Shown: positions 1-64,000 of the stretch, piece by piece
How the letters are laid out: each line of letters begins with the position of its first letter
How positions within the stretch are numbered: position 1 is the stretch's first letter
DNA from: Botryllus schlosseri
Lineage: Eukaryota
Direction: 5' to 3'
Length of the DNA: 64,000 bases
Assembly (NCBI GenBank): GCA_051294905.1
Contig: CM119378.1
Location: forward strand, 9,796,001-9,860,000
The notes under the pieces: model-generated
What the model was told of the DNA's origin: nothing
The model's input: the letters and a program-made list of their open reading frames with translations, nothing else
Database searches by the model: none
Program-made: the position numbers and the translations under genes

Positions 1-27
1 AGAACATAATATCTTCGATCAGGGCTA

Positions 28-421
28 CATCATCATCATCATCATCATTGGTTTATTAGCAATTTTATCAGTTCAATACACCACAAAAATGCGATACAAT
101 GAAAAGACAGGAAGATGTCGAAGCGACAAGGAGTAGTCTATGGAATCTGACACCCACCTTGGCCTAGGCGATGTAAAGAGGAGGCATGCACACTGAATGA
201 AGGTAAAGAAGATAGTATAGAAAAAGAATGCGACAAGAAATAGGGCGGCATGTCATGGGAAGCGAGATCGATAGGTCAGTCGTGGTCCGGTAATCTTGAG
301 GATGGACTGTATTTATTTAGTAGTAATTGCTTGTATTTCGACTTGAATGTGGACATGCTCGTCGACTGTCGGATGGCCGGCGGGATACTGTTCCACACAT
401 CAGGTCCGGCATATTTGATGG
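28..421 (-). mobile_element. 5'-truncated copy (3' end) of the CR1/L2-group LINE
   Basis: Near-identical to 7386-7779, including the (CAT)n tail and the last codons of the RT ORF. Confidence 0.9.
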
Positions 422-1940
422 GGTAGCATTTTTAGGGTCGGCGCTCATTATCATCAGCACATCCAGTCGCGGTTCACGTGATATACAACTATACGAGTTA
501 CAACTGATGAATGGTGACGATGTCGAGGATCCCAATCGTTCCTGATCTAGTACAAGTCGTCCGACGGCTCATATACTACATTTTTATTTACAATTTTACA
601 TAGTTATGACATAATTATTCAAATCTTAAAAAGAACATTTTTTATTGAAATCGCAATTGCTCAAAAGGACTCTTGTTTTAAACGCAACCATGAACATATC
701 CATTCCTGGTTTTACGTGGTGCATGAGAAGAAGAATATTCAACTTGTTTCAATGTGTATGAATGCGAATAATATGAGGTGATTTGCTCGAAACATTCGTT
801 CAATATTTTATATCATATATCTATACATGAGAAACAGAACGTACGAAGCTTTCATCAGAATGCGAGGCCTCGGTACGGTGGGCAGTTGGTACAATGAACA
901 TGTCCTGATATCAGGGGTGGGGAGTCGAATTAAGGTCATTATAATACACCTACATTACAAGTAAGAATAATGCAAAAAATGTTATACTGCTGATCACTGG
1001 AACATAGTAATAAGAAATGTTCAATGAAAAGCACGGCGGGCGGAACTTCTACAATGCCAAAATGGGTTGCAGCGTGCAGTCGACTCCATGCATTTGACGT
1101 TTTCACAGTGTATCAAGTAAACGCAACATGGACATAAAAACGCGAAAGTTGAATTATTTCGTAGTCGAATGCAAGGATGAGTTGGATTCTCCGGAAAAAT
1201 TTCTCATTCTCAGGCTGGAGATGACTGGATTGACACCTTCTCCGTCGCTATAAGAAGAATTCGCCGAGTATAACTTATATAGATGGCAGTACGCTTTGTC
1301 ATCGTATTACCTAGTTGTCAAGGTTTTCGTCGAATGTAGATCCTTTGTCAACGCAATGCAGCTGCTGCAAAATCTCTGCATCAAACTTTCGTGTTCCGTA
1401 GGATTGCCCACTGCAACCGAGGAAATCAATATTATTTTAACGGTATCTTGACATTATATAAGAATGGCACATCCCCGACCTGTACTTGGTATGCCTGCAG
1501 CACTGCCGGTGACTTGAGGCAAGGTTTTTTCTGCGTGACATGCTTGACATGCAACGAAGATGTTCATGCTAGGTACCGACATCTTAAACCAGCCGAAGCA
1601 CCTACGGTCAAGGCGGTAAACCGGTAAAATCTATAAGATTGAAATTTGTAGATTTTCGTCAACATGAAAATTCGACCGCATCATGCGGTGCCAATGATAG
1701 TCATGGTAGAACATGGATTCTTGACCCTTTTTTTAAATCTCGGAGTCAACTTTCATGCGCCCTCCCCATATCATAAGTTGAATGTGTTTGCGCGATTAGG
1801 AACTTGACTGAAATATGGCACATCGTAAAGATACGTCTTACATAAAAATTTACTTCCAGAAAAAGCAGCCATAATGCACTTAGCAATTAACTTCAACGTG
1901 GTTGTGCTCCAAACTAATAAATAACTCAAATGGATTAAAG

Positions 1941-3095
1941 CAGTGGTTCTTAACCTTGTCTCTGGCGCCCACCCGGGGGCGATTTGGATTTTGAAGGAGG
2001 TGGAAACGGTCAGGGGGCGAAAGGTGGGACGCTGGGTTCAGGGGCGGTATGGGGGCGCTGAAGAAAAATAGCGTCACAGTAAATGGTGCAGTTAGGACAT
2101 ATGATTATATAGTGGAACAATAGTTCTATAGGCCCATATCCCTGATTTCTCACTGCAAACTAACTCGACAAAATCTGTCAAATCACAATGTTTTTCGTTG
2201 CGCTCATCGCGAAATATCCACCGGCGACGTTTCCATGAACAGAGTGGTTTATTTTAATTCATGTAAAATGAATTTGGCGTACCTTTGAATTGCCAATTCC
2301 CCGTTAAAACACTCCTGTCACGCTACTCCAAGTCGTTTCGACACCTTCCTATCCTTTCATTGTATCGCAGTTTTGTGGTGTTTTGAAATGATGAAAATAT
2401 TAATAAACTGATACTTATCCTGATAGCTCGGGTTATTTTCCACAAAAAATTTTGAGCTAGGTATCTTATCCAGCAGTGCACTGCGTGTCGAAATCGAAAA
2501 GGCACTGTACTGTACAACTTTTGAGAGTGATGCCCTTTGTACATTAAAGATGTTTTGAAGCCTTTTGACCAAAATGATCAACTCAATATACTTGTATTTG
2601 AGAGCTACAAAATTAAATCGTCAGAAAATTTCTTCATCGCATCATAAAGGATGATACTGCTTGGTGTTGTTTCCCCCATTCATGTTGAAGTCTAGAGCTT
2701 GGTTCAGTACTAAATTTAATGTGAGCAAATCTCTACCCCACTCTCAGTTGATTTAGTATAGTCACACAAAGCAATAGAACAAAACCCGATAGAATTAACT
2801 TACCCGTATTGCCAATTGCAGAGGAGAATTCGGGATGCGTACATCTATCTCGAACCAAATGCTATGAGCCCGTAGGCCTTACCCGATGGTTGGTATAACA
2901 ACCTGGATTTGATCCCGAAAATAGCACATACAATTATAACGTTAATTGGTCAAGTGGTCTAATAGTGAAGTCTCAACCCGAAACCCGATTTCGACCACTT
3001 ACCCATTGTTTTTACTACAGTTCATAACATAGGGGGTGCCAGACCCAGACAATTTTTGAAAGGCGGCGCTGGGGAAAAAAGGCTAAGAACCACTC
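1941..3095. mobile_element. hAT-type non-autonomous element (MITE)
   Basis: Imperfect TIRs CAGTGGTTCTTAACC / GGCTAAGAACCACTC; 8-bp flanks GATTAAAG / GATTAAAT (7/8 match). Confidence 0.7.
2325..2420 (+). repeat. Diverged 3'-tail fragment of the LINE family
   Basis: Resembles the reverse complement of 7400-7495 (cctttcattgtatcgcagttttgtggtgttttgaa...). Confidence 0.6.
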
Positions 3096-3758
3096 GATTA
3101 AATAATGGTATACCGTGTAAAATAAGAAATACAAAAAGGGGAAAAGTATAGTCTTTTGGTCAAAAGCTTCAAAGTTGGTCTGCTAAAACAAGTCCTAACT
3201 CTCTAACGTGCATGGTTATAGGAACACTTTGTAAATTCTCGAGTTGAGTTACATTTCAAGATCCTTGTTCTTGTGGATTCACGTGTATAAAATGAGATGT
3301 CGAAGGCAATGATAGAAGATCTCGAACAAATTGAGAGGTGTTGCCGAGCACAGGTGAAATCAGTGAGACCCTGTTCAACAATATGAAGAAATCTGAGGTA
3401 TTGACGAGGACATTTATTCGAAAGATGTAGGCCACATCACCGTCTTCAACGAACGGCCCTATGACCTGCATATTTCCTACACCACGGACTATAGCCTTTA
3501 TTCGAACAAGCTCAATTAATCAACCATGTTTGTATTGAGAAGTCAAATAATTATGATAATAGAGCGGCCAATCCAGGCAATGCGTATTGTGACTTACCAG
3601 AAATTATTCAACATAGCATTGAACAATGCGGTTATTGCTATGTTATGTCAGTTATGAGGAGGCCTACGAAGATTTAGAATGTCCATTTTAGCCGTGACCT
3701 AGCAAAATCATTGATAACATGAAATTGGAATGAACACTGTATTTCCCTTTGTCATGAT

Positions 3759-3994
3759 CAGACTTGGACAACTAGATAATTCTAGTTGTCTAATTTCACT
3801 AAATTAGAGCGAAATGCCAGTAATCTAATTCTAATCTAATTTGGAAAGTCTGAAAATTTTCTAGTTGTCCAAGTATAAGCCTGGACAACTAGATAATTCT
3901 AGTTGTCTAATTTCACTAAATTAGATAGACATGCCAGTAATCTAATTCTAATCTAATTCGGAAAAGCTGAAAATTTTCTAGTTGTCAAAGTCTG
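3759..3994. mobile_element. hAT MITE built from two ~118-bp palindromic subunits
   Basis: TIRs CAGACTTGGACAACTAGA / TCTAGTTGTCAAAGTCTG; perfect 8-bp TSD GTCATGAT (3751-3758, 3995-4002). Confidence 0.85.
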
Positions 3995-4404
3995 GTCATG
4001 ATCGCCCTCGAGGGTGGTAGCGTTCACGTAGAGCCCCACTGCTATGAATGTATCATGTTTCATCACGCAGGCAGCCAATAGAACTATACACAAGTAAACT
4101 GGTTTATTGAGCAAAACTGAGCACCTGAAATCAGCGCCTGAACTGGCGATAAACATATCATTCCTTAACCTCATACTGTCCATTTTTTATCAAATGAATC
4201 TTTGACTACGCCGGTTGTTGTTGTTTTAGTATTCATGTTTCGACAACTACATGGTCGTTTTACATCAGGCCAATATCCTCTATTATGATTCTGTATCTGC
4301 CGACTTGTAGCAACAAGACGCGCTGGACACCGCTTACGCGGATCAGATGGCGAAAAGGAGCCTTGATATACCTACACCTACACCACTGCGGTAGGAATTC
4401 TGGA

Positions 4405-4478
4405 GTCGACCTTGGTCGGAACTCGCAACCCATTGGTGTTGCAGCTGCGGAATGTGCCACTACTACGCTATCTCGTCT
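4405..4478 (-). repeat. Degenerate tRNA-like SINE head
   Basis: Minus strand GAGATAGCGTAGTAG (A-box-like) ... GAGTTCCGACC (B-box-like); same 5' start as 9969-10041. Confidence 0.4.
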
Positions 4479-5032
4479 CTGTCTACTCGCGTTTATTGTT
4501 TATTCCTGCCACTATAGATTATAACAATACTCCCGCAACACAGACGAGTGGTCCACGAGTTCCACGCCTGATATCGGGACGGTAAAACGCACGCGGTGGT
4601 CGAGCTTTGGACACTGAAGACGATGCAGTGTGACTGGCAACGTTATGAATCTGCTGCTTTGTCCCACAATCACACTCTTCGACCGCCGTTGTAATATATA
4701 GGCTATTATCAGCGGTTCTTCTATTTACAACTGCAGAAGACGCGACGATGTACGATGTTATCCGATCCGTTTTTTGTAATTGAAGAAGCTGTAACGTACG
4801 TTTAGTCGTTGCGTAGTCAAACGACAATACGTTATATTTTGATCGGGAATTCGTCTATTTTACACTTACACTTACAATTACACTTACTTATAGTTAGCCA
4901 GTTGGCCCTATAAGCGTGGCCCTATAAGTTGCTCGTTATCACGCTTCCTACTTATCCGGACCTACCCTTGAGAGCCTGTCGACGAAAAGCACAGATTTAC
5001 AGACATGACGCAAAATAAATTACGAGATATAC

Positions 5033-5636
5033 AGGGTTGCATTTAAAACAAAAATCCATTGTTTAATACGTGTTTTTAATGAGACATGACGTCACGAATA
5101 TTCAATTGTGACGCCATAATGGATTGACATTGACAATTGAAAATATAAGGTAACTATTTGACGAAATAGGCTTCCAATCCCTGTCAGATACGGACCAGAA
5201 ATATTCTTAACCAGGACTAGTCATGCAACATTTTACGATAGGCGGACATCATCATCAGAATATTCATTCCGTACCAATGAACTATGTCTGCGTACTATAG
5301 CTGTTGAGCCGACTATTTCGAGGGTTCCAACCATTCCATATCGGTACGGAATAGGTGTTCTGATGACGATGACCGCCGACGGTAAAAATGCTGCATGACG
5401 ATGTAGTCCTGGTTAAAGATATTTTTGGTCAGAAGCCTATATGACAGGGGTTGGAAGCCCATTTCGTCAAAGGAGCTATAGTTACCCTATATCTTCAATT
5501 GTCAATGTCAATCCACTATGGCGTCACAATTTAATCTTCGTGACCTCATGGCTTAAAAAAACATGCTTTCAACAAGAGCCTTGTTTTAAACATAACATGC
5601 TTGTTTTAAATTGATTTTTGTTTTAAATGCAACCCT
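5033..5636. mobile_element. Foldback MITE with ~200-bp inverted arms (superfamily uncertain, possibly PIF/Harbinger)
   Basis: AGGGTTGCATTTAAAACAAAAATC / GATTTTTGTTTTAAATGCAACCCT termini; long internal inverted arms; second copy at 62772-63629. Confidence 0.75.
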
Positions 5637-5719
5637 AAATGCAGAATCATTGAGTGATTGCTCACTCTGAGGTCATAACAGCGTTTCGCTCACAATCCGA
5701 GTATATGCAAGATCAGCCA

Positions 5720-5905
5720 TTTTTATCGACACCGTGACTTGATGACTAGAAAATTATTCGTAAATTTTGCTCCAAGTCACGAGTCAATCCACATTTCTGA
5801 CACGTCGAGTCAAGTCAAGTCAATTCATTCATGTAAAGTGACTCGAGTAAAGTCAAGTCATTCGAAAAAGATGACTCGAGTCTTACTCGAGTCCTCCAAA
5901 CACTG
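5720..5905. repeat. Right-end fragment of the GAGTCAAGTC-rich hAT MITE family
   Basis: Matches 16260-16389 and ends in CCAAACACTG. Confidence 0.6.
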
Positions 5906-5979
5906 GTTTCCACTTTCTTCCGCTATTTCGTCATTATTTCTGTACAATGTTATTGACCGTGGTGCAATAGGCCATCAGG

Positions 5980-6350
5980 TAGGGTTACCATATTTTGGAA
6001 ATCTGAAAAGGGGACACTTTTTTAAAATTTTCAGACTTGCAATACCGGAGAAAAATCCTGAAAATTGGTAAATTTTTCCCAGTCCGTGGTCGGTTGACTG
6101 AATAAAAAGATCAACTTTCCGGCTGACAAAAAAATAAAAAATAAAATAAAAATAGGTCAGCTTTCCGGCTCAGCTCCCGAAATAGCCGCCGGAGCGTTAC
6201 TTCAGTGCTAATTTACTGTATCTCGGTCGAATTTTTCTCTATATTTAAACAAAATTCTTAAAAAAGAGGACATCTGGGCGTCCTCTGAGGATACTTTCAA
6301 AAAAGTCAAAAAAGAGGACAAATCCTCTTAAAAGAGGACGTATGGTATAA
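5980..6350. mobile_element. hAT MITE (TAGG-terminus, AAGAGGAC-repeat family)
   Basis: Homologous in reverse orientation to 34877-35261; TSD not clear. Confidence 0.6.
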
Positions 6351-6424
6351 CGCTGCCGTCAGTCGATAAGCGCCAAGTCTTTATGTTTAATAAACAACAA
6401 CAACAACATGCAACAAAGTGATTA

Positions 6425-6747
6425 ATCATCATTGGTTAATTTGATCAGTTCAATACATCACAAAAAATGTGATACAATGAAAAGACAGGAAGATGTCGAA
6501 GCGACTTGGAGTAGTCTATGGACTCAGACACCAACCTTGGCCTAGGCGATGTGAAGAGGAGGCATACACACTGAATGAAAGTAAAGAAGATAGTACAGAA
6601 AAAATTACAAGAAATCGGGCGGCATGTCATGGAAAGCGAGATCGATAGGTCAGTCGTGGTCCGGTAATCTTGAGGATGGACTGTATTTACTTAGTAGTAA
6701 TTGCTTGTATATTTCGACTTGAATGTGGACATGCTCGTCGACTGTCG
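6425..6747 (-). mobile_element. Diverged 5'-truncated LINE 3' end
   Basis: Aligns to 7398-7727 with scattered substitutions. Confidence 0.85.
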
Positions 6748-7039
6748 CTCGTCAACTGACTGTTATAATAAAATCCGGAAGATGCATCATCATTAATTTT
6801 GTGCCATACATTATCGTAGACCCCTCCATCCGCTCTACCGGTTCTGATCACGTGAAGAATGTATAAATATTTGACAGTAATGTATGAAACAACCAATGTT
6901 ATCAACGAAATAAATTTTCAGGGTGGAAATAATACGGGGGAGGGCGCCATACCATGAAATTTTCTAAATCGGGGTGTTCGAATAAACGGAGGATTAGCAT
7001 CGCATTTCCATATTAATGCTGCCATTTTCATTCCATGAT

Positions 7040-7290
7040 GCGGACGAATGCTTATGATGTCCACAATTTATACCTCCTGGGATACATCAATATCGATCAA
7101 GCTTGGCCCCTTTCGCACAGCTCAATTTGCAGATTTTTACAGTCCATTTTAACGAATTACGATCTTTTTCACAACTACTTACTTGAGTAGATTTAAAGTT
7201 AGTCAATTCTGCTTCTACTTCAAGTAGTTTTGAGCAGCTTTTAAAAGAAGTACTTCTACTCGTACTTGAGTAGATTTCTGGTTGCATTTT
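7040..7290. repeat. Fragment of the AGTAG-rich hAT element family
   Basis: Reverse-complement similarity to 45390-45700. Confidence 0.6.
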
Positions 7291-7385
7291 GTGATATGAC
7301 GATAAAGGGGAGCGCGAATTTTTTCACTATCACGAAGGGGGACGTGTCTAAAAAGTTTGAGAACCACTGCAATAGAGCGATAAAA

Positions 7386-9450
7386 CATCATCATCATCAT
7401 CATCATTGGTTTATTAGCAATTTTATCAGTTCAATACAACACAAAAATGCGATACAATGAAAAGACAGGAAGATGTCGAAGCGACAAGGAGTAGTCTATG
7501 GAATCTGACACCCACCTTGGCCTAGGCGATGTAAAGAGGAGGCATGCACACTGAATGAAGGCAAAGAAGATAGTATAGAAAAAGAATGCGACAAGAAATA
7601 GGGCGGCATGTCATGGGAAGCGAGATCGATAGGTCAGTCGTGGTCCGGTAATCTTGAGGATGGACTGTATTTATTTAGTAGTAATTGCTTGTATTTCGAC
7701 TTGAATGTGGACATGCTCGTCGACTGTCGGATGGCCGGCGGGATACTGTTCCACACATCAGGTCCGGCATATTTGATGGAGCGATGATCTTTTCGGTCGA
7801 TCATATGATATTTGGACGACGTGGACGCGCGTGTGTTGTACTTGTGCGCTTTTGATTCAGAGGTAAAGAAGTCATTGAAATATTCGGGGCAACGACCGCA
7901 GTGAAACTGATACATGAACTTGGCGATTTCTAGTTTCCGCATATCTTCTATGTTTAGGACGCCGAATCTCTTCAGCAGCGACTTATTGGATGGGCAGCCA
8001 GGTCCCTTTGGGGCCCTAGCTATGATTCGGAGTACTTTGTGCTGTAGTTTCTGCAGTGGCTTGAGTGCAGTTTTACTGGCAGCCCCCCAACAGAGGATGC
8101 CATAATGTAACTTCGATTGGATTAAGGATTTAAAGAGTATCAGAAGAACCCATGCTGGCATGAAGCGCTTAAGGCTGTAGAACAGGCCGCACTTCGGTGA
8201 TAATTTAGTTTCTAGGGACTGAATATGACTCTTCCAGGACATGTTCGAGTCCAGTAAAACTCCGAGATATTTGGCATTATCTGTGTTGGAAACGGGCTGA
8301 CCAGCGATATTAACGGTTAGGTTATTTTTTGAATTTACTGTCAGCAATTGCGATTTCGAGGCGTTTATGCAAAGGTTGTTCTGGGCCGTCCACTCATGGA
8401 CTTTGGGCATTTGGTCACCAGTCAGGGCATCCAGCTCTGCCGTCGAAGATGCGGAAGAGAGGAGGTGAGTATCATCAGCGAACAGTGTGGTGTTCAATGA
8501 GGAGGTTTCGAAAATGTCGTTGACATATAAGGTGAAAAGGACCGGTCCAAGTACTGAGCCCTGGGGCACACCACAGGTCACCGGGTGAGGAGAAGACAAG
8601 GTGTCTGAGATCGCAACCATTTGTTGGCGTCCAGTGAGGTAACTTTTCATGAGCTCAAGTTGTGGGCCCCGAAGTCCGTAACGCGCCAATTTCGAGATGA
8701 GAATTTTATGATCTACGCAGTCAAACGCCTTTTTTAGGTCGAGAAAAATGCTACATCCCACATCTCGCTTCTCTGAGATATCATAGTACTGTTCGGCCAC
8801 TGTTAGGAGGGCATGAGCAGTTTTGTGTTTGTTTCGGAAGCCAAATTGTTGAGGGGAAATGACAGACATTTTGGCGAGGAATGAGGACAGGCGGGAGAGG
8901 AGCAACTTTTCGAATACAATCCCGATGCATGGGAGAACGGATATCGGACGGTAGTTGGTGACATTAGTTCTATCCCCAGCTTTGTGTACAGGGACTACTC
9001 TGGCTTTTTTTAGATAGCTTGGGTAGACTCCATTTTCTATCATGAAGTTGAAAAAATGGGCCATATATTGACCGATATGCAGGCTTATCATTTTTAAAAA
9101 CCATGATGGGATTTGGTCATAGCCGTCGGCCTTGTGCGATTTCAGTTTGTGGATGGCTACTTCTACTTCGTATTTGGTCGTAGGTTCAAGCACAATTGAC
9201 TGGGATATCGATCTCACCTCTGACCTGGCCGACACAGGTTTTGTAATAGAAGAAGCAATATTTGGGCCTACGTTACAAAAATACTCATTGAAGTGATTCG
9301 CGATCGCCGCCGGGTCTGAAAGTTTGTTTCCGGTATCCGAATTCACAATTTCCGAGACAGACTTATGGCCTTTTTTTCGATGTAGGAGAGAGTTAAGTCC
9401 TGACCATGTTTTTCGAGTGTCCTTTATGTGTCTGTTGAAAAATCTCTCAT
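7386..9450 (-). mobile_element. 5'-truncated non-LTR retrotransposon (CR1/L2 group), ~2.06 kb
   Basis: RT ORF, ~250-bp 3' UTR and (ATG)n microsatellite tail; no APE endonuclease domain present; no TSD found. Confidence 0.9.
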
Positions 9451-9505
9451 CACAGGTAAATATTAAATACAGCGTCTGTGTGTGTATGTGTTTCTGTTGT
9501 CCCAT
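7634..9505 (-). CDS. LINE ORF2 fragment: reverse transcriptase domain and C-terminus (the first ~18 codons are flanking DNA)
   Basis: Motifs YRPISVLP, QQFGFR, FLDLKKAFDCVDH, GVPQGSVLGP, LFADDT, KYLGV; C-terminal H-x-Y-N-T-R and WNSIP...FK typical of CR1/L2-group ORF2. Confidence 0.92.
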   Translation of the reverse strand: MGQQKHIHTQTLYLIFTCDERFFNRHIKDTRKTWSGLNSLLHRKKGHKSVSEIVNSDTGNKLSDPAAIANHFNEYFCNVGPNIASSITKPVSARSEVRSISQSIVLEPTTKYEVEVAIHKLKSHKADGYDQIPSWFLKMISLHIGQYMAHFFNFMIENGVYPSYLKKARVVPVHKAGDRTNVTNYRPISVLPCIGIVFEKLLLSRLSSFLAKMSVISPQQFGFRNKHKTAHALLTVAEQYYDISEKRDVGCSIFLDLKKAFDCVDHKILISKLARYGLRGPQLELMKSYLTGRQQMVAISDTLSSPHPVTCGVPQGSVLGPVLFTLYVNDIFETSSLNTTLFADDTHLLSSASSTAELDALTGDQMPKVHEWTAQNNLCINASKSQLLTVNSKNNLTVNIAGQPVSNTDNAKYLGVLLDSNMSWKSHIQSLETKLSPKCGLFYSLKRFMPAWVLLILFKSLIQSKLHYGILCWGAASKTALKPLQKLQHKVLRIIARAPKGPGCPSNKSLLKRFGVLNIEDMRKLEIAKFMYQFHCGRCPEYFNDFFTSESKAHKYNTRASTSSKYHMIDRKDHRSIKYAGPDVWNSIPPAIRQSTSMSTFKSKYKQLLLNKYSPSSRLPDHD

Positions 9506-9860
9506 GGCTAGTTAGTCCAACTATTCTGTTTGATTTGACTATTGTATCATTGGCCTCAACTCTATAATTAATGTAGAATATTTGAATTGAAAAAAAATCC
9601 ACCCATGGATGGTATTGAATAAAAAGTGTGTGCCGTTATTCATGCTGGTACAATCCCTACACCTCACATTAAAAATTATTGCTGTTTGTTCGTGTTGAAT
9701 GTTACAAAAAAATGGATGCTTCGGTCAGAGTTAATTGAATAAATTTCCCGTATATATATGTCCTCTTTTTCGAATCTGTAAATATTGGGGGGGGGGGAGA
9801 AAATTTGTGTCGAGCTTAATAAGGGGCGATATTATGAGTCGAAAAATGTAGACTACACCC

Positions 9861-9952
9861 GCTTCGACAGCTTCCTATCTTTTCATTGTATCGCATTTTT
9901 GTGGTGTATTGAACTGATAAAAATTGCTAATAAACCAATGATTACGATGATG
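9861..9952 (+). repeat. ~90-bp LINE 3'-tail insertion, opposite orientation to the 2-kb copy
   Basis: Reverse complement of 7390-7482, ending in AATGATTACGATGATG. Confidence 0.8.
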
Positions 9953-9968
9953 AGGAGCCCAGAATAAC

Positions 9969-10041
9969 CTCCGACGGCGGAAATCGAACCCGTGCCGCTT
10001 GCTTGGGTGGCGCCGACGCTCACCAATACGCTATCTCCCCC
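9969..10041 (-). repeat. tRNA-derived SINE-like head with Pol III boxes
   Basis: Minus strand TAGCGTATTGGT (A box) and GGTTCGATTTCC (B box); acceptor stem does not pair, so not a tRNA gene. Confidence 0.55.
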
Positions 10042-10536
10042 GCTACCCCATCAAGTGATGGAATCGCAAACCCACATAGTAGCAATAGACAGGGATATCC
10101 CTTATCCCTGCAATAGACCTATACATTGCGAACGGGGAACACACCCTAGGCTAACGCCGTTACGTGATTTGGATAAACCTAGCCCTGTTACTCAGCCCAG
10201 TCGTGTTATTTGCATAATCAATAATGCTCATGTACATTTACAATCTACACATCTACAATGTACATAGTACATTGTAAAATGTAAATGGTAGCAGTAGGTA
10301 GCAATTTTGCTATGTTCAAGTGTTATTTGCTCAGCACCGACGGAATATTGCAAACTAAGCATTGGTGAAGACTGGTGTCGCACTCGAGAGTAAACAGCTG
10401 ATGTGTACACTCGCCGTTATGCTAATTCTGCTTTTTTCTGTTCAGCTCTCGACAGTTCGCGTGCTTCGAACACTCGTGACTTGCCAGGATATGTGAAAGG
10501 TTGCTGACTTAGTGCGCGAACTTAGCAGTAGCAGGA

Positions 10537-10696
10537 ATGAAACTACCTTCTCAAGTAACCGTAGTGAAGGCATTGGCGGAAAAGCCATGGGACGCCATTC
10601 TTTTGGTCACTGATCAGTTGTCCAGCCTTACGGGTGAATTGGAAATATTGAAGAGGCCTTTTGAGGCCCTAAAAGAGCTTGATGCAGCGGTTGGCA
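10537..10696 (+). pseudogene. 5' part (codons 1-53) of an M17 leucyl-aminopeptidase-family gene, interrupted by the transposon
   Basis: MKLPSQVTVV...ELDAAVG joins in frame to RDVILAKL... at 32303 once the element and one TSD copy are removed. Confidence 0.85.
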
Positions 10697-13600
10697 GACC
10701 ACTGTGATTCTAATAGAATTCTCAGGAACTATATATGTTCAGGTGAAACACAAAAAACATCAGGAACATCATTAAATTTTTCAGTTTGGAATTTCTAACA
10801 GAATCCCGAAAACCGCTTGCCAGATTTGACAATAGTTTTTTGTAACAGGTTATCGGGATATCTGATCATGAATGCGACACAATCAGTAGACACAGGTACC
10901 CAACTGTAAAACAGATTTGAAATAAAAATGGTTTGAAATAACTCAGGAATAGGAACAGACCAGAATCACAACCAATACGATGAAATGTCCCGTTGTTCAA
11001 TACATAGACACACTTGAATTTCCGACATACTCGATACATATATAATTGAAGAAATACCCATGTTGGGACCCTAAAGGAAGATATTCAACCCCATCTATGG
11101 ACGTAAGTACCCTTATGAAAGATATCTTGACAAACAATAAGCTTCGGAATAACTCAGGAACAGAACAGAATCCGAATGAATTCGGTGGAATATCGCGTCG
11201 TTCAATACATAGACACACGCTGGAATTTCCTACAAAATCGATACATATATAATTGAAGAATAACCCATGTTGGGACCCTAAAGGAAGATATTCACCCCCA
11301 TCTATGGACGTAAGTACCCTTATGAAAGATATATTGATAAACAATAAGCTTCGGAATAACTCAGGAACAGAACAGAATCCGAATCAATTCGGTGGAATAT
11401 CGCGTCGTTCAATACATAGACACACTTGAATTTCCTACAAAATCGATACATATATAATTGAAGAATTATCCATGTTGGGACCCTAAAGGAAGATACTCAC
11501 CCCCATGAGTGGACGTAAGTACCCCTAATAAAGAATTATTCACGCATATTCGGGTTCGAAGGAACTCAGGAACAGAACAGAATCCGAATGAATTCGGTGG
11601 AATAACGCGTCCTTCAATATATAGACACACTTGAATTTCCGACAAACTCGACACATATACAATTGAAGAATAACCCATGTTGGGACCCTAAAGGAAGATA
11701 TTCACCCCCATGAGTGGACGTAAGTACCTCTAATAAAGAATTATTCACGAGTATTCGGGTTCGGAAGAACTCAGGAACATAACAGAATCCGAATGAATTC
11801 GGTGGAATAACGCGTCCTTCAATATATAGACACACTTGAATTTCCGACAAACTCGACACATATACAATTAAAGAATAACCCATGTTGGGAACCTAAAGGA
11901 AGATATTCACCCCCATGAGTGGACGTAAGTACCCCTAATAAAGAATTATTCACGCGTATTTGGGTTCGGAAGAACTCAGGAACAGAACAGAATCCGAATG
12001 AATTCGGTGGAATAACGCGTCCTTCAATATATAGACACACTTGAATTTCCGACAAACTCGACACATATACAATTGAAGAATAACCCATGTTGGGACCCTA
12101 AAGGAAGATATTCACCCCCATCTATGGATGTAAGTACCCTTATGAAAGATATATTGACAAACAATAAGCTTCGGAATAACTCAGGAACAGAACAGAATCC
12201 AAATCAATTCGGTGGAATATCGCGTCGTTCAATACATAGACACACGCTGGAATTTCCTACAAAATCGATACATATACAATTGAAGAATAACCCATGTTGG
12301 GACCCTAAAGGAAGATATTCACCCCCATCTATGGACGTAAGTACCCTTATGAAAGATATATTGACAAACAATAAGCTTCGGAATAACTCAGGAACAGAAC
12401 AGAATCCGAATGAATTCGGTGGAATATCGCGTCGTTCAATACATAGACACACGCTGAAATTTCCTACAAAATCGATACATATATAATTGAAGAATAACCC
12501 ATGTTGGGACCCTAAAGGAAGATATTCACCCCCATGAGTGGACGTAAGTACCCCTAATAAAGAATTATTCACGAGTATTCGGGTTCGGAAGAACTCAGGA
12601 ACAGAACAGAATCCGAATGAATTCGGTGGAATAACGCGTCCTTCAATATATAGACACACTTGAATTTCCGACAAACTCGACACATATACAATTGAAGAAT
12701 AACCCATGTTGGGACCCTAAAGGAAGATATTCACCCCCATGAGTGGACGTAAGTACCTCTAATAAAGAATTATTCACGAGTATTCGGGTTCGGAAGAACT
12801 AAGGAACATAACAGAATCCGAATGAATTCCATGGAATAACGCGTCCTTCAATATATAGACAAACTTGAATTTCCGACAAACTCGACACATATACAATTGA
12901 AGAATAACCCATGTTGGGACCCTAAAGGAAGATATTCACCCACACGAGTGGACGTAAGTACCCCTAATAAAGAATTATTCACGCGTATTCGGGTTCGGAA
13001 GAACTCAGGAACAGAACAGAATCCGAATGAATTCGGTGGAATAACGCGTCCTTCAATATATAGACACACTTGAATTTCCGACAAACTCGACACATATACA
13101 ATTGAAGAATAACCCATGTTGGGACCCTAAAGGAAGATATTCACCCCCATCTATGGACGCAAGTACCCTTATGAAAGATATATTGACAAACAATAAGCTT
13201 CGGAATAACTCAGGAACAGAACAGAATCCGAATCAATTCGGTGGAATATCGCGTCGTTCAATACATAGACACACTTGAATTTCCTACAAAATCGATACAT
13301 ATATAATTGAAGAATTATCCATGTTGGGACCCTAAAGTAAGATACTCACCCCCATGAGTGGACGTAAGTACCCCTAATAAAGAATTATTCACGCGTATTC
13401 GGGTTCGGAAGAACTCAGGAACAGAACAGAATCCGAATGAATTCGGTGGAATAACGCGTCCTTCAATATATAGACACACTTGAATTTCCGACAAACTCGA
13501 CACATATACAATTGAAGAATAACCCATGTTGGGACCCTAAAGGAAGATATTCACCCCCATGAGTGGACGTAAGTACCTCTAATAAAGAATTATTCACGAG

Positions 13601-14280
13601 TATTCGGGTTCGGAAAAACTCAGGAACATAACAGAATCCGAATGAATTCGGTGGAATAACGCGTCCTTCAATATATAGACAAACTTGAATTTCCGACAAA
13701 CTCGACACATATACAATTGAAGAATAACCCATGTTGGGACCCTAAAGGAAGATATTCACCCCCATGAGTGGACGTAAGTACCCCTAATAAAGAATTATTC
13801 ATGCGTATTCGGGTTCGGAAGAACTCAGGAACAGAACAGAATCCGAATGAATTCGGTGGAATAACGCGTCCTTCAATATATAGACACACTTGAATTTCCG
13901 ACAAACTCGACACATATACAATTGAAGAATAACCCATGTTGGGACCCTAAAGGAAGATATTCACCCCCATGAGTGGACGTAAGTACCCCTAATAAAGAAT
14001 TATTCACGAGTATTCAGGTTCGGAAGAACTCAGGAACAGAACAGAATCCGAATGAATTCGGTGGAATAACGCGTCCTTCAATATATAGACACACTTGAAT
14101 TTCCGACAAACTCGACACATATACAATTGAAGAATAACCCATGTTGGGACCCTAACGGAAGATATTCACCCCCATCTATGGATGTAAGTACACTTATGAA
14201 AGATATATTGACAAACAATAAGCTTCGGAATAACTCAGGAACAGAACAGAATCCAATCGAATTCGGTGGAATATCCCGTT
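10697..14280 (+). repeat. Left arm: ~345-bp terminal segment plus ~16 tandem copies of a ~205-bp monomer
   Basis: AATTGAAGAATAACCCATGTTGGGACCC recurs every 205-207 bp from ~11043; two monomer types (A, B). Confidence 0.95.
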
Positions 14281-14781
14281 AGTCAATATAATAATACTTC
14301 AAGTTACTCCTACAACGTGATATGTACAATTCATTTATGTTGTTGTACATGATAACTAACCAAATTAGCGCCGGCTTTGCATCGAACACAATTTCTTTTT
14401 TAAAACAGTTCCAAGAATATATAATCTACTAGTTAGAGTATAACGAAAAGTAACGATATAGCTTGTGAAATTGTGTTTCCAAATGTATAGGTGGAGGGGG
14501 GTATATTCAGTTTATTTTCGTCTACTCCTTCGGTATAATTTACCAATGTAGATGAGCAGGCACCGTTGGTTGGATAACTAGCCAGCATTCTATCTAGGAT
14601 TTCAGAAAACTTTGAAATATAGTCGCTCTTATGATCAAGTATAGTGCGGCGCGGATGGACAAATACTCTGATCTTATCTTTTCAATTCTCTGGCCCTACT
14701 TCGGTCCAACTCTAAGGTCGGATTATTGAAATGACCGTGATCCTATCGTAAAACCCCGATATTATTCATTTACTCACACGG

Positions 14782-16389
14782 CAGTGTTGGGATCAAGTCA
14801 CTACCTTCGAGTCACGAGTCATCTCGAGTCATTGCACATTTTGACTCGAGTCAAATTAAGTCAATCGATTTTCGAAGGTGACTTGAGTCAAGTCAAATCA
14901 CTTATTTTTTGGAGGTGGCTTGAGTCGAATCAAGTCGAGTCAAGTTAAGTCACGAGTAAAGTCACAATTCAAGTCAAATGGAATTTTCGAAGTATGAGTG
15001 ATAAGTCAAAGTCATTAACATCACTCGTTGCGTGAAAGCCAGATTAATTGAATTAAATTTGATTGAATCAAACAACGAATATAAATTTAAATACCTGAGT
15101 AACCGTGTAGCTGAATGCCACAGTCTGGTAGTATCAGCAGAACTAGGCAGTGGTTCTCAACCTTTTTGTCTCCGCGGACCCCTTGGACCTGTCACAGACC
15201 CCCACGGACCCCCAAGTTTTAGATCGGATCTAGCTCGATTATCGAGTAACCGTTATCTGCCTTGTGCAAATATCGACCTTATGCTAGGGATCAAGCAACC
15301 AGAATGCTAACACTCCCAACGGATTGTCTGATAGCATGCAAGGTTATGGTTGACGAAGAGAGATTTCTAAAATATGAAATCTGAAGTTTTAAGCAGAGCA
15401 ATAACTACCAATGGCATGTACATCGCGCGAAGCGTTAACAAATTTTCAGTTCAGTGCAGCTTTGCGCCCCACTTCAGATGCTTTCACCTATCCTAGTTTG
15501 AGAACCAAAACAGATGAATGTGGAGGGTTGCAAATACTACGAAATCACCGTGATGGACCTTACTACTTCCATTTTTTATTCTTTCCCCAAACCCCCACAA
15601 AACATTTCTGAGCAGCAATATGTTTGTATCAGTAGGCTGTTGGAAATTAAATTGAGTTCGCGGTGTAGGTTATTTGATCTCCGACGGTCATTCTGATTAT
15701 GTAAGTCATGAAGTTTTGGTAGTAATAAAGTGAAACTGCCTCGTGATATCCCTAATTAGACAAAAATCCACCCTTTTGCAGATTTAGAGGTCTCGTGGAC
15801 CCCCTGCAAATGCTTCGCGGACCCCCAGGTGTCCGTAGAGCCCGGTTGAGAATCACTGAACTAGAGGATCGAATAAGAATCTGCGAGAAGTGATACAAAT
15901 TGATATTGTACAATACAATACCCATCTACACATACATGAGAATACAAACGCATCAACATATTCGTTTGAATCAAACTATACAAGAGGGTTGGTAAAGAGC
16001 AGCACCGCGCAATGTGAGCATCGAGCCGTCTGAGAAACAGAGATAGCCTACGTTGCTGTTAGATTAATCTGCTTCTACTATGACAGCGTAGGCTGTGATC
16101 ATTTCGTTTCCGGAGAATTTATTTGAGATGTAACAATGGAGGTCCAGTGAGAGGTACAAGTACAATCAGTGAATGACTGGTTGCTCTCAGGACAGTCACG
16201 AGTGACACCGGCGTATATCGAACAATCGTAACATATTTAAGATTCGGGGATTTAATCGACACTGTGTACTTGATGACTTGAAATTTACTCGTAAATTTTA
16301 CTTCGAGTCACGAGTCAATCCACATTTTTGAAAGGCCGAGTCAAGTCAAGTCATATACGAAAAGGTTGAATCGAGTCATCCCAACACTG
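14782..16389. mobile_element. hAT MITE (GAGTCAAGTC family) nested inside the giant element
   Basis: TIRs CAGTGTTGGGAT / ATCCCAACACTG; perfect 8-bp TSD TCACACGG (14774-14781, 16390-16397). Confidence 0.9.
15148..15858. mobile_element. Second hAT (Charlie-like) MITE nested in the previous one
   Basis: TIRs CAGTGGTTCTCAACC / GGTTGAGAATCACTG; imperfect CTAG-centred flanks (AACTAGG / AACTAGAG). Confidence 0.75.
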
Positions 16390-19300
16390 TCACACGGTGG
16401 TTTTGAATATTGATTGAAACAAAACAAACAGGAAATAAAAAAAAATAAAGAACAACCCCAACCCTAATCTGAAGTAGCCTAGCTATGTCAACTTGGACTT
16501 AGCATGTGGTTTATTTCTATGAATTGCTGTTCAGTGCAACTATTGATGCCAGGGCGGAAGAGGATAAGGCTGCCCTTTTCTTTGTGAAAAAGCACTGGTG
16601 TAGCTCCAATCCGGCTCCGGCAGAAATATATAAAATCCACCCGAATATACAAACCCGGCTTCGATCCGTACCTCGCTTTAGATTCCACCCACGAGCAAGC
16701 GACCAAGAAGCCGAACCCTCCACCTCTGCGCTATCTCAGGGGTAAATACAGGACGTCATACGGGGAGAGGCATATGTGAGGCACCTCGTGTGTATGGTTG
16801 GTACTTGCATGGCTGACCGGATAAGAATACCGCGTGCCGTAGGCTTTTCAAATTTTCGAACGAAGTCGTTTTTTATTGCTTTACTGAATTTTTATGATTA
16901 CCTCTGTTCTTTTGGCTCACGTACAAATATTAATTTAATAATTTTGCCGCCACTTTCAATCGTGCACTCGCGCGGAATTTGTAGTAACACATTTTCGTTT
17001 TATCGCAGTCTCGTGGTGTTTTGATATGATGAAAGTTGCAATTATATGACGATATCAGTATAATCTGGTGCTGTTTCGACCATATACATACAAGAACAGA
17101 GCGTGATACGAATATTCCTCGTTTGAATGATCCTGACAGTTACAGACTGTTCAACGTTATAGGCTAGTAATTGATCGTTTACAACATTTGACCACCACTC
17201 ACTACGCAATCGGCATATTAATTGTTCAGAAATATATAGTGAAAGAAGAGACGAGACACAGTTGAAGAACAAACGAGCCCAACATCCACCTGATTGCAGA
17301 CGAAATTGTGTTCCCGCGGTGGTGATATCATACTTTGACAGAGCGACGCGTTCTCTATTAAATTCTGCTGATCATGTGGTAATTGAACGAGAGGACGCGC
17401 GTATGTTTTTCTTCACGTGCCTTAATTCCGAAGTGTAGAAGTCGTGGGATTTTTCCGACATTGACCACGATGAAGCTGATACATATAACTAGACGATTTC
17501 TAGATTCCTCGTGTCTTTATATGTTCAGAATACCAGAGTCGTTGAGTAGCGATTCATGACAGGCCTTAGCGAGCCTAAGCAATGAAACGGAGAGCCTGAT
17601 TTTGTAGTTTTGATGGGAATAAACATGGATAGAGTATGTCGAAGCCAAAGCGACAGCGGACAGTGAGCGTCTAAGTCGGCGGAACAGTCCACATTTTTGG
17701 TAATCGTGTTTTCGCGACAGTATGTATTTCGCACAGGCCTATTTAACGTAGGAAGTATATTTATCACTGACCAAGTGACCACTGACCAGTGACCACTGAC
17801 CAGCGATGTCAATGTTCAGTTTGTCACATAATCTCGTGACCATGACGAATCATTGGGATTTACTTACATTGACACAAAGGCTGTTATGGGCCTATTGTGA
17901 ACTTGAGGCATTTATTTTGGGGTGAGGGCATTCAGCCTAAAATGCGCATTGCGCGTTCAGGCCCAATCCGCCAAAAGACACATCGTTGTCACAGCATGCT
18001 GCAATGTATTAAATACATATATATCTACTGTATTGGATGATGCTGTTATCATACTAATATCTTCCATAATATCATGCATCCGCATTTCTAACGTAATCAT
18101 AAAAACTATAGCACCGGTGCCCGTCACCAGTATCAGATGAATATTTAGCAATTCTTGGTAGGAACAAATACCTTTTGCTCTTAAGTCAGATTTTACGTAG
18201 TTTCGAATTATTTTCTTTGCCGTAAGACGAATAGTTCGCAATATTGTCCTCAAACTCTGGAGGCATGTATTCCACATGTAGTGTATAATTGTATCACGAT
18301 TACCATTTGAATATGCCGTGAGTTATAGTATTACTAACCTATACGTAGGTTAGTAATCTATAGTTATAGGCCTACAATGTCGGGCTGATGATGTTGCCGT
18401 TGAGTACTGAGTAGTTTTGTTCTCGTGGCTAAGAGTCGGATACATGGATATTCTACAGTTCATGAAACTTACGATGGAGCGACAAAATAACATCATGCTA
18501 TCTGTAACCACTACCCGTAGTCCCGTGATGTCAATGTCATCACCTCGTACTATTCCATTATAATTCGCCGTTGATACTATTCATTTTATGATCGTTAAAG
18601 ATATATCTTTCGTGTCTCTAAAGTTTAATAACAATTTATCCGACTATTCGTGGTATGACAATGCAAAACATTCCGTTAATGGAACATCAGACTTCAGCAC
18701 AAATTATTTATTATGTACTGATGGCGAGTACTGGTTGTGTAAGATCGCGATCGTAACCGTAAGTGTATTCTATATTGCATCACGTTCTGACAAGAACATG
18801 CATTTGTCTAATTAGGCGCCATATTGTCTGCCCGAGTCGCCGCGGATTTAGTTGATTCTTGTCAAGATCGCTATTTGTAGCCGGCAGCTTGTGCGTGGAT
18901 TTTCTGTTACATGCTTCTGCAATCTACATCCATCCTCCATTCGTATCTACATATTCTGATACTTGGTTGTATGTAGAAGTGATAAAACAGATCGAACGTT
19001 GTGAGGGATGATTAACCAGTTTTGCGAATCCATTGTAAGCCTTTCTGGTGGAATATATCAATACGATTTAGGAATAGCATACGCAGCCAACGCTGAATAT
19101 TACAGTTGCCATCATGAATTCAGTTACCAAACATGCTCACAGTACAATTTTCACAATATATTTTCGGCCAAACCATCAGAAAGGTGGATGGATACGGTCT
19201 TTGGTCTCCCCACGGCTTTACTCGGAAAACGCATGCTTCAACGCCGCGTTTGAGCTCGACACTGCCTTTGAATACCATGACCTGCGAAGTAGCCTACAAC

Positions 19301-20896
19301 TCGAGAGAGCGCTAAGCACGACTCCCGCCGAACTCAAAACTAGTTCCCTCGCTTCGAGTTTGCAATGCCGAATCATGCGCAATTTTGACGCAACATGAGT
19401 TTGAGCACTGAGTAAGGTTTCTTGGACATGGGTGTGTGTGTTGCAATACATTATATATAGGTTATGTATTTCTGAGCAAGCACCAACGCAGTGACGTGAT
19501 CAACTTGATCTCGGTCAACTATTGAATATTGAAGTTCATTTCAGACGCTGATTCACACGCGTATAATGTATAATGCAGGTCTCGGGCCGCAAAATAATGA
19601 CTACGCGATCCGCGAGTTGGTGACCATTATCCTAAAGCAGGGGTTCTTAATCGGTATTCACGGGCCCCTTGGGGAGCAGACTAGTTTCATGGATTCCGTG
19701 AAAGGACACTCGATTTTTGAATCCGTGAGTGAGACCACTAATCTGTAAATTGGGCATAATGATGAAGCGGTTTACTGTTGTCACTGACATGATTCTTACT
19801 TACCCTAACTTTTTTTGGGGGTGCATATTTTTTCAATATATATTGAAAAAAATTGTGGCCCATAATCGCCAGACAATTAATCGGGTCTGTAGCAGTCGCA
19901 TCCGAAAATCTCCATTTAGAGGCATTCCAGAATCAGTTCGTAAATGAACATGACGTAAAATATTCGTGAGCGGATCTATTTAACGTGAAATTTTACTTCA
20001 TTATACGCGCGATTTTGTGTCACTAGATTTCATGATGTTGATGTTGGTCCCATAAGTTCAGTCTATACTCCGTTTAATACACTCTTAGTTTATGTTTAAG
20101 AGGCCTCAGTGGAAACGGATCTCAAAGTTACTTCTGTCCCAATGTCTGCATGTCATTTCGACTGATGCGATGAGTGCACCTGCACATGTTATCGGAGACA
20201 GTAGTTGGTATTGTTCACAAAGGTGCTCCGTAACGAAGTATTTCTACATCCGAGTACTAGAATGCGTTTGGTCTACTTGCCGTACTTGCTCAAGTGAATA
20301 TGTTTTTAGACTACTTCCTCTTTTGCTTTAAAACTTTGCTAGCAAATCTAGTGACATTTTACACGTTAGATTTTGAAAAGTGCAACGTATAGTTTGGAGC
20401 AATTTTATGCGTGAAAACGTCATAAGCACCTCACAAAATACCGTTTACAGTAACTGATAAATATATTTTCAAAGATGGTACCAATTGGTAGCGAGTAGCT
20501 ACATTTGAGATTTTGCGTTAGTCGAGATTATGTATATGGCAATTTCCAAAATAGCCACTTCCGATAAAATACCACAAAAGTATGTGAATCCTAACCAATC
20601 TACTCTTTGAAGCTATTGGCTCGAGCATCTTGCAGACTATCATATTCCACTCCCATTTAAAGTAGTTTTGGAATGTCTTGGAACTCGGTACTTTTACTTG
20701 TATTTGAGAATCTACTTATGGCGTTACTTCGACGTAACTACCGACGCCGACTATACTTCTTTGAATTCATCTGATTGTTGAGCGCGCAAACGTATTCAAC
20801 TGCGAAATTAGGTATAATATATTTAATGCAATGCTACAATCATCAAGAAATATTATCCTATTAAATCGAATTTTTTGAAACTTTGAAGATCGGGAA

Positions 20897-23800
20897 GTGT
20901 GTAGAAGCATTTCAACTATTTATTTCGACAAACAGATGATTTCTGGATATTATTGCGTAGTTACAGGAGGTGGAGGCAATCATGATTCGAATATCGTAGA
21001 TTCGATTGTGCAACATTGCGTACAAAATGGTATCAATTTGATAGACAACTTTGACAATGTCAGTATGCAGACTTTTCTGTCAAAATACAAGATATGGGAA
21101 AAAGACAAAAACCGACTCTGGAGGCTTGAAGCGTTTGTTCAAAAACACAAAACGACCCTCCAAGCTAGGATATCTGAAAAACCGCAGTCGACGAGTGGTA
21201 CTGAAGAATCGCCAAGGACTTACCTCAAAAATAAACATTTGAAAGTTTCGAAACGACAGTTATATAAAATTCGGCATTTATTCCTCACAAGGGAAAAGCC
21301 ACGCGACCCTGATCCTGAAAGCTCAGACCATGACACGGGAAGGTGCTTATTTGACTTGGAGGAAGATGTATATGAAAATGAATATTTGGAATCTTCTACT
21401 TCGGAAGAAGTATTTTGTTTTTGTAAAATGCCATACAATGATGGTGACTTCATGGTACTTTGTCAAATCTGTAACTGCTGGTTCCACCCTCACTGTATCT
21501 TCGATCAGGACAGTTTAGAGGTTACTTTCGAGGATATTCAATGGGGAAGGTGCAACTTGGTCTGTGACAAGTTTAATGTAGCCGATTGCAACGACCGCGT
21601 CAATCGCTCCTGGCACACGTTCTTCCATAAAACTTCTCAAGTGTCTCCTAGCTCCGATTCTGAGACCACAATATGTTACCAAATTTCCAAGCCAGACATT
21701 TGTGATTCTCCGGAAAAAATCCCATTACCTGACGACTTGGATGTTTCACGGCAGACGCCAACGATTTCAGTTACCGAAGATTCATTCGATCCGTGCTCTG
21801 AATCAGATACTTTGGATTTTAATCAAGCGCTCCAAACAAACACCACTAACATTTCCACGGCAGAGCCTCCATCGTGCGACAACGAACCATCACTTCCATC
21901 GCAGAAGCGAAAGGCCCCAGTTGAACAATTGACATCAAGTTATTTTTGCGAAAGTGACGACGATTCATGGATAAAGCACGACACTTTAAAAAATCTCGGC
22001 AGCTTTAGCAAGGACTTGGTTTTGGCAGAGGAAGATATTAACATGACACATTCGTGGTCAATAACTACCGAGGAATGGTCTCAAATGAGTGAGGGACGAT
22101 CAAAACATCGCTTCGACAAAGGATCGCATTACTATATTGCAATGTTTCGCCACGTAAAATCAGTTTACGATAAGTGTGTGCCAGTAGTGAAGAATCACTA
22201 CCTGAAGGCGCCAAGAGTGACTCCTTTCGAAGCAAGTGACAATGACTTGTATCACGAAGGATACATAAACTTTTGCTGTGCTCACCATAATTGCTGTGAA
22301 TGCCAAGTCAGTGGGCTTATTGATATTTACAACACTCAAACAAGCGTGTTGTGCGATTTGACAATTACAGGCGTGCTTAAGCATTCCAATAATTGTGCAC
22401 GTTCACGGCCAGTTCGGGGACCCGAGAAAGAGATGTTGCAGAAACAACTTGATGGAAGATCCGCAACCAAGGTGAACCGAGAGCTAAGAGATCAGTTATC
22501 GGAAACGGAGCGAACGTTTGGCTCTCATATTAACGCTCCTAACCCTTCAGTTTTGAGACAGTTGAAAAGTAAAATCGATGAGCCTGACGACTGGACAACA
22601 GATATGTTCACCAACTTGAAATTATTGGCAGAACGATATCGTGATAGCGGGTCACATTTCATCAGACATTGGGAGGGGTTTCCTTCACCCGGAATAACAC
22701 TCTTCAGCAAACGTCAACTCCAGCTTTTTCGGGACATCTGTCGGAAAGACATGCTTTATTTCGACTCGACATCGGGGATAACAAAATCCAAATCCGGTCA
22801 GCCGATGTATCAAATTTACACTTTGCTCGTGCGCTGTCCCTATAAAGGACATGCTGGACTACCTATTGCAGCCTACATCTCGGCATCACACACCACACAC
22901 AGCATAATAACATTTCTAGGACGTTTCAAAGAAGCTCTACCGCCCAAATCTACTCCTAGAATGGTATTGATAGACGGTGCACTTGCATTATGGAATGCAA
23001 TGCTGGCCGTCTATTGTGGCGAAACCAGATTAAAATATTACGAGCGGGTCTACCGGATCGTAACGGGCACGGCTCATGAAGGTGACATGGATCTTACATT
23101 TGTCCTCAATTGTCTGAGTCATTGCATGAAAGCAGCATCGCTTATGTGTAAAAAGTATTACATCATCAAATACCGAAAGGAGGCCATGTATTGGATCAGT
23201 CTATTGTTTTTGTCCAGTACTATTGAAGAATTGGATTCCATTATTTGGAATTTGTGTGGCATCCTTCTTCCGCGCCAGAAATCTGCAGGTGTTTTATCTA
23301 GTTACAGGAGTCTGATAGAACACCAAAGCGTGAAACGAGTCTACCCTCCACCAATTGAAAACGAGGAATTCGATCCGCACGCTAACAATGGAGATTTTTT
23401 TCCAACGTGGATTCGCTTGATCGAAAGCAGGAGTTGGAGTCGCCATTTAACGCAAGATACAAAAAACTTATCTGGGAATTTAAAAACAGCAAGGAATATA
23501 AAGAAGGAAACAACGCTGACCAGTGGACAGAAAGAAATCCGTACTTCTCCGAAGATTTCCTCGACAAGCTGCAGACAATAATTTTCCCGAGACTTGGTGC
23601 CACATCAGCACTTCTCCTTGGCGATTTATCAAGGCATGCGGCTGACGTAGACGACGATTCACAGTACGCAAATACAGCAAATACTATCGTGCGATTGAAA
23701 CGCAAAGCACAAAAAAAGGCGTACAATCCATCTGCTCTGCGAATCGCACGCAAGGTATTGTGGAAGAACATTTTTTCCAGTTGAAAAATATATACTTTGC

Positions 23801-24963
23801 TACCACAGCCAAATGTTCGCTGGATAAATTTGTAGTGAAGTACGAAAAAGAAATTTCAATTTCATGCAAATTGTTCAGCGACACTATCCTGCACGAAGGT
23901 TTCAGTCGTTGCCGCTCAAAGAAACCGAAAAGAGGTGCGCTTGTGACTGAAGTGAAGGAAGCGCAAACGCCAGTCAAGGTGATTAAATCAGTTCACAAGA
24001 AACGGAAGCAAAGGGATACCGGATATTATATATCAAAACGAGCTGTAAAAGATCTGCACTGTGTCGCAATGACAAATCCAAATTCAATTTCGGAAGACGT
24101 CATCCTGCGCAGACTTGGCAATCTAAAAAACGGACGACTGGACAGCAACATTCAGCCAGCTGAATTCATCAAGGCCCAATCATTTTCAGACTCATTGTGG
24201 CAAGATTATAACCACATCCCCAAGCAATTCACCGAAATGGCGATGACCACCGCGGACGACGAAATTATTACTTGGCTTGATGTTTACTCAGTTTGTTCGG
24301 AGCCAAGTAGCGATGTTCTGGATAATATTCAGAAATGCGTCACCAATACCACCTACGGAGGTTGGCTCACATCAGAAATTGTTTCCACATACGTGCGGCA
24401 GTGCATTCGAAGGCTAAACAATCAATTTGACCATGCAATTGGTGGTTTTTCAAAAATTATTGATAATAAAGTGTTGCTGCAAGATAATTCAAGCCTCGAT
24501 TCAAATTCATCGGCACTGTCACTGGCAACCAATTTATTCGACAACAAGGGCTGCCTTTTCGACATAATTCTTCTTCCGATTTTGCATAAACAACACTTTA
24601 TGCTTCTTTGGTACACGAAAAGTACAAATGTCTGGTACTTGCTGGATTCATCCAGTATTCCAAGAGCTGGGGAGGCCCAAACGATTCAAAGGCGGCTGCG
24701 ATGGGCCATGAATCGCGCTAAATTGGCAACAACAGAGCTGAAGGAAGCAAAGTGTAAAGTGCTGAAAGTAATCCAGCAATCCGACAGCAAAAGCTGTGGT
24801 GTGTGTGTATGCCTTGCTGCGCGAGTAATTTGCACAATGGGAAGAATTGAATATGAAACAAATCAAGAAAGCTTCAGGCACTGGATATTGTACGACTTGC
24901 TGTGCTCTTCGCCCGTACTGCATCCTGATGTCAGCACGTCCCAGAAAAAATGCTTGAACGAAG
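20897..24963 (+). CDS. PHD finger + MULE (NOF-like) DDE transposase + Ulp1/C48 protease; split over three frames by two -1 junctions (~23400, ~23715)
   Basis: PHD FCFCKMPY...MVLCQICNCWFHPHC; DDE-type motifs YFDST, VLIDGA, CLSH (CxxH), LLGDLSRH, NRTQGIVEEHF; protease motifs GWLTSEIV, HF, LLDS, QQSDSKSCGV. First ATG at 20936; the true 5' end is uncertain. Confidence 0.8.
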
Positions 24964-25203
24964 GTTAGTTGTTGCCTACCACGCGTGTCGCGCATGCATA
25001 TAACTGATTGGCTATAGGTGTAGGCTACTTGAAACAAAAATACATTTTCTAAAGAACAAGCGCGTTTCAGATTACGAATTAAACTCGCGAAAAATAAATA
25101 ATGATAAAAAATATACTTGAATGAAATCCATGCCAGGGATATTCCACAATCGAAAAAAAAATTGTAATTGACCAAATTTTTTACTACTATGAATTTTTTA
25201 CAG

Positions 25204-27623
25204 TCAGAGAAACTAACCATTGCGAGGAGGCCGCATTTGCGTCCACTGCGTCTCCCAAATGCAATGGAAATATTTCATTGCAGGAGTCAGGTAACTATAA
25301 ATCGATATAATCATAAAGCCAATCATTTACCCTTATACTACCTCATTTCATTTTAAGCGACCAAACATGCAGAGACTGAGCCACCAGTCAAGTTCACAGG
25401 TATTATGATGAGTAAATATTTCGCGTTTTGTGTAGGTACAATATCCAGTTTTCTGCAATGATTGTTTAAATTTTCTGCTCTATATATACGGTAGCGCGGA
25501 GCATTTTCTCATTTTTGGCCGGAGCCGGATCAGTACTTTTTCTGACACTGCCGGAGTTGGATCGGAGCTGGTTCAGTACTCTTTACTAATAATATGACAG
25601 CCTTAACCTCTTCCTATACCTCGAATCTATAGTTAAAGTGAAACGTTCACGGAAATAAACCATATGTCTAGTTCAAGTTGACATAATTACTTCAGATAAG
25701 GGTTGGCTTTGATATTTGAGTTTTTATTTTCCTGTTTGCATTGTCTCAATCAATATTCAATGCCATCATGTGAGTAGATAATTGTTATCAGAGTTTTTCG
25801 AACCGGATCATGGTCATTTCTAGAATCTGGCCTAGAAATCGGACCAGAGCTTTAAATTACAGGATCGGACTAGGACCATGCAATTTGTTGATTCGCTCCG
25901 CACTAATATGCGGCCTCTTCTGCAGGAAGATAAAACTCCGTGTCGTAGATATGAGAGAGCATGTTGGCTACTTTGTTTCTCATATTTTACGAATTTACGA
26001 TGTATTAATTGTGATAATAAAGTAATATAGATTGACCAAATTATTGAAATTGAACTGTTTCAAATACATATATTATAAATATATATGTTTATTCACTCAG
26101 ATATCAGATTGTTGTGGTTATCACCCATCAGCAACCGAGTGGAAGCTGTTGTCGGTAACGTATGTGTAACAAGACGGAGCTTGTGCTTTCTGTCGCATCA
26201 AGGGTGGCTAGATGATCAGGTTCGTCAGACAATACAATTTATGATTTGCTCAGTTTAAAATTCAAGGAATATTGTTTACGCAGATTATGGATGCTACGAT
26301 GGAGGGATTGTGCATAAAGGTAATTTCGTTGATTTCACTACACATATATTTCTTATAAATATACTATAACTTGTAACATTCTGTTAATGGTAGGCCGGAA
26401 AAAGCGGCAGCTGTGTTTCGTGTCACTACTCGACAAAATGGTGGTACAACGGTTCCTACTGTGCCTTAAACACCGGAATGCTGGTACGAAACTATTAAAT
26501 TATTTACCTGTGGTCAGCATCTATAGTAACCAACTAATCTTACACTTTCAGTTGGAAAGGTCATCCACACAATCAATAGTGACGTCACTGTATGTTGGCA
26601 ATCACTGGATTTTCATGGTCAGTCTCATTTATTTATAATGTAACTTACATCGATTGTCCCTCTCAAACCCGTTGCACGCGGCTTAAGGGTTGATTTTCAC
26701 TTTTCCTCAATCATCCCGAATTCATTCAGGCTAGTGACATTAACACTCGAACCCTCCTACTTTACGACCCACTGGGAAATGAGGAGAGCTACGCTCAGAA
26801 ATTGGAGTTACATTGGAAGTGAGATTCTGCAATTATACTCTACAAGTAGCACAGTCAATAACGACGTAAAATATCAACCCGGTATTATAAATTTAGTGGT
26901 TTTTGGCGCCATCACAAAGAGGACTTCGCAACCCCCGGATGGACTATAACGTCTTGCTCTCATGACTCGCAAGAAGATGGCTTCAACTGTGGTGTTCTCG
27001 TGCTGAAGGTAGGCCTTGCAATCATATATATTCGAAATTTATCATTCATGTTATTTATCGGGTCTAATGTGAATTGTATATTGCTTATTATATTGCAACA
27101 AAAATTTGGTTACTTCATGCTGGCTTATCAAATAGTATCCCCGAATACTAAACCAAGTGCAATCAGGAAATGAGGTAGCCCAAGATCTCAGAGTATGGGG
27201 AGAAATATTCCGCCCACACAATCATCTGCCTTCTACTCACACCGAGCAATGACTATATTAGCGCTATCTCATACACTATGGTTTGAAAAGTGACATCTCC
27301 TGTTATATTTATACATCATCCTCAAATAAAAACATCTTTAATCGAGACGATGGTTCCCATAACACTATACGTGGTTAGGCCATGTGATTGATTGTAAATA
27401 TTATTTTATTGGACAGTTTGCAAAGAATTTATTGGGCAATGACGGCTTCAATTTTTCGGCAAAAACTGAAGATTGCAGAAGATATCGAGAAGAAATCGGA
27501 AACATGTTGCTTGAGCTAACTGGTATCCTGAAACCTCGTATTAAAATTTGTTTCATCAGAAATATGACCATATGTTTATTTTTCAACCATACAGATGAGA
27601 CAAACCTTCTCAGAAATCGATGA
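25204..27623 (+). CDS. Spliced exons encoding a second Ulp1/SENP-type (C48) cysteine protease domain
   Basis: Exons 25204-25290, 25358-25399, 26101-26219, 26284-26319, 26394-26483, 26552-26617, 26730-26818, 26897-27008, 27417-27522, 27595-27623. All introns are GT-AG and phases match. Protein contains GWLDDQIMDA, GNHW, LLYDPLG, QEDGFNCGVLVLKFA. The last exon is less certain. Confidence 0.75.
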
Positions 27624-28129
27624 AGGTAGGTACTACTATAACTGCATGGTTTTCTGTGGCTCAGCGATTCCTGACTTGGAATCTAAGGACCCTTAGGATG
27701 TCTGCGAAGCTGTATTACGGATTTATCGATACGACGAGTCCGCTTCCGAATGAGCTGTGGAGGCAACATAAACCTTCAATAAATAGACACATAGACACAT
27801 ATCCTTGATCCCGATGGTGTCAAGGCGTTAGAGGTTTATTGTGATATCGCTTCCCCCTCACATTTCATGTAAAAATATTACACTATACTTGACTTACTCC
27901 ATGACACGATCTTCTAACAACAGGTGTGGGGAAATTCGGAATTTAACTCTGCCTGCCATCTTCACATCACCACCGATTGCAAACGCTACCATGTCATGTA
28001 TGCAAGACGATCGTTTGCTCATGCGAATGCTATAAATTTATCATTATTGTTATTGCTATTACAGTGTGTTTACTAATTTCTACATTTCTTTGATAAAACG
28101 TGATTATAATGCATTTTCATTTGTTTTAT

Positions 28130-31100
28130 TTGATTTTGTTCTGTTCCCGAGCTATTCCGAACCTCAATGTTCGTGTTCTATTTGGGTACATACGTCCGCT
28201 GATAGGGCTGACTATCTTACTTTAGGGTCCCAACATGGGTAATTCTTCGATTAGGCTATATATGTATCGAGTTTGTTGGAAATTCAAGTGTATCTATGTA
28301 TTGACCGACGCGATATTCCACCGAATTCAATCGGATTCCGTTCTGTTCCTGAGTTAGTCCGAACCCGAATACTCGTCAATATTTCTTTATTAGGGGAACT
28401 TACGTCCACAGATGGGGTTGAATATCTTCCTTTAGGGTCCCAACATGGGTAATTCTTCAATTATATATGTATCGAGTTTGTCGGAAATTCAAGTGTGTCT
28501 ATGTATTGAACGACGCGATATTCCACCGAATTCAATCGGATTCTGTTCTGTTCCTGAGTTATTCCGAAGCATAATGATCGTAAATAATTCTTTATTAGGG
28601 GTACTTACGTTCACAAATGGGGTTGAATGTCTTCTTCCAGGGTCCCACCATGGGTACTTCTTCAATTATATATGTATCGATTTTGTCGGAAATTCAAGTG
28701 TATCTATGCGTTGAACGACGCGATATTCCACCGAATTCAATCGGATTCTGTTCTGTTTCTGAGTTATTCCGAAGCATAATGATCGTCAATAATTCTTTAT
28801 TGAGGGTACTTACGTCCACTGATGGGGTTGAATGTCTTCCTTTAGGGTCCCACCATGGGTACTTCTTCAATTATATATGTATCGATTTTGTCGGAAATTC
28901 AAGTGTATTTATGTATTGAACGACACGATATTCCACCGAATTCAATCGGATTCCGTTCTGTTCCTGAGTTATTCCGAACCCGAATACTCGTGAATAATTC
29001 TTTATTAGGGGTACTTACGTCCACTAATGGGGTTGAATGTCTTTCTTTAGGGTCCCACCATGGGTAATTCTTCAATTATATATGTATCGATTTTGTCGGA
29101 AATTCAAGTGTATTTATGTATTGAACGACGCGATATTCCACCGAATTCAATCGGATTCTGTTCTGTTCCTGAGTTCTTCCGAACCCGAATACGCGTGAAT
29201 AATTCTTTATTAGGGGTACTTACGTCCACTCATGGGGGTGAATATCTTCCTTTAGGGTCCCAACATGGGTTATTCTTCAATTGTATATGTGTCGAGTTTG
29301 TCGGAAATTCAAGTGTGTCTATATATTGAAGGACGCGTTATTCCACCGAATTCATTTGGATTCTGTTCTGTCCCTGAGTTATTCCGAAGCTTATTGTTTG
29401 TCAATATTTCTTTTATAAGAGTACTTACGACCACTGATGGGGTTGAATATCTTCCTTTAGGGTCCCAACATTGGTAATTCTTCGATTATATATGTATCGA
29501 GTTTGTCGGGAATTCAAGTGTATCTATGTATTGAACGACGTGATATTCCACCGAATTCGAGCGGATTCTGTTCTGTCCCTGAGTTATTCCGAAGCTTATT
29601 GTTTGTCAATATTTCTTTTATAAGAGTACTTACGACCACTGATGGGGTTGAATATCTTCCTTTAGGGTCCCAACATAGGTAATTCTTTAATTGTATATGT
29701 GTCGAGTTTGTCGGAAATTCAAGTGTGTCTATATATTGAAAGACGCGTTATTCCACCGAATTCATTCGGATTCCGTTCTGTTCCTGAGTTCTTCCGAACC
29801 CGAATACGCGTGAATAATTCTTTATTAGGGGTACTTACGTCCACTCATGGGGGTGAATATCTTCCTTTAGAGTCGCAACATGGGTTATTCTTCAATTGTA
29901 TATGTGTCGAGTTTGTCGGAAATTCAAGTGTGTCTATATATTGAAGGACGCGTTATTCCACCGAATTCATTCGGATTCTGTTCTGTTCCTGAGTTCTTCC
30001 GAACCCGAATACGCGTGAATAATTCTTTATTAGGGGTACTTACGTCCACTCATGGGGGTGAATATCTTCCTTTAGGGTCCCAACATGGGTTATTCTTCAA
30101 TTGTATATGTGTCGAGTTTGTCGGAAATTCAAGTGTGTCTATATATTGAAGGACGCGTTATTCCACCGAATTCATTCGGATTCTGTTCTGTTCCTGAGTT
30201 CTTCCGAACCCGAATACGCGTGAATAATTCTTTATTAGGGGTACTTACGTCCACTCATGGGGGTGAATATCTTCCTTTAGGGTCCCAACATGGGTTATTC
30301 TTCAATTGTATATGTGTCGAGTTTGTCGGAAATTCAAGTGTGTCTATATATTGAAGGACGCGTTATTCCACCGAATTCATTCGGATTCTGTTATGTTCCT
30401 GAGTTCTTCCGAACCCGAATACTCGTGAATAATTCTTTATTAGAGGTACTTACGTCCACTCATGGGGGTAAATATCTTCCTTTAGGGTCCCAACATGGGT
30501 TATTCTTCAATTGTATATGTGTCGAGTTTGTCGGAAATTCAAGTGTGTCTATATATTGAAGGACGCGTTATTCCACCGAATTCATTCGGATTCTGTTCTG
30601 TTCCTGAGTTCTTCCGAACCCGAATACGCGTGAATAATTCTTTATTAGGGGTACTTACGTCCACTCATGGGAGTGAGTATCTTTCTTTAGGGTCCCAACA
30701 TGGATAATTCTTCAATTATATATGTATCGATTTTGTAGGAAATTCAAGTGTGTCTATGTATTGAACGACGCGATATTCCACCGAATTCGATCGGATTCTG
30801 TTCTGTCCCTGAGTTATTCCGAAGCTTATTGTTTGTCAATATTTCTTTTATAAGAGTACTTACGACCACTGATGGGGGTAAATATCTTCCTTTAGGGTCC
30901 CAACATGGGTTATTCTTCAATTGTATATGTGTCGAGTTTGTCGGAAATTCAAGTGTGTCTATATATTGAAGGACGCGTTATTCCACCGAATTCATTCGGA
31001 TTCTGTTATGTTCCTGAGTTCTTCCGAACCCGAATACTCGTGAATAATTCTTTATTAGAGGTACTTACGTCCACTCATGGGGGTAAATATCTTCCTTTAG

Positions 31101-32298
31101 GGTCCCAACATGGGTTATTCTTCAATTGTATATGTGTCGAGTTTGTCGGAAATTCAAGTGTGTCTATATATTGAAGGACGCGTTATTCCACCGAATTCAT
31201 TCGGATTCTGTTCTGTTTCTGAGTTCTTCCGAACCCGAATACTCGTGAATAATTCTTTACTAGGGGTACTTACGTCCAATCATTGGGGTGAATATCTTCC
31301 TTTAGGGTCCCAACATGGGTTATTCTTCAATTATATATGTATCGATTTTGTAGGAAATTCCAGCGTGTGTCTATGTATTGAACGACGCGATATTCCACCG
31401 AATTCATTCGGATTCTGTTCTGTTCCTGAGTTATTCCGAAGCTTATTGTTTGTCAATATATCTTTCATAAGGGTACTTACGTCCATAGATGGGGGTGAAT
31501 ATCTTCCTTTAGGGTCCCAACATGGGTTATTCTTCGATTGTATATGTGTCGAGTTTGTCGGAAATTCAAGTGTGTCTATATATTGAAGGACGCGTTATTC
31601 CACCAAATTCATTCGGATTCTGTTCTGTTCCTGAGTTCTTCCGAACCCGAATACTCGTGAATAATTCTTTATTAGGGGTACTTACGTCCACTCATTGGGG
31701 TGAATATCTTCCTTTAGGGTCCCAACATGGGTTATTCTTCAATTATATATGTATCGATTTTGTAGGAAATTCCAGCGTGTGTCCATGTATTGAACGACGC
31801 GATATTCCACCGAATTCATTCGGATTCTGTTCTGTTCCTGAGTTATTCCGAAGCTTATTGTTTGTCAATATATCTTTCATAAGGGTACTTACGTCCATAG
31901 ATGGGGTTGAATATCTTCCTTTAGGGTCCCAACATGGGTATTTCTTCAATTATATATGTATCGAGTATGTCGGAAATTCAAGTGTGTCTATGTATTGAAC
32001 AAAGGGACATTTCATCGTATTGGTTGTGATTCTGGTCTGTTCCTATTCCTGAGTTATTTCAAACCATTTTTATTTCAAATCTGTTTTACAGTTGGGTACC
32101 TGTATCTACTGATTGTGTCGCATTCATGATCAGATATCCCGATAACCTGTTACAAAAAACTATTGTCAAATCTGGCAAGCGGTTTTCGGGATTCTGTTAG
32201 AAATTCCAAACTTAAAAATCTAATGATGCCCCTGATGTTTTTTGTGTTTCACCTGAACATATATAATTCCTGAGAATTCTATTAGAATCACAGTGGTC
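28130..32298 (-). repeat. Right arm: ~19 inverted copies of the ~205-bp monomer plus terminal segment
   Basis: Reverse complement of the left-arm monomer; innermost units (28130-29060) are more diverged. Confidence 0.95.
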
Positions 32299-33733
32299 TG
32301 GCAGAGATGTGATTTTAGCAAAGTTGGAGACCCAGACGAAGCGGGTTATATGGTCCCCAACAGGGCCGATCAATCGTGATTACGATGACGTCAGAAGGTT
32401 TAGTGATGCCGGAGAAAAGGGAATCAAGAGAGCCATCAAGGCAGGCTGCAAATCAGTTCTTGTAGTGACCCCCAATACCAAATTGTATGGGCAAGCTGCA
32501 ATTGTTGCAGCTTTGGGTGTTTTGCAAGGAGCGTATGTCCCTATTGAAATCCGCGAGGACTGCCCCGACAGAAGATTCAAGCTGGATAAGATTGGTCTGT
32601 ATGGCAAAGAATTGCCAGACAGTTTCCTCGATACGGTGAAAGCTCTGGAACATGGTCGATCAATCACTAGAGATATCGGTGGATCGGATCCGGAAAGAAT
32701 GGCTGCTCCGAAAGTTGCAAAGTACGTAGAGAATACCTTCAGGGACACTTCCGTCAAGGTATCAGTAATCTCGGACGTCAATGTTTTGGAGAAGGAGTAC
32801 CCATGTCTTGGAGCTGTAAATCGTGCTGCAAAAGTTGTTCCCAGGCACAATGCGCGTGTGATCAAGCTGAATTATTGTGGCGAAGGTCCAATTACCGATA
32901 CTCTGTTCCTTGTCGGTAAAGGAGTCACTTATGATACTGGCGGTGCCGACATTAAAGCCGGCGGCGTTATGGCTGGAATGCATCGGGATAAATGCGGAGC
33001 TGCGGCAGTAGCTGGATTCTTTGGTGTTTTGGATGCTTTACAGCCAAAACATCTCAAAGTCGTGGGTACTATGTCCATGGTGAGGAATAGCGTGGGGTCA
33101 GATTGCTATGTTGCTGATGAAATAATCACTTCCCGTGCCGGTGTAAGAGTTCGTGTTGGTAACACGGATGCAGAAGGGAGAATGGCCATGTTGGAATGTC
33201 TATGCGAGGCTAAAGAACAGGCCCTGAACGAGGTCAATCCGCACCTTTATACAATCGCAACATTGACTGGACATGCGATTATCGCCATGGGACCAAATTA
33301 CTTCTGTGCTTTGGACAATGGGCCCGCAAGGAAGATCAAGAACGTGCAGCAAATTCAAGATTCTGGTGATCAATTCGGCGATCCTTGCGAGATATCCACT
33401 ATCCGTCGTGACGATTTCGAATTCCATACCGGAAAGTCAGAGTATGAAGATGTGCTTCAATCCAACAATTCACCTTCGTCGAGGACGCCACGTGGTCACC
33501 AATGTCCGAGTGCGTTCATGATAATGGCTTCGGGGTTGGACAAAGTAAGTAAATGAGATGGAGTGGATTCTTGTCAATTTCTAACTAACTTATATTAACA
33601 GCACGGCATCGATTCTGCGCAACCTCTGCAGTACACCCACTTGGATGTAGCTGGGTCGAGCGGGCCATTCCCGGGCGTACCCACAGGATCGCCGGTGGTG
33701 GCTCTTGCTGCTCGTTACATCAAAAATTTGTAA
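32299..33733 (+). pseudogene. 3' part of the M17 leucyl-aminopeptidase-family gene (similar in type to C. elegans W07G4.4); coding 32303-33544 and 33602-33733
   Basis: Metal-binding motifs GKGVTYDTGG, MHRDKCG, NTDAEGR; intron GTAAGT...AACAG (33545-33601); last exon HGIDS...HLDVAGS...YIKNL*; AATAAA at ~33798. No stops or frameshifts seen. Confidence 0.88.
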
Positions 33734-34876
33734 CCTGACAAATTATGAAAACAAAGGAGGAAACCGTGTTTTACCTAGAAATTACGGCGTATTCGATAAT
33801 AAAGTGCAATTTGGAACTAATATTTACTAGCATAAGACAGCACTTCGCTGCTATTGTTTTAAACATAAAATAGTGTCTAGTTACAATTTTATAATTATGA
33901 GTCTATGAAGTTCTTTTCCGCATTGTGAAATTTATTGATTTCATTGACCAAAATATAGCAGTTCGAGCATGAATATCGAATTTATTACATCACAACAACA
34001 AAATTCTTTCTTTGTGTCGAATTTGGTTAACCGCATTTGCTGACGTTCGATGCTGTCAAGAGTCAGTCGATAAGCTTCGAGTGGATTTAATTTGATAGTA
34101 CGAGCCTATTGTGTGTTGATATAAAGTCTAATGTACGATCACCTCAAGAAGTTCTACGAAATCGTCTGATATTGGATGATGTAAATTGTGACTTAATGCG
34201 GGATTGCTTTGTCTTGCGCTGGTAGGTAGCTTGGTGTTGTTTGTTCAGTATCTGGTCAGGTCACGATCAGCATTTTTCAAGTTATGTAAAAGATGCTGAC
34301 ATCAATCAACACCACCATGCAGCAAGTCATCATGGAGCGGAAGGGTTGAACAATGAACATGTCCTGACCAAGATACCATGTTAGAATCCAGCTACAGCAG
34401 TTGTCCTCAAAACTTCTTGTTCGTGACAGGCTCTCATGGGGAATATATACCATCCCCCCCCCAAAAAATAATTTTTTTTTCAACTCGCACAAATTTAATC
34501 GATGCAATTGGTTGATTTAGGATACCAAATTCTCACTGATAAACATCCAATGTGCCTTATAACAAGCGACAGAACAGAGGAATACGCAGAGTACTTGCAA
34601 GCTAAACTACCACTCTTCTTTAATACTTGTCAGCCGAGAATTTCCACATCGATCAAAACTACTGAATCCTTCATTTTCCATTCTCATATGGAGTAGTGAT
34701 GTAAATTTCTGCTTGTGATCGAGTAGAATTTCTCTGCATCACATCTACTTGAGAACCCAACACATACTTTAACCACCTCTGATTACTGCTCTCACGTTAT
34801 TCAAGCTGCCATGAAATGACCTACCGACGGTCTGCCAAAGAACCATTCATAAACTTAGCCACGAGTTGCAATATAT

Positions 34877-35261
34877 TAGGCTTACCATACGTTCTCTTTT
34901 AAGAGGATTTGTCCTCTTTTTTGAAAGTGTCCTCGGAGGACGCCCTTTTGTCCTCTTTTTTGAGATTTTGTCCTCTTTTTTGAAAATTTAGGTCAGATTT
35001 AGATCAAATTGCGAGGGAAAAGCGGTGATTTTAGCTCTGAGCGAAAAGAAGACCTTTTTTTTTTTCTAGTTATCCACCTGGCAATGTGGAGAGAAAAACG
35101 TTATTTTGAGCTGTAAGCGAAAGTGATGACCTTTTTTTTTAGTCAACCGATGACGAAGTGGGAAAAAGTTACCGGTTTTTGAGAATTCTTCTCCAGTTTT
35201 GCATGTCTGAAATTTCTGAAAAAGTGTCCTCTTTTTACATTTTCAAAATATGGTAAGCCTA
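34877..35261. mobile_element. hAT MITE
   Basis: TIRs TAGGCTTACCATA / TATGGTAAGCCTA; perfect 8-bp TSD CAATATAT. Confidence 0.9.
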
Positions 35262-35568
35262 CAATATATCAAGTCTGAATTATCAAATCCAATGTGCAAT
35301 GCAACAATTAAATTCTGAACGAGAAGGCTGTAAATTCAGACGTGCAGATCTATAAACGTGCAAAATCTCACTAAGCCTCGTAGCACCAGAGACTGGTTGA
35401 CACTTACTAGCCGTAGCCATGGGACCGGGAGACTTTGTTCACACTGAAAAGATAGGGATATGCACACTGCACAGCAACAAAATTCGTATCTTTACCATCA
35501 ACCCCCGAATTCGCCGCTTCAGACTAGGTATATAAAGTAGAGACATACCCATGCAGTGACATAACGAC

Positions 35569-35793
35569 CAGAGGTGGTCAAAGTAGTCACCGTCGCTACT
35601 TAAGTAGAAGTAACGCCAGAATTTCTACTCAAGTAGAAGTGGTGGTTCACAAGTCAGTAAGTAGGTATTATACGCTTATTTTTGCCTACAAAACTGTCAA
35701 GTAGAAGTAGAAGTAGTCTAAAATCATACCTGTAGGAAAAATCTACTTCAAGTAATTCAAAAAGTAGAAGTACTTCGTTACTGACCACCTCTG
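35569..35793. mobile_element. hAT MITE (AGTAG-rich family, short form)
   Basis: TIRs CAGAGGTGGTCA / TGACCACCTCTG; perfect 8-bp TSD ATAACGAC. Confidence 0.92.
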
Positions 35794-35924
35794 ATAACGA
35801 CACACCAATATTTCTGTATAAAGCTCAGGACCACTAACATCATATCATGGCAGTTACATTTTATCGAATTTTATTCGAATAATAAACCTCAACACTTTCA
35901 TGACTGAACGATATGCAAAAGAAA

Positions 35925-38900
35925 TTATTCATACTCTAGATACTGTTTGTGATAAAATAACAGATAAGCTTCCGATTGTAAAACGTCCTGCTTGCTAGCT
36001 TTCATGATTACAGAGTCGTTACATCGAAACCATTGGTCTTCATGCTGCCTTACGAAGACCGAATAGTGACCGCTTTGCAATGATCCAATGTGATTGATAA
36101 CCGCAAATAAGGAATACCTGAAAGATAAACACACCGGTTGACACTAGGATCTACACTAAACATGTCGTACATTCAGCCGCATTGTCTCGACATTGCATTT
36201 TGGCAACTGCAAGCAATGTGACCCAAGCTTACAAAGGATGCACGCGATCCAATCGTGTGACATTTAAACACATTTTGGCTATATGCAGAGCGGACAGTGG
36301 ACCCAATCAGAGGCAGTTGGAGACATCATTTTTGCGGTGCCTCTTGCAAAGAGTTACCAGCAGGGCTGTGGAGTCGGAGTTTCGCTAATCTTTTCCATAA
36401 GCAAGCCAAGCAGGGAAGTCATGGATACCAGTGTTACTAATCAGGTCTTTGGTCTGACCCGGCCGCTTCACCATTACGCTATCTTGTCCGTGGTAAGATG
36501 CATCATAACGGATCGAACGAATCTTCAAGAAAGATTGCAAGTATAGTTCTAGTCTGTGAATACTGGACTAAGTGCAAGTAGAGTGTAGACATATGCTATA
36601 TGACTACTCCCTATATTTCACGTCTGACTACCATTTATTAGTTGTGAGAAAGCGTGGGCTTGTCATCAGCATAGTGTGTAATGAGAAAATTTGTACATCT
36701 CTGTATTAGTTGCTGACTCATACACAAGAGCTACACTTCTGTTTTTATCCTTATTTTTATTATAGAGGCTGGGATACGTATCATGTTTGAATGATTCATA
36801 CATATTACAGAATATCCATGGCTTGTCTATGCTATAAAAACTTATAGCATATGAAAAAGTAAGGATGTATTTCGAAATAAATACTCCCATGTTAATTGCA
36901 CAGTGAGTATATAGAGCTATTTCACAACAACCAATTTTGCATGCTGTCGTGAATAACATGTCTGCATATGTTCAATGGTTATATGACACTATGACAGTCA
37001 TTAAACTGTTACTGTGACGTATAATTTCCGAATTAAATCTGTAGTACTGTTGGAGTCGGAGTTTCGTGAGGAAAATAGTCGCGGAGTCAGTGCATTTACA
37101 GACTTTGGAGTCGGTATATTGACAACGTAAGGAGTTGGAGTCGGTGGTAAAATTTACAAACTACACAGCCCTGGTTGCCAGCACACTATTTTTGGGTTAA
37201 GTTTTTTGCAAAACTACTTACTTTTTAGAATTTTTATTTTGAATCAGTAGTCACATGTTTGCATCGCTGTGTGAAATACCCCCTGTATCATGGCAATGGC
37301 AACTAAATAAATTTCCCAAGATCATAAATATTTGTAGGGTCATTCGTCATTTTACATAAGTTACGAAGATACCTCCAATTAGCCGGTAAAATTATGAAAT
37401 TCCTGTCCCCCCTTGACCAAATCTACATTTCAAGTTACTCAAGTACTTTTCAGACCATTCATTATTTACTCCCAATCAAAGCAGTTTGACATGTTCTGGA
37501 AATTGCTACTTCCACTTGCAATCATCTTGAGTAGTAACGCTGACGAATTCGACCAATGACCACCTCTGCATCGACAATATCTACAAAAACAGGTTTCGAA
37601 GAGAATATACAAGACCTTGAGTTTATTCCAACTGCCTTGAGAGAGGCCTTCGTAGCGACATTGGTATGACGTGATGGACTCGGCGGCAATAGCATCCAAA
37701 AATGGGAATGCTTCTCATAACAACGTGTGGATAATTTGAAAACCCATTCACTTGACACTTTTGCATTAAACTATAATAGAAATCCGTAAAGCAAGTTATG
37801 CTTACTTGTTATTTTTAGATATATGTAGATCATCGTTCACAACTTTTTGCTCCTTCCCATTAGCACTTCGCCGCGATGCCATAAACGGGCTTAGGTCCAG
37901 CTCCATCGGAAATGACACATAAGTCGGAATCTTTCGCCTTGACTGTTACAGTGAGATAAGTTAAACATTACCAAGCTCGATATCTACCATATCTATTGTA
38001 CCATGGTGGTGTGCTCGAATCTTTTCAAATGAAAGCAACAGACAATAGGAAGTTTGTTGAGCGTCAGCTGCTTTGTTGACTCCTGGTAGCTGTGACATTG
38101 GTTGCATTCGATTTTAGCGCTACTGCCCAAGTGTTCCGGTCTCGTGAACCTGCGCCGAAATCGAAAATTCAAGTTAGTGGAAATATGTACCCGTTACGAA
38201 TGGGTACCTGTTCAAACAGTCTTTCAGCGACATGGGCCTGTTGCTTGGTGAAATTGGAGGTACCGTTGCCCCTGTGGTGTTTTCCATACCGGTAAGTGGT
38301 TGGTGCGGTGGCGACATGCAATGCCACGGGCTGCTAGTGGATCCTGTTAAACAAAAGTAAATGAAATAGTTTGCAAAACAGCTATAGTTTCATAATTTGC
38401 ATTCTGAGCATGATCACAATGATGCTAAAACTATATGGTATGATTACCCGGCAAATCAAGTGAAATATCCCAAAACGGATCGATGGTGGTCGACACACCC
38501 TTGCAAACTTGACATTCTACGTCTGACTGCCATCCGCCAGTGAAGATCTGATCGATAATGCAACGGCACGGCTGATTTCTGCCCTTCTTGCCAGGCACAG
38601 GGCTTGAGTTGCTGGCCGTGTCACTGCAGATTTTTGCGTAAATTCGTAATTTCATCAAGAAGAAGGCAAGTTAGTTGCATCAGCCATTTTTTAATACATC
38701 ATAACATGTGATGCGACACGCGAGTCACCTTCAAATCAATTTTATGATCGCTACTGAGCACTATTCCTACCCAGAGGTGGTCAAAGTAGTCAGTTTGCTC
38801 CGCAAGTAAAGTAACGCAATTTGAAGAAGTGGTTTTGTTCTAGAGGTCGTATACTTTTAGTAGTTTATCGAAGGTGGCTATTTCTGAAATTAAAAGATGT

Positions 38901-41798
38901 GTCTTAGCAAGTAATGCCAATTAACAAACGGTACTACGAATTGGTGCGATCTTCAAATATATATTTAGTTTCCGTGACAAGGGCTATTTCATGTAGTCCT
39001 CATGACCAATTTCATCCACAAAAGTGATGCTAACTCATGCCATAATACTATCTATGTTTCATAATGAAAATTGTACTTTTTAAGTACTTTTCACTACAAA
39101 ATGCTCAAGTTAGTGAGTGCAAGTAATTAAAACCTATCCAAATTAAAAGAATACCTCGCGCTGAGATGCTGATGCAACAGGTCCAGTGCCGCGATTAGGA
39201 ATTCGTGAGCGTCTTGCTGCTCGTAACCCGCCAGGTGACGAGCGTTTGTCCAAACCAAGTGCAACAACCGATAGGGAATGTACGCCGTTTGTTTTGCCGC
39301 GTAGAACTCCTGTCAAACGCCACTACGGGTAATATATATGGCTGGACAAAAATCGAGCATCTCAGTGCGTCGGTCCCGAATCGGGTATTAGGCTGAAGTC
39401 CAGACGAGTAGCATTTAAGGTCATTATGACATCATAACAGTAAAGATGATGTGGAAATTTCAAAAATGCACCTTTTATGAGGCCTCAAAGAAAAACAATT
39501 CCATTTCTACACCACATAATGATAGAAAAGAAGTTTAGTATTTTTGTGATCAAGCCTATTTCATTGCGCTCTCTGTGGGTTGATCACAACTTTACAGAAA
39601 TGCCATTTCCACGTTTCGCATGCTGTGATTGGGCCGATCGAGTGGGGGAAAAGTATCGAAACGATAATTCTTAGTAGAAAGAGGTGTACAATGTTAATAG
39701 CCTACTTTAATACGACTCGAATCATTACAATTAATACTCAATTTGAACCTGTGCACACGAATCAACGTGCCAAGTCCTAGTACGATACTGCCAAGAGAAT
39801 GCTGCGCTTACCTGAAACAACCTCATCATTTCACAAACGAGACACCGGTCCTTGTCGCAGACGTGTTTCTCGGCGAGGAAATAATCCCTCAACATTGGCG
39901 TGTGTATAAAGGCCTGAGAATGAATCGTTTCGGTAATGTCACTCTCCACCATCGGCGCAACTAGTACACGCGCTCACCTGAAGAATGCAATTCATGAAGC
40001 ACGTGTTCCCCAGGTTGACCAGGCCCCGCAGGCCGATAAAACTCTCAGGTGACATTTTTCGACGCTTTGGATTCAGTTTGAGGTACTCCATGTCTATTTC
40101 CGACGGCTCCCAAAATGGCCATAAGCTGACATGACTTTCGCTCCATCCCATGGATTTGCACATGCTTCGCCATTCTGTCTAAACACAAATTGATATATAT
40201 ATCCACCATTGTTACCAAGCATGCCGTAAAACTCCAGACTAATGTTTCAACATTTGACAGCCAATTATTGTAGTGACAAAGTCAATAAAACTGTCTAATG
40301 AAATGAATCATTCATCTGGCTTGACAACGACATGGTAAACTTTATCCCAAATACCAGCGAATGTGACCCTCTCGTAATCAGGCATACCTCAACAACAGAA
40401 ATTTGCGAACATACTTTTGCAATTTTATCTAGTTCCTTGTCGTAAATGTAGTCCCTGCATTTGAAGCAGTACGTTTGACCAAATGTCAGATCCATAGCGA
40501 GAAAGTGATCGTTCTTCAATGCATGAGCGTGAATGTGCTGCCTATGATGTAGATGCAAACATGATTAATGCACTTTCTAATTCGTAATACTTTTTTGCTA
40601 CTGTATAAAATGAGCAACATTACTACATACTGGCAATTTCAAAGCAAATTTCATGAGCAGTCATAAGGAAATGTGTTTTGGTAAGTCAGAAGTATGGTTC
40701 CATCTTTGCGAGTCAACAGATATGCTATCCAGTGACAAGTAAGATAGCCTATGTTTTCCGAAATCACGGACGGGATTATTATGATGAAATAACTGTTTTG
40801 ACAGCTTTATGAAGTTGGACCTTCCACAGTAACTATGGTTACTAGAAAAGAATGTAGGGGAACTGAATTTAGCAGTTAACGAAATATGATCATAGTTATG
40901 ACTTCTAAGCTCTGATTGTAATATAATGAGCGATCACACGGCCTGCTTCCACATCAACCACTATTGGCTGTGAAGCTGCAAGGTTTGATGTAAACAGTGC
41001 ATTCAAATGTTGCACATCTCTCAGACAGAAAGTTTTTTATTACCATACTTTACAGTTTTAAGTAGAAGCAGAGCGAAGTCTCCGATGACATAGCCTACTC
41101 AATAGTCTACTCGACAGATCTTACTTTTCGTAGCAAGCAAAATATATGCAATGAAGACATGCATGTAAACGACCTTTGTAAGTTTTGCAGACTTGACAAT
41201 AACAAGACTTGGCCCGTACCTGAATTTAAAAAAAAGAATATGTTGATTACTACAATCTTGGTAAACATGAAAGAAAGAGAAAAAATCAGAATTGCTACTC
41301 AATATGGTTGCCCGACATATGAGCATGCGACACAATGGAAAACGACAGTTCAGCATGGAACACATCGGCATGCGTCACTTCAGCATGTGACTGTATAACC
41401 CTAAAACTTACCCTAACCCGAAACATAGCCTAACCTAACCTAACCTAGCCTAACCTAACCTAAAACCTAACCCTAAACCAACCATAAATCCAACCCTAAC
41501 CTACCCCTAACCCGTAGTTTAACCCACATGCTCATGTGTCGCATGCCAAATTGTCGCATGCCCAAGTCTCGCATGCTGTAATGTCGCATGCTCATATGTC
41601 CACGGACCACTCAATATATAGGTGTTATATAAGATGCAAATACCAAACTAACAGCATCAATATGTTATACAAATGACTTACTTGTCTGGCTTCACGGGTA
41701 CTGCAGTTTACAAGCCATTTCTGAGTAATCTGAAATGGCTTTATCCCATATGATGTTTGAAACGATGTCAAATGCTCGCACGTATTTATGGGCGCCAT
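35925..41798 (-). CDS. USP22: Ubiquitin carboxyl-terminal hydrolase 22 (SAGA DUB module), 10 exons
   Basis: Exons 41798-41682, 41219-41125, 40541-40415, 40178-39978, 39913-39812, 39309-39155, 38623-38448, 38343-38208 and 38149-38002, 37942-37806, 36117-35925 (count by eye: 10-11 segments), all phase-consistent. ZnF-UBP (CQVC...CLHC...HIHAH...CFKC); Cys box [12 protein letters not shown]; QQDAHEF; His box GHY...WFRCND; C-terminus [13 protein letters not shown]. Confidence 0.93.
36361..37173. mobile_element. hAT MITE in the last USP22 intron
   Basis: Termini CAGGGCTGTG / CACAGCCCTG; GGAGTCGG subterminal repeats; TSD GTTACCAG / GTTGCCAG (7/8). Confidence 0.8.
38772..39135. repeat. Degenerate copy of the AGTAG-rich hAT family in a USP22 intron
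   Basis: Starts CAGAGGTGGTCAAAGTAGTCA; right terminus not found. Confidence 0.5.
41306..41608. mobile_element. MULE-type MITE with telomere-like core, in USP22 intron 1
   Basis: TIRs GGT-N6-GACATATGAGCATGCGACA; perfect 9-bp TSD ACTCAATAT (41297-41305, 41609-41617); central degenerate CCCTAA/CCTAA repeats. Confidence 0.85.
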
Positions 41799-42450
41799 AA
41801 CTACTATGTTTATGAAACGAAAAAACTAGGAACATAATAACATTGCATTTTAGTAATTTTACGGTTACAATTAATTAACAATGACACAATCGAAGAAACG
41901 GTTCAAAAATATGCAGCACATATTGCATAAATTTCCTATACACTGATTACACATTATACACAATCACATTCAATATTTTCAATGTTTCATCAATGACCTT
42001 GTGAATATGCAAAGCACAAGTTCTGTAATAAGCACATACCATTCAAGCAACATCACAAGTAGCCTACAATGTACCAACATAATCAATATCCGCCAACTTA
42101 TTCTGCAGCAACGGTACATTCAAAGTTCCAGAAGGCCGCAGCAGTATCGACGAACACAATACAATATTTTTGTATAGAGACAATGGCGTTATCGCAACAA
42201 GAATTAACCAGCAGCCGTCTTTATTAAAGAAAAATAATTAAATACGAGAATGCGAGAATTTCATGACATTGTACACTTCGAATTTGAATCATTTTCGCTG
42301 CTTTGTTCCCCTGTCAATAAATATGTATTTCAATCATTAGCATTAATTACATGCATTATTCCCAAAGTGTTAATTCTCTAATGATCAACCGCGTAATTCG
42401 TTAATATACCGGGATCAAAGTAAATAGATGCAGTGACTGCACAAAGATTT

Positions 42451-42852
42451 TCAACTGGACATATAATACCGATACACGAATGCCACAGCAAGAGCTACGA
42501 TGGCAGGTATGACCCAGTTACTCCACGTACTTGGCTCGTCTTGGGTGTCATGGGATGTGACGAATTGCGGCGACTCTTCCTTAAAACGATCGTCCGGATG
42601 TAGCTCTCCGATCAAATATTCCTCGGCGAGGTTCCTGGCGTCGGAAGAGTGACCGACGTCTTCGAAAGCCTCCGTCGCGTTTGTTCCGGCCTGCTCTAGC
42701 AGAACCTCTTCGCCGCCCGGATGATCTTCGAGAAACTTTGTGACGTCGTAAACTTTGTTATGAATTACGAGCCAAGACGATTTCAGGGTGCTGTGTTCCT
42801 TGACTTCCTCGTACCGAATCACACGGAGCTCTTTTTCTTTTTGTTCTGCCAT
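42451..42852 (-). CDS. CYB5: Cytochrome b5, 133 aa, single coding exon
   Basis: [21 protein letters not shown] heme motif, FEDVGHS, IGELHP, C-terminal membrane anchor [17 protein letters not shown]. Confidence 0.95.
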
Positions 42853-43523
42853 CTCTCAAATATAAGGCAACTGCCGGTTTTCTACAGACTACGATTGAAA
42901 CTGTGAGAATACGTAAGGTGTTCATTTGACTGCGGAAGCGAAATGAACCAGGGTACATGGAACCGTACATCCGGGTAAGCTCACTTTGTCTGTGAACGAT
43001 AACACTTGCTATGTGTTCATTTCAAAGGAGCGTTCATTGCCTATCATATATAAATACTGAAATTGTGGTCATTTGGTATTCTTTCAAATTATATTGTAGT
43101 TTTGACAACTTTCAGCAATGAATAGAGCGAGGTATATTCTTTCAGAACTAATTCATTAATCTGAGCTTTACGTTCGTGAAAGTCTTTTCCACGGTAACAG
43201 CAGAAAAGTTAATTATAATTAGTATAATCTGATAACTGATGGCAACACCTCAAATTTCTATTAAACCGGGTTATTTGAAAGTCACTGCTGTGCTGATTCC
43301 GATTTCGTCATGATTTTTTGATATTACAACCCATGTACTAGTCAAGCTGATTGCCCGACGTTCGATAAAATACCAGTAACTACTTTAGCTTCGCTGCAGG
43401 GGTCGGGAATCTTTTTCAAGCTAAATTCCAATATCCAATATATTTTTTTGAAATCAACCCTGTAGTCCACCCAACCCAGACAATGATTTGATATTTTGTC
43501 TTAATGCTGAGGAAATCAGAAAC

Positions 43524-44340
43524 CAGTGTTGGGATCAAGTCACTATCTTCGAGTCACGAGTCATTTCGAGTTATTGTACATTTTGACTCGAGTCAAGTCA
43601 AGTCAATCGATTTTCGAAGGTGTCTCAAGTCCAGTCAAGTCACTCGATTTTTGGAGGCGACTGGAGTCAAGTCAAGTTAAGTCACGAGTCAAATCACGAT
43701 TAAAGTCAAGTTGCTTTTTCGAAGTATGAGGCATCATTACGTGATTGCATTTTGCTGCCTGTCTGGAATACAGATTGAGTGGTCATTGATTTTGAACCGA
43801 TGAACAAACACAGAGTTAAATATAGGCTACACGCTAGAAGGCGCTGTATCGCTCAAATGTAGAACTGCTAAACTACATAAGTAATTGCATAGCCTCAGTT
43901 TATAGTTACTAGCCAAAATAGAGAATAGTGAAACGAATTGATAAGATGCAATAAATTATCCATTTACAAATTGATGTGATACATTTCGAGCCTGCGCCAA
44001 TGGTTGGGTACTATATAAACTATATTCGAATTCAATTTCAATAAAACAAAAGGTTTGGTAAAGGTACGAACAGAGAACAGAAATAGACATTTTGCTCTGA
44101 GATTACTTTACAATACTAGTTTACGAGTTATGACAACATAAACAGTAAACTTCGATCACTTCGTTTGCGGTCAATTCATTTGTGAGAGGCTCAGTAAAAC
44201 GCACGATCATTGAATTACTGGTCGCTCTCACGGGTTACACCAGCGTTTCGTGAACAATCCAAACATATGCAAGATACAGTGATTTTTATTGACACCGATT
44301 ACTTGATGACTTGAAATTGACTCGTGACTCGGAGCAAAAT
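43524..44340. mobile_element. Truncated copy of the GAGTCAAGTC hAT MITE family
   Basis: Starts CAGTGTTGGGATCAAGTCAC as at 14782; right terminus missing. Confidence 0.65.
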
Positions 44341-44372
44341 TCACATTTTAGGTGCTTTAGGTTAGTCGAATA

Positions 44373-44601
44373 CAGGTATTCTAAACCTGGGGGTCGTTTG
44401 CCTTTATTCTGGGGGTCGCGCGAAGATGTTGGACGTCATCAGCTTCCAAAATAGGCCGTAAGTCGGGGCGAGCTGACTCTAGGCAAGCCGGCTCTGGGCA
44501 AGCTGACATTTTTATTAATCAGCCTATCATTTTTGAGCGGGACCACGGAACATTTTTAAAGTGGAAATGAGATCGCGGCCATAATAGGTTGGAAACCACT
44601 G
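44373..44601. mobile_element. Small hAT-like MITE
   Basis: CAGGTATTCTAAACC / GGTTGGAAACCACTG imperfect TIRs; no TSD found. Confidence 0.45.
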
Positions 44602-45070
44602 GATGTACAACCTAATGGTGTATTTTATAGTATTATGGAAGAACCAATATTATTGACAGAATTCATTCACAAATTTCAACAAGCAGATGTATATTATAGT
44701 AAGTCCGCAAGAAGTTGCATCGATTACCCTGTGGCTGGCCAAGATTAGTGCTTTTTGGGCGGAAGGGGGCAGAAAAAATGTTGTTTCGGACCTGGTTACA
44801 ACACACAAACAGATAACCGCACTGACCTAACAGTATAGCACGGCCGCCCAACCGGCGGACCGGATAGCGTCCACAATGCAGACTATTTCATTCGGCCCGT
44901 GAAGAAATCTGCTGCAGACTCAAACAATAACCAGAGCTCACATTAGAAATGGCCCGATTTAAAACCTATATTCCACTCCTCTCCTGTACAGTCGATAGGT
45001 GAAGCTTTGCTAGTGTGACGTCATATTGAGTCTTCAATGTAGTCAAACCTCATCGTAAAATCCGCTAGCG

Positions 45071-46923
45071 GGCGTGTTCAGTAAGGTCAGTCTCATGTTC
45101 ACAATAAGGTCAGTCTATTCAAAATAAGGTCAGTCGCTATGTTACAGTGACATAAGGGTTGGGGGTCAGGGGGTTAAGTTGGTATCATTAGGGTTGTCGT
45201 TTAGGGTCAGGGTTGGGGCGATAGGATAGCATGGAGTCGGTGTCCTGTGCTCACAAAATTCTTATTTTCATTATATTTTTTATCAAATGACTTGAAACTT
45301 GGTGAATCATCGCCGCTCACCTGTTATATTAGGCAAATGTACCGAGATTCCAGTAGGGTAGATAGGGTTGGGGTGAGGGCAGAGGTGGTCAAAGTAGTCA
45401 AGAAATCTACTCAAGTAGAAGTAGAAGTAGCGACGAAAAAATCTACTCAAGTATGAGTAGAAGTACTTCTTCCATAAGCAACCTAAAACTACTTGAAGTA
45501 GAAGTAGAATTGACTGACTTTAAAAGTACTCAAGTAAGTAAGTAGTTGTGAAAACGATCCTAATTCGTTCACATGGATTGTAAAAAGGTGCAAATTGAGC
45601 TATGCGAAAGGTGACGAGCTTGATTCATATTGATGCATACCAATAGGTATCCAATTTTTGATAGCATAAGCATTCATTCCCATCATGATAGTATTGATAT
45701 GGAAATGCGATACTAATCCTCTGTTTTCTGGAACAGCACATTTTAGAAAATAGCATGGTACAGCGCCGTCCCCCATATTATAAGGCCCGTAGTTTAGTCG
45801 AAGAGCAATACGGAGAAGTTATATAGAATACGGTGTAACCACTTTGCGCTATTAGTAAACGTTAATAAAAAATATGGTGGACAGTAAAAATGCCATATTG
45901 TGTAGGCCTAACTTTATTTCCGGAAATTAAAGGCATTACTACACTTGCTTTTATACTTAAACATGTATGTTATCCAGACAAAAGAACTGATATTAATTAT
46001 TAACTCAAATATATGATACTGGGAATTAAAATTGAAATAGAAATACTACTTCTGAAAGTGGAACATGTCTTTCATTCCTTTAGTCCAGGTTTCAAAGGTG
46101 GTATGCTACAACAGCTCCAAAACTAAAAAAAGTCAGAGTCCACTTTTCCAGATTAGGACACGCCATGGACATGGACAATGGACATGCTAGATTACGATAT
46201 GACAAGTAAATGCTAGATTGCGAAACATCAGTTTCAAACGTTATGATGTGCCATATATACTGTGATGAATTATTTCATATGGGCGAAGGGCGACAATATG
46301 GTGTAAACGGAAGCACGCCAACCCGCTACCTAAATTATATTCACCGATACTTTCGTGAAATCACACTGGTCACTCCGTATCCACTGCGCGCGACGAAAAT
46401 TCTTGGCTTTACTCAACTTTTATGAAAATTAAATGTTGATACTCCGTGAGAACAGCCCCGAAACTTCTCAGGCTATCTTCCTGATTTGGAGATTGAACTA
46501 CTTCTACTTGACAAACTGAAAATAGCGAAAAGTAAGTAAGTAGATCACAAAATATTGTGCAGTAGAAGTAGAAGTAGCGAAAATCAGATCTACTTGAGTA
46601 AGTACCAGAAGTAGAGGGAAACTACTTGAGTACTTCGAAAAAGTAGAAGTACTTCGTTACTGACCACCTCTGGGTGAGGGTTAGAGTCGTTAGGCTGTGG
46701 CCTGTGGGCAAGGGTCATTAGGGTGTTGGTTAGGGTCATTAGGGTTGGGGTAAAGTATCATTAGGACCCTTATCCTCAACCATAATGACAGTGACACTAA
46801 CTCGTAACCATGGACAGCTGACCTATAGTGGACACAGCAAATGACCTTATTTTGGACATGACTGATCAGCCTGATCATATTTTCGTCTTTGAACATAATA
46901 CTGTCCTTATTGTGAACATAACC
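45071..46923. repeat. MITE-like element with TAAGGTCAGT subterminal repeats and a degenerate TTAGGG-like core; interrupted by a hAT element
   Basis: ATGTTCACAATAAGG (~45096) is inverted at CCTTATTGTGAACAT (~46905); boundaries approximate. Confidence 0.5.
45380..46672. mobile_element. hAT non-autonomous element (AGTAG-rich family, 1.29-kb form)
   Basis: TIRs CAGAGGTGGTCA / TGACCACCTCTG; perfect 8-bp TSD GGTGAGGG. Confidence 0.92.
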
Positions 46924-47149
46924 AAACCAACCCTCTTCCCTCGCACCGCCTGGTTGATCCATTTTGCTACATCATGCACGATCTCTCAAATTCCATATCT
47001 ATAAATCCTGTTTGGCATATGGTAAGTCATGGATCCAAGTCTATATTTCTTCCAAGCCCAAATCCAAATCAAATCAAGGATCCGGTAATTTTGGCAAGCT
47101 TCACAGGTTATGGGTAACAAGGCCTTTAAAGGTCATATCTCATAATCTC

Positions 47150-47490
47150 CGTAATAGACTTTTGTGCTTTTAAAAACAATGTTTTCATTCTCTTATCTCT
47201 AACTACCGCTAAATTGTATTTGCATTGTATTTCGAATTGGTCCATGTTACTGTGTCTTGTTTTTCTTTTCTTTTCGTTAGTTTATTTTATTTTACATTTA
47301 TTCATTAGTTATCGACTGTGAAATTTGCTCCTGTCCTGGGTGCGGGTGGCTCGGCTCTGAAGACTTCGTCATATCGTGCCTCCCGTCTACCTTGCATGTC
47401 TCATTTGACTGTTACATTTTTGTAGTGTAATGTTGATATGTAATGTAATGTATACGAATAAAGATTCTTTCTCTTTCTCTCTCTCTCATA
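47150..47490 (+). repeat. Probable 3' UTR of a second LINE family ending in AATAAA + (TC)n
   Basis: T-rich tract, GC-rich stem-like segment, AATAAAG and a TCTC tail; no coding sequence attached. Confidence 0.3.
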
Positions 47491-49170
47491 TCGTCACCTC
47501 CAGTCAAATTTTATGTTTGACGAATCAATAAATGTCTGTCCGTCTGTCAAGTGATAATCTGTGATGTAGCCTCATGTATATACCACTACCGGATTCTGAT
47601 CGAATGCGGTTCTCTTAAAATCAGTGCCGCGATCACTCCTAGGTCTAGGCCGCAAGCTGTATAGAACTATAGAACAAGCTGGAAGTATAGAATGTAAGCG
47701 TTTACATTCTATACTGGAAGCTAGTGCTCGAAAGTCGAAGGTGATGTTTGCATAGCTGATTGATGTGGATTGTCACGGTTCAATAACTATTGACAGACCT
47801 TGCGGCTTCTGCGCAGCAATGCTTTACCACGTCCTTGGCGTGAGAAATTATAGATAACTAACCTACGGAGGTTTGTTATCTATATAGAAATCATAAATTG
47901 CAGGTATCATGGCCTGTTGTACCCAAGTATTTATGCTCACGCCACACATATTGCAGCTAAATGGAGCGATAATAATAACCGATGTATAGTCATTCAAGCG
48001 TAAGTCACGCCTTTTATTTTCAGTACTGTACTCCAAACTCCATCCAAAGGACCGTCTATATTCGTTGGTCCACTCCACACATGCTGATATAACTATAGGT
48101 GATCACTGGTCATGGCCATTGGCCAACCTCCACAGCTCTAGAAACGGCTCATCTTGTCGGTCTGTTCAGTCGTTGATTCACGCTTTCCGCACCCGCACCC
48201 GCTTGTCTACTCTGTGACCTGCGTGTTCACAATGGCGGTGCCATAAAATGGGCATCATTCCAAGTCGGCAGATACGAAATCATAGTATAGAATATTGGTA
48301 TGATGAAAATTACCATTGTAGTCAAAAATACTTTGAATATCACAAACAGCAGAAACACTACAGTCATTTTGTAGGCTCAAATTGTGTTTATTCAACTATT
48401 AAATTATTGACGTCACCAAAATTGATAAAGAATGTATCGTTGTCTATGGTAAAAAAATCATAGGATGCGTACGAGATCTCTTTTGATTTGGCATGTTTTA
48501 TTTTTTATGGCTATGCACGATTTTCATTTTTGCTCACGAGCGCCGCCATTGTGGTCTATGTAGGGCGGCCGGTGTCGGTATCGTGTAAACCGAGTTTTCG
48601 TGGCATGTCGCGACACAATCCTCATACGCCAAAAAGAATGCATTTTTTATTTATTTTTAGTATGCTACAGTTTTACGGGCATGTAGGCCTATGACATGAA
48701 AAACGCCAAGACAACAGTTTTACGCACAGAACTCTAATAAACGCACCGTCAGAGAATGTTGTTATCCTTTTGTCTAGGGGTGTGCACTGTGCAGCGAGCG
48801 GTGCGGGAATATGTAACAAACACAGGTATTTAGGGGCCTACCTCTTCCGCGCCCGGACACATGACGACATGTGATGTTGGCAAACACACGATTGGGCAAA
48901 GTGTTGTGCCAAAAAAATCGTCGGTGATAAAACCTTGGCCAAAATTGGTTGCTAAAAACCTTGATATTGATATATGACCGGTCGTCGAAATGGTCGGCTC
49001 GAAATAGTCTCTTCCTTGCAATCTGAGTAGACAGTATATGAATTCTATACAAATGCGACCCCCGCAGAGGAAAAAAATGTACCCCCATTTGAAATCGCGT
49101 GCGTCAGACATGTTTCATATAGCTGCGTTTCGTACAACTGTTGTCTGCGCGTTCTCCATATCAAACATGC

Positions 49171-49748
49171 TGCCGCGGTGTATAGGGTTATGACAACAGT
49201 GTATTTCACACCCATATAGCATATGACGTTGACTTCCTATTGGAATTATGTCGAGTGTCTATAAGCTCGTGTAAGAGCTGGTAACTGACAACCTCCAAAC
49301 CTTCATGAACCTAAAAACCACAAGCAGATATCATTCGATCTGGCTCTCATTCGATCAGAGGCAACCGCTGTCAAACTGGCAGAGTGTTGCAAGTTATACC
49401 GCTGATACAGCTATGAGACAGATGTGATACACCTGTTGCGGGATTATATGATAATATCCAACATTGTGTATTTCACGCCATATTAGGAAACGAATAAGAC
49501 TTCCGATTGCAATGATCATGAGCCTATATAAGCGCATGTTTAGTTGACTCGAGACGAGATTCATTTGCTAAACCTACTTGGAACAACGTCTGAAATATAT
49601 TCGTATGTCTTGCGTCTATTTGCGTCTTAAGAAGATCTCACCAGGATACAGTACAGGACTGCAGGTTAAGTAGTCAGCCAGCTAACCCTATAATACTTTG
49701 GTTAGCTATACTTCTACTCACCAGGACACAACCCATTGTATAGCGACA
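49171..49748 (+). repeat. 5' LTR
   Basis: No difference from 54197-54774 seen by eye; TATATAA at ~49525. Confidence 0.95.
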
Positions 49749-50068
49749 TGATGACCCGAGCGATATCTTAAACGCTACTACGTTACGTACGAGGACTTTT
49801 GACGTTGCCATCGAACTATCAAATTATCAGGATTCCGGACATTGATCAATATACGGTACGTGCTTATATTGCATTCTGAAATAAGTATCGCGACAGCCTA
49901 TAATTCCCTAGCCAATTCGTGTATTACATGTTATATATTATTATATATTGTTCGCATGTTATTATGTCTCCTTGGCTAGTAACTACACCTACCTACAGAC
50001 GTTAATTCTAACGTTGATATCCCTAACATTGTTAAGCCGTAAGAGCTTTCCCAGGTAAGATTAACGGA

Positions 50069-50566
50069 ATGAATGACGATGTGTCTAACAGCGATAACTT
50101 CTCAGATTTGATCTTTCCGGTGGTTATATGTGATTCAGCTTCACAGAGCGTGTCTAATATAAGTGATATTCAGGATCATAAATTAGATATTCCCGCTTTG
50201 CGTGATGAAGTAGTTGATACTCACGCGGATGTTGAACGTTGGTTGGCTAGTTCGCTTTCAAATGTTGATTCACTAATTAACACCAACGTCGTTCAGGACA
50301 ATTCCCTTTTTGATGGGAAATCGCAGTTGAATAAAAACGCGCGCGTCGTACCACTCAATGTTTCGACTAGATTACGCTTGCGTGTACTGTACGCGCTTCT
50401 TACTATGGCCCAATTAATTTCGGCTCAATTGTTTGATAGTGCACAGCAGAGTAACGTCGCAGACTTGCGCACTTGCGCGCAAACAGTGCGATTCAGGCCT
50501 TTCAAATTGGCTCTCAGTGTGTCGCGAACAGCATATACTCCGCGATATTTCTCCTTGTGCGGTTAA
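50069..50566 (+). CDS. Hypothetical 165-aa ORF at the gag position of the LTR element
   Basis: ATG-initiated ORF; no recognisable motif. Confidence 0.3.
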   Translation: MNDDVSNSDNFSDLIFPVVICDSASQSVSNISDIQDHKLDIPALRDEVVDTHADVERWLASSLSNVDSLINTNVVQDNSLFDGKSQLNKNARVVPLNVSTRLRLRVLYALLTMAQLISAQLFDSAQQSNVADLRTCAQTVRFRPFKLALSVSRTAYTPRYFSLCG

Positions 50567-52185
50567 TTCAAATTTAGACGTGCTCGTTTATTTTCATACA
50601 TAATTGTCTCAGATCCTCTTACAGGCTTGACAAGGTATATTATGCGAGCTAAATTTTGACATTTAGGCAAACTTATTAAATTGGTTTTGCCTTTCATATT
50701 TCTCAGCGATACAGCGCTTATCGCAGACTCAGGACGTTGTAATTAGAATTGCACGCCGTCCATTGTTAACTGCTTCTACAGGCGTACATGTTCACGCGCC
50801 TCGATACAGGAAGTGGTTTTGAATTTTCTTTCACTTCTCACGTTGGCGTGATCTTGCGTTAGTACGAATTATAAATTTTCTGCTAAACTTCGTTTATTTT
50901 TGAGGTATCCTAGAGCGCTTAGTGCGTTCACTTGGGTAGTTATAGAGAAGTTGGCTCAGTAACGCGCCATATTCGATTTCATACGACACTGGATTGACCT
51001 TGAGCGTCCAGTGGACAACTGGACATATAGGGTTTCTGCGTAATTGATTGTACATGCTTTAAAAATGGGTATACGGTTCTTTAACCTCAAATTGCGTTCA
51101 GGCTTAAGTGATTTATCTGGCTATGTTTATCGAATGAAGGACATTGTTACATGATCTTAGCAGCGCCGTTGTATGGGATTCAGCTCATTGCTCAATAATT
51201 GCTTTCCCCCCGGTTTGCTGTCAAGAATTCCCCCATTTAATGCAGTAGGACAACGTTTACCTCATGTAACAAGAATTGAGATGAAGTCACCGTGTTTGAG
51301 TTTCAGATGTTTGGTAATGGTTTTTCCTCATACCGAACCGCTGTTCAGTCGGGAACATGCGGAAGTTGAGATAGTGACTAGCTAGCACGTCTCAATGACC
51401 ACAGCGCTAGCATGCGACTTTTTATAGCGACGATTCTGCAGGTACAGAACCGATCTGATTCTCAATACGAAATCTTGTGTCCAATTTGAATACATTCGAA
51501 TGTAACGTTGCACATCTAATATAGGCTATGCGATTCAGAAATCGCTCATTCCGCTTATTGCAAATTCTGCATTATAATTATATTTAAGTTGACGCCAATG
51601 GAGTGCACCGTAATTGGTTTGTCATGGGAATTTCATCATTGATCAGAAATGCTTCCGGCAGTCTGTTATAGTACAGAAAAGCTTATTTTTTTCCTGGCGG
51701 TCATTGTCGGCTCGGCCGTTAGTTCGTTGGTCAGAATCTATCACGTCTAGCTACTTATAGATAACGGAACAGCTCATTTTGGTTCAAATATTCTAAATAT
51801 CCGTATCCCACGAAAAATGTTCAATAATTATTTTTTTTATATAATTATGGCATTCTCATTTCGCAGAACGCGTCTGTAACTCAAATTCCAATCACATTAC
51901 ATGATTGTAAAGTATATAGTTGAATCGACGCGCCACGTAGCTTACTTAGACGTTCTTAGATTGTCCAGTAAGGTGGATCCTTAGCCTGGAAGGTTTATGA
52001 TAGCATTTTATCACACTTATCTCTCCGCATGTTTTTAATTCAATACTTGCGTGGGTTGTATGCTTCTCATATCGCCAATCGTTATTACACCTATACGGCC
52101 TTAAATGCTGTTAGGTGCTGCCTTTGTTTATTTCATTTGGAATTACCGAATTACCTGCCTTACGTCACATCAACATAGGTGACCC

Positions 52186-52870
52186 GTCACGAAGTACTTC
52201 TAGATATGATCTTCTCTACTTCTACTTCTACTTCGTAATAATTTGTGATCTACTTACTTACTTTTCGCTATTCAGTTTGTCAAGTAGAAGTAGTGTGATC
52301 CTCCAATAAGGAAGATAGCCTGAGGTATTTCAGGGCTGTTTCACGGAGTACCGACTTTAATTTTCATCAAAGTCCGTGAAGCCAGGATTTTTTCGCTTCG
52401 TGCACAGGCGTTGTAATGGACAAATATGTTTTCCACGAAATGTCGGTGAATATAATTAGGTTCCGTATTGTGTTGTTCCGCTCATACGGCACTGTCGCCC
52501 ATATCAAATTTCATCACAGTAACTACGGCCATCAAACGCTAGAAACTACCGTTTTGCAATCGGGCAATTACCCTTTGTATCGTAATCTAGCAGCCCTGGA
52601 CATGTGCTAATAAGATAAGTGAACTCCAGTGTTGTTATTTTAAGTTGCACCTGTTTTAGCAGACCACCTTTGAAACTTTCTGGATAAAAGACATGAAATA
52701 TATTTTCCGCTTTAAAACGTGGTATTATGTTTCTCTTTCAATTCCGAGAATCATACTTGGTTTAAATACTCCATTTCTTTTGTCTGCAAAACATACATCT
52801 TGAAGTATACAGTCAAGTACCGGTATAGTAATTCCTTCATTTTCCGGAATAAGGATACACTATATGGTAA
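52186..52870. repeat. Diverged internal fragment of the AGTAG-rich hAT element inside the LTR element
   Basis: Reverse-complement similarity to ~45900-46660 (e.g. GGAAGATAGCCTGAG...TTTAATTTTCAT). Confidence 0.65.
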
Positions 52871-53117
52871 ATTTACGATCCAACATATTTTTGATTAACG
52901 TTGGCCTATAATAATCGCGCAAAGATTGACAGTCCATGTAAACGAATTGAGACTGTTTTCAAAACTACTAGTACTTTTACCACCTCCGCACGTCAAGTAG
53001 TTACCCTCCTTATAGCTTGTAGTTACGGGGCTTTGGAGACATTTATTTCATTGTATTTTATTGCTTGTTCTCTTGTGTCGTATTCGTGCTAAGCCTAGTT
53101 GTTAAGTCCTTTTCAAA

Positions 53118-53627
53118 GTGATGCTGGCTGTCGTGTGCTGTTTCAGATTTGCGCATGCACGTTACGAACGCATTTCTACTCGACGCGGTGCTCCTGCTTC
53201 TACTCCTACGCGTGGCAACTACTCCGATCAGAACATTGAATTACTATCGATCGATTCGGGCGAGAATACTCCTGAGGCACAATCTGACGGGTATGACTCA
53301 GATGCAAGCACTCGACGTCACACAGTCGACATCGGTACCGAGCGGCCGCTTTTACGACACGAGGAAATTGCTACCGGACCGCCGCAGTTATTAGCCGACA
53401 CGACCGACGAAGCTCAGCTCTCACTACAATCTCCGCCGGACGCCAACCGGGGTGATCAAATCGTTCCTACCTCAATGGTACATGATCGAGAGCTTAATGC
53501 CGTTCTGACCCGTCACGATTTACCAGCGGACTCGCCGAAATTGCCGCTTCCAAAGAAGAAAGTCCCAACCATAGTAAGTCCTGATGCACCGATGAATTCA
53601 GGCAATCGCCCTGCCACGGATGAGTAA
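53118..53627 (+). CDS. Hypothetical 169-aa low-complexity ORF at the env position of the LTR element
   Basis: Hydrophobic start followed by an S/T/D/P-rich tail; position suggests an env cytoplasmic-tail remnant (inference). Confidence 0.3.
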   Translation: MMLAVVCCFRFAHARYERISTRRGAPASTPTRGNYSDQNIELLSIDSGENTPEAQSDGYDSDASTRRHTVDIGTERPLLRHEEIATGPPQLLADTTDEAQLSLQSPPDANRGDQIVPTSMVHDRELNAVLTRHDLPADSPKLPLPKKKVPTIVSPDAPMNSGNRPATDE

Positions 53628-54196
53628 AGCGGAAGAGCACCGCGCGCGCGCGTTGATTGAGATAGCCGTCGATTCTATCCAATCAAAATTGTACTTGCGA
53701 TGTACAATTGTTTTTTTTTGTAACGGCCACATTGTATATATGGGTGGCCATGGACTGTTGTTTAAAGTTGGATAGCCTTCCAGACTTGGCTGGTGTATTG
53801 CACTTGAGCAAGCCTACTGGGATGTATTGTGTATTTGTTTTTTGTGTTAGGCTACCTATTCTAGTGTATTACTTCGGATAGTGTAGTGTTGAATAACAAT
53901 TCTTGCTCTGGTTATCTGGAGTTGTGTTGTATTGTATAGGCTAAATGTAGTTAGTTGTTAGGTCACTATTACTTATTCTAGTGTATTAATCTGGAATTGT
54001 GTTGTGAGCTGCTAGGCTAACTTGTATATTATAAAAGCTGTAGAAAACCTTGTTCATCTCTCGTGTGGTATTAGTGTTGCTAAGTTGATTTAATTAGTGG
54101 AATTGTCTTGGCTAAATGTATTACTGTTGTCTACACCTATACGTATGATAGTTACTTCCGCTTCATTGCATGTTCGCTCCCTCAAACAAGGGTCGG

Positions 54197-54774
54197 TGCC
54201 GCGGTGTATAGGGTTATGACAACAGTGTATTTCACACCCATATAGCATATGACGTTGACTTCCTATTGGAATTATGTCGAGTGTCTATAAGCTCGTGTAA
54301 GAGCTGGTAACTGACAACCTCCAAACCTTCATGAACCTAAAAACCACAAGCAGATATCATTCGATCTGGCTCTCATTCGATCAGAGGCAACCGCTGTCAA
54401 ACTGGCAGAGTGTTGCAAGTTATACCGCTGATACAGCTATGAGACAGATGTGATACACCTGTTGCGGGATTATATGATAATATCCAACATTGTGTATTTC
54501 ACGCCATATTAGGAAACGAATAAGACTTCCGATTGCAATGATCATGAGCCTATATAAGCGCATGTTTAGTTGACTCGAGACGAGATTCATTTGCTAAACC
54601 TACTTGGAACAACGTCTGAAATATATTCGTATGTCTTGCGTCTATTTGCGTCTTAAGAAGATCTCACCAGGATACAGTACAGGACTGCAGGTTAAGTAGT
54701 CAGCCAGCTAACCCTATAATACTTTGGTTAGCTATACTTCTACTCACCAGGACACAACCCATTGTATAGCGACA
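54197..54774 (+). repeat. 3' LTR
   Basis: Direct repeat of 49171-49748. Confidence 0.95.
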
Positions 54775-55937
54775 ATGCCCATAAAACGTAGAATACTTAT
54801 GCAAAGAATTTATTCTTTTTGATGCGTGAGCGTGAGGCTTGGGTCGCTAGATGCCATTAAAACTCATGCAGACTTGGGTCGTGGGGCAGTGCCCTATAGT
54901 GCAAGCCCTAGATTGAAGCTTCCCAGAGATCTCCAACGGTGTTTTCTGGATAAAATATCGGACAAATCTTATCATGAGACCATATCCTGAGCGTACAATA
55001 GTTACTCTTATTTGAATAGCTTCTTGGATGTACAGAACTTCAATATACTATTCAATAGTTACTCTTACTAATCAATTAATGATTCGCTCCGAATGCCCTG
55101 TCCTATAATAGCTTTAACGATATAACATGTCGTATTGATACTGATAACAGCATTACCGGAATATCATTGCCATACAACGTGCAGCGCTATATGTATATTC
55201 AATATTCACGGTCGGTTTTTCTGATGAAGAAAGATACTTCCGCGCCTTTGTGTGGAAACAGATGCGGTAGATCCCAATATTTTCAGTTGCTTGTTGTGAG
55301 CTGTAGGCTACCCTATCATCCAAAGTAGCCCATGTATCCTAACAAATTTTAATTCATAACGTGAACAAAGTAGGAAAGTTAAATTCATTTGAAAACACGC
55401 AAGAAAATCAAAAAGAAATGCCACTTTGCAAATTATTGTTACGAAATAACTCTAGAGGCTCCCACTTCGCCATCGGATGTTACGCTAGTCTGGTATCTAT
55501 ACTTACGGTTGCTGTTTACTCAAGTATTGCAACCTAGCCTTCGGAGTACATCTAGCTAGGCAATCGCTTAGAACAAGTATTAAAATAGAGTACTTTTTAG
55601 TCGTTGTCTATTCGAAATAGTAAGTTTGCGACTCCGCGCGCCAAAGTCCCTTTTATAACTATATGTGACATTAGAAACAGCTGGAACCAGTCATTTCTTG
55701 TTATCATTTGAATTATTCCTGGCTCCTGATATGCTTCTAAAGTATGGTTTGCATCATCGGAGTATAGTTATTAGCAATGGAAGTCCAGCGGAATTTGAAG
55801 CAGTACATCTATACTGCATGCTATTTGAGTAAAGAACACTTCTTGTACCACCTCGGCATATAAAATACTGATGATTGGCGATGGTAACCATGCAAGTACA
55901 AAAATAGAAACTGGCAGGATATTATAAAAATTACGAT

Positions 55938-58900
55938 CTAGCGAAAGCATAAACACGATCCGGTCCGGTTTTCGTATTCATCATCTTCGAGTCCGGACAC
56001 GCTTTTTCTGCTAAACACGCTAATCACGGAGTCGAATCTGCTGCGCGCAGAAGACATCGAGCCGCGCACCGGACCCTTCGCTCGGTTTCGAATGACTTCC
56101 AGGGTCAAGTGCTCGAACATTCGTCTCACTCTGTCCACGCTGTTGTTCGATATCTCCGCGTAGCCGACGCATTCCTCCCAAGTTCCGATGACAGCTTCGA
56201 CGTGGCCGGCGGAGACTTCGGACAAATGCGTCCGCGACAAAATGTCGACCGCGAACGAAACTTGCGCTTGCAAGGGAATTCGTTTTCGGTGCTTTCGCGA
56301 ATTCGACGCGTCGTCAGGAGGATTTGATGACTCATTTGGATTGCGACATCTGCCCGATTCAGTTAAATCCTGATGAAGTGAAGTTGAAGTGAAATACATG
56401 CATTATATGTATCTAATATATTTTACTCAATTACAAGTAGAAATAGCGATTTCTAAGACGTATCGAAACTTTTTTAAAAAGAAGTTTAAAATATTGGATT
56501 CGGTCGAGGGGTCGCATACCTTTAACATTCAGTCGGATGTGGCTATACTATAACAAAATTGCGGGTGACCCCCTTTCCGGATTCCAAAATATGGTAGCCT
56601 AACCCTAGAGCAGAGGTCTCAAACACGCGGCCCGCGGGCCGCATGCGGCCCGCCAGAGCATTAAGTGCGGCCCACGACGACATTTTAGATTTTTATTAAT
56701 TTGACAATATGTAAGTGTCACATATATCTTTTCAGGTTATAAAGTGAAAATGCCCTCTTAAATTACTCCGAAAGCCTCAAACTATTCATCAAACTTCACT
56801 ATCACATCAATTGCAAACGCTAGCATGGAATGGAAGATTCACTATTTCGCAACATTTCCAATTCATAATGACAAATCCTGACCCTTAGACGGAAATTTGT
56901 GAGTTGGACGCGACCCTTCCTAAATTACTTAGACTCGGGCCAACTCGATGGCAAAATGAAAATGACTCGAGTGGACTTGGAGTGACTCGGAATGCCCTGA
57001 ATTTGTTAGAACCAAGGACGCAACAAACTAATCGCGTATCAGGGGAATAGTAATAGATCAGAAGTTCGCAGCTTCGTATTTCGCTAACTAAGCAAGTTGT
57101 TATGGCAACCATTGGCAATCTGTTAGTTACATCTTTTCGTCGCTAAACCATGTTATTAGGGCCACTTAAAGGTATCGAGTACCGCAGTGGGACGCCCCAA
57201 CGATGTAACAGCAATGGGCCGTTCGGCGTTCCGTCATTTCAATCACTAGGACACATTCATTAATATATTCATATTGTATTTATATTTTTTCTGCTCTAAT
57301 ATCTGAAGATATTTGGCGATGAGATTAATAGCCTACTTATCAGAAGTATACCCGAATCATAGATTGGAATTACAATGCTCAACTTGAAAATGTTTTGATA
57401 TCAGATCACTCTCTATTATCAATCTGTTAAATTCAAAATATCCATAGTAGCTGAAAAATAATAACGCGATAGCTTTTATGATGGCATCATACATTTGTCC
57501 GCCATATGGTTTCCATATCTTATAATTGATATATATCAAGTACGACAACAATTCTATTCGAATAGTTATAAATGTGATGATTCTATTCGTGCCAGGCCTA
57601 AATTGATACAAGAGTAAATCAAATTTTGACGATGTGTGTTTACTGTCAGTCTGCTGGATCGGCTCATTTTCAATAGGAATTCATTCCCGCAAAAGGCCTA
57701 CTTGGAAAGACATAGAATAGCCCTATAAATGCTGCGGCCCGCGGCGTCGTCAAAACTGGAAAACTGGCCCGCGAGCACATTTGAGTTTGAGACCTCTGCC
57801 CTAGAGTATAGGCTAATCTAAGTAGACAAAAACTACTTGAATTCGCCACTTCGTTACTGACCACCTATGCTGGCTACGTCACTGACTGTACACAATGTAC
57901 AGCCACATACTGAGATTGACAAGCGGTGAAATTGAATCAAAACAATCCTTACCAAATGTGTACCAACCACTGCGATGAAAGGAAGCGCGTTGGAAGCGCA
58001 AATGCAATTCGATCTCGGCCCTTTACTTCCAGAACATTTCCTTCCCGGCTCCCCATTCTGCCGTTTTGACTTGGTTCCCTCGTTATAGGTGCAATCGCAA
58101 CCTCTGGCCAATCGAATCTCGTTTCGTATTTTGATCAAGGCGTCGAAGGACCGTCGGTCGCGTACGTTGTAAACGAGCACAAACGCATCGGCCGTTGCTA
58201 ACACATTCGCGTGTATTCCTGATGACGCGTTTGGTTGCCGGTATATGAAAGATGGAACTGAGTTCCTGGAATTGATATTAAAGTTATGCATTGTCAATGA
58301 TGCATATTATATCGTAGCTCTATATGCAGTATAATTTTACTTTGTAAATACGTGGGTGCATTAGCTAGATACGTGCATTAGCTAGATTTCCCACAATAGG
58401 GCCAGTAGCAGTCAGCACTTTGTAGTAACATTTGCTTTCACACTCATTGCAATGTGTGAAAAATAGTTAAACACCCCAATTCATATGGAGATACATCGCA
58501 GAGGCGGATTATGGTTACGTATATCACCATTTTGCTGCTGCTTGGGCTGGGGTGAATGGGCGTGAAAGCATAATTTTGTACCGAAAAGTGCCGTTTACCT
58601 CAATTATAACCTAGGGTGTGAATCAGGAAAATACACGATGTTCGTTTACAGTGCAGGATGTGTGTCACTTACATTTGGTTATGGGAGTCCTGAAGTACAT
58701 GTAAGTATCTTTTCCGAACTTTCGCGTCCGAGTTGTTCACCGGAGGCCTTCTTCTTGGTGTTAATTTCTTTGCCAATCTCTCCCGTAAGGATTTCCGTGA
58801 ATTGTACGTCGGTTTGTAGCTAACCGTAGAATGCATATTCAGTATCAAAATCCGTCATCAATCATTATGCCACCCCGATGACAATAATGACATCAAATTG

Positions 58901-61900
58901 AAATAAGTGACATAGTTTCAGCTTGACCCATGACCCGAATTGAATGCGATCACAAATACGCTCGCAATCGCTAAGCGCAGGGTTGGGAAAGACGATTTAG
59001 CTCAAAAGTTGCATTTAGAATATGAATCTTATCCTGAATATATAGGAACCGAAGAAATGTACTATATGTATTGTCTGGGATATCTAGAACTAGTGTGTAT
59101 TGTATTATAAAATCATTAAGAAGTCTATACTTTATCTTTAAGAAGATGAAATATACCAAGAAAAAGTTCAACCAAGTCGCTGTTGTAATTTTTCGCGAAT
59201 TTAATTATATTTCAAATTGAGCCAATATTTATTGAAACTTTTCCAGCCACAGGCAGCCCGCGTACCGTAGTTCGCCCTATACCACAGGCTTAACGGAAAT
59301 GGCTAACGACGTAGGTTTTATCTATTGCGTAACACTATAACGTTGCGCTGCAATAGGCGTTTTAACAAACCCGGATCCTTTTCCAAGGACAATATATATA
59401 GCTATTTACTTCAATACCTCAGAAATCTCCCTTGTATTTGTAACTTTGAAAACATGACGGTTATCAATTTTTATTTAGGTATAGGTCCAGAGCGTTAGTA
59501 CTATTATGTATGTCAGAAAAGTCACGATTTACGTTAGCCTGTCATATGGTATGTGTATTGGTTAATTTGCATTTAACGATCCCGATCCGGTCCATGTTTT
59601 TGATTCTAACCTTTGGCTCTTGTGAATGTGCAGACGTATTTCTTACTAAATGGAAATACCAATAGGACGGTACACGTTTTGGAGATGAGTAATCATTTGT
59701 AACTGCTTGTAAACGAAGTCGGCCTAAGAAGACAACTCAATATTATACAATCCTTGCATGCCGATGTCTGATGGAAATAAACGATGACTCATTTCCTGTT
59801 ATTTGAATTATTATATTACATTGTAAGCAATATGTAGCATTCAGTCTCTACAACAGATCTGCAGACGAATAAATCATAATTATCAATATCCTGCACTGCC
59901 TTAAAAAATGATTGACTTGCGATTCGTTCAATTACGGAGCGCGGTTGTAACTGTCCTATAGTGCCCTGGTAAGCTAAGATGGCAATGCCTTGAAAAAACA
60001 TTAGTTACCTGGCAGTATCGGTGATTTTTAGTGTTGCGGTCATCTCTTGCGCTACCGAAAAACGATTATTGTTACATTTGCTTTTTCTTTTCGACTCCGA
60101 TGCCCTTCTCTCGTCAGTGCTGCTTTCATTCTGCATTTTACAAATATATTAGAAATATTACCACATACATCTACAGGACATATTAGAATTTGCATTGACA
60201 TTGCTACAACTTGTTTGTGTAAGTTTTAATGTCACGGCTGTCCTAAACCATACGTTTTGGGACATTATTGTGTCGCTGAAAATATAAATAATATTTTTTT
60301 TGTCAGAATGTGATGCCATTGTTGATTTTGGGAGGTAATTATAAATCTGACGAAGAGGGTTCTTACATATTAGTAATTACCGTAAGTATATATCGCTTTC
60401 TAGAAAAATGAAGACTCCAATGAGTTTCGATGCCATGACCGATAGGGAGTCATCAAATGCTGAGTAATATCGCGTATCTGACAATACTGCATACTTCTAT
60501 ATAATCACGTGACAGCCGAGATGCAAGTGATAGTACAAACAAGTCGATGCCACCTCGTGATATGCAATGACATTTGACAAGATTTATCAAATTCTTGACT
60601 AAGTAGGCTATCTAAGTGTTGTAGGCCCTGTTGGTGCACAATGTGCACATGCACATCAATATCGCAAGAGGCCTATCAACACAGTGGATGTGGCGGTATC
60701 GAACGTAACGTAACGTGCCCTTCAACCTTTTAACGTTTACTCAAAACTCGTACACCTCTGACCACATAATACACCGATTCCATAGTAAGCCTAATACAGG
60801 GGTGTTCATTGATCAACCTTTTTGCTTTACACGGCCCCATTTCGATTACTATATACGGCCGCATTCCGGCAGAAAGTCATGGTTCATCTGGATGACAAAT
60901 ACTCAAGTTAAATATAGTACCGGGAACTTCGCACCTCGGAGAGACCTTGTGGTGTTCTGTACCGTCACTGTTTTCATTGAGATATTACCATGCGTATAAA
61001 AGTTTCTAATTGTGGAAGCAGAACGCGCTCACAAGCTTACTATATTTACACCCAAATCGTCAGTATAAATGTAACGAATAGTTTTCGGGATCCAGCTTCT
61101 AATCGCGCGGAGCGCGTACATTTTCTCAACCTCGTCAATGAATTTCGTCGATAATATTGGTAGTTTCATATATTACTGTCAGATATTTATCAATTTTCGG
61201 TCCACGTGATAAGATTAATCGGTAAAGCTCAAAGAGGGGTGTTTTCGAATATTTTGGGCAGACAATTAATGATGATTTAACTTCCGGTTTCTATTATTTA
61301 CTATTTGCAGGATTGTCGGTATAGTCAAAATTTATCATAAATCGCCCAAATGTACCAGGAAAACCTTCATTCGTGAAACGTACACGATTCCAACGTGGCA
61401 TTTTTTATGGGGCGCATCATTCTCCTCTCCGGTGATTATTTTTGTTTTACGGCTGCATATGCGGCCTTGCGTCCGCAGGTTGGCCAGCCCTAGCCTAATC
61501 GAAGTAATGATGAGCAAGCCTGCAACCTATAGGAAATTCTAAATATTAATCAGGGCTCGAGGTTACCGGATCACCATTTAACACAGTGACTCTCAAACTC
61601 GACCGCATAGCTATATGCCCCTTCAAATATGTGCACTGCGCTATTTATAAGCATCTCGCATAGCAACTAAACCAGTTCACAATGTCTGAACTATCATGGA
61701 GGTTTCCTCAAGAATCATTACAGACAGATATCACACGCTGGCACATGTTAACTCTACCCTGTTATACTCCAAAAGGAACCAATAATTCCATTACCAACGG
61801 GTGAATGATGAGGAAAAACGTTTACTTATGACTTCACAAAATGAATGTAATTTACAAGCTTTGTACAGTCAATATGAACAATTGAACATTGTACGATATT

Positions 61901-62611
61901 GCACATCCGGTCAACCTGTTTTGAAGCATAAATTGTGGTAGCTAGTCATCGGTCCATTGTAATGCGTATCAGGTACACCCCAGTACACCCCATCCGAGTG
62001 GTACAACCTCTGAAAATTATGGTACATCCTATAGGGTGTACGATACACCCGGTTGAAGATCCCGGACGTAGGCTATAAGTTGAATTGCAAAAAAACGGGG
62101 GGAGGGCAATGATTGGTCACTGATAACAGCGTACTGATGGATCCGCCGAAGCCAGTTATATCTATAGGACTACTAGACGTCCCTGACCAAAGCAGATTCC
62201 TTCGTTAGATTCTGGCTATCAAAATGTGCGTGAGATTCCAGGTCTGGCATTGATGCCATACTTTGACAGGGTCCCCGACTCGGCATAGTCTGAACTGGAA
62301 AAACCTGTGGCGCAACCGTCATCGTCAACCGTGAATTATTACGATTCATTGGGCGATATGGTTGCCTGATGCCTATAGATGGCCCGCGTTTCATTGGTGA
62401 CATTTAATACGCTGTAACAATGGTCTCGTCGCATCATTTTGATACAGATGTAGTATTCACCTGGGCACGTAGCATACACGCGTCAGTTTTCCACAGGCAT
62501 TCTGCCCCGTTTTCCTGCTGGCGTCTCCTCAAGTCTGTACCGATAGAGCATGTATCGTTGAAATGCAGTTTTTTGAAAAAAGATGTCTCGATCGTTGGTT
62601 GACAGCTGTCC
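55938..62611 (-). CDS. Atypical Ras-superfamily small-GTPase-like gene, 5' end (P-loop exon) not found in the window
   Basis: Phase-consistent exons 60130-60009, 58819-58673, 58265-57953, 56369-55938; probable upstream exon 62611-62461 (QPTIETSFFKKL). Motifs LKITDTA, ADAFVLVYNVRDRRSF, IAVVGTHLD, YAEIS. Exons between 60130 and 62461 are unresolved. Confidence 0.65.
56611..57798. mobile_element. hAT (Charlie-like) MITE in the last intron of the Ras-like gene
   Basis: TIRs CAGAGGTCTCAAAC / GTTTGAGACCTCTG; GGCCCGC subterminal repeats; perfect 8-bp TSD CCCTAGAG. Confidence 0.92.
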
Positions 62612-62771
62612 CTACAAGAGAAACAAGTATCTGCTGACCAATTTCGATGCGAAATTGCAAGACGTTGTAATTTATGTGGTGATTATCTAAAACTGAAGTG
62701 CTTGTCTATGCGTAAACACTGCCGGTACTATATATGGGACATGAATATTAGTTCAGGTCGCGGATAATTAT

Positions 62772-63629
62772 GGGTTGCATTGAAACAAAAATCAATTTAA
62801 AACAAGGCCCTAATTTAAAATATGTTCTTTATTGTTCTTTTTAAGCCATGACGTCACGAATATTCAATTGTGACGTCATAGTGGATTGACATTGACAATT
62901 GAAAATATGGGGTAAATATCAGAGATGGGCATGGATTAGGATTAGGTTTTGAAAAAACAGGATTTGTGAAATTTTGTCGGATTTGGATTGGATTTGGATT
63001 AGACATTTTTTACAGAACGAATTAGGATTTGGATTGGATTTACCTATTTTCTGGGAGATTGAAATGTCGTGTGGCGAATGGCGACAAACTTCATTCAGAT
63101 CAGTTATTAATGTAATTATGGTTACCAAGTTATCTTGAATCAAGTGAATCGTTGGTTGTGAAAGAAGATTTTCGCATCCCTCCATTGCATAAATTAGTAT
63201 TTTTTCTGAATTTCCAGTTGGAATCGGATTAGGATTGGACATGGACTTGAGTATAAAAAAGTTATAGATTAGGATTTGGATTTGAAGGTTCGGATTTGGA
63301 TTGGATTAGAACATAGAAATTTCAAATCCGCTCATCTCTGTCCTAAATATAGCTCCTTTGGCGAAATATCTGTACCAACAATGTTGAACCGACTATTTTG
63401 ACTTTTTGAGGGTTCCAACCATCCCAAATCGATATGCGTCGGCTATATCGGGTGATAATTGTCCGTAGGCTCATACAGACTTGGTTTTTGGAAAGTATTT
63501 ACACAATTTTGGCATAATTTTACAACTTGAAAAAAAAATAGTTTTTTTAAAAAGGCCTTTGTTTAAAACACTGTTTCAAACATGTTTTGAACGAATGTTC
63601 TGAAACACCGTTTGTCTTAAATGCAACCC
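62772..63629. mobile_element. Second copy of the 5033-5636 foldback MITE, with a nested hAT-like MITE at 62920-63340
   Basis: GGGTTGCAT / ATGCAACCC termini; nested element CAGAGATGGGC / GCTCATCTCTG with GGATTT repeats and a duplicated TAAATAT. Confidence 0.7.
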
Positions 63630-64000
63630 TAACCACAGCTAGCGGATATCCGTTAACAGAGCGGGCGGACGAGTGTCAGCCGAAAATATTCGGGTTCATT
63701 TCAATATGAATATACTATTCAATGAGACGAGTTTGAGTATACTCAAACCCGAACCGTGTATTAATTATAATTATTCGAGGCGAGTAATAATGGAGAACAT
63801 TTTCCGAGTAATGAAATTATACGCCTGTTGCCACACTGCGAGTTATTTTATCAACGAGAATTATAGTTTCTATATTTTCTCCTCGCCGGGGAAGCCTTGA
63901 AATCATCCCGACATGCAAAACATGTTGGTACAAGGCTTCACGCGTCACAAACCGCAAAAGCATCGTTTCAAAAGCGCTATACAATTGATATCGCCAAAAT

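What the first reader, a model, noticed from the sequence alone, without database searches (positions are those of the whole stretch)
24960..27623. A second, intron-rich SUMO-protease domain appears to be spliced onto the transposase-Ulp1 ORF
Seen: the stop codon of the long ORF (TAG 24966-24968) lies inside a donor site G|GTTAGT. Splicing 24963 to 25204 and through nine further GT-AG exons keeps phase throughout. It yields a complete second C48 domain with WLDD, catalytic His (NHW), Asp (YDP) and Gln/Cys (QEDGFNCG). The first protease domain is intronless, whereas the second is cut by short introns, so the two probably have different origins. Inference: the ~1,600-aa product has two deSUMOylase-like domains, and retention of the first intron would give a one-protease isoform. 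SUMO-dependent silencing is established for transposons in animals, so these domains could be counter-defence modules; that function is untested.
Basis: partly seen in the sequence, partly recalled or inferred. Interest (0 to 1): 0.85.

Follow-up and report, generated by a model that had tools for sequence, protein, structure and literature searches.

The report
Transposon gene with swapped-in second protease
A 21.6-kb foldback-type DNA transposon carries, after its transposase and first SUMO-protease-like domain, a second intact SUMO-protease-like domain split into short exons; the splice signals suggest the two are joined into one protein, but no transcript evidence is available.

Summary
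TAG 24966-68 lies inside a strong donor (AAG|GTTAGT). Exons 4-11 encode a 214-aa domain with the C48 order and spacing: His, Asp 17 residues later, and Gln six residues before Cys.

The context changes the picture in three ways.
- Both protease domains lie inside one 21.6-kb element. Its 3.6-kb inverted ends are built of 205-bp tandem repeats. Removing it restores a 470-aa host aminopeptidase reading frame, so the whole unit transposed together.
- The long ORF is in three frames, with two one-base shifts at 7-nt homopolymers.
- The few relatives known carry PHD, transposase, an Ulp1-like domain and then a USP deubiquitinase in one ORF. Here the ORF stops where their USP begins.

The intron-rich C48 module therefore replaces the USP, probably through capture of part of a spliced gene. 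Donor strength, exon-2 quality, exon/intron GC contrast, matching phase and the absence of a start codon in exons 2-3 favour splicing onto the transposase ORF (about 0.55). There is no transcript evidence. The source of the second domain was not found, and the counter-defence idea is untested. This is a new variant of a known kind.

The parts
10699..32298 (+). Whole foldback-type DNA transposon, about 21.6 kb. The end coordinates are uncertain by 1-3 nt.
   Evidence: The ends are inverted repeats of 3.6 kb at 92% identity. Removing 10699-32305 restores a 470-aa host ORF.
10692..10698 (.). Left copy of the target-site duplication, TGGCAGA. It extends to GGT[T/CT]GGCAGA.
32299..32305 (.). Right copy of the target-site duplication, TGGCAGA.
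10699..14297 (+). Left terminal inverted repeat: about 300 bp of unique end followed by a 205-bp tandem array (10996-14273, 16 copies).
28125..32298 (-). Right terminal inverted repeat: a 205-bp tandem array (28184-32044, 18.8 copies) followed by the unique end.
20936..23394 (+). Transposase ORF, first frame, counted from the first ATG. It holds a PHD finger at about 21416-21505, the candidate first Asp 22763-65 (YFDST), the candidate second Asp 22973-75 (LIDG) and a CxxH motif (LNCLSH).
   Evidence: It aligns with P0002, P0034 and P0035 at 33-36% identity.
23395..23717 (+). Transposase ORF, second frame. It is entered at the T7 run 23395-23401 and left at the A7 run 23711-23717.
   Evidence: P0009, P0013, P0002, P0019, P0034 and P0035 align through both shifts without gaps.
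23718..24963 (+). Transposase ORF, third frame. It holds the conserved NRTQGIVEEHF motif (candidate catalytic Glu 23763-65), then protease domain 1 (about 24210-24963) with His 24594-96, Asp 24645-47, Gln 24777-79 and Cys 24795-97.
24964..25203 (+). Proposed intron 1. The donor is AAG|GTTAGT, with the ORF's stop TAG at 24966-68. GC is 32.5%. An AATAAA lies at 25093.
25204..25290 (+). Exon 2, 87 nt, phase 1 to 1, with no in-frame ATG. Its acceptor is strong and its donor matches 8 of 9 consensus positions. GC is 48%.
25358..25399 (+). Exon 3, 42 nt, phase 1 to 1. It is weaker, with an AAG acceptor and a donor matching 6 of 9 positions. GC is 52%.
26101..26219 (+). Exon 4, the start of the second C48 domain, ending in GWLDDQ. 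An alternative in-frame ATG lies at 26085-87, after a stop at 26076-78.
26284..26319 (+). Exon 5.
26394..26483 (+). Exon 6, a variable insert region. It adds nothing to the profile score.
26552..26617 (+). Exon 7, carrying the catalytic His (26603-05).
26730..26818 (+). Exon 8, carrying the catalytic Asp (26766-68).
26897..27008 (+). Exon 9, carrying the oxyanion Gln (26970-72) and the catalytic Cys (26988-90).
27417..27522 (+). Exon 10, the C-terminal helices of the domain.
27595..27623 (+). Exon 11 with stop TGA 27621-23. An AATAAA lies at 27778. Intron 10 (72 nt) is also open in frame.

Best explanation
The window holds one copy of a rare family of giant foldback-type cut-and-paste DNA transposons. 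The family's gene encodes a PHD finger, a DDE transposase and a divergent Ulp1/SENP-like protease (domain 1). In all relatives found that extend past domain 1, except P0016, a USP-type deubiquitinase follows it.

In this lineage the USP was lost at its first residues. A piece of an intron-containing gene now sits in its place: two small linker exons plus a complete C48 catalytic domain in eight exons. The transposase ORF ends on a strong splice donor in phase 1. Exons 2 and 3 and the C48 exons all continue that phase.

The most likely product is therefore a spliced mRNA encoding transposase, Ulp1-like domain 1 and C48 domain 2. An intron-1-retaining mRNA would end after domain 1.

Shown:
- the anatomy, phases and splice signals;
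- the C48 nature of both domains;
- that the module lies inside a unit that transposed as a whole;
- the USP at that position in relatives.

Inferred:
- the splice join itself;
- the capture origin;
- any enzymatic specificity or role. The role may be removal of SUMO, ubiquitin or similar marks from silencing, repair or transposase-associated proteins.
For: - Splice path and phases were verified.
- The E1 donor matches 8 of 9 consensus positions. Such sites occur about once per 3.2 kb, and this one overlaps the ORF's stop.
- An exon as good as E2 is rare in shuffles, at 0.9%.
- E2 and E3 have exon-like GC (48% and 52%). I1, I2 and I3 have intron-like GC (27-36%). The homology-supported exons and introns show the same pattern.
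- I2 is 67 nt, matching the 64-112-nt introns of the C48 module.
- E2 and E3 are open only in the frame that links E1 to E4, and have no in-frame ATG.
- Relatives P0001, P0002, P0004, P0005, P0012 and P0035 continue from domain 1 straight into a USP in one ORF. In P0034 (locus L003) the USP is also present, but a stop splits it between two called genes. The window's ORF ends at that junction.
- P0016 shows two C48 domains in one ORF.
- The second domain fits the C48 profile and catalytic geometry.
- The module lies between the inverted arrays, inside an insertion whose removal restores a host ORF.
Against: - There is no transcript evidence of any kind. The genome's proteins are not in the searched collections.
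- An in-frame ATG at 26085 could start a stand-alone 220-aa protease the size of SENP8.
- An AATAAA at 25093 could end a short mRNA after domain 1.
- Phase match between E1 and E4 alone has a one-in-three chance.
- E3 has a weak acceptor and a weak donor.
- The splice statistics use thresholds chosen after the fact.
- As assembled, this copy's upstream ORF is frameshifted twice, so it may make no full-length protein.
- No relative with the same C48 module was found, so conservation cannot be tested.
Confidence: 0.55

Rival explanations
1. The C48 module is a separate gene nested in the transposon. It would be transcribed from its own promoter in the 24969-26100 interval and translated from ATG 26085 as a catalytic-domain-only protease of about 220 aa. 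It would not be spliced to the transposase ORF.
For: - ATG 26085-87 is in frame with exon 4, directly after a stop at 26076-78.
- Exons 4-11 cover the whole catalytic domain.
- AATAAA at 25093 could terminate the transposase mRNA.
- Catalytic-domain-only C48 enzymes exist, such as SENP8/NEDP1 at 212 aa in the PDB list.
Against: - The ATG has a poor context, with T at -3 and T at +4.
- It lies 15 nt upstream of a good polypyrimidine/CAG acceptor, which looks like that of an internal exon.
- This model leaves unexplained the strong donor on the ORF's stop, and the well-formed, open, GC-rich exons 2 and 3 in the linking frame.
Confidence: 0.17
2. The C48 exons are a passively carried gene fragment, a transduplicate of the Pack-MULE kind. 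They would have no protein function in the element and would be either unexpressed or non-coding. Their intactness would only reflect the youth of the copy.
For: - The insertion is young. The interrupted host ORF is still fully open on both sides, so intact exons are weak evidence of selection.
- No other copy or relative with this module was found.
- The upstream ORF carries two frameshifts.
- Capture of gene fragments by DNA transposons is common (PMC11417382).
Against: - All eight domain exons, all splice sites and all four catalytic residues are intact.
- The fragment sits exactly where the family's second protease domain normally lies, in the sense orientation, in phase and behind a strong donor.
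- A random capture would meet these conditions rarely.
Confidence: 0.23
3. The C48 exons belong to a host gene that merely lies next to a shorter transposon, or the arrangement is an assembly chimera.
For: An intron-rich structure is typical of host genes. Homopolymer frameshifts hint at imperfect consensus quality.
Against: - The exons lie between the two inverted 205-bp arrays.
- Removing the whole 10699-32305 unit restores a continuous 470-aa aminopeptidase ORF flanked by a direct repeat.
- Relatives L003 and L004 have the same layout of an array followed by the gene.
Confidence: 0.03

Closest known systems
Transposases fused to Ulp1 (C48) domains: Mutator-like elements of plants (KI-MULEs), hydra and lancelet, and Ginger1 elements (PMC2836005)
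   Same: A C48 Ulp1-like catalytic domain lies C-terminal to a DDE transposase in the same reading frame. A PHD finger is sometimes present too, as in Ginger1-9_HM and hydra MuDR. The function in transposition is unknown.
   Different: Here there are two ubiquitin-like-protein protease modules after the transposase. Ginger1 carries either OTU or Ulp1, never both (PMC2836005). The transposase matches no Pfam transposase model. The second module is split by ten introns and would need splicing.
Foldback-like elements: Drosophila FB, Galileo (P superfamily), Tm1 and Phantom (Mutator superfamily), FARE (PMC3169594, PMC3573991)
   Same: Very long terminal inverted repeats built largely of tandem repeats surround an internal transposase gene. 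The 7-bp exact direct repeat at the insertion resembles the short TSDs of such elements.
   Different: The repeat unit (205 bp) and the arrays (3.3-3.9 kb) are much larger, and the element is 21.6 kb. The transposase is not recognisably P or MULE by sequence. By fold its weak best matches are ISCth4/IS256, Hermes, Transib, RAG1 and the P element. It also carries protease modules.
Transposons carrying USP/UCH (C19) or OTU deubiquitinase domains: a Trichomonas transposase_11+C19 protein, and Helentron OTU and UCH (PMC2836005, PMC11417382)
   Same: Relatives of this element (P0002, P0034, P0035, P0004, P0005) carry a UCH/USP domain in the transposase polyprotein.
   Different: In those relatives the USP follows an Ulp1-like domain in the same ORF. 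I did not find that dual arrangement described in the papers searched. In the window the USP is replaced by a C48 domain.
SENP/Ulp1 family proteases (SENP1, SENP2, SENP5, SENP8/NEDP1, yeast Ulp1)
   Same: Both domains have the His, Asp, Gln and Cys order. The His-Asp spacing is 17 and the Gln-Cys spacing is 6, as in the SENP2 alignment. The domain-1 model superposes on SENP2 and Ulp1 with TM 0.67-0.74.
   Different: Both are highly divergent, at 15-18% identity for domain 1. Domain 1 alone falls below the Pfam threshold (13.7 bits against 20.7). Substrate preference among SUMO, NEDD8 and ubiquitin cannot be read from the sequence.

Membership tests
Peptidase_C48 (Ulp1/SENP), second domain, exons 4-11 | Catalytic His, Asp and Cys in that order, with the oxyanion Gln shortly before Cys | tested here: met
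   The residues are His99, Asp116, Gln158 and Cys164 of the 214-aa spliced domain. The His-Asp spacing is 17 and the Gln-Cys spacing is 6, the same as in the SENP2 alignment.
Peptidase_C48 (Ulp1/SENP), second domain, exons 4-11 | Significant full-length profile match to the family | tested here: met
   The test is indirect. The profile of the domain-1 family (A2) hits SENP2, SENP1 and Ulp1 at E 2e-14 to 4e-10. It scores the spliced domain at 20.5 bits over profile positions 52-231. None of 2000 shuffles exceeded 7.5 bits. Removing exon 4, 5, 7, 8, 9 or 10 lowers the score.
Peptidase_C48 (Ulp1/SENP), second domain, exons 4-11 | Score above the Pfam PF02902 gathering threshold | not testable with these tools
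Single exons (22-39 aa) give no hit in Pfam or PDB.
Peptidase_C48 (Ulp1/SENP), second domain, exons 4-11 | Ulp1 fold and cleavage of SUMO, NEDD8 or ubiquitin | not testable with these tools
   No structure prediction was possible without a reference. Activity needs a bench assay.
Peptidase_C48 (Ulp1/SENP), first domain, 24210-24963 | Profile match, catalytic residues and fold | tested here: met
   On its own the domain is below the Pfam threshold (E 0.058, 13.7 bits). However, 8 of 17 family members hit PF02902 and the family profile hits SENP2 at 2e-14. The AF2 model (pLDDT 83) matches SENP2 and Ulp1 by Foldseek at E 1.6e-8, TM 0.67-0.74. His, Asp, Gln and Cys are conserved.
Spliced fusion gene (transposase plus C48 module) | Canonical GT-AG sites and an unbroken phase across all junctions | tested here: met
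Spliced fusion gene (transposase plus C48 module) | Transcripts that contain the junctions | not testable with these tools
   No RNA data were available. No protein at least 50% identical to the window's ORF exists in the 15-billion-protein collection.
Spliced fusion gene (transposase plus C48 module) | An intact upstream reading frame in this copy | tested here: not met
   There are two one-base frame changes at 7-nt homopolymers, at 23395-23401 and 23711-23717. Homologs read through both. These may be assembly errors.
Foldback-like DNA transposon | Long terminal inverted repeats made of tandem repeats, flanked by a target-site duplication | tested here: met
   The 3.6-kb arms are 92% identical, with 205-bp arrays. 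The direct repeat TGGCAGA flanks the element, and its removal restores a host ORF. Relatives L003 and L004 have 176- and 186-bp arrays.
Mutator (MULE) or P superfamily transposase | Match to the MULE or P-element transposase models; TSD of 9-11 bp (Mutator) or 7-8 bp (P) | tested here: inconclusive
   No Pfam transposase model hits the window ORF or P0002, P0034 or P0035. The profile finds nothing relevant in the PDB. A low-confidence model (pLDDT 61) weakly matches ISCth4, Hermes, Transib, RAG1 and the P element at TM 0.2-0.3. The TSD is 7 bp exact, or 10-11 bp with one indel. The DDE and CxxH motifs were read by eye.

The most novel reading that the evidence does not exclude
A previously undescribed superfamily-level group of giant foldback transposons of marine eukaryotes encodes transposases with two ubiquitin-like-protein protease modules in series. 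The second module is exchangeable. Here a USP has been swapped for a spliced C48 domain taken from a cellular gene. The proteases act to remove SUMO or ubiquitin marks that the host lays down to silence or restrain the element, and alternative splicing sets the one-protease to two-protease ratio.
Probability: 0.15. Interest if true: 0.8.

Novelty: new variant of a known kind. Interest (0 to 1): 0.55.

Why it matters
Transposases fused to Ulp1, OTU or USP proteases have been catalogued for about twenty years, with no known function. Three features make this element a useful test case.
- The family places two such proteases in series after the transposase.
- The second position tolerates a swap from USP to C48, which suggests what matters is removal of ubiquitin-like modifiers in general, not one enzyme.
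- This copy is a very recent insertion into an otherwise intact host gene, so the element may still be active and open to experiment.

If the splice is real, it would also be a clear animal-type example of a transposon gaining a domain by exon capture. SUMO is required for piRNA-guided chromatin silencing in flies (bioRxiv 10.1101/533091; PMC10363806), and plant Mutator-like VANDAL elements encode anti-silencing proteins (PMC5735166). A counter-silencing role is therefore a reasonable hypothesis, but nothing here tests it.

Tried and rejected
- Pfam and PDB searches with single exons gave no hits because the exons are too short.
- A word-indexed search with the 894-aa ORF found nothing, because full-length relatives exceed the length window.
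- Aligning the exon pieces to P0016 to make a staggered alignment failed, because MAFFT scattered the pieces.
- A profile of the domain-1 family plus correctly placed exon pieces (A5) returned only P0020, so the source of the second domain stays unknown.
- An exact look-up of ten window ORFs showed that none is in the collection, so no public gene model could be consulted.
- I looked for a USP remnant inside the element and found none. The hit at 39960-40034 (-) is a canonical Cys box outside the element, most likely a host USP exon.
- I considered introns as the cause of the two frame changes at 23.4 and 23.7 kb. I rejected this because homologs align through them without gaps. A 26-nt GT-AG 'mini-intron' at 23755-23780 would restore the frame but is implausibly short, and the homology places the shift upstream of it.
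- I considered the Zisupton/KDZ, CACTA and Ginger families. None is supported by any Pfam hit.
- The spliced 214-aa protein was never typed into a tool. As a result, a direct Pfam, PDB or AlphaFold test of domain 2 was left out.
Full report
**Observation**

The ORF 23760-24968 ends ...CLNEG-stop. The last G of its final full codon context is the first base of a split codon, followed by GTTAGT. TAG 24966-68 therefore occupies intron positions +3 to +5.

Joining 24963 to the exons below gives 1980 nt with one terminal stop:
- 25204-25290
- 25358-25399
- 26101-26219
- 26284-26319
- 26394-26483
- 26552-26617
- 26730-26818
- 26897-27008
- 27417-27522
- 27595-27623

Every intron is GT..AG. Exons 2 and 3 are 87 and 42 nt, so a direct join of exon 1 to exon 4 is also in frame.

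**Is the second domain C48?**

Single exons are too short to hit Pfam or PDB. The spliced protein has no reference, so I analysed it only in scripts.

An exhaustive profile-free search with the 402-aa ORF found only 30 relatives among 1.8 billion representatives. The best was 37% identical. An alignment of 17 of their Ulp1-like regions (A2) gave three results:
- It hits SENP2, SENP1, SENP5, SENP8 and yeast Ulp1 in the PDB at E 2e-14 to 2e-9.
- 8 of the 17 members pass a Pfam C48 scan at E<0.01.
- The AlphaFold model of the window's first domain (pLDDT 83) matches SENP2 and Ulp1 by Foldseek at E 1.6e-8, TM 0.67-0.74.

The first domain is weak on its own in Pfam (E 0.058), but it is a genuine divergent C48 domain.

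The same profile scores the spliced second domain at 20.5 bits across its whole length, with His, Asp, Gln and Cys in the catalytic columns. None of 2000 shuffles exceeded 7.5 bits. Deleting exon 4, 5, 7, 8, 9 or 10 each lowers the score. Both domains share the spacing His-17-Asp and Gln-6-Cys seen in SENP2.

The two domains have no detectable pairwise similarity. This agrees with separate origins.

**What the locus is**

Two arrays of a 205-bp tandem repeat lie in inverted orientation at 10996-14273 and 28184-32044. Together with about 300 bp of unique sequence outside them, they form 3.6-kb inverted ends that are 92% identical, from about 10692 to about 32303.

A 56-codon ORF starting at ATG 10537 runs into the left end. 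A 415-codon Peptidase_M17 ORF (E 1e-51) starts just beyond the right end. Removing 10699-32305 joins them into one uninterrupted 470-aa reading frame. The heptamer TGGCAGA is present at both junctions.

The 21.6-kb unit is therefore a transposon insertion into a host aminopeptidase coding sequence. Both protease domains lie inside it. Because the host frame is still open on both sides, the insertion is probably recent.

**The upstream ORF**

The 'long ORF' occupies three frames: 20897-23581, then 23407-23784, then 23760-24968. Six homologous proteins align through both switches without losing residues. The switches fall at a T7 run (23395-23401) and an A7 run (23711-23717). These are one-base homopolymer length changes, not introns. 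They may be consensus errors of the assembly or very young mutations. As assembled, this copy cannot make the full protein.

**Relatives**

The full-length relatives are:
- P0002: 2074 aa, one ORF on a Tara metagenome scaffold.
- P0034: 1735 aa.
- P0035: 1905 aa.

They share the PHD finger, the conserved DDE-type core (YFD[SA]T, [LM]IDG, NC.SH, NRTQGI[IV]E.HF) and the Ulp1-like domain. P0034 and P0035 sit next to 176-bp and 186-bp tandem arrays of more than 5 kb. The array-rich architecture is therefore a family trait.

No Pfam transposase model matches the core. A low-confidence structure model weakly resembles ISCth4 (IS256), Hermes, Transib, RAG1 and P-element transposases. The superfamily remains open. 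Mutator/Foldback or P-like are the nearest candidates (PMC3169594).

In P0001, P0002, P0004, P0005, P0012 and P0035 the Ulp1-like domain runs directly into a UCH/USP domain, with Pfam E down to 5e-25. P0034's locus has the USP too, but a stop splits it between two called genes. The window's ORF ends within a few residues of where their USP Cys box begins. No USP remnant lies inside the element.

The intron-rich C48 module thus stands in the slot of the family's second protease. P0016, another relative, has two intact C48 domains in one ORF.

**Is the module spliced to the ORF?**

No RNA data could be consulted. No close relative or gene model of this locus exists in the collections. The indirect evidence favours the join:
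- On the + strand of the window only 20 GT sites match the donor consensus at 8 of 9 positions or better. Two of them are the E1 donor at 24964 and the E2 donor at 25291. That is roughly a 0.2% chance of such a site falling on a given stop codon.
- An open, phase-1-to-1 exon with an acceptor and donor as good as those of E2 appears in 0.9% of dinucleotide shuffles of the interval, and in 4 of 112 comparable blocks of the window.
- GC content alternates along the whole path as it does in the homology-supported part. E2 is 48% and E3 52%, against I1 32%, I2 27% and I3 36%. Exons 4-9 are 41-51%; the last two exons fall to 38%. Introns 4-10 are 24-40%.
- I2 is 67 nt, like the 64-112-nt introns of the C48 module.
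- E2 and E3 are open in the linking frame but contain no in-frame ATG, so if they are exons the frame must come from upstream.

Against the join:
- E3's sites are weak.
- The thresholds were chosen after seeing the data.
- ATG 26085 could start a stand-alone protease of about 220 aa.
- AATAAA at 25093 could end a short mRNA.

I put the fusion at about 0.55, an independent nested gene at about 0.17 and an inert captured fragment at about 0.23.

**Origin of the module**

The short uniform introns, the internal-exon-type acceptor of exon 4 and the exon/intron GC contrast point to capture of the 3' part of a spliced cellular or other mobile gene. A search with a profile that included the exon pieces found nothing new, and the relatives' loci hold nothing similar. 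The source is unknown. Intron 3 (701 nt) contains a 230-bp dispersed repeat that is also present at 16390-16623.

**Comparison with what is known, and verdict**

Fusions of Ulp1 with a transposase are well documented in Mutator-like and Ginger1 elements. OTU and USP/UCH domains occur in Helitron-like elements and some other transposons (PMC2836005, PMC11417382). Ginger1 carries one protease or the other, never both.

Two protease modules in series, and the replacement of the second by a spliced C48 domain, were not described in the papers I could search. I rate this a new variant of a known kind.

The protein is plausible but unproven, and this copy is frameshifted. SUMO specificity is not established. 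The counter-defence role is a reasonable but untested hypothesis (SUMO-dependent piRNA silencing: bioRxiv 10.1101/533091; transposon anti-silencing proteins: PMC5735166).

Noticed in passing
window 10537-10698 and 32306-33556 (+): An intronless Peptidase_M17 (leucyl-aminopeptidase-like) ORF of 470 aa is split by the 21.6-kb transposon. Both halves are still fully open, so the insertion looks recent and may be polymorphic.
   Followed up: yes
window 23395-23401 and 23711-23717: Both frame changes in the transposase ORF sit at 7-nt homopolymers (T7 and A7). That pattern fits consensus errors in long-read assemblies as well as it fits real slippage mutations.
   Followed up: partly
window 35925-36134 (-) and 39960-40034 (-): A canonical USP His-box region (GHY..F....WF.CND...) and a canonical USP Cys box ([12 protein letters not shown]) lie 4 kb apart on the minus strand. 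This is most likely an intron-containing host USP gene, unrelated to the element.
   Followed up: partly
window 7634-9505 (-): A 623-aa ORF with a reverse transcriptase domain (RVT_1, E 7e-35), presumably from a non-LTR retrotransposon.
   Followed up: no
window 41396-41513: An interstitial telomere-like (TAACCC)n / (CCTAA)n tract. Relative locus L004 begins with (GGTTAG)n at a contig end.
   Followed up: no
window 14782-14998 and 43524-43730; 14842-14936 and 43585-43677: A dispersed repeat of about 217 bp (83% identity), containing a 37-bp tandem motif, occurs both inside and outside the element.
   Followed up: no
window 14298-20896: About 6.6 kb lies between the left array and the transposase ORF. 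It has no long ORF and no match to the relatives' N-terminal regions. Its content was not resolved; it could hold promoter, further exons or nested repeats.
   Followed up: partly
L003 1-5641 and L004 3221-8520: Relatives of the element in ENA long-contig assemblies carry 176-bp and 186-bp tandem arrays (32 and 28.5 copies). They sit at contig ends, which suggests these arrays break assemblies.
   Followed up: partly
L002 364-2259 (P0016): A 631-aa ORF from a Logan contig has two tandem, intact C48 domains that are 60% identical to each other. Within the fetched set, it is the closest match to the window's second domain.
   Followed up: partly
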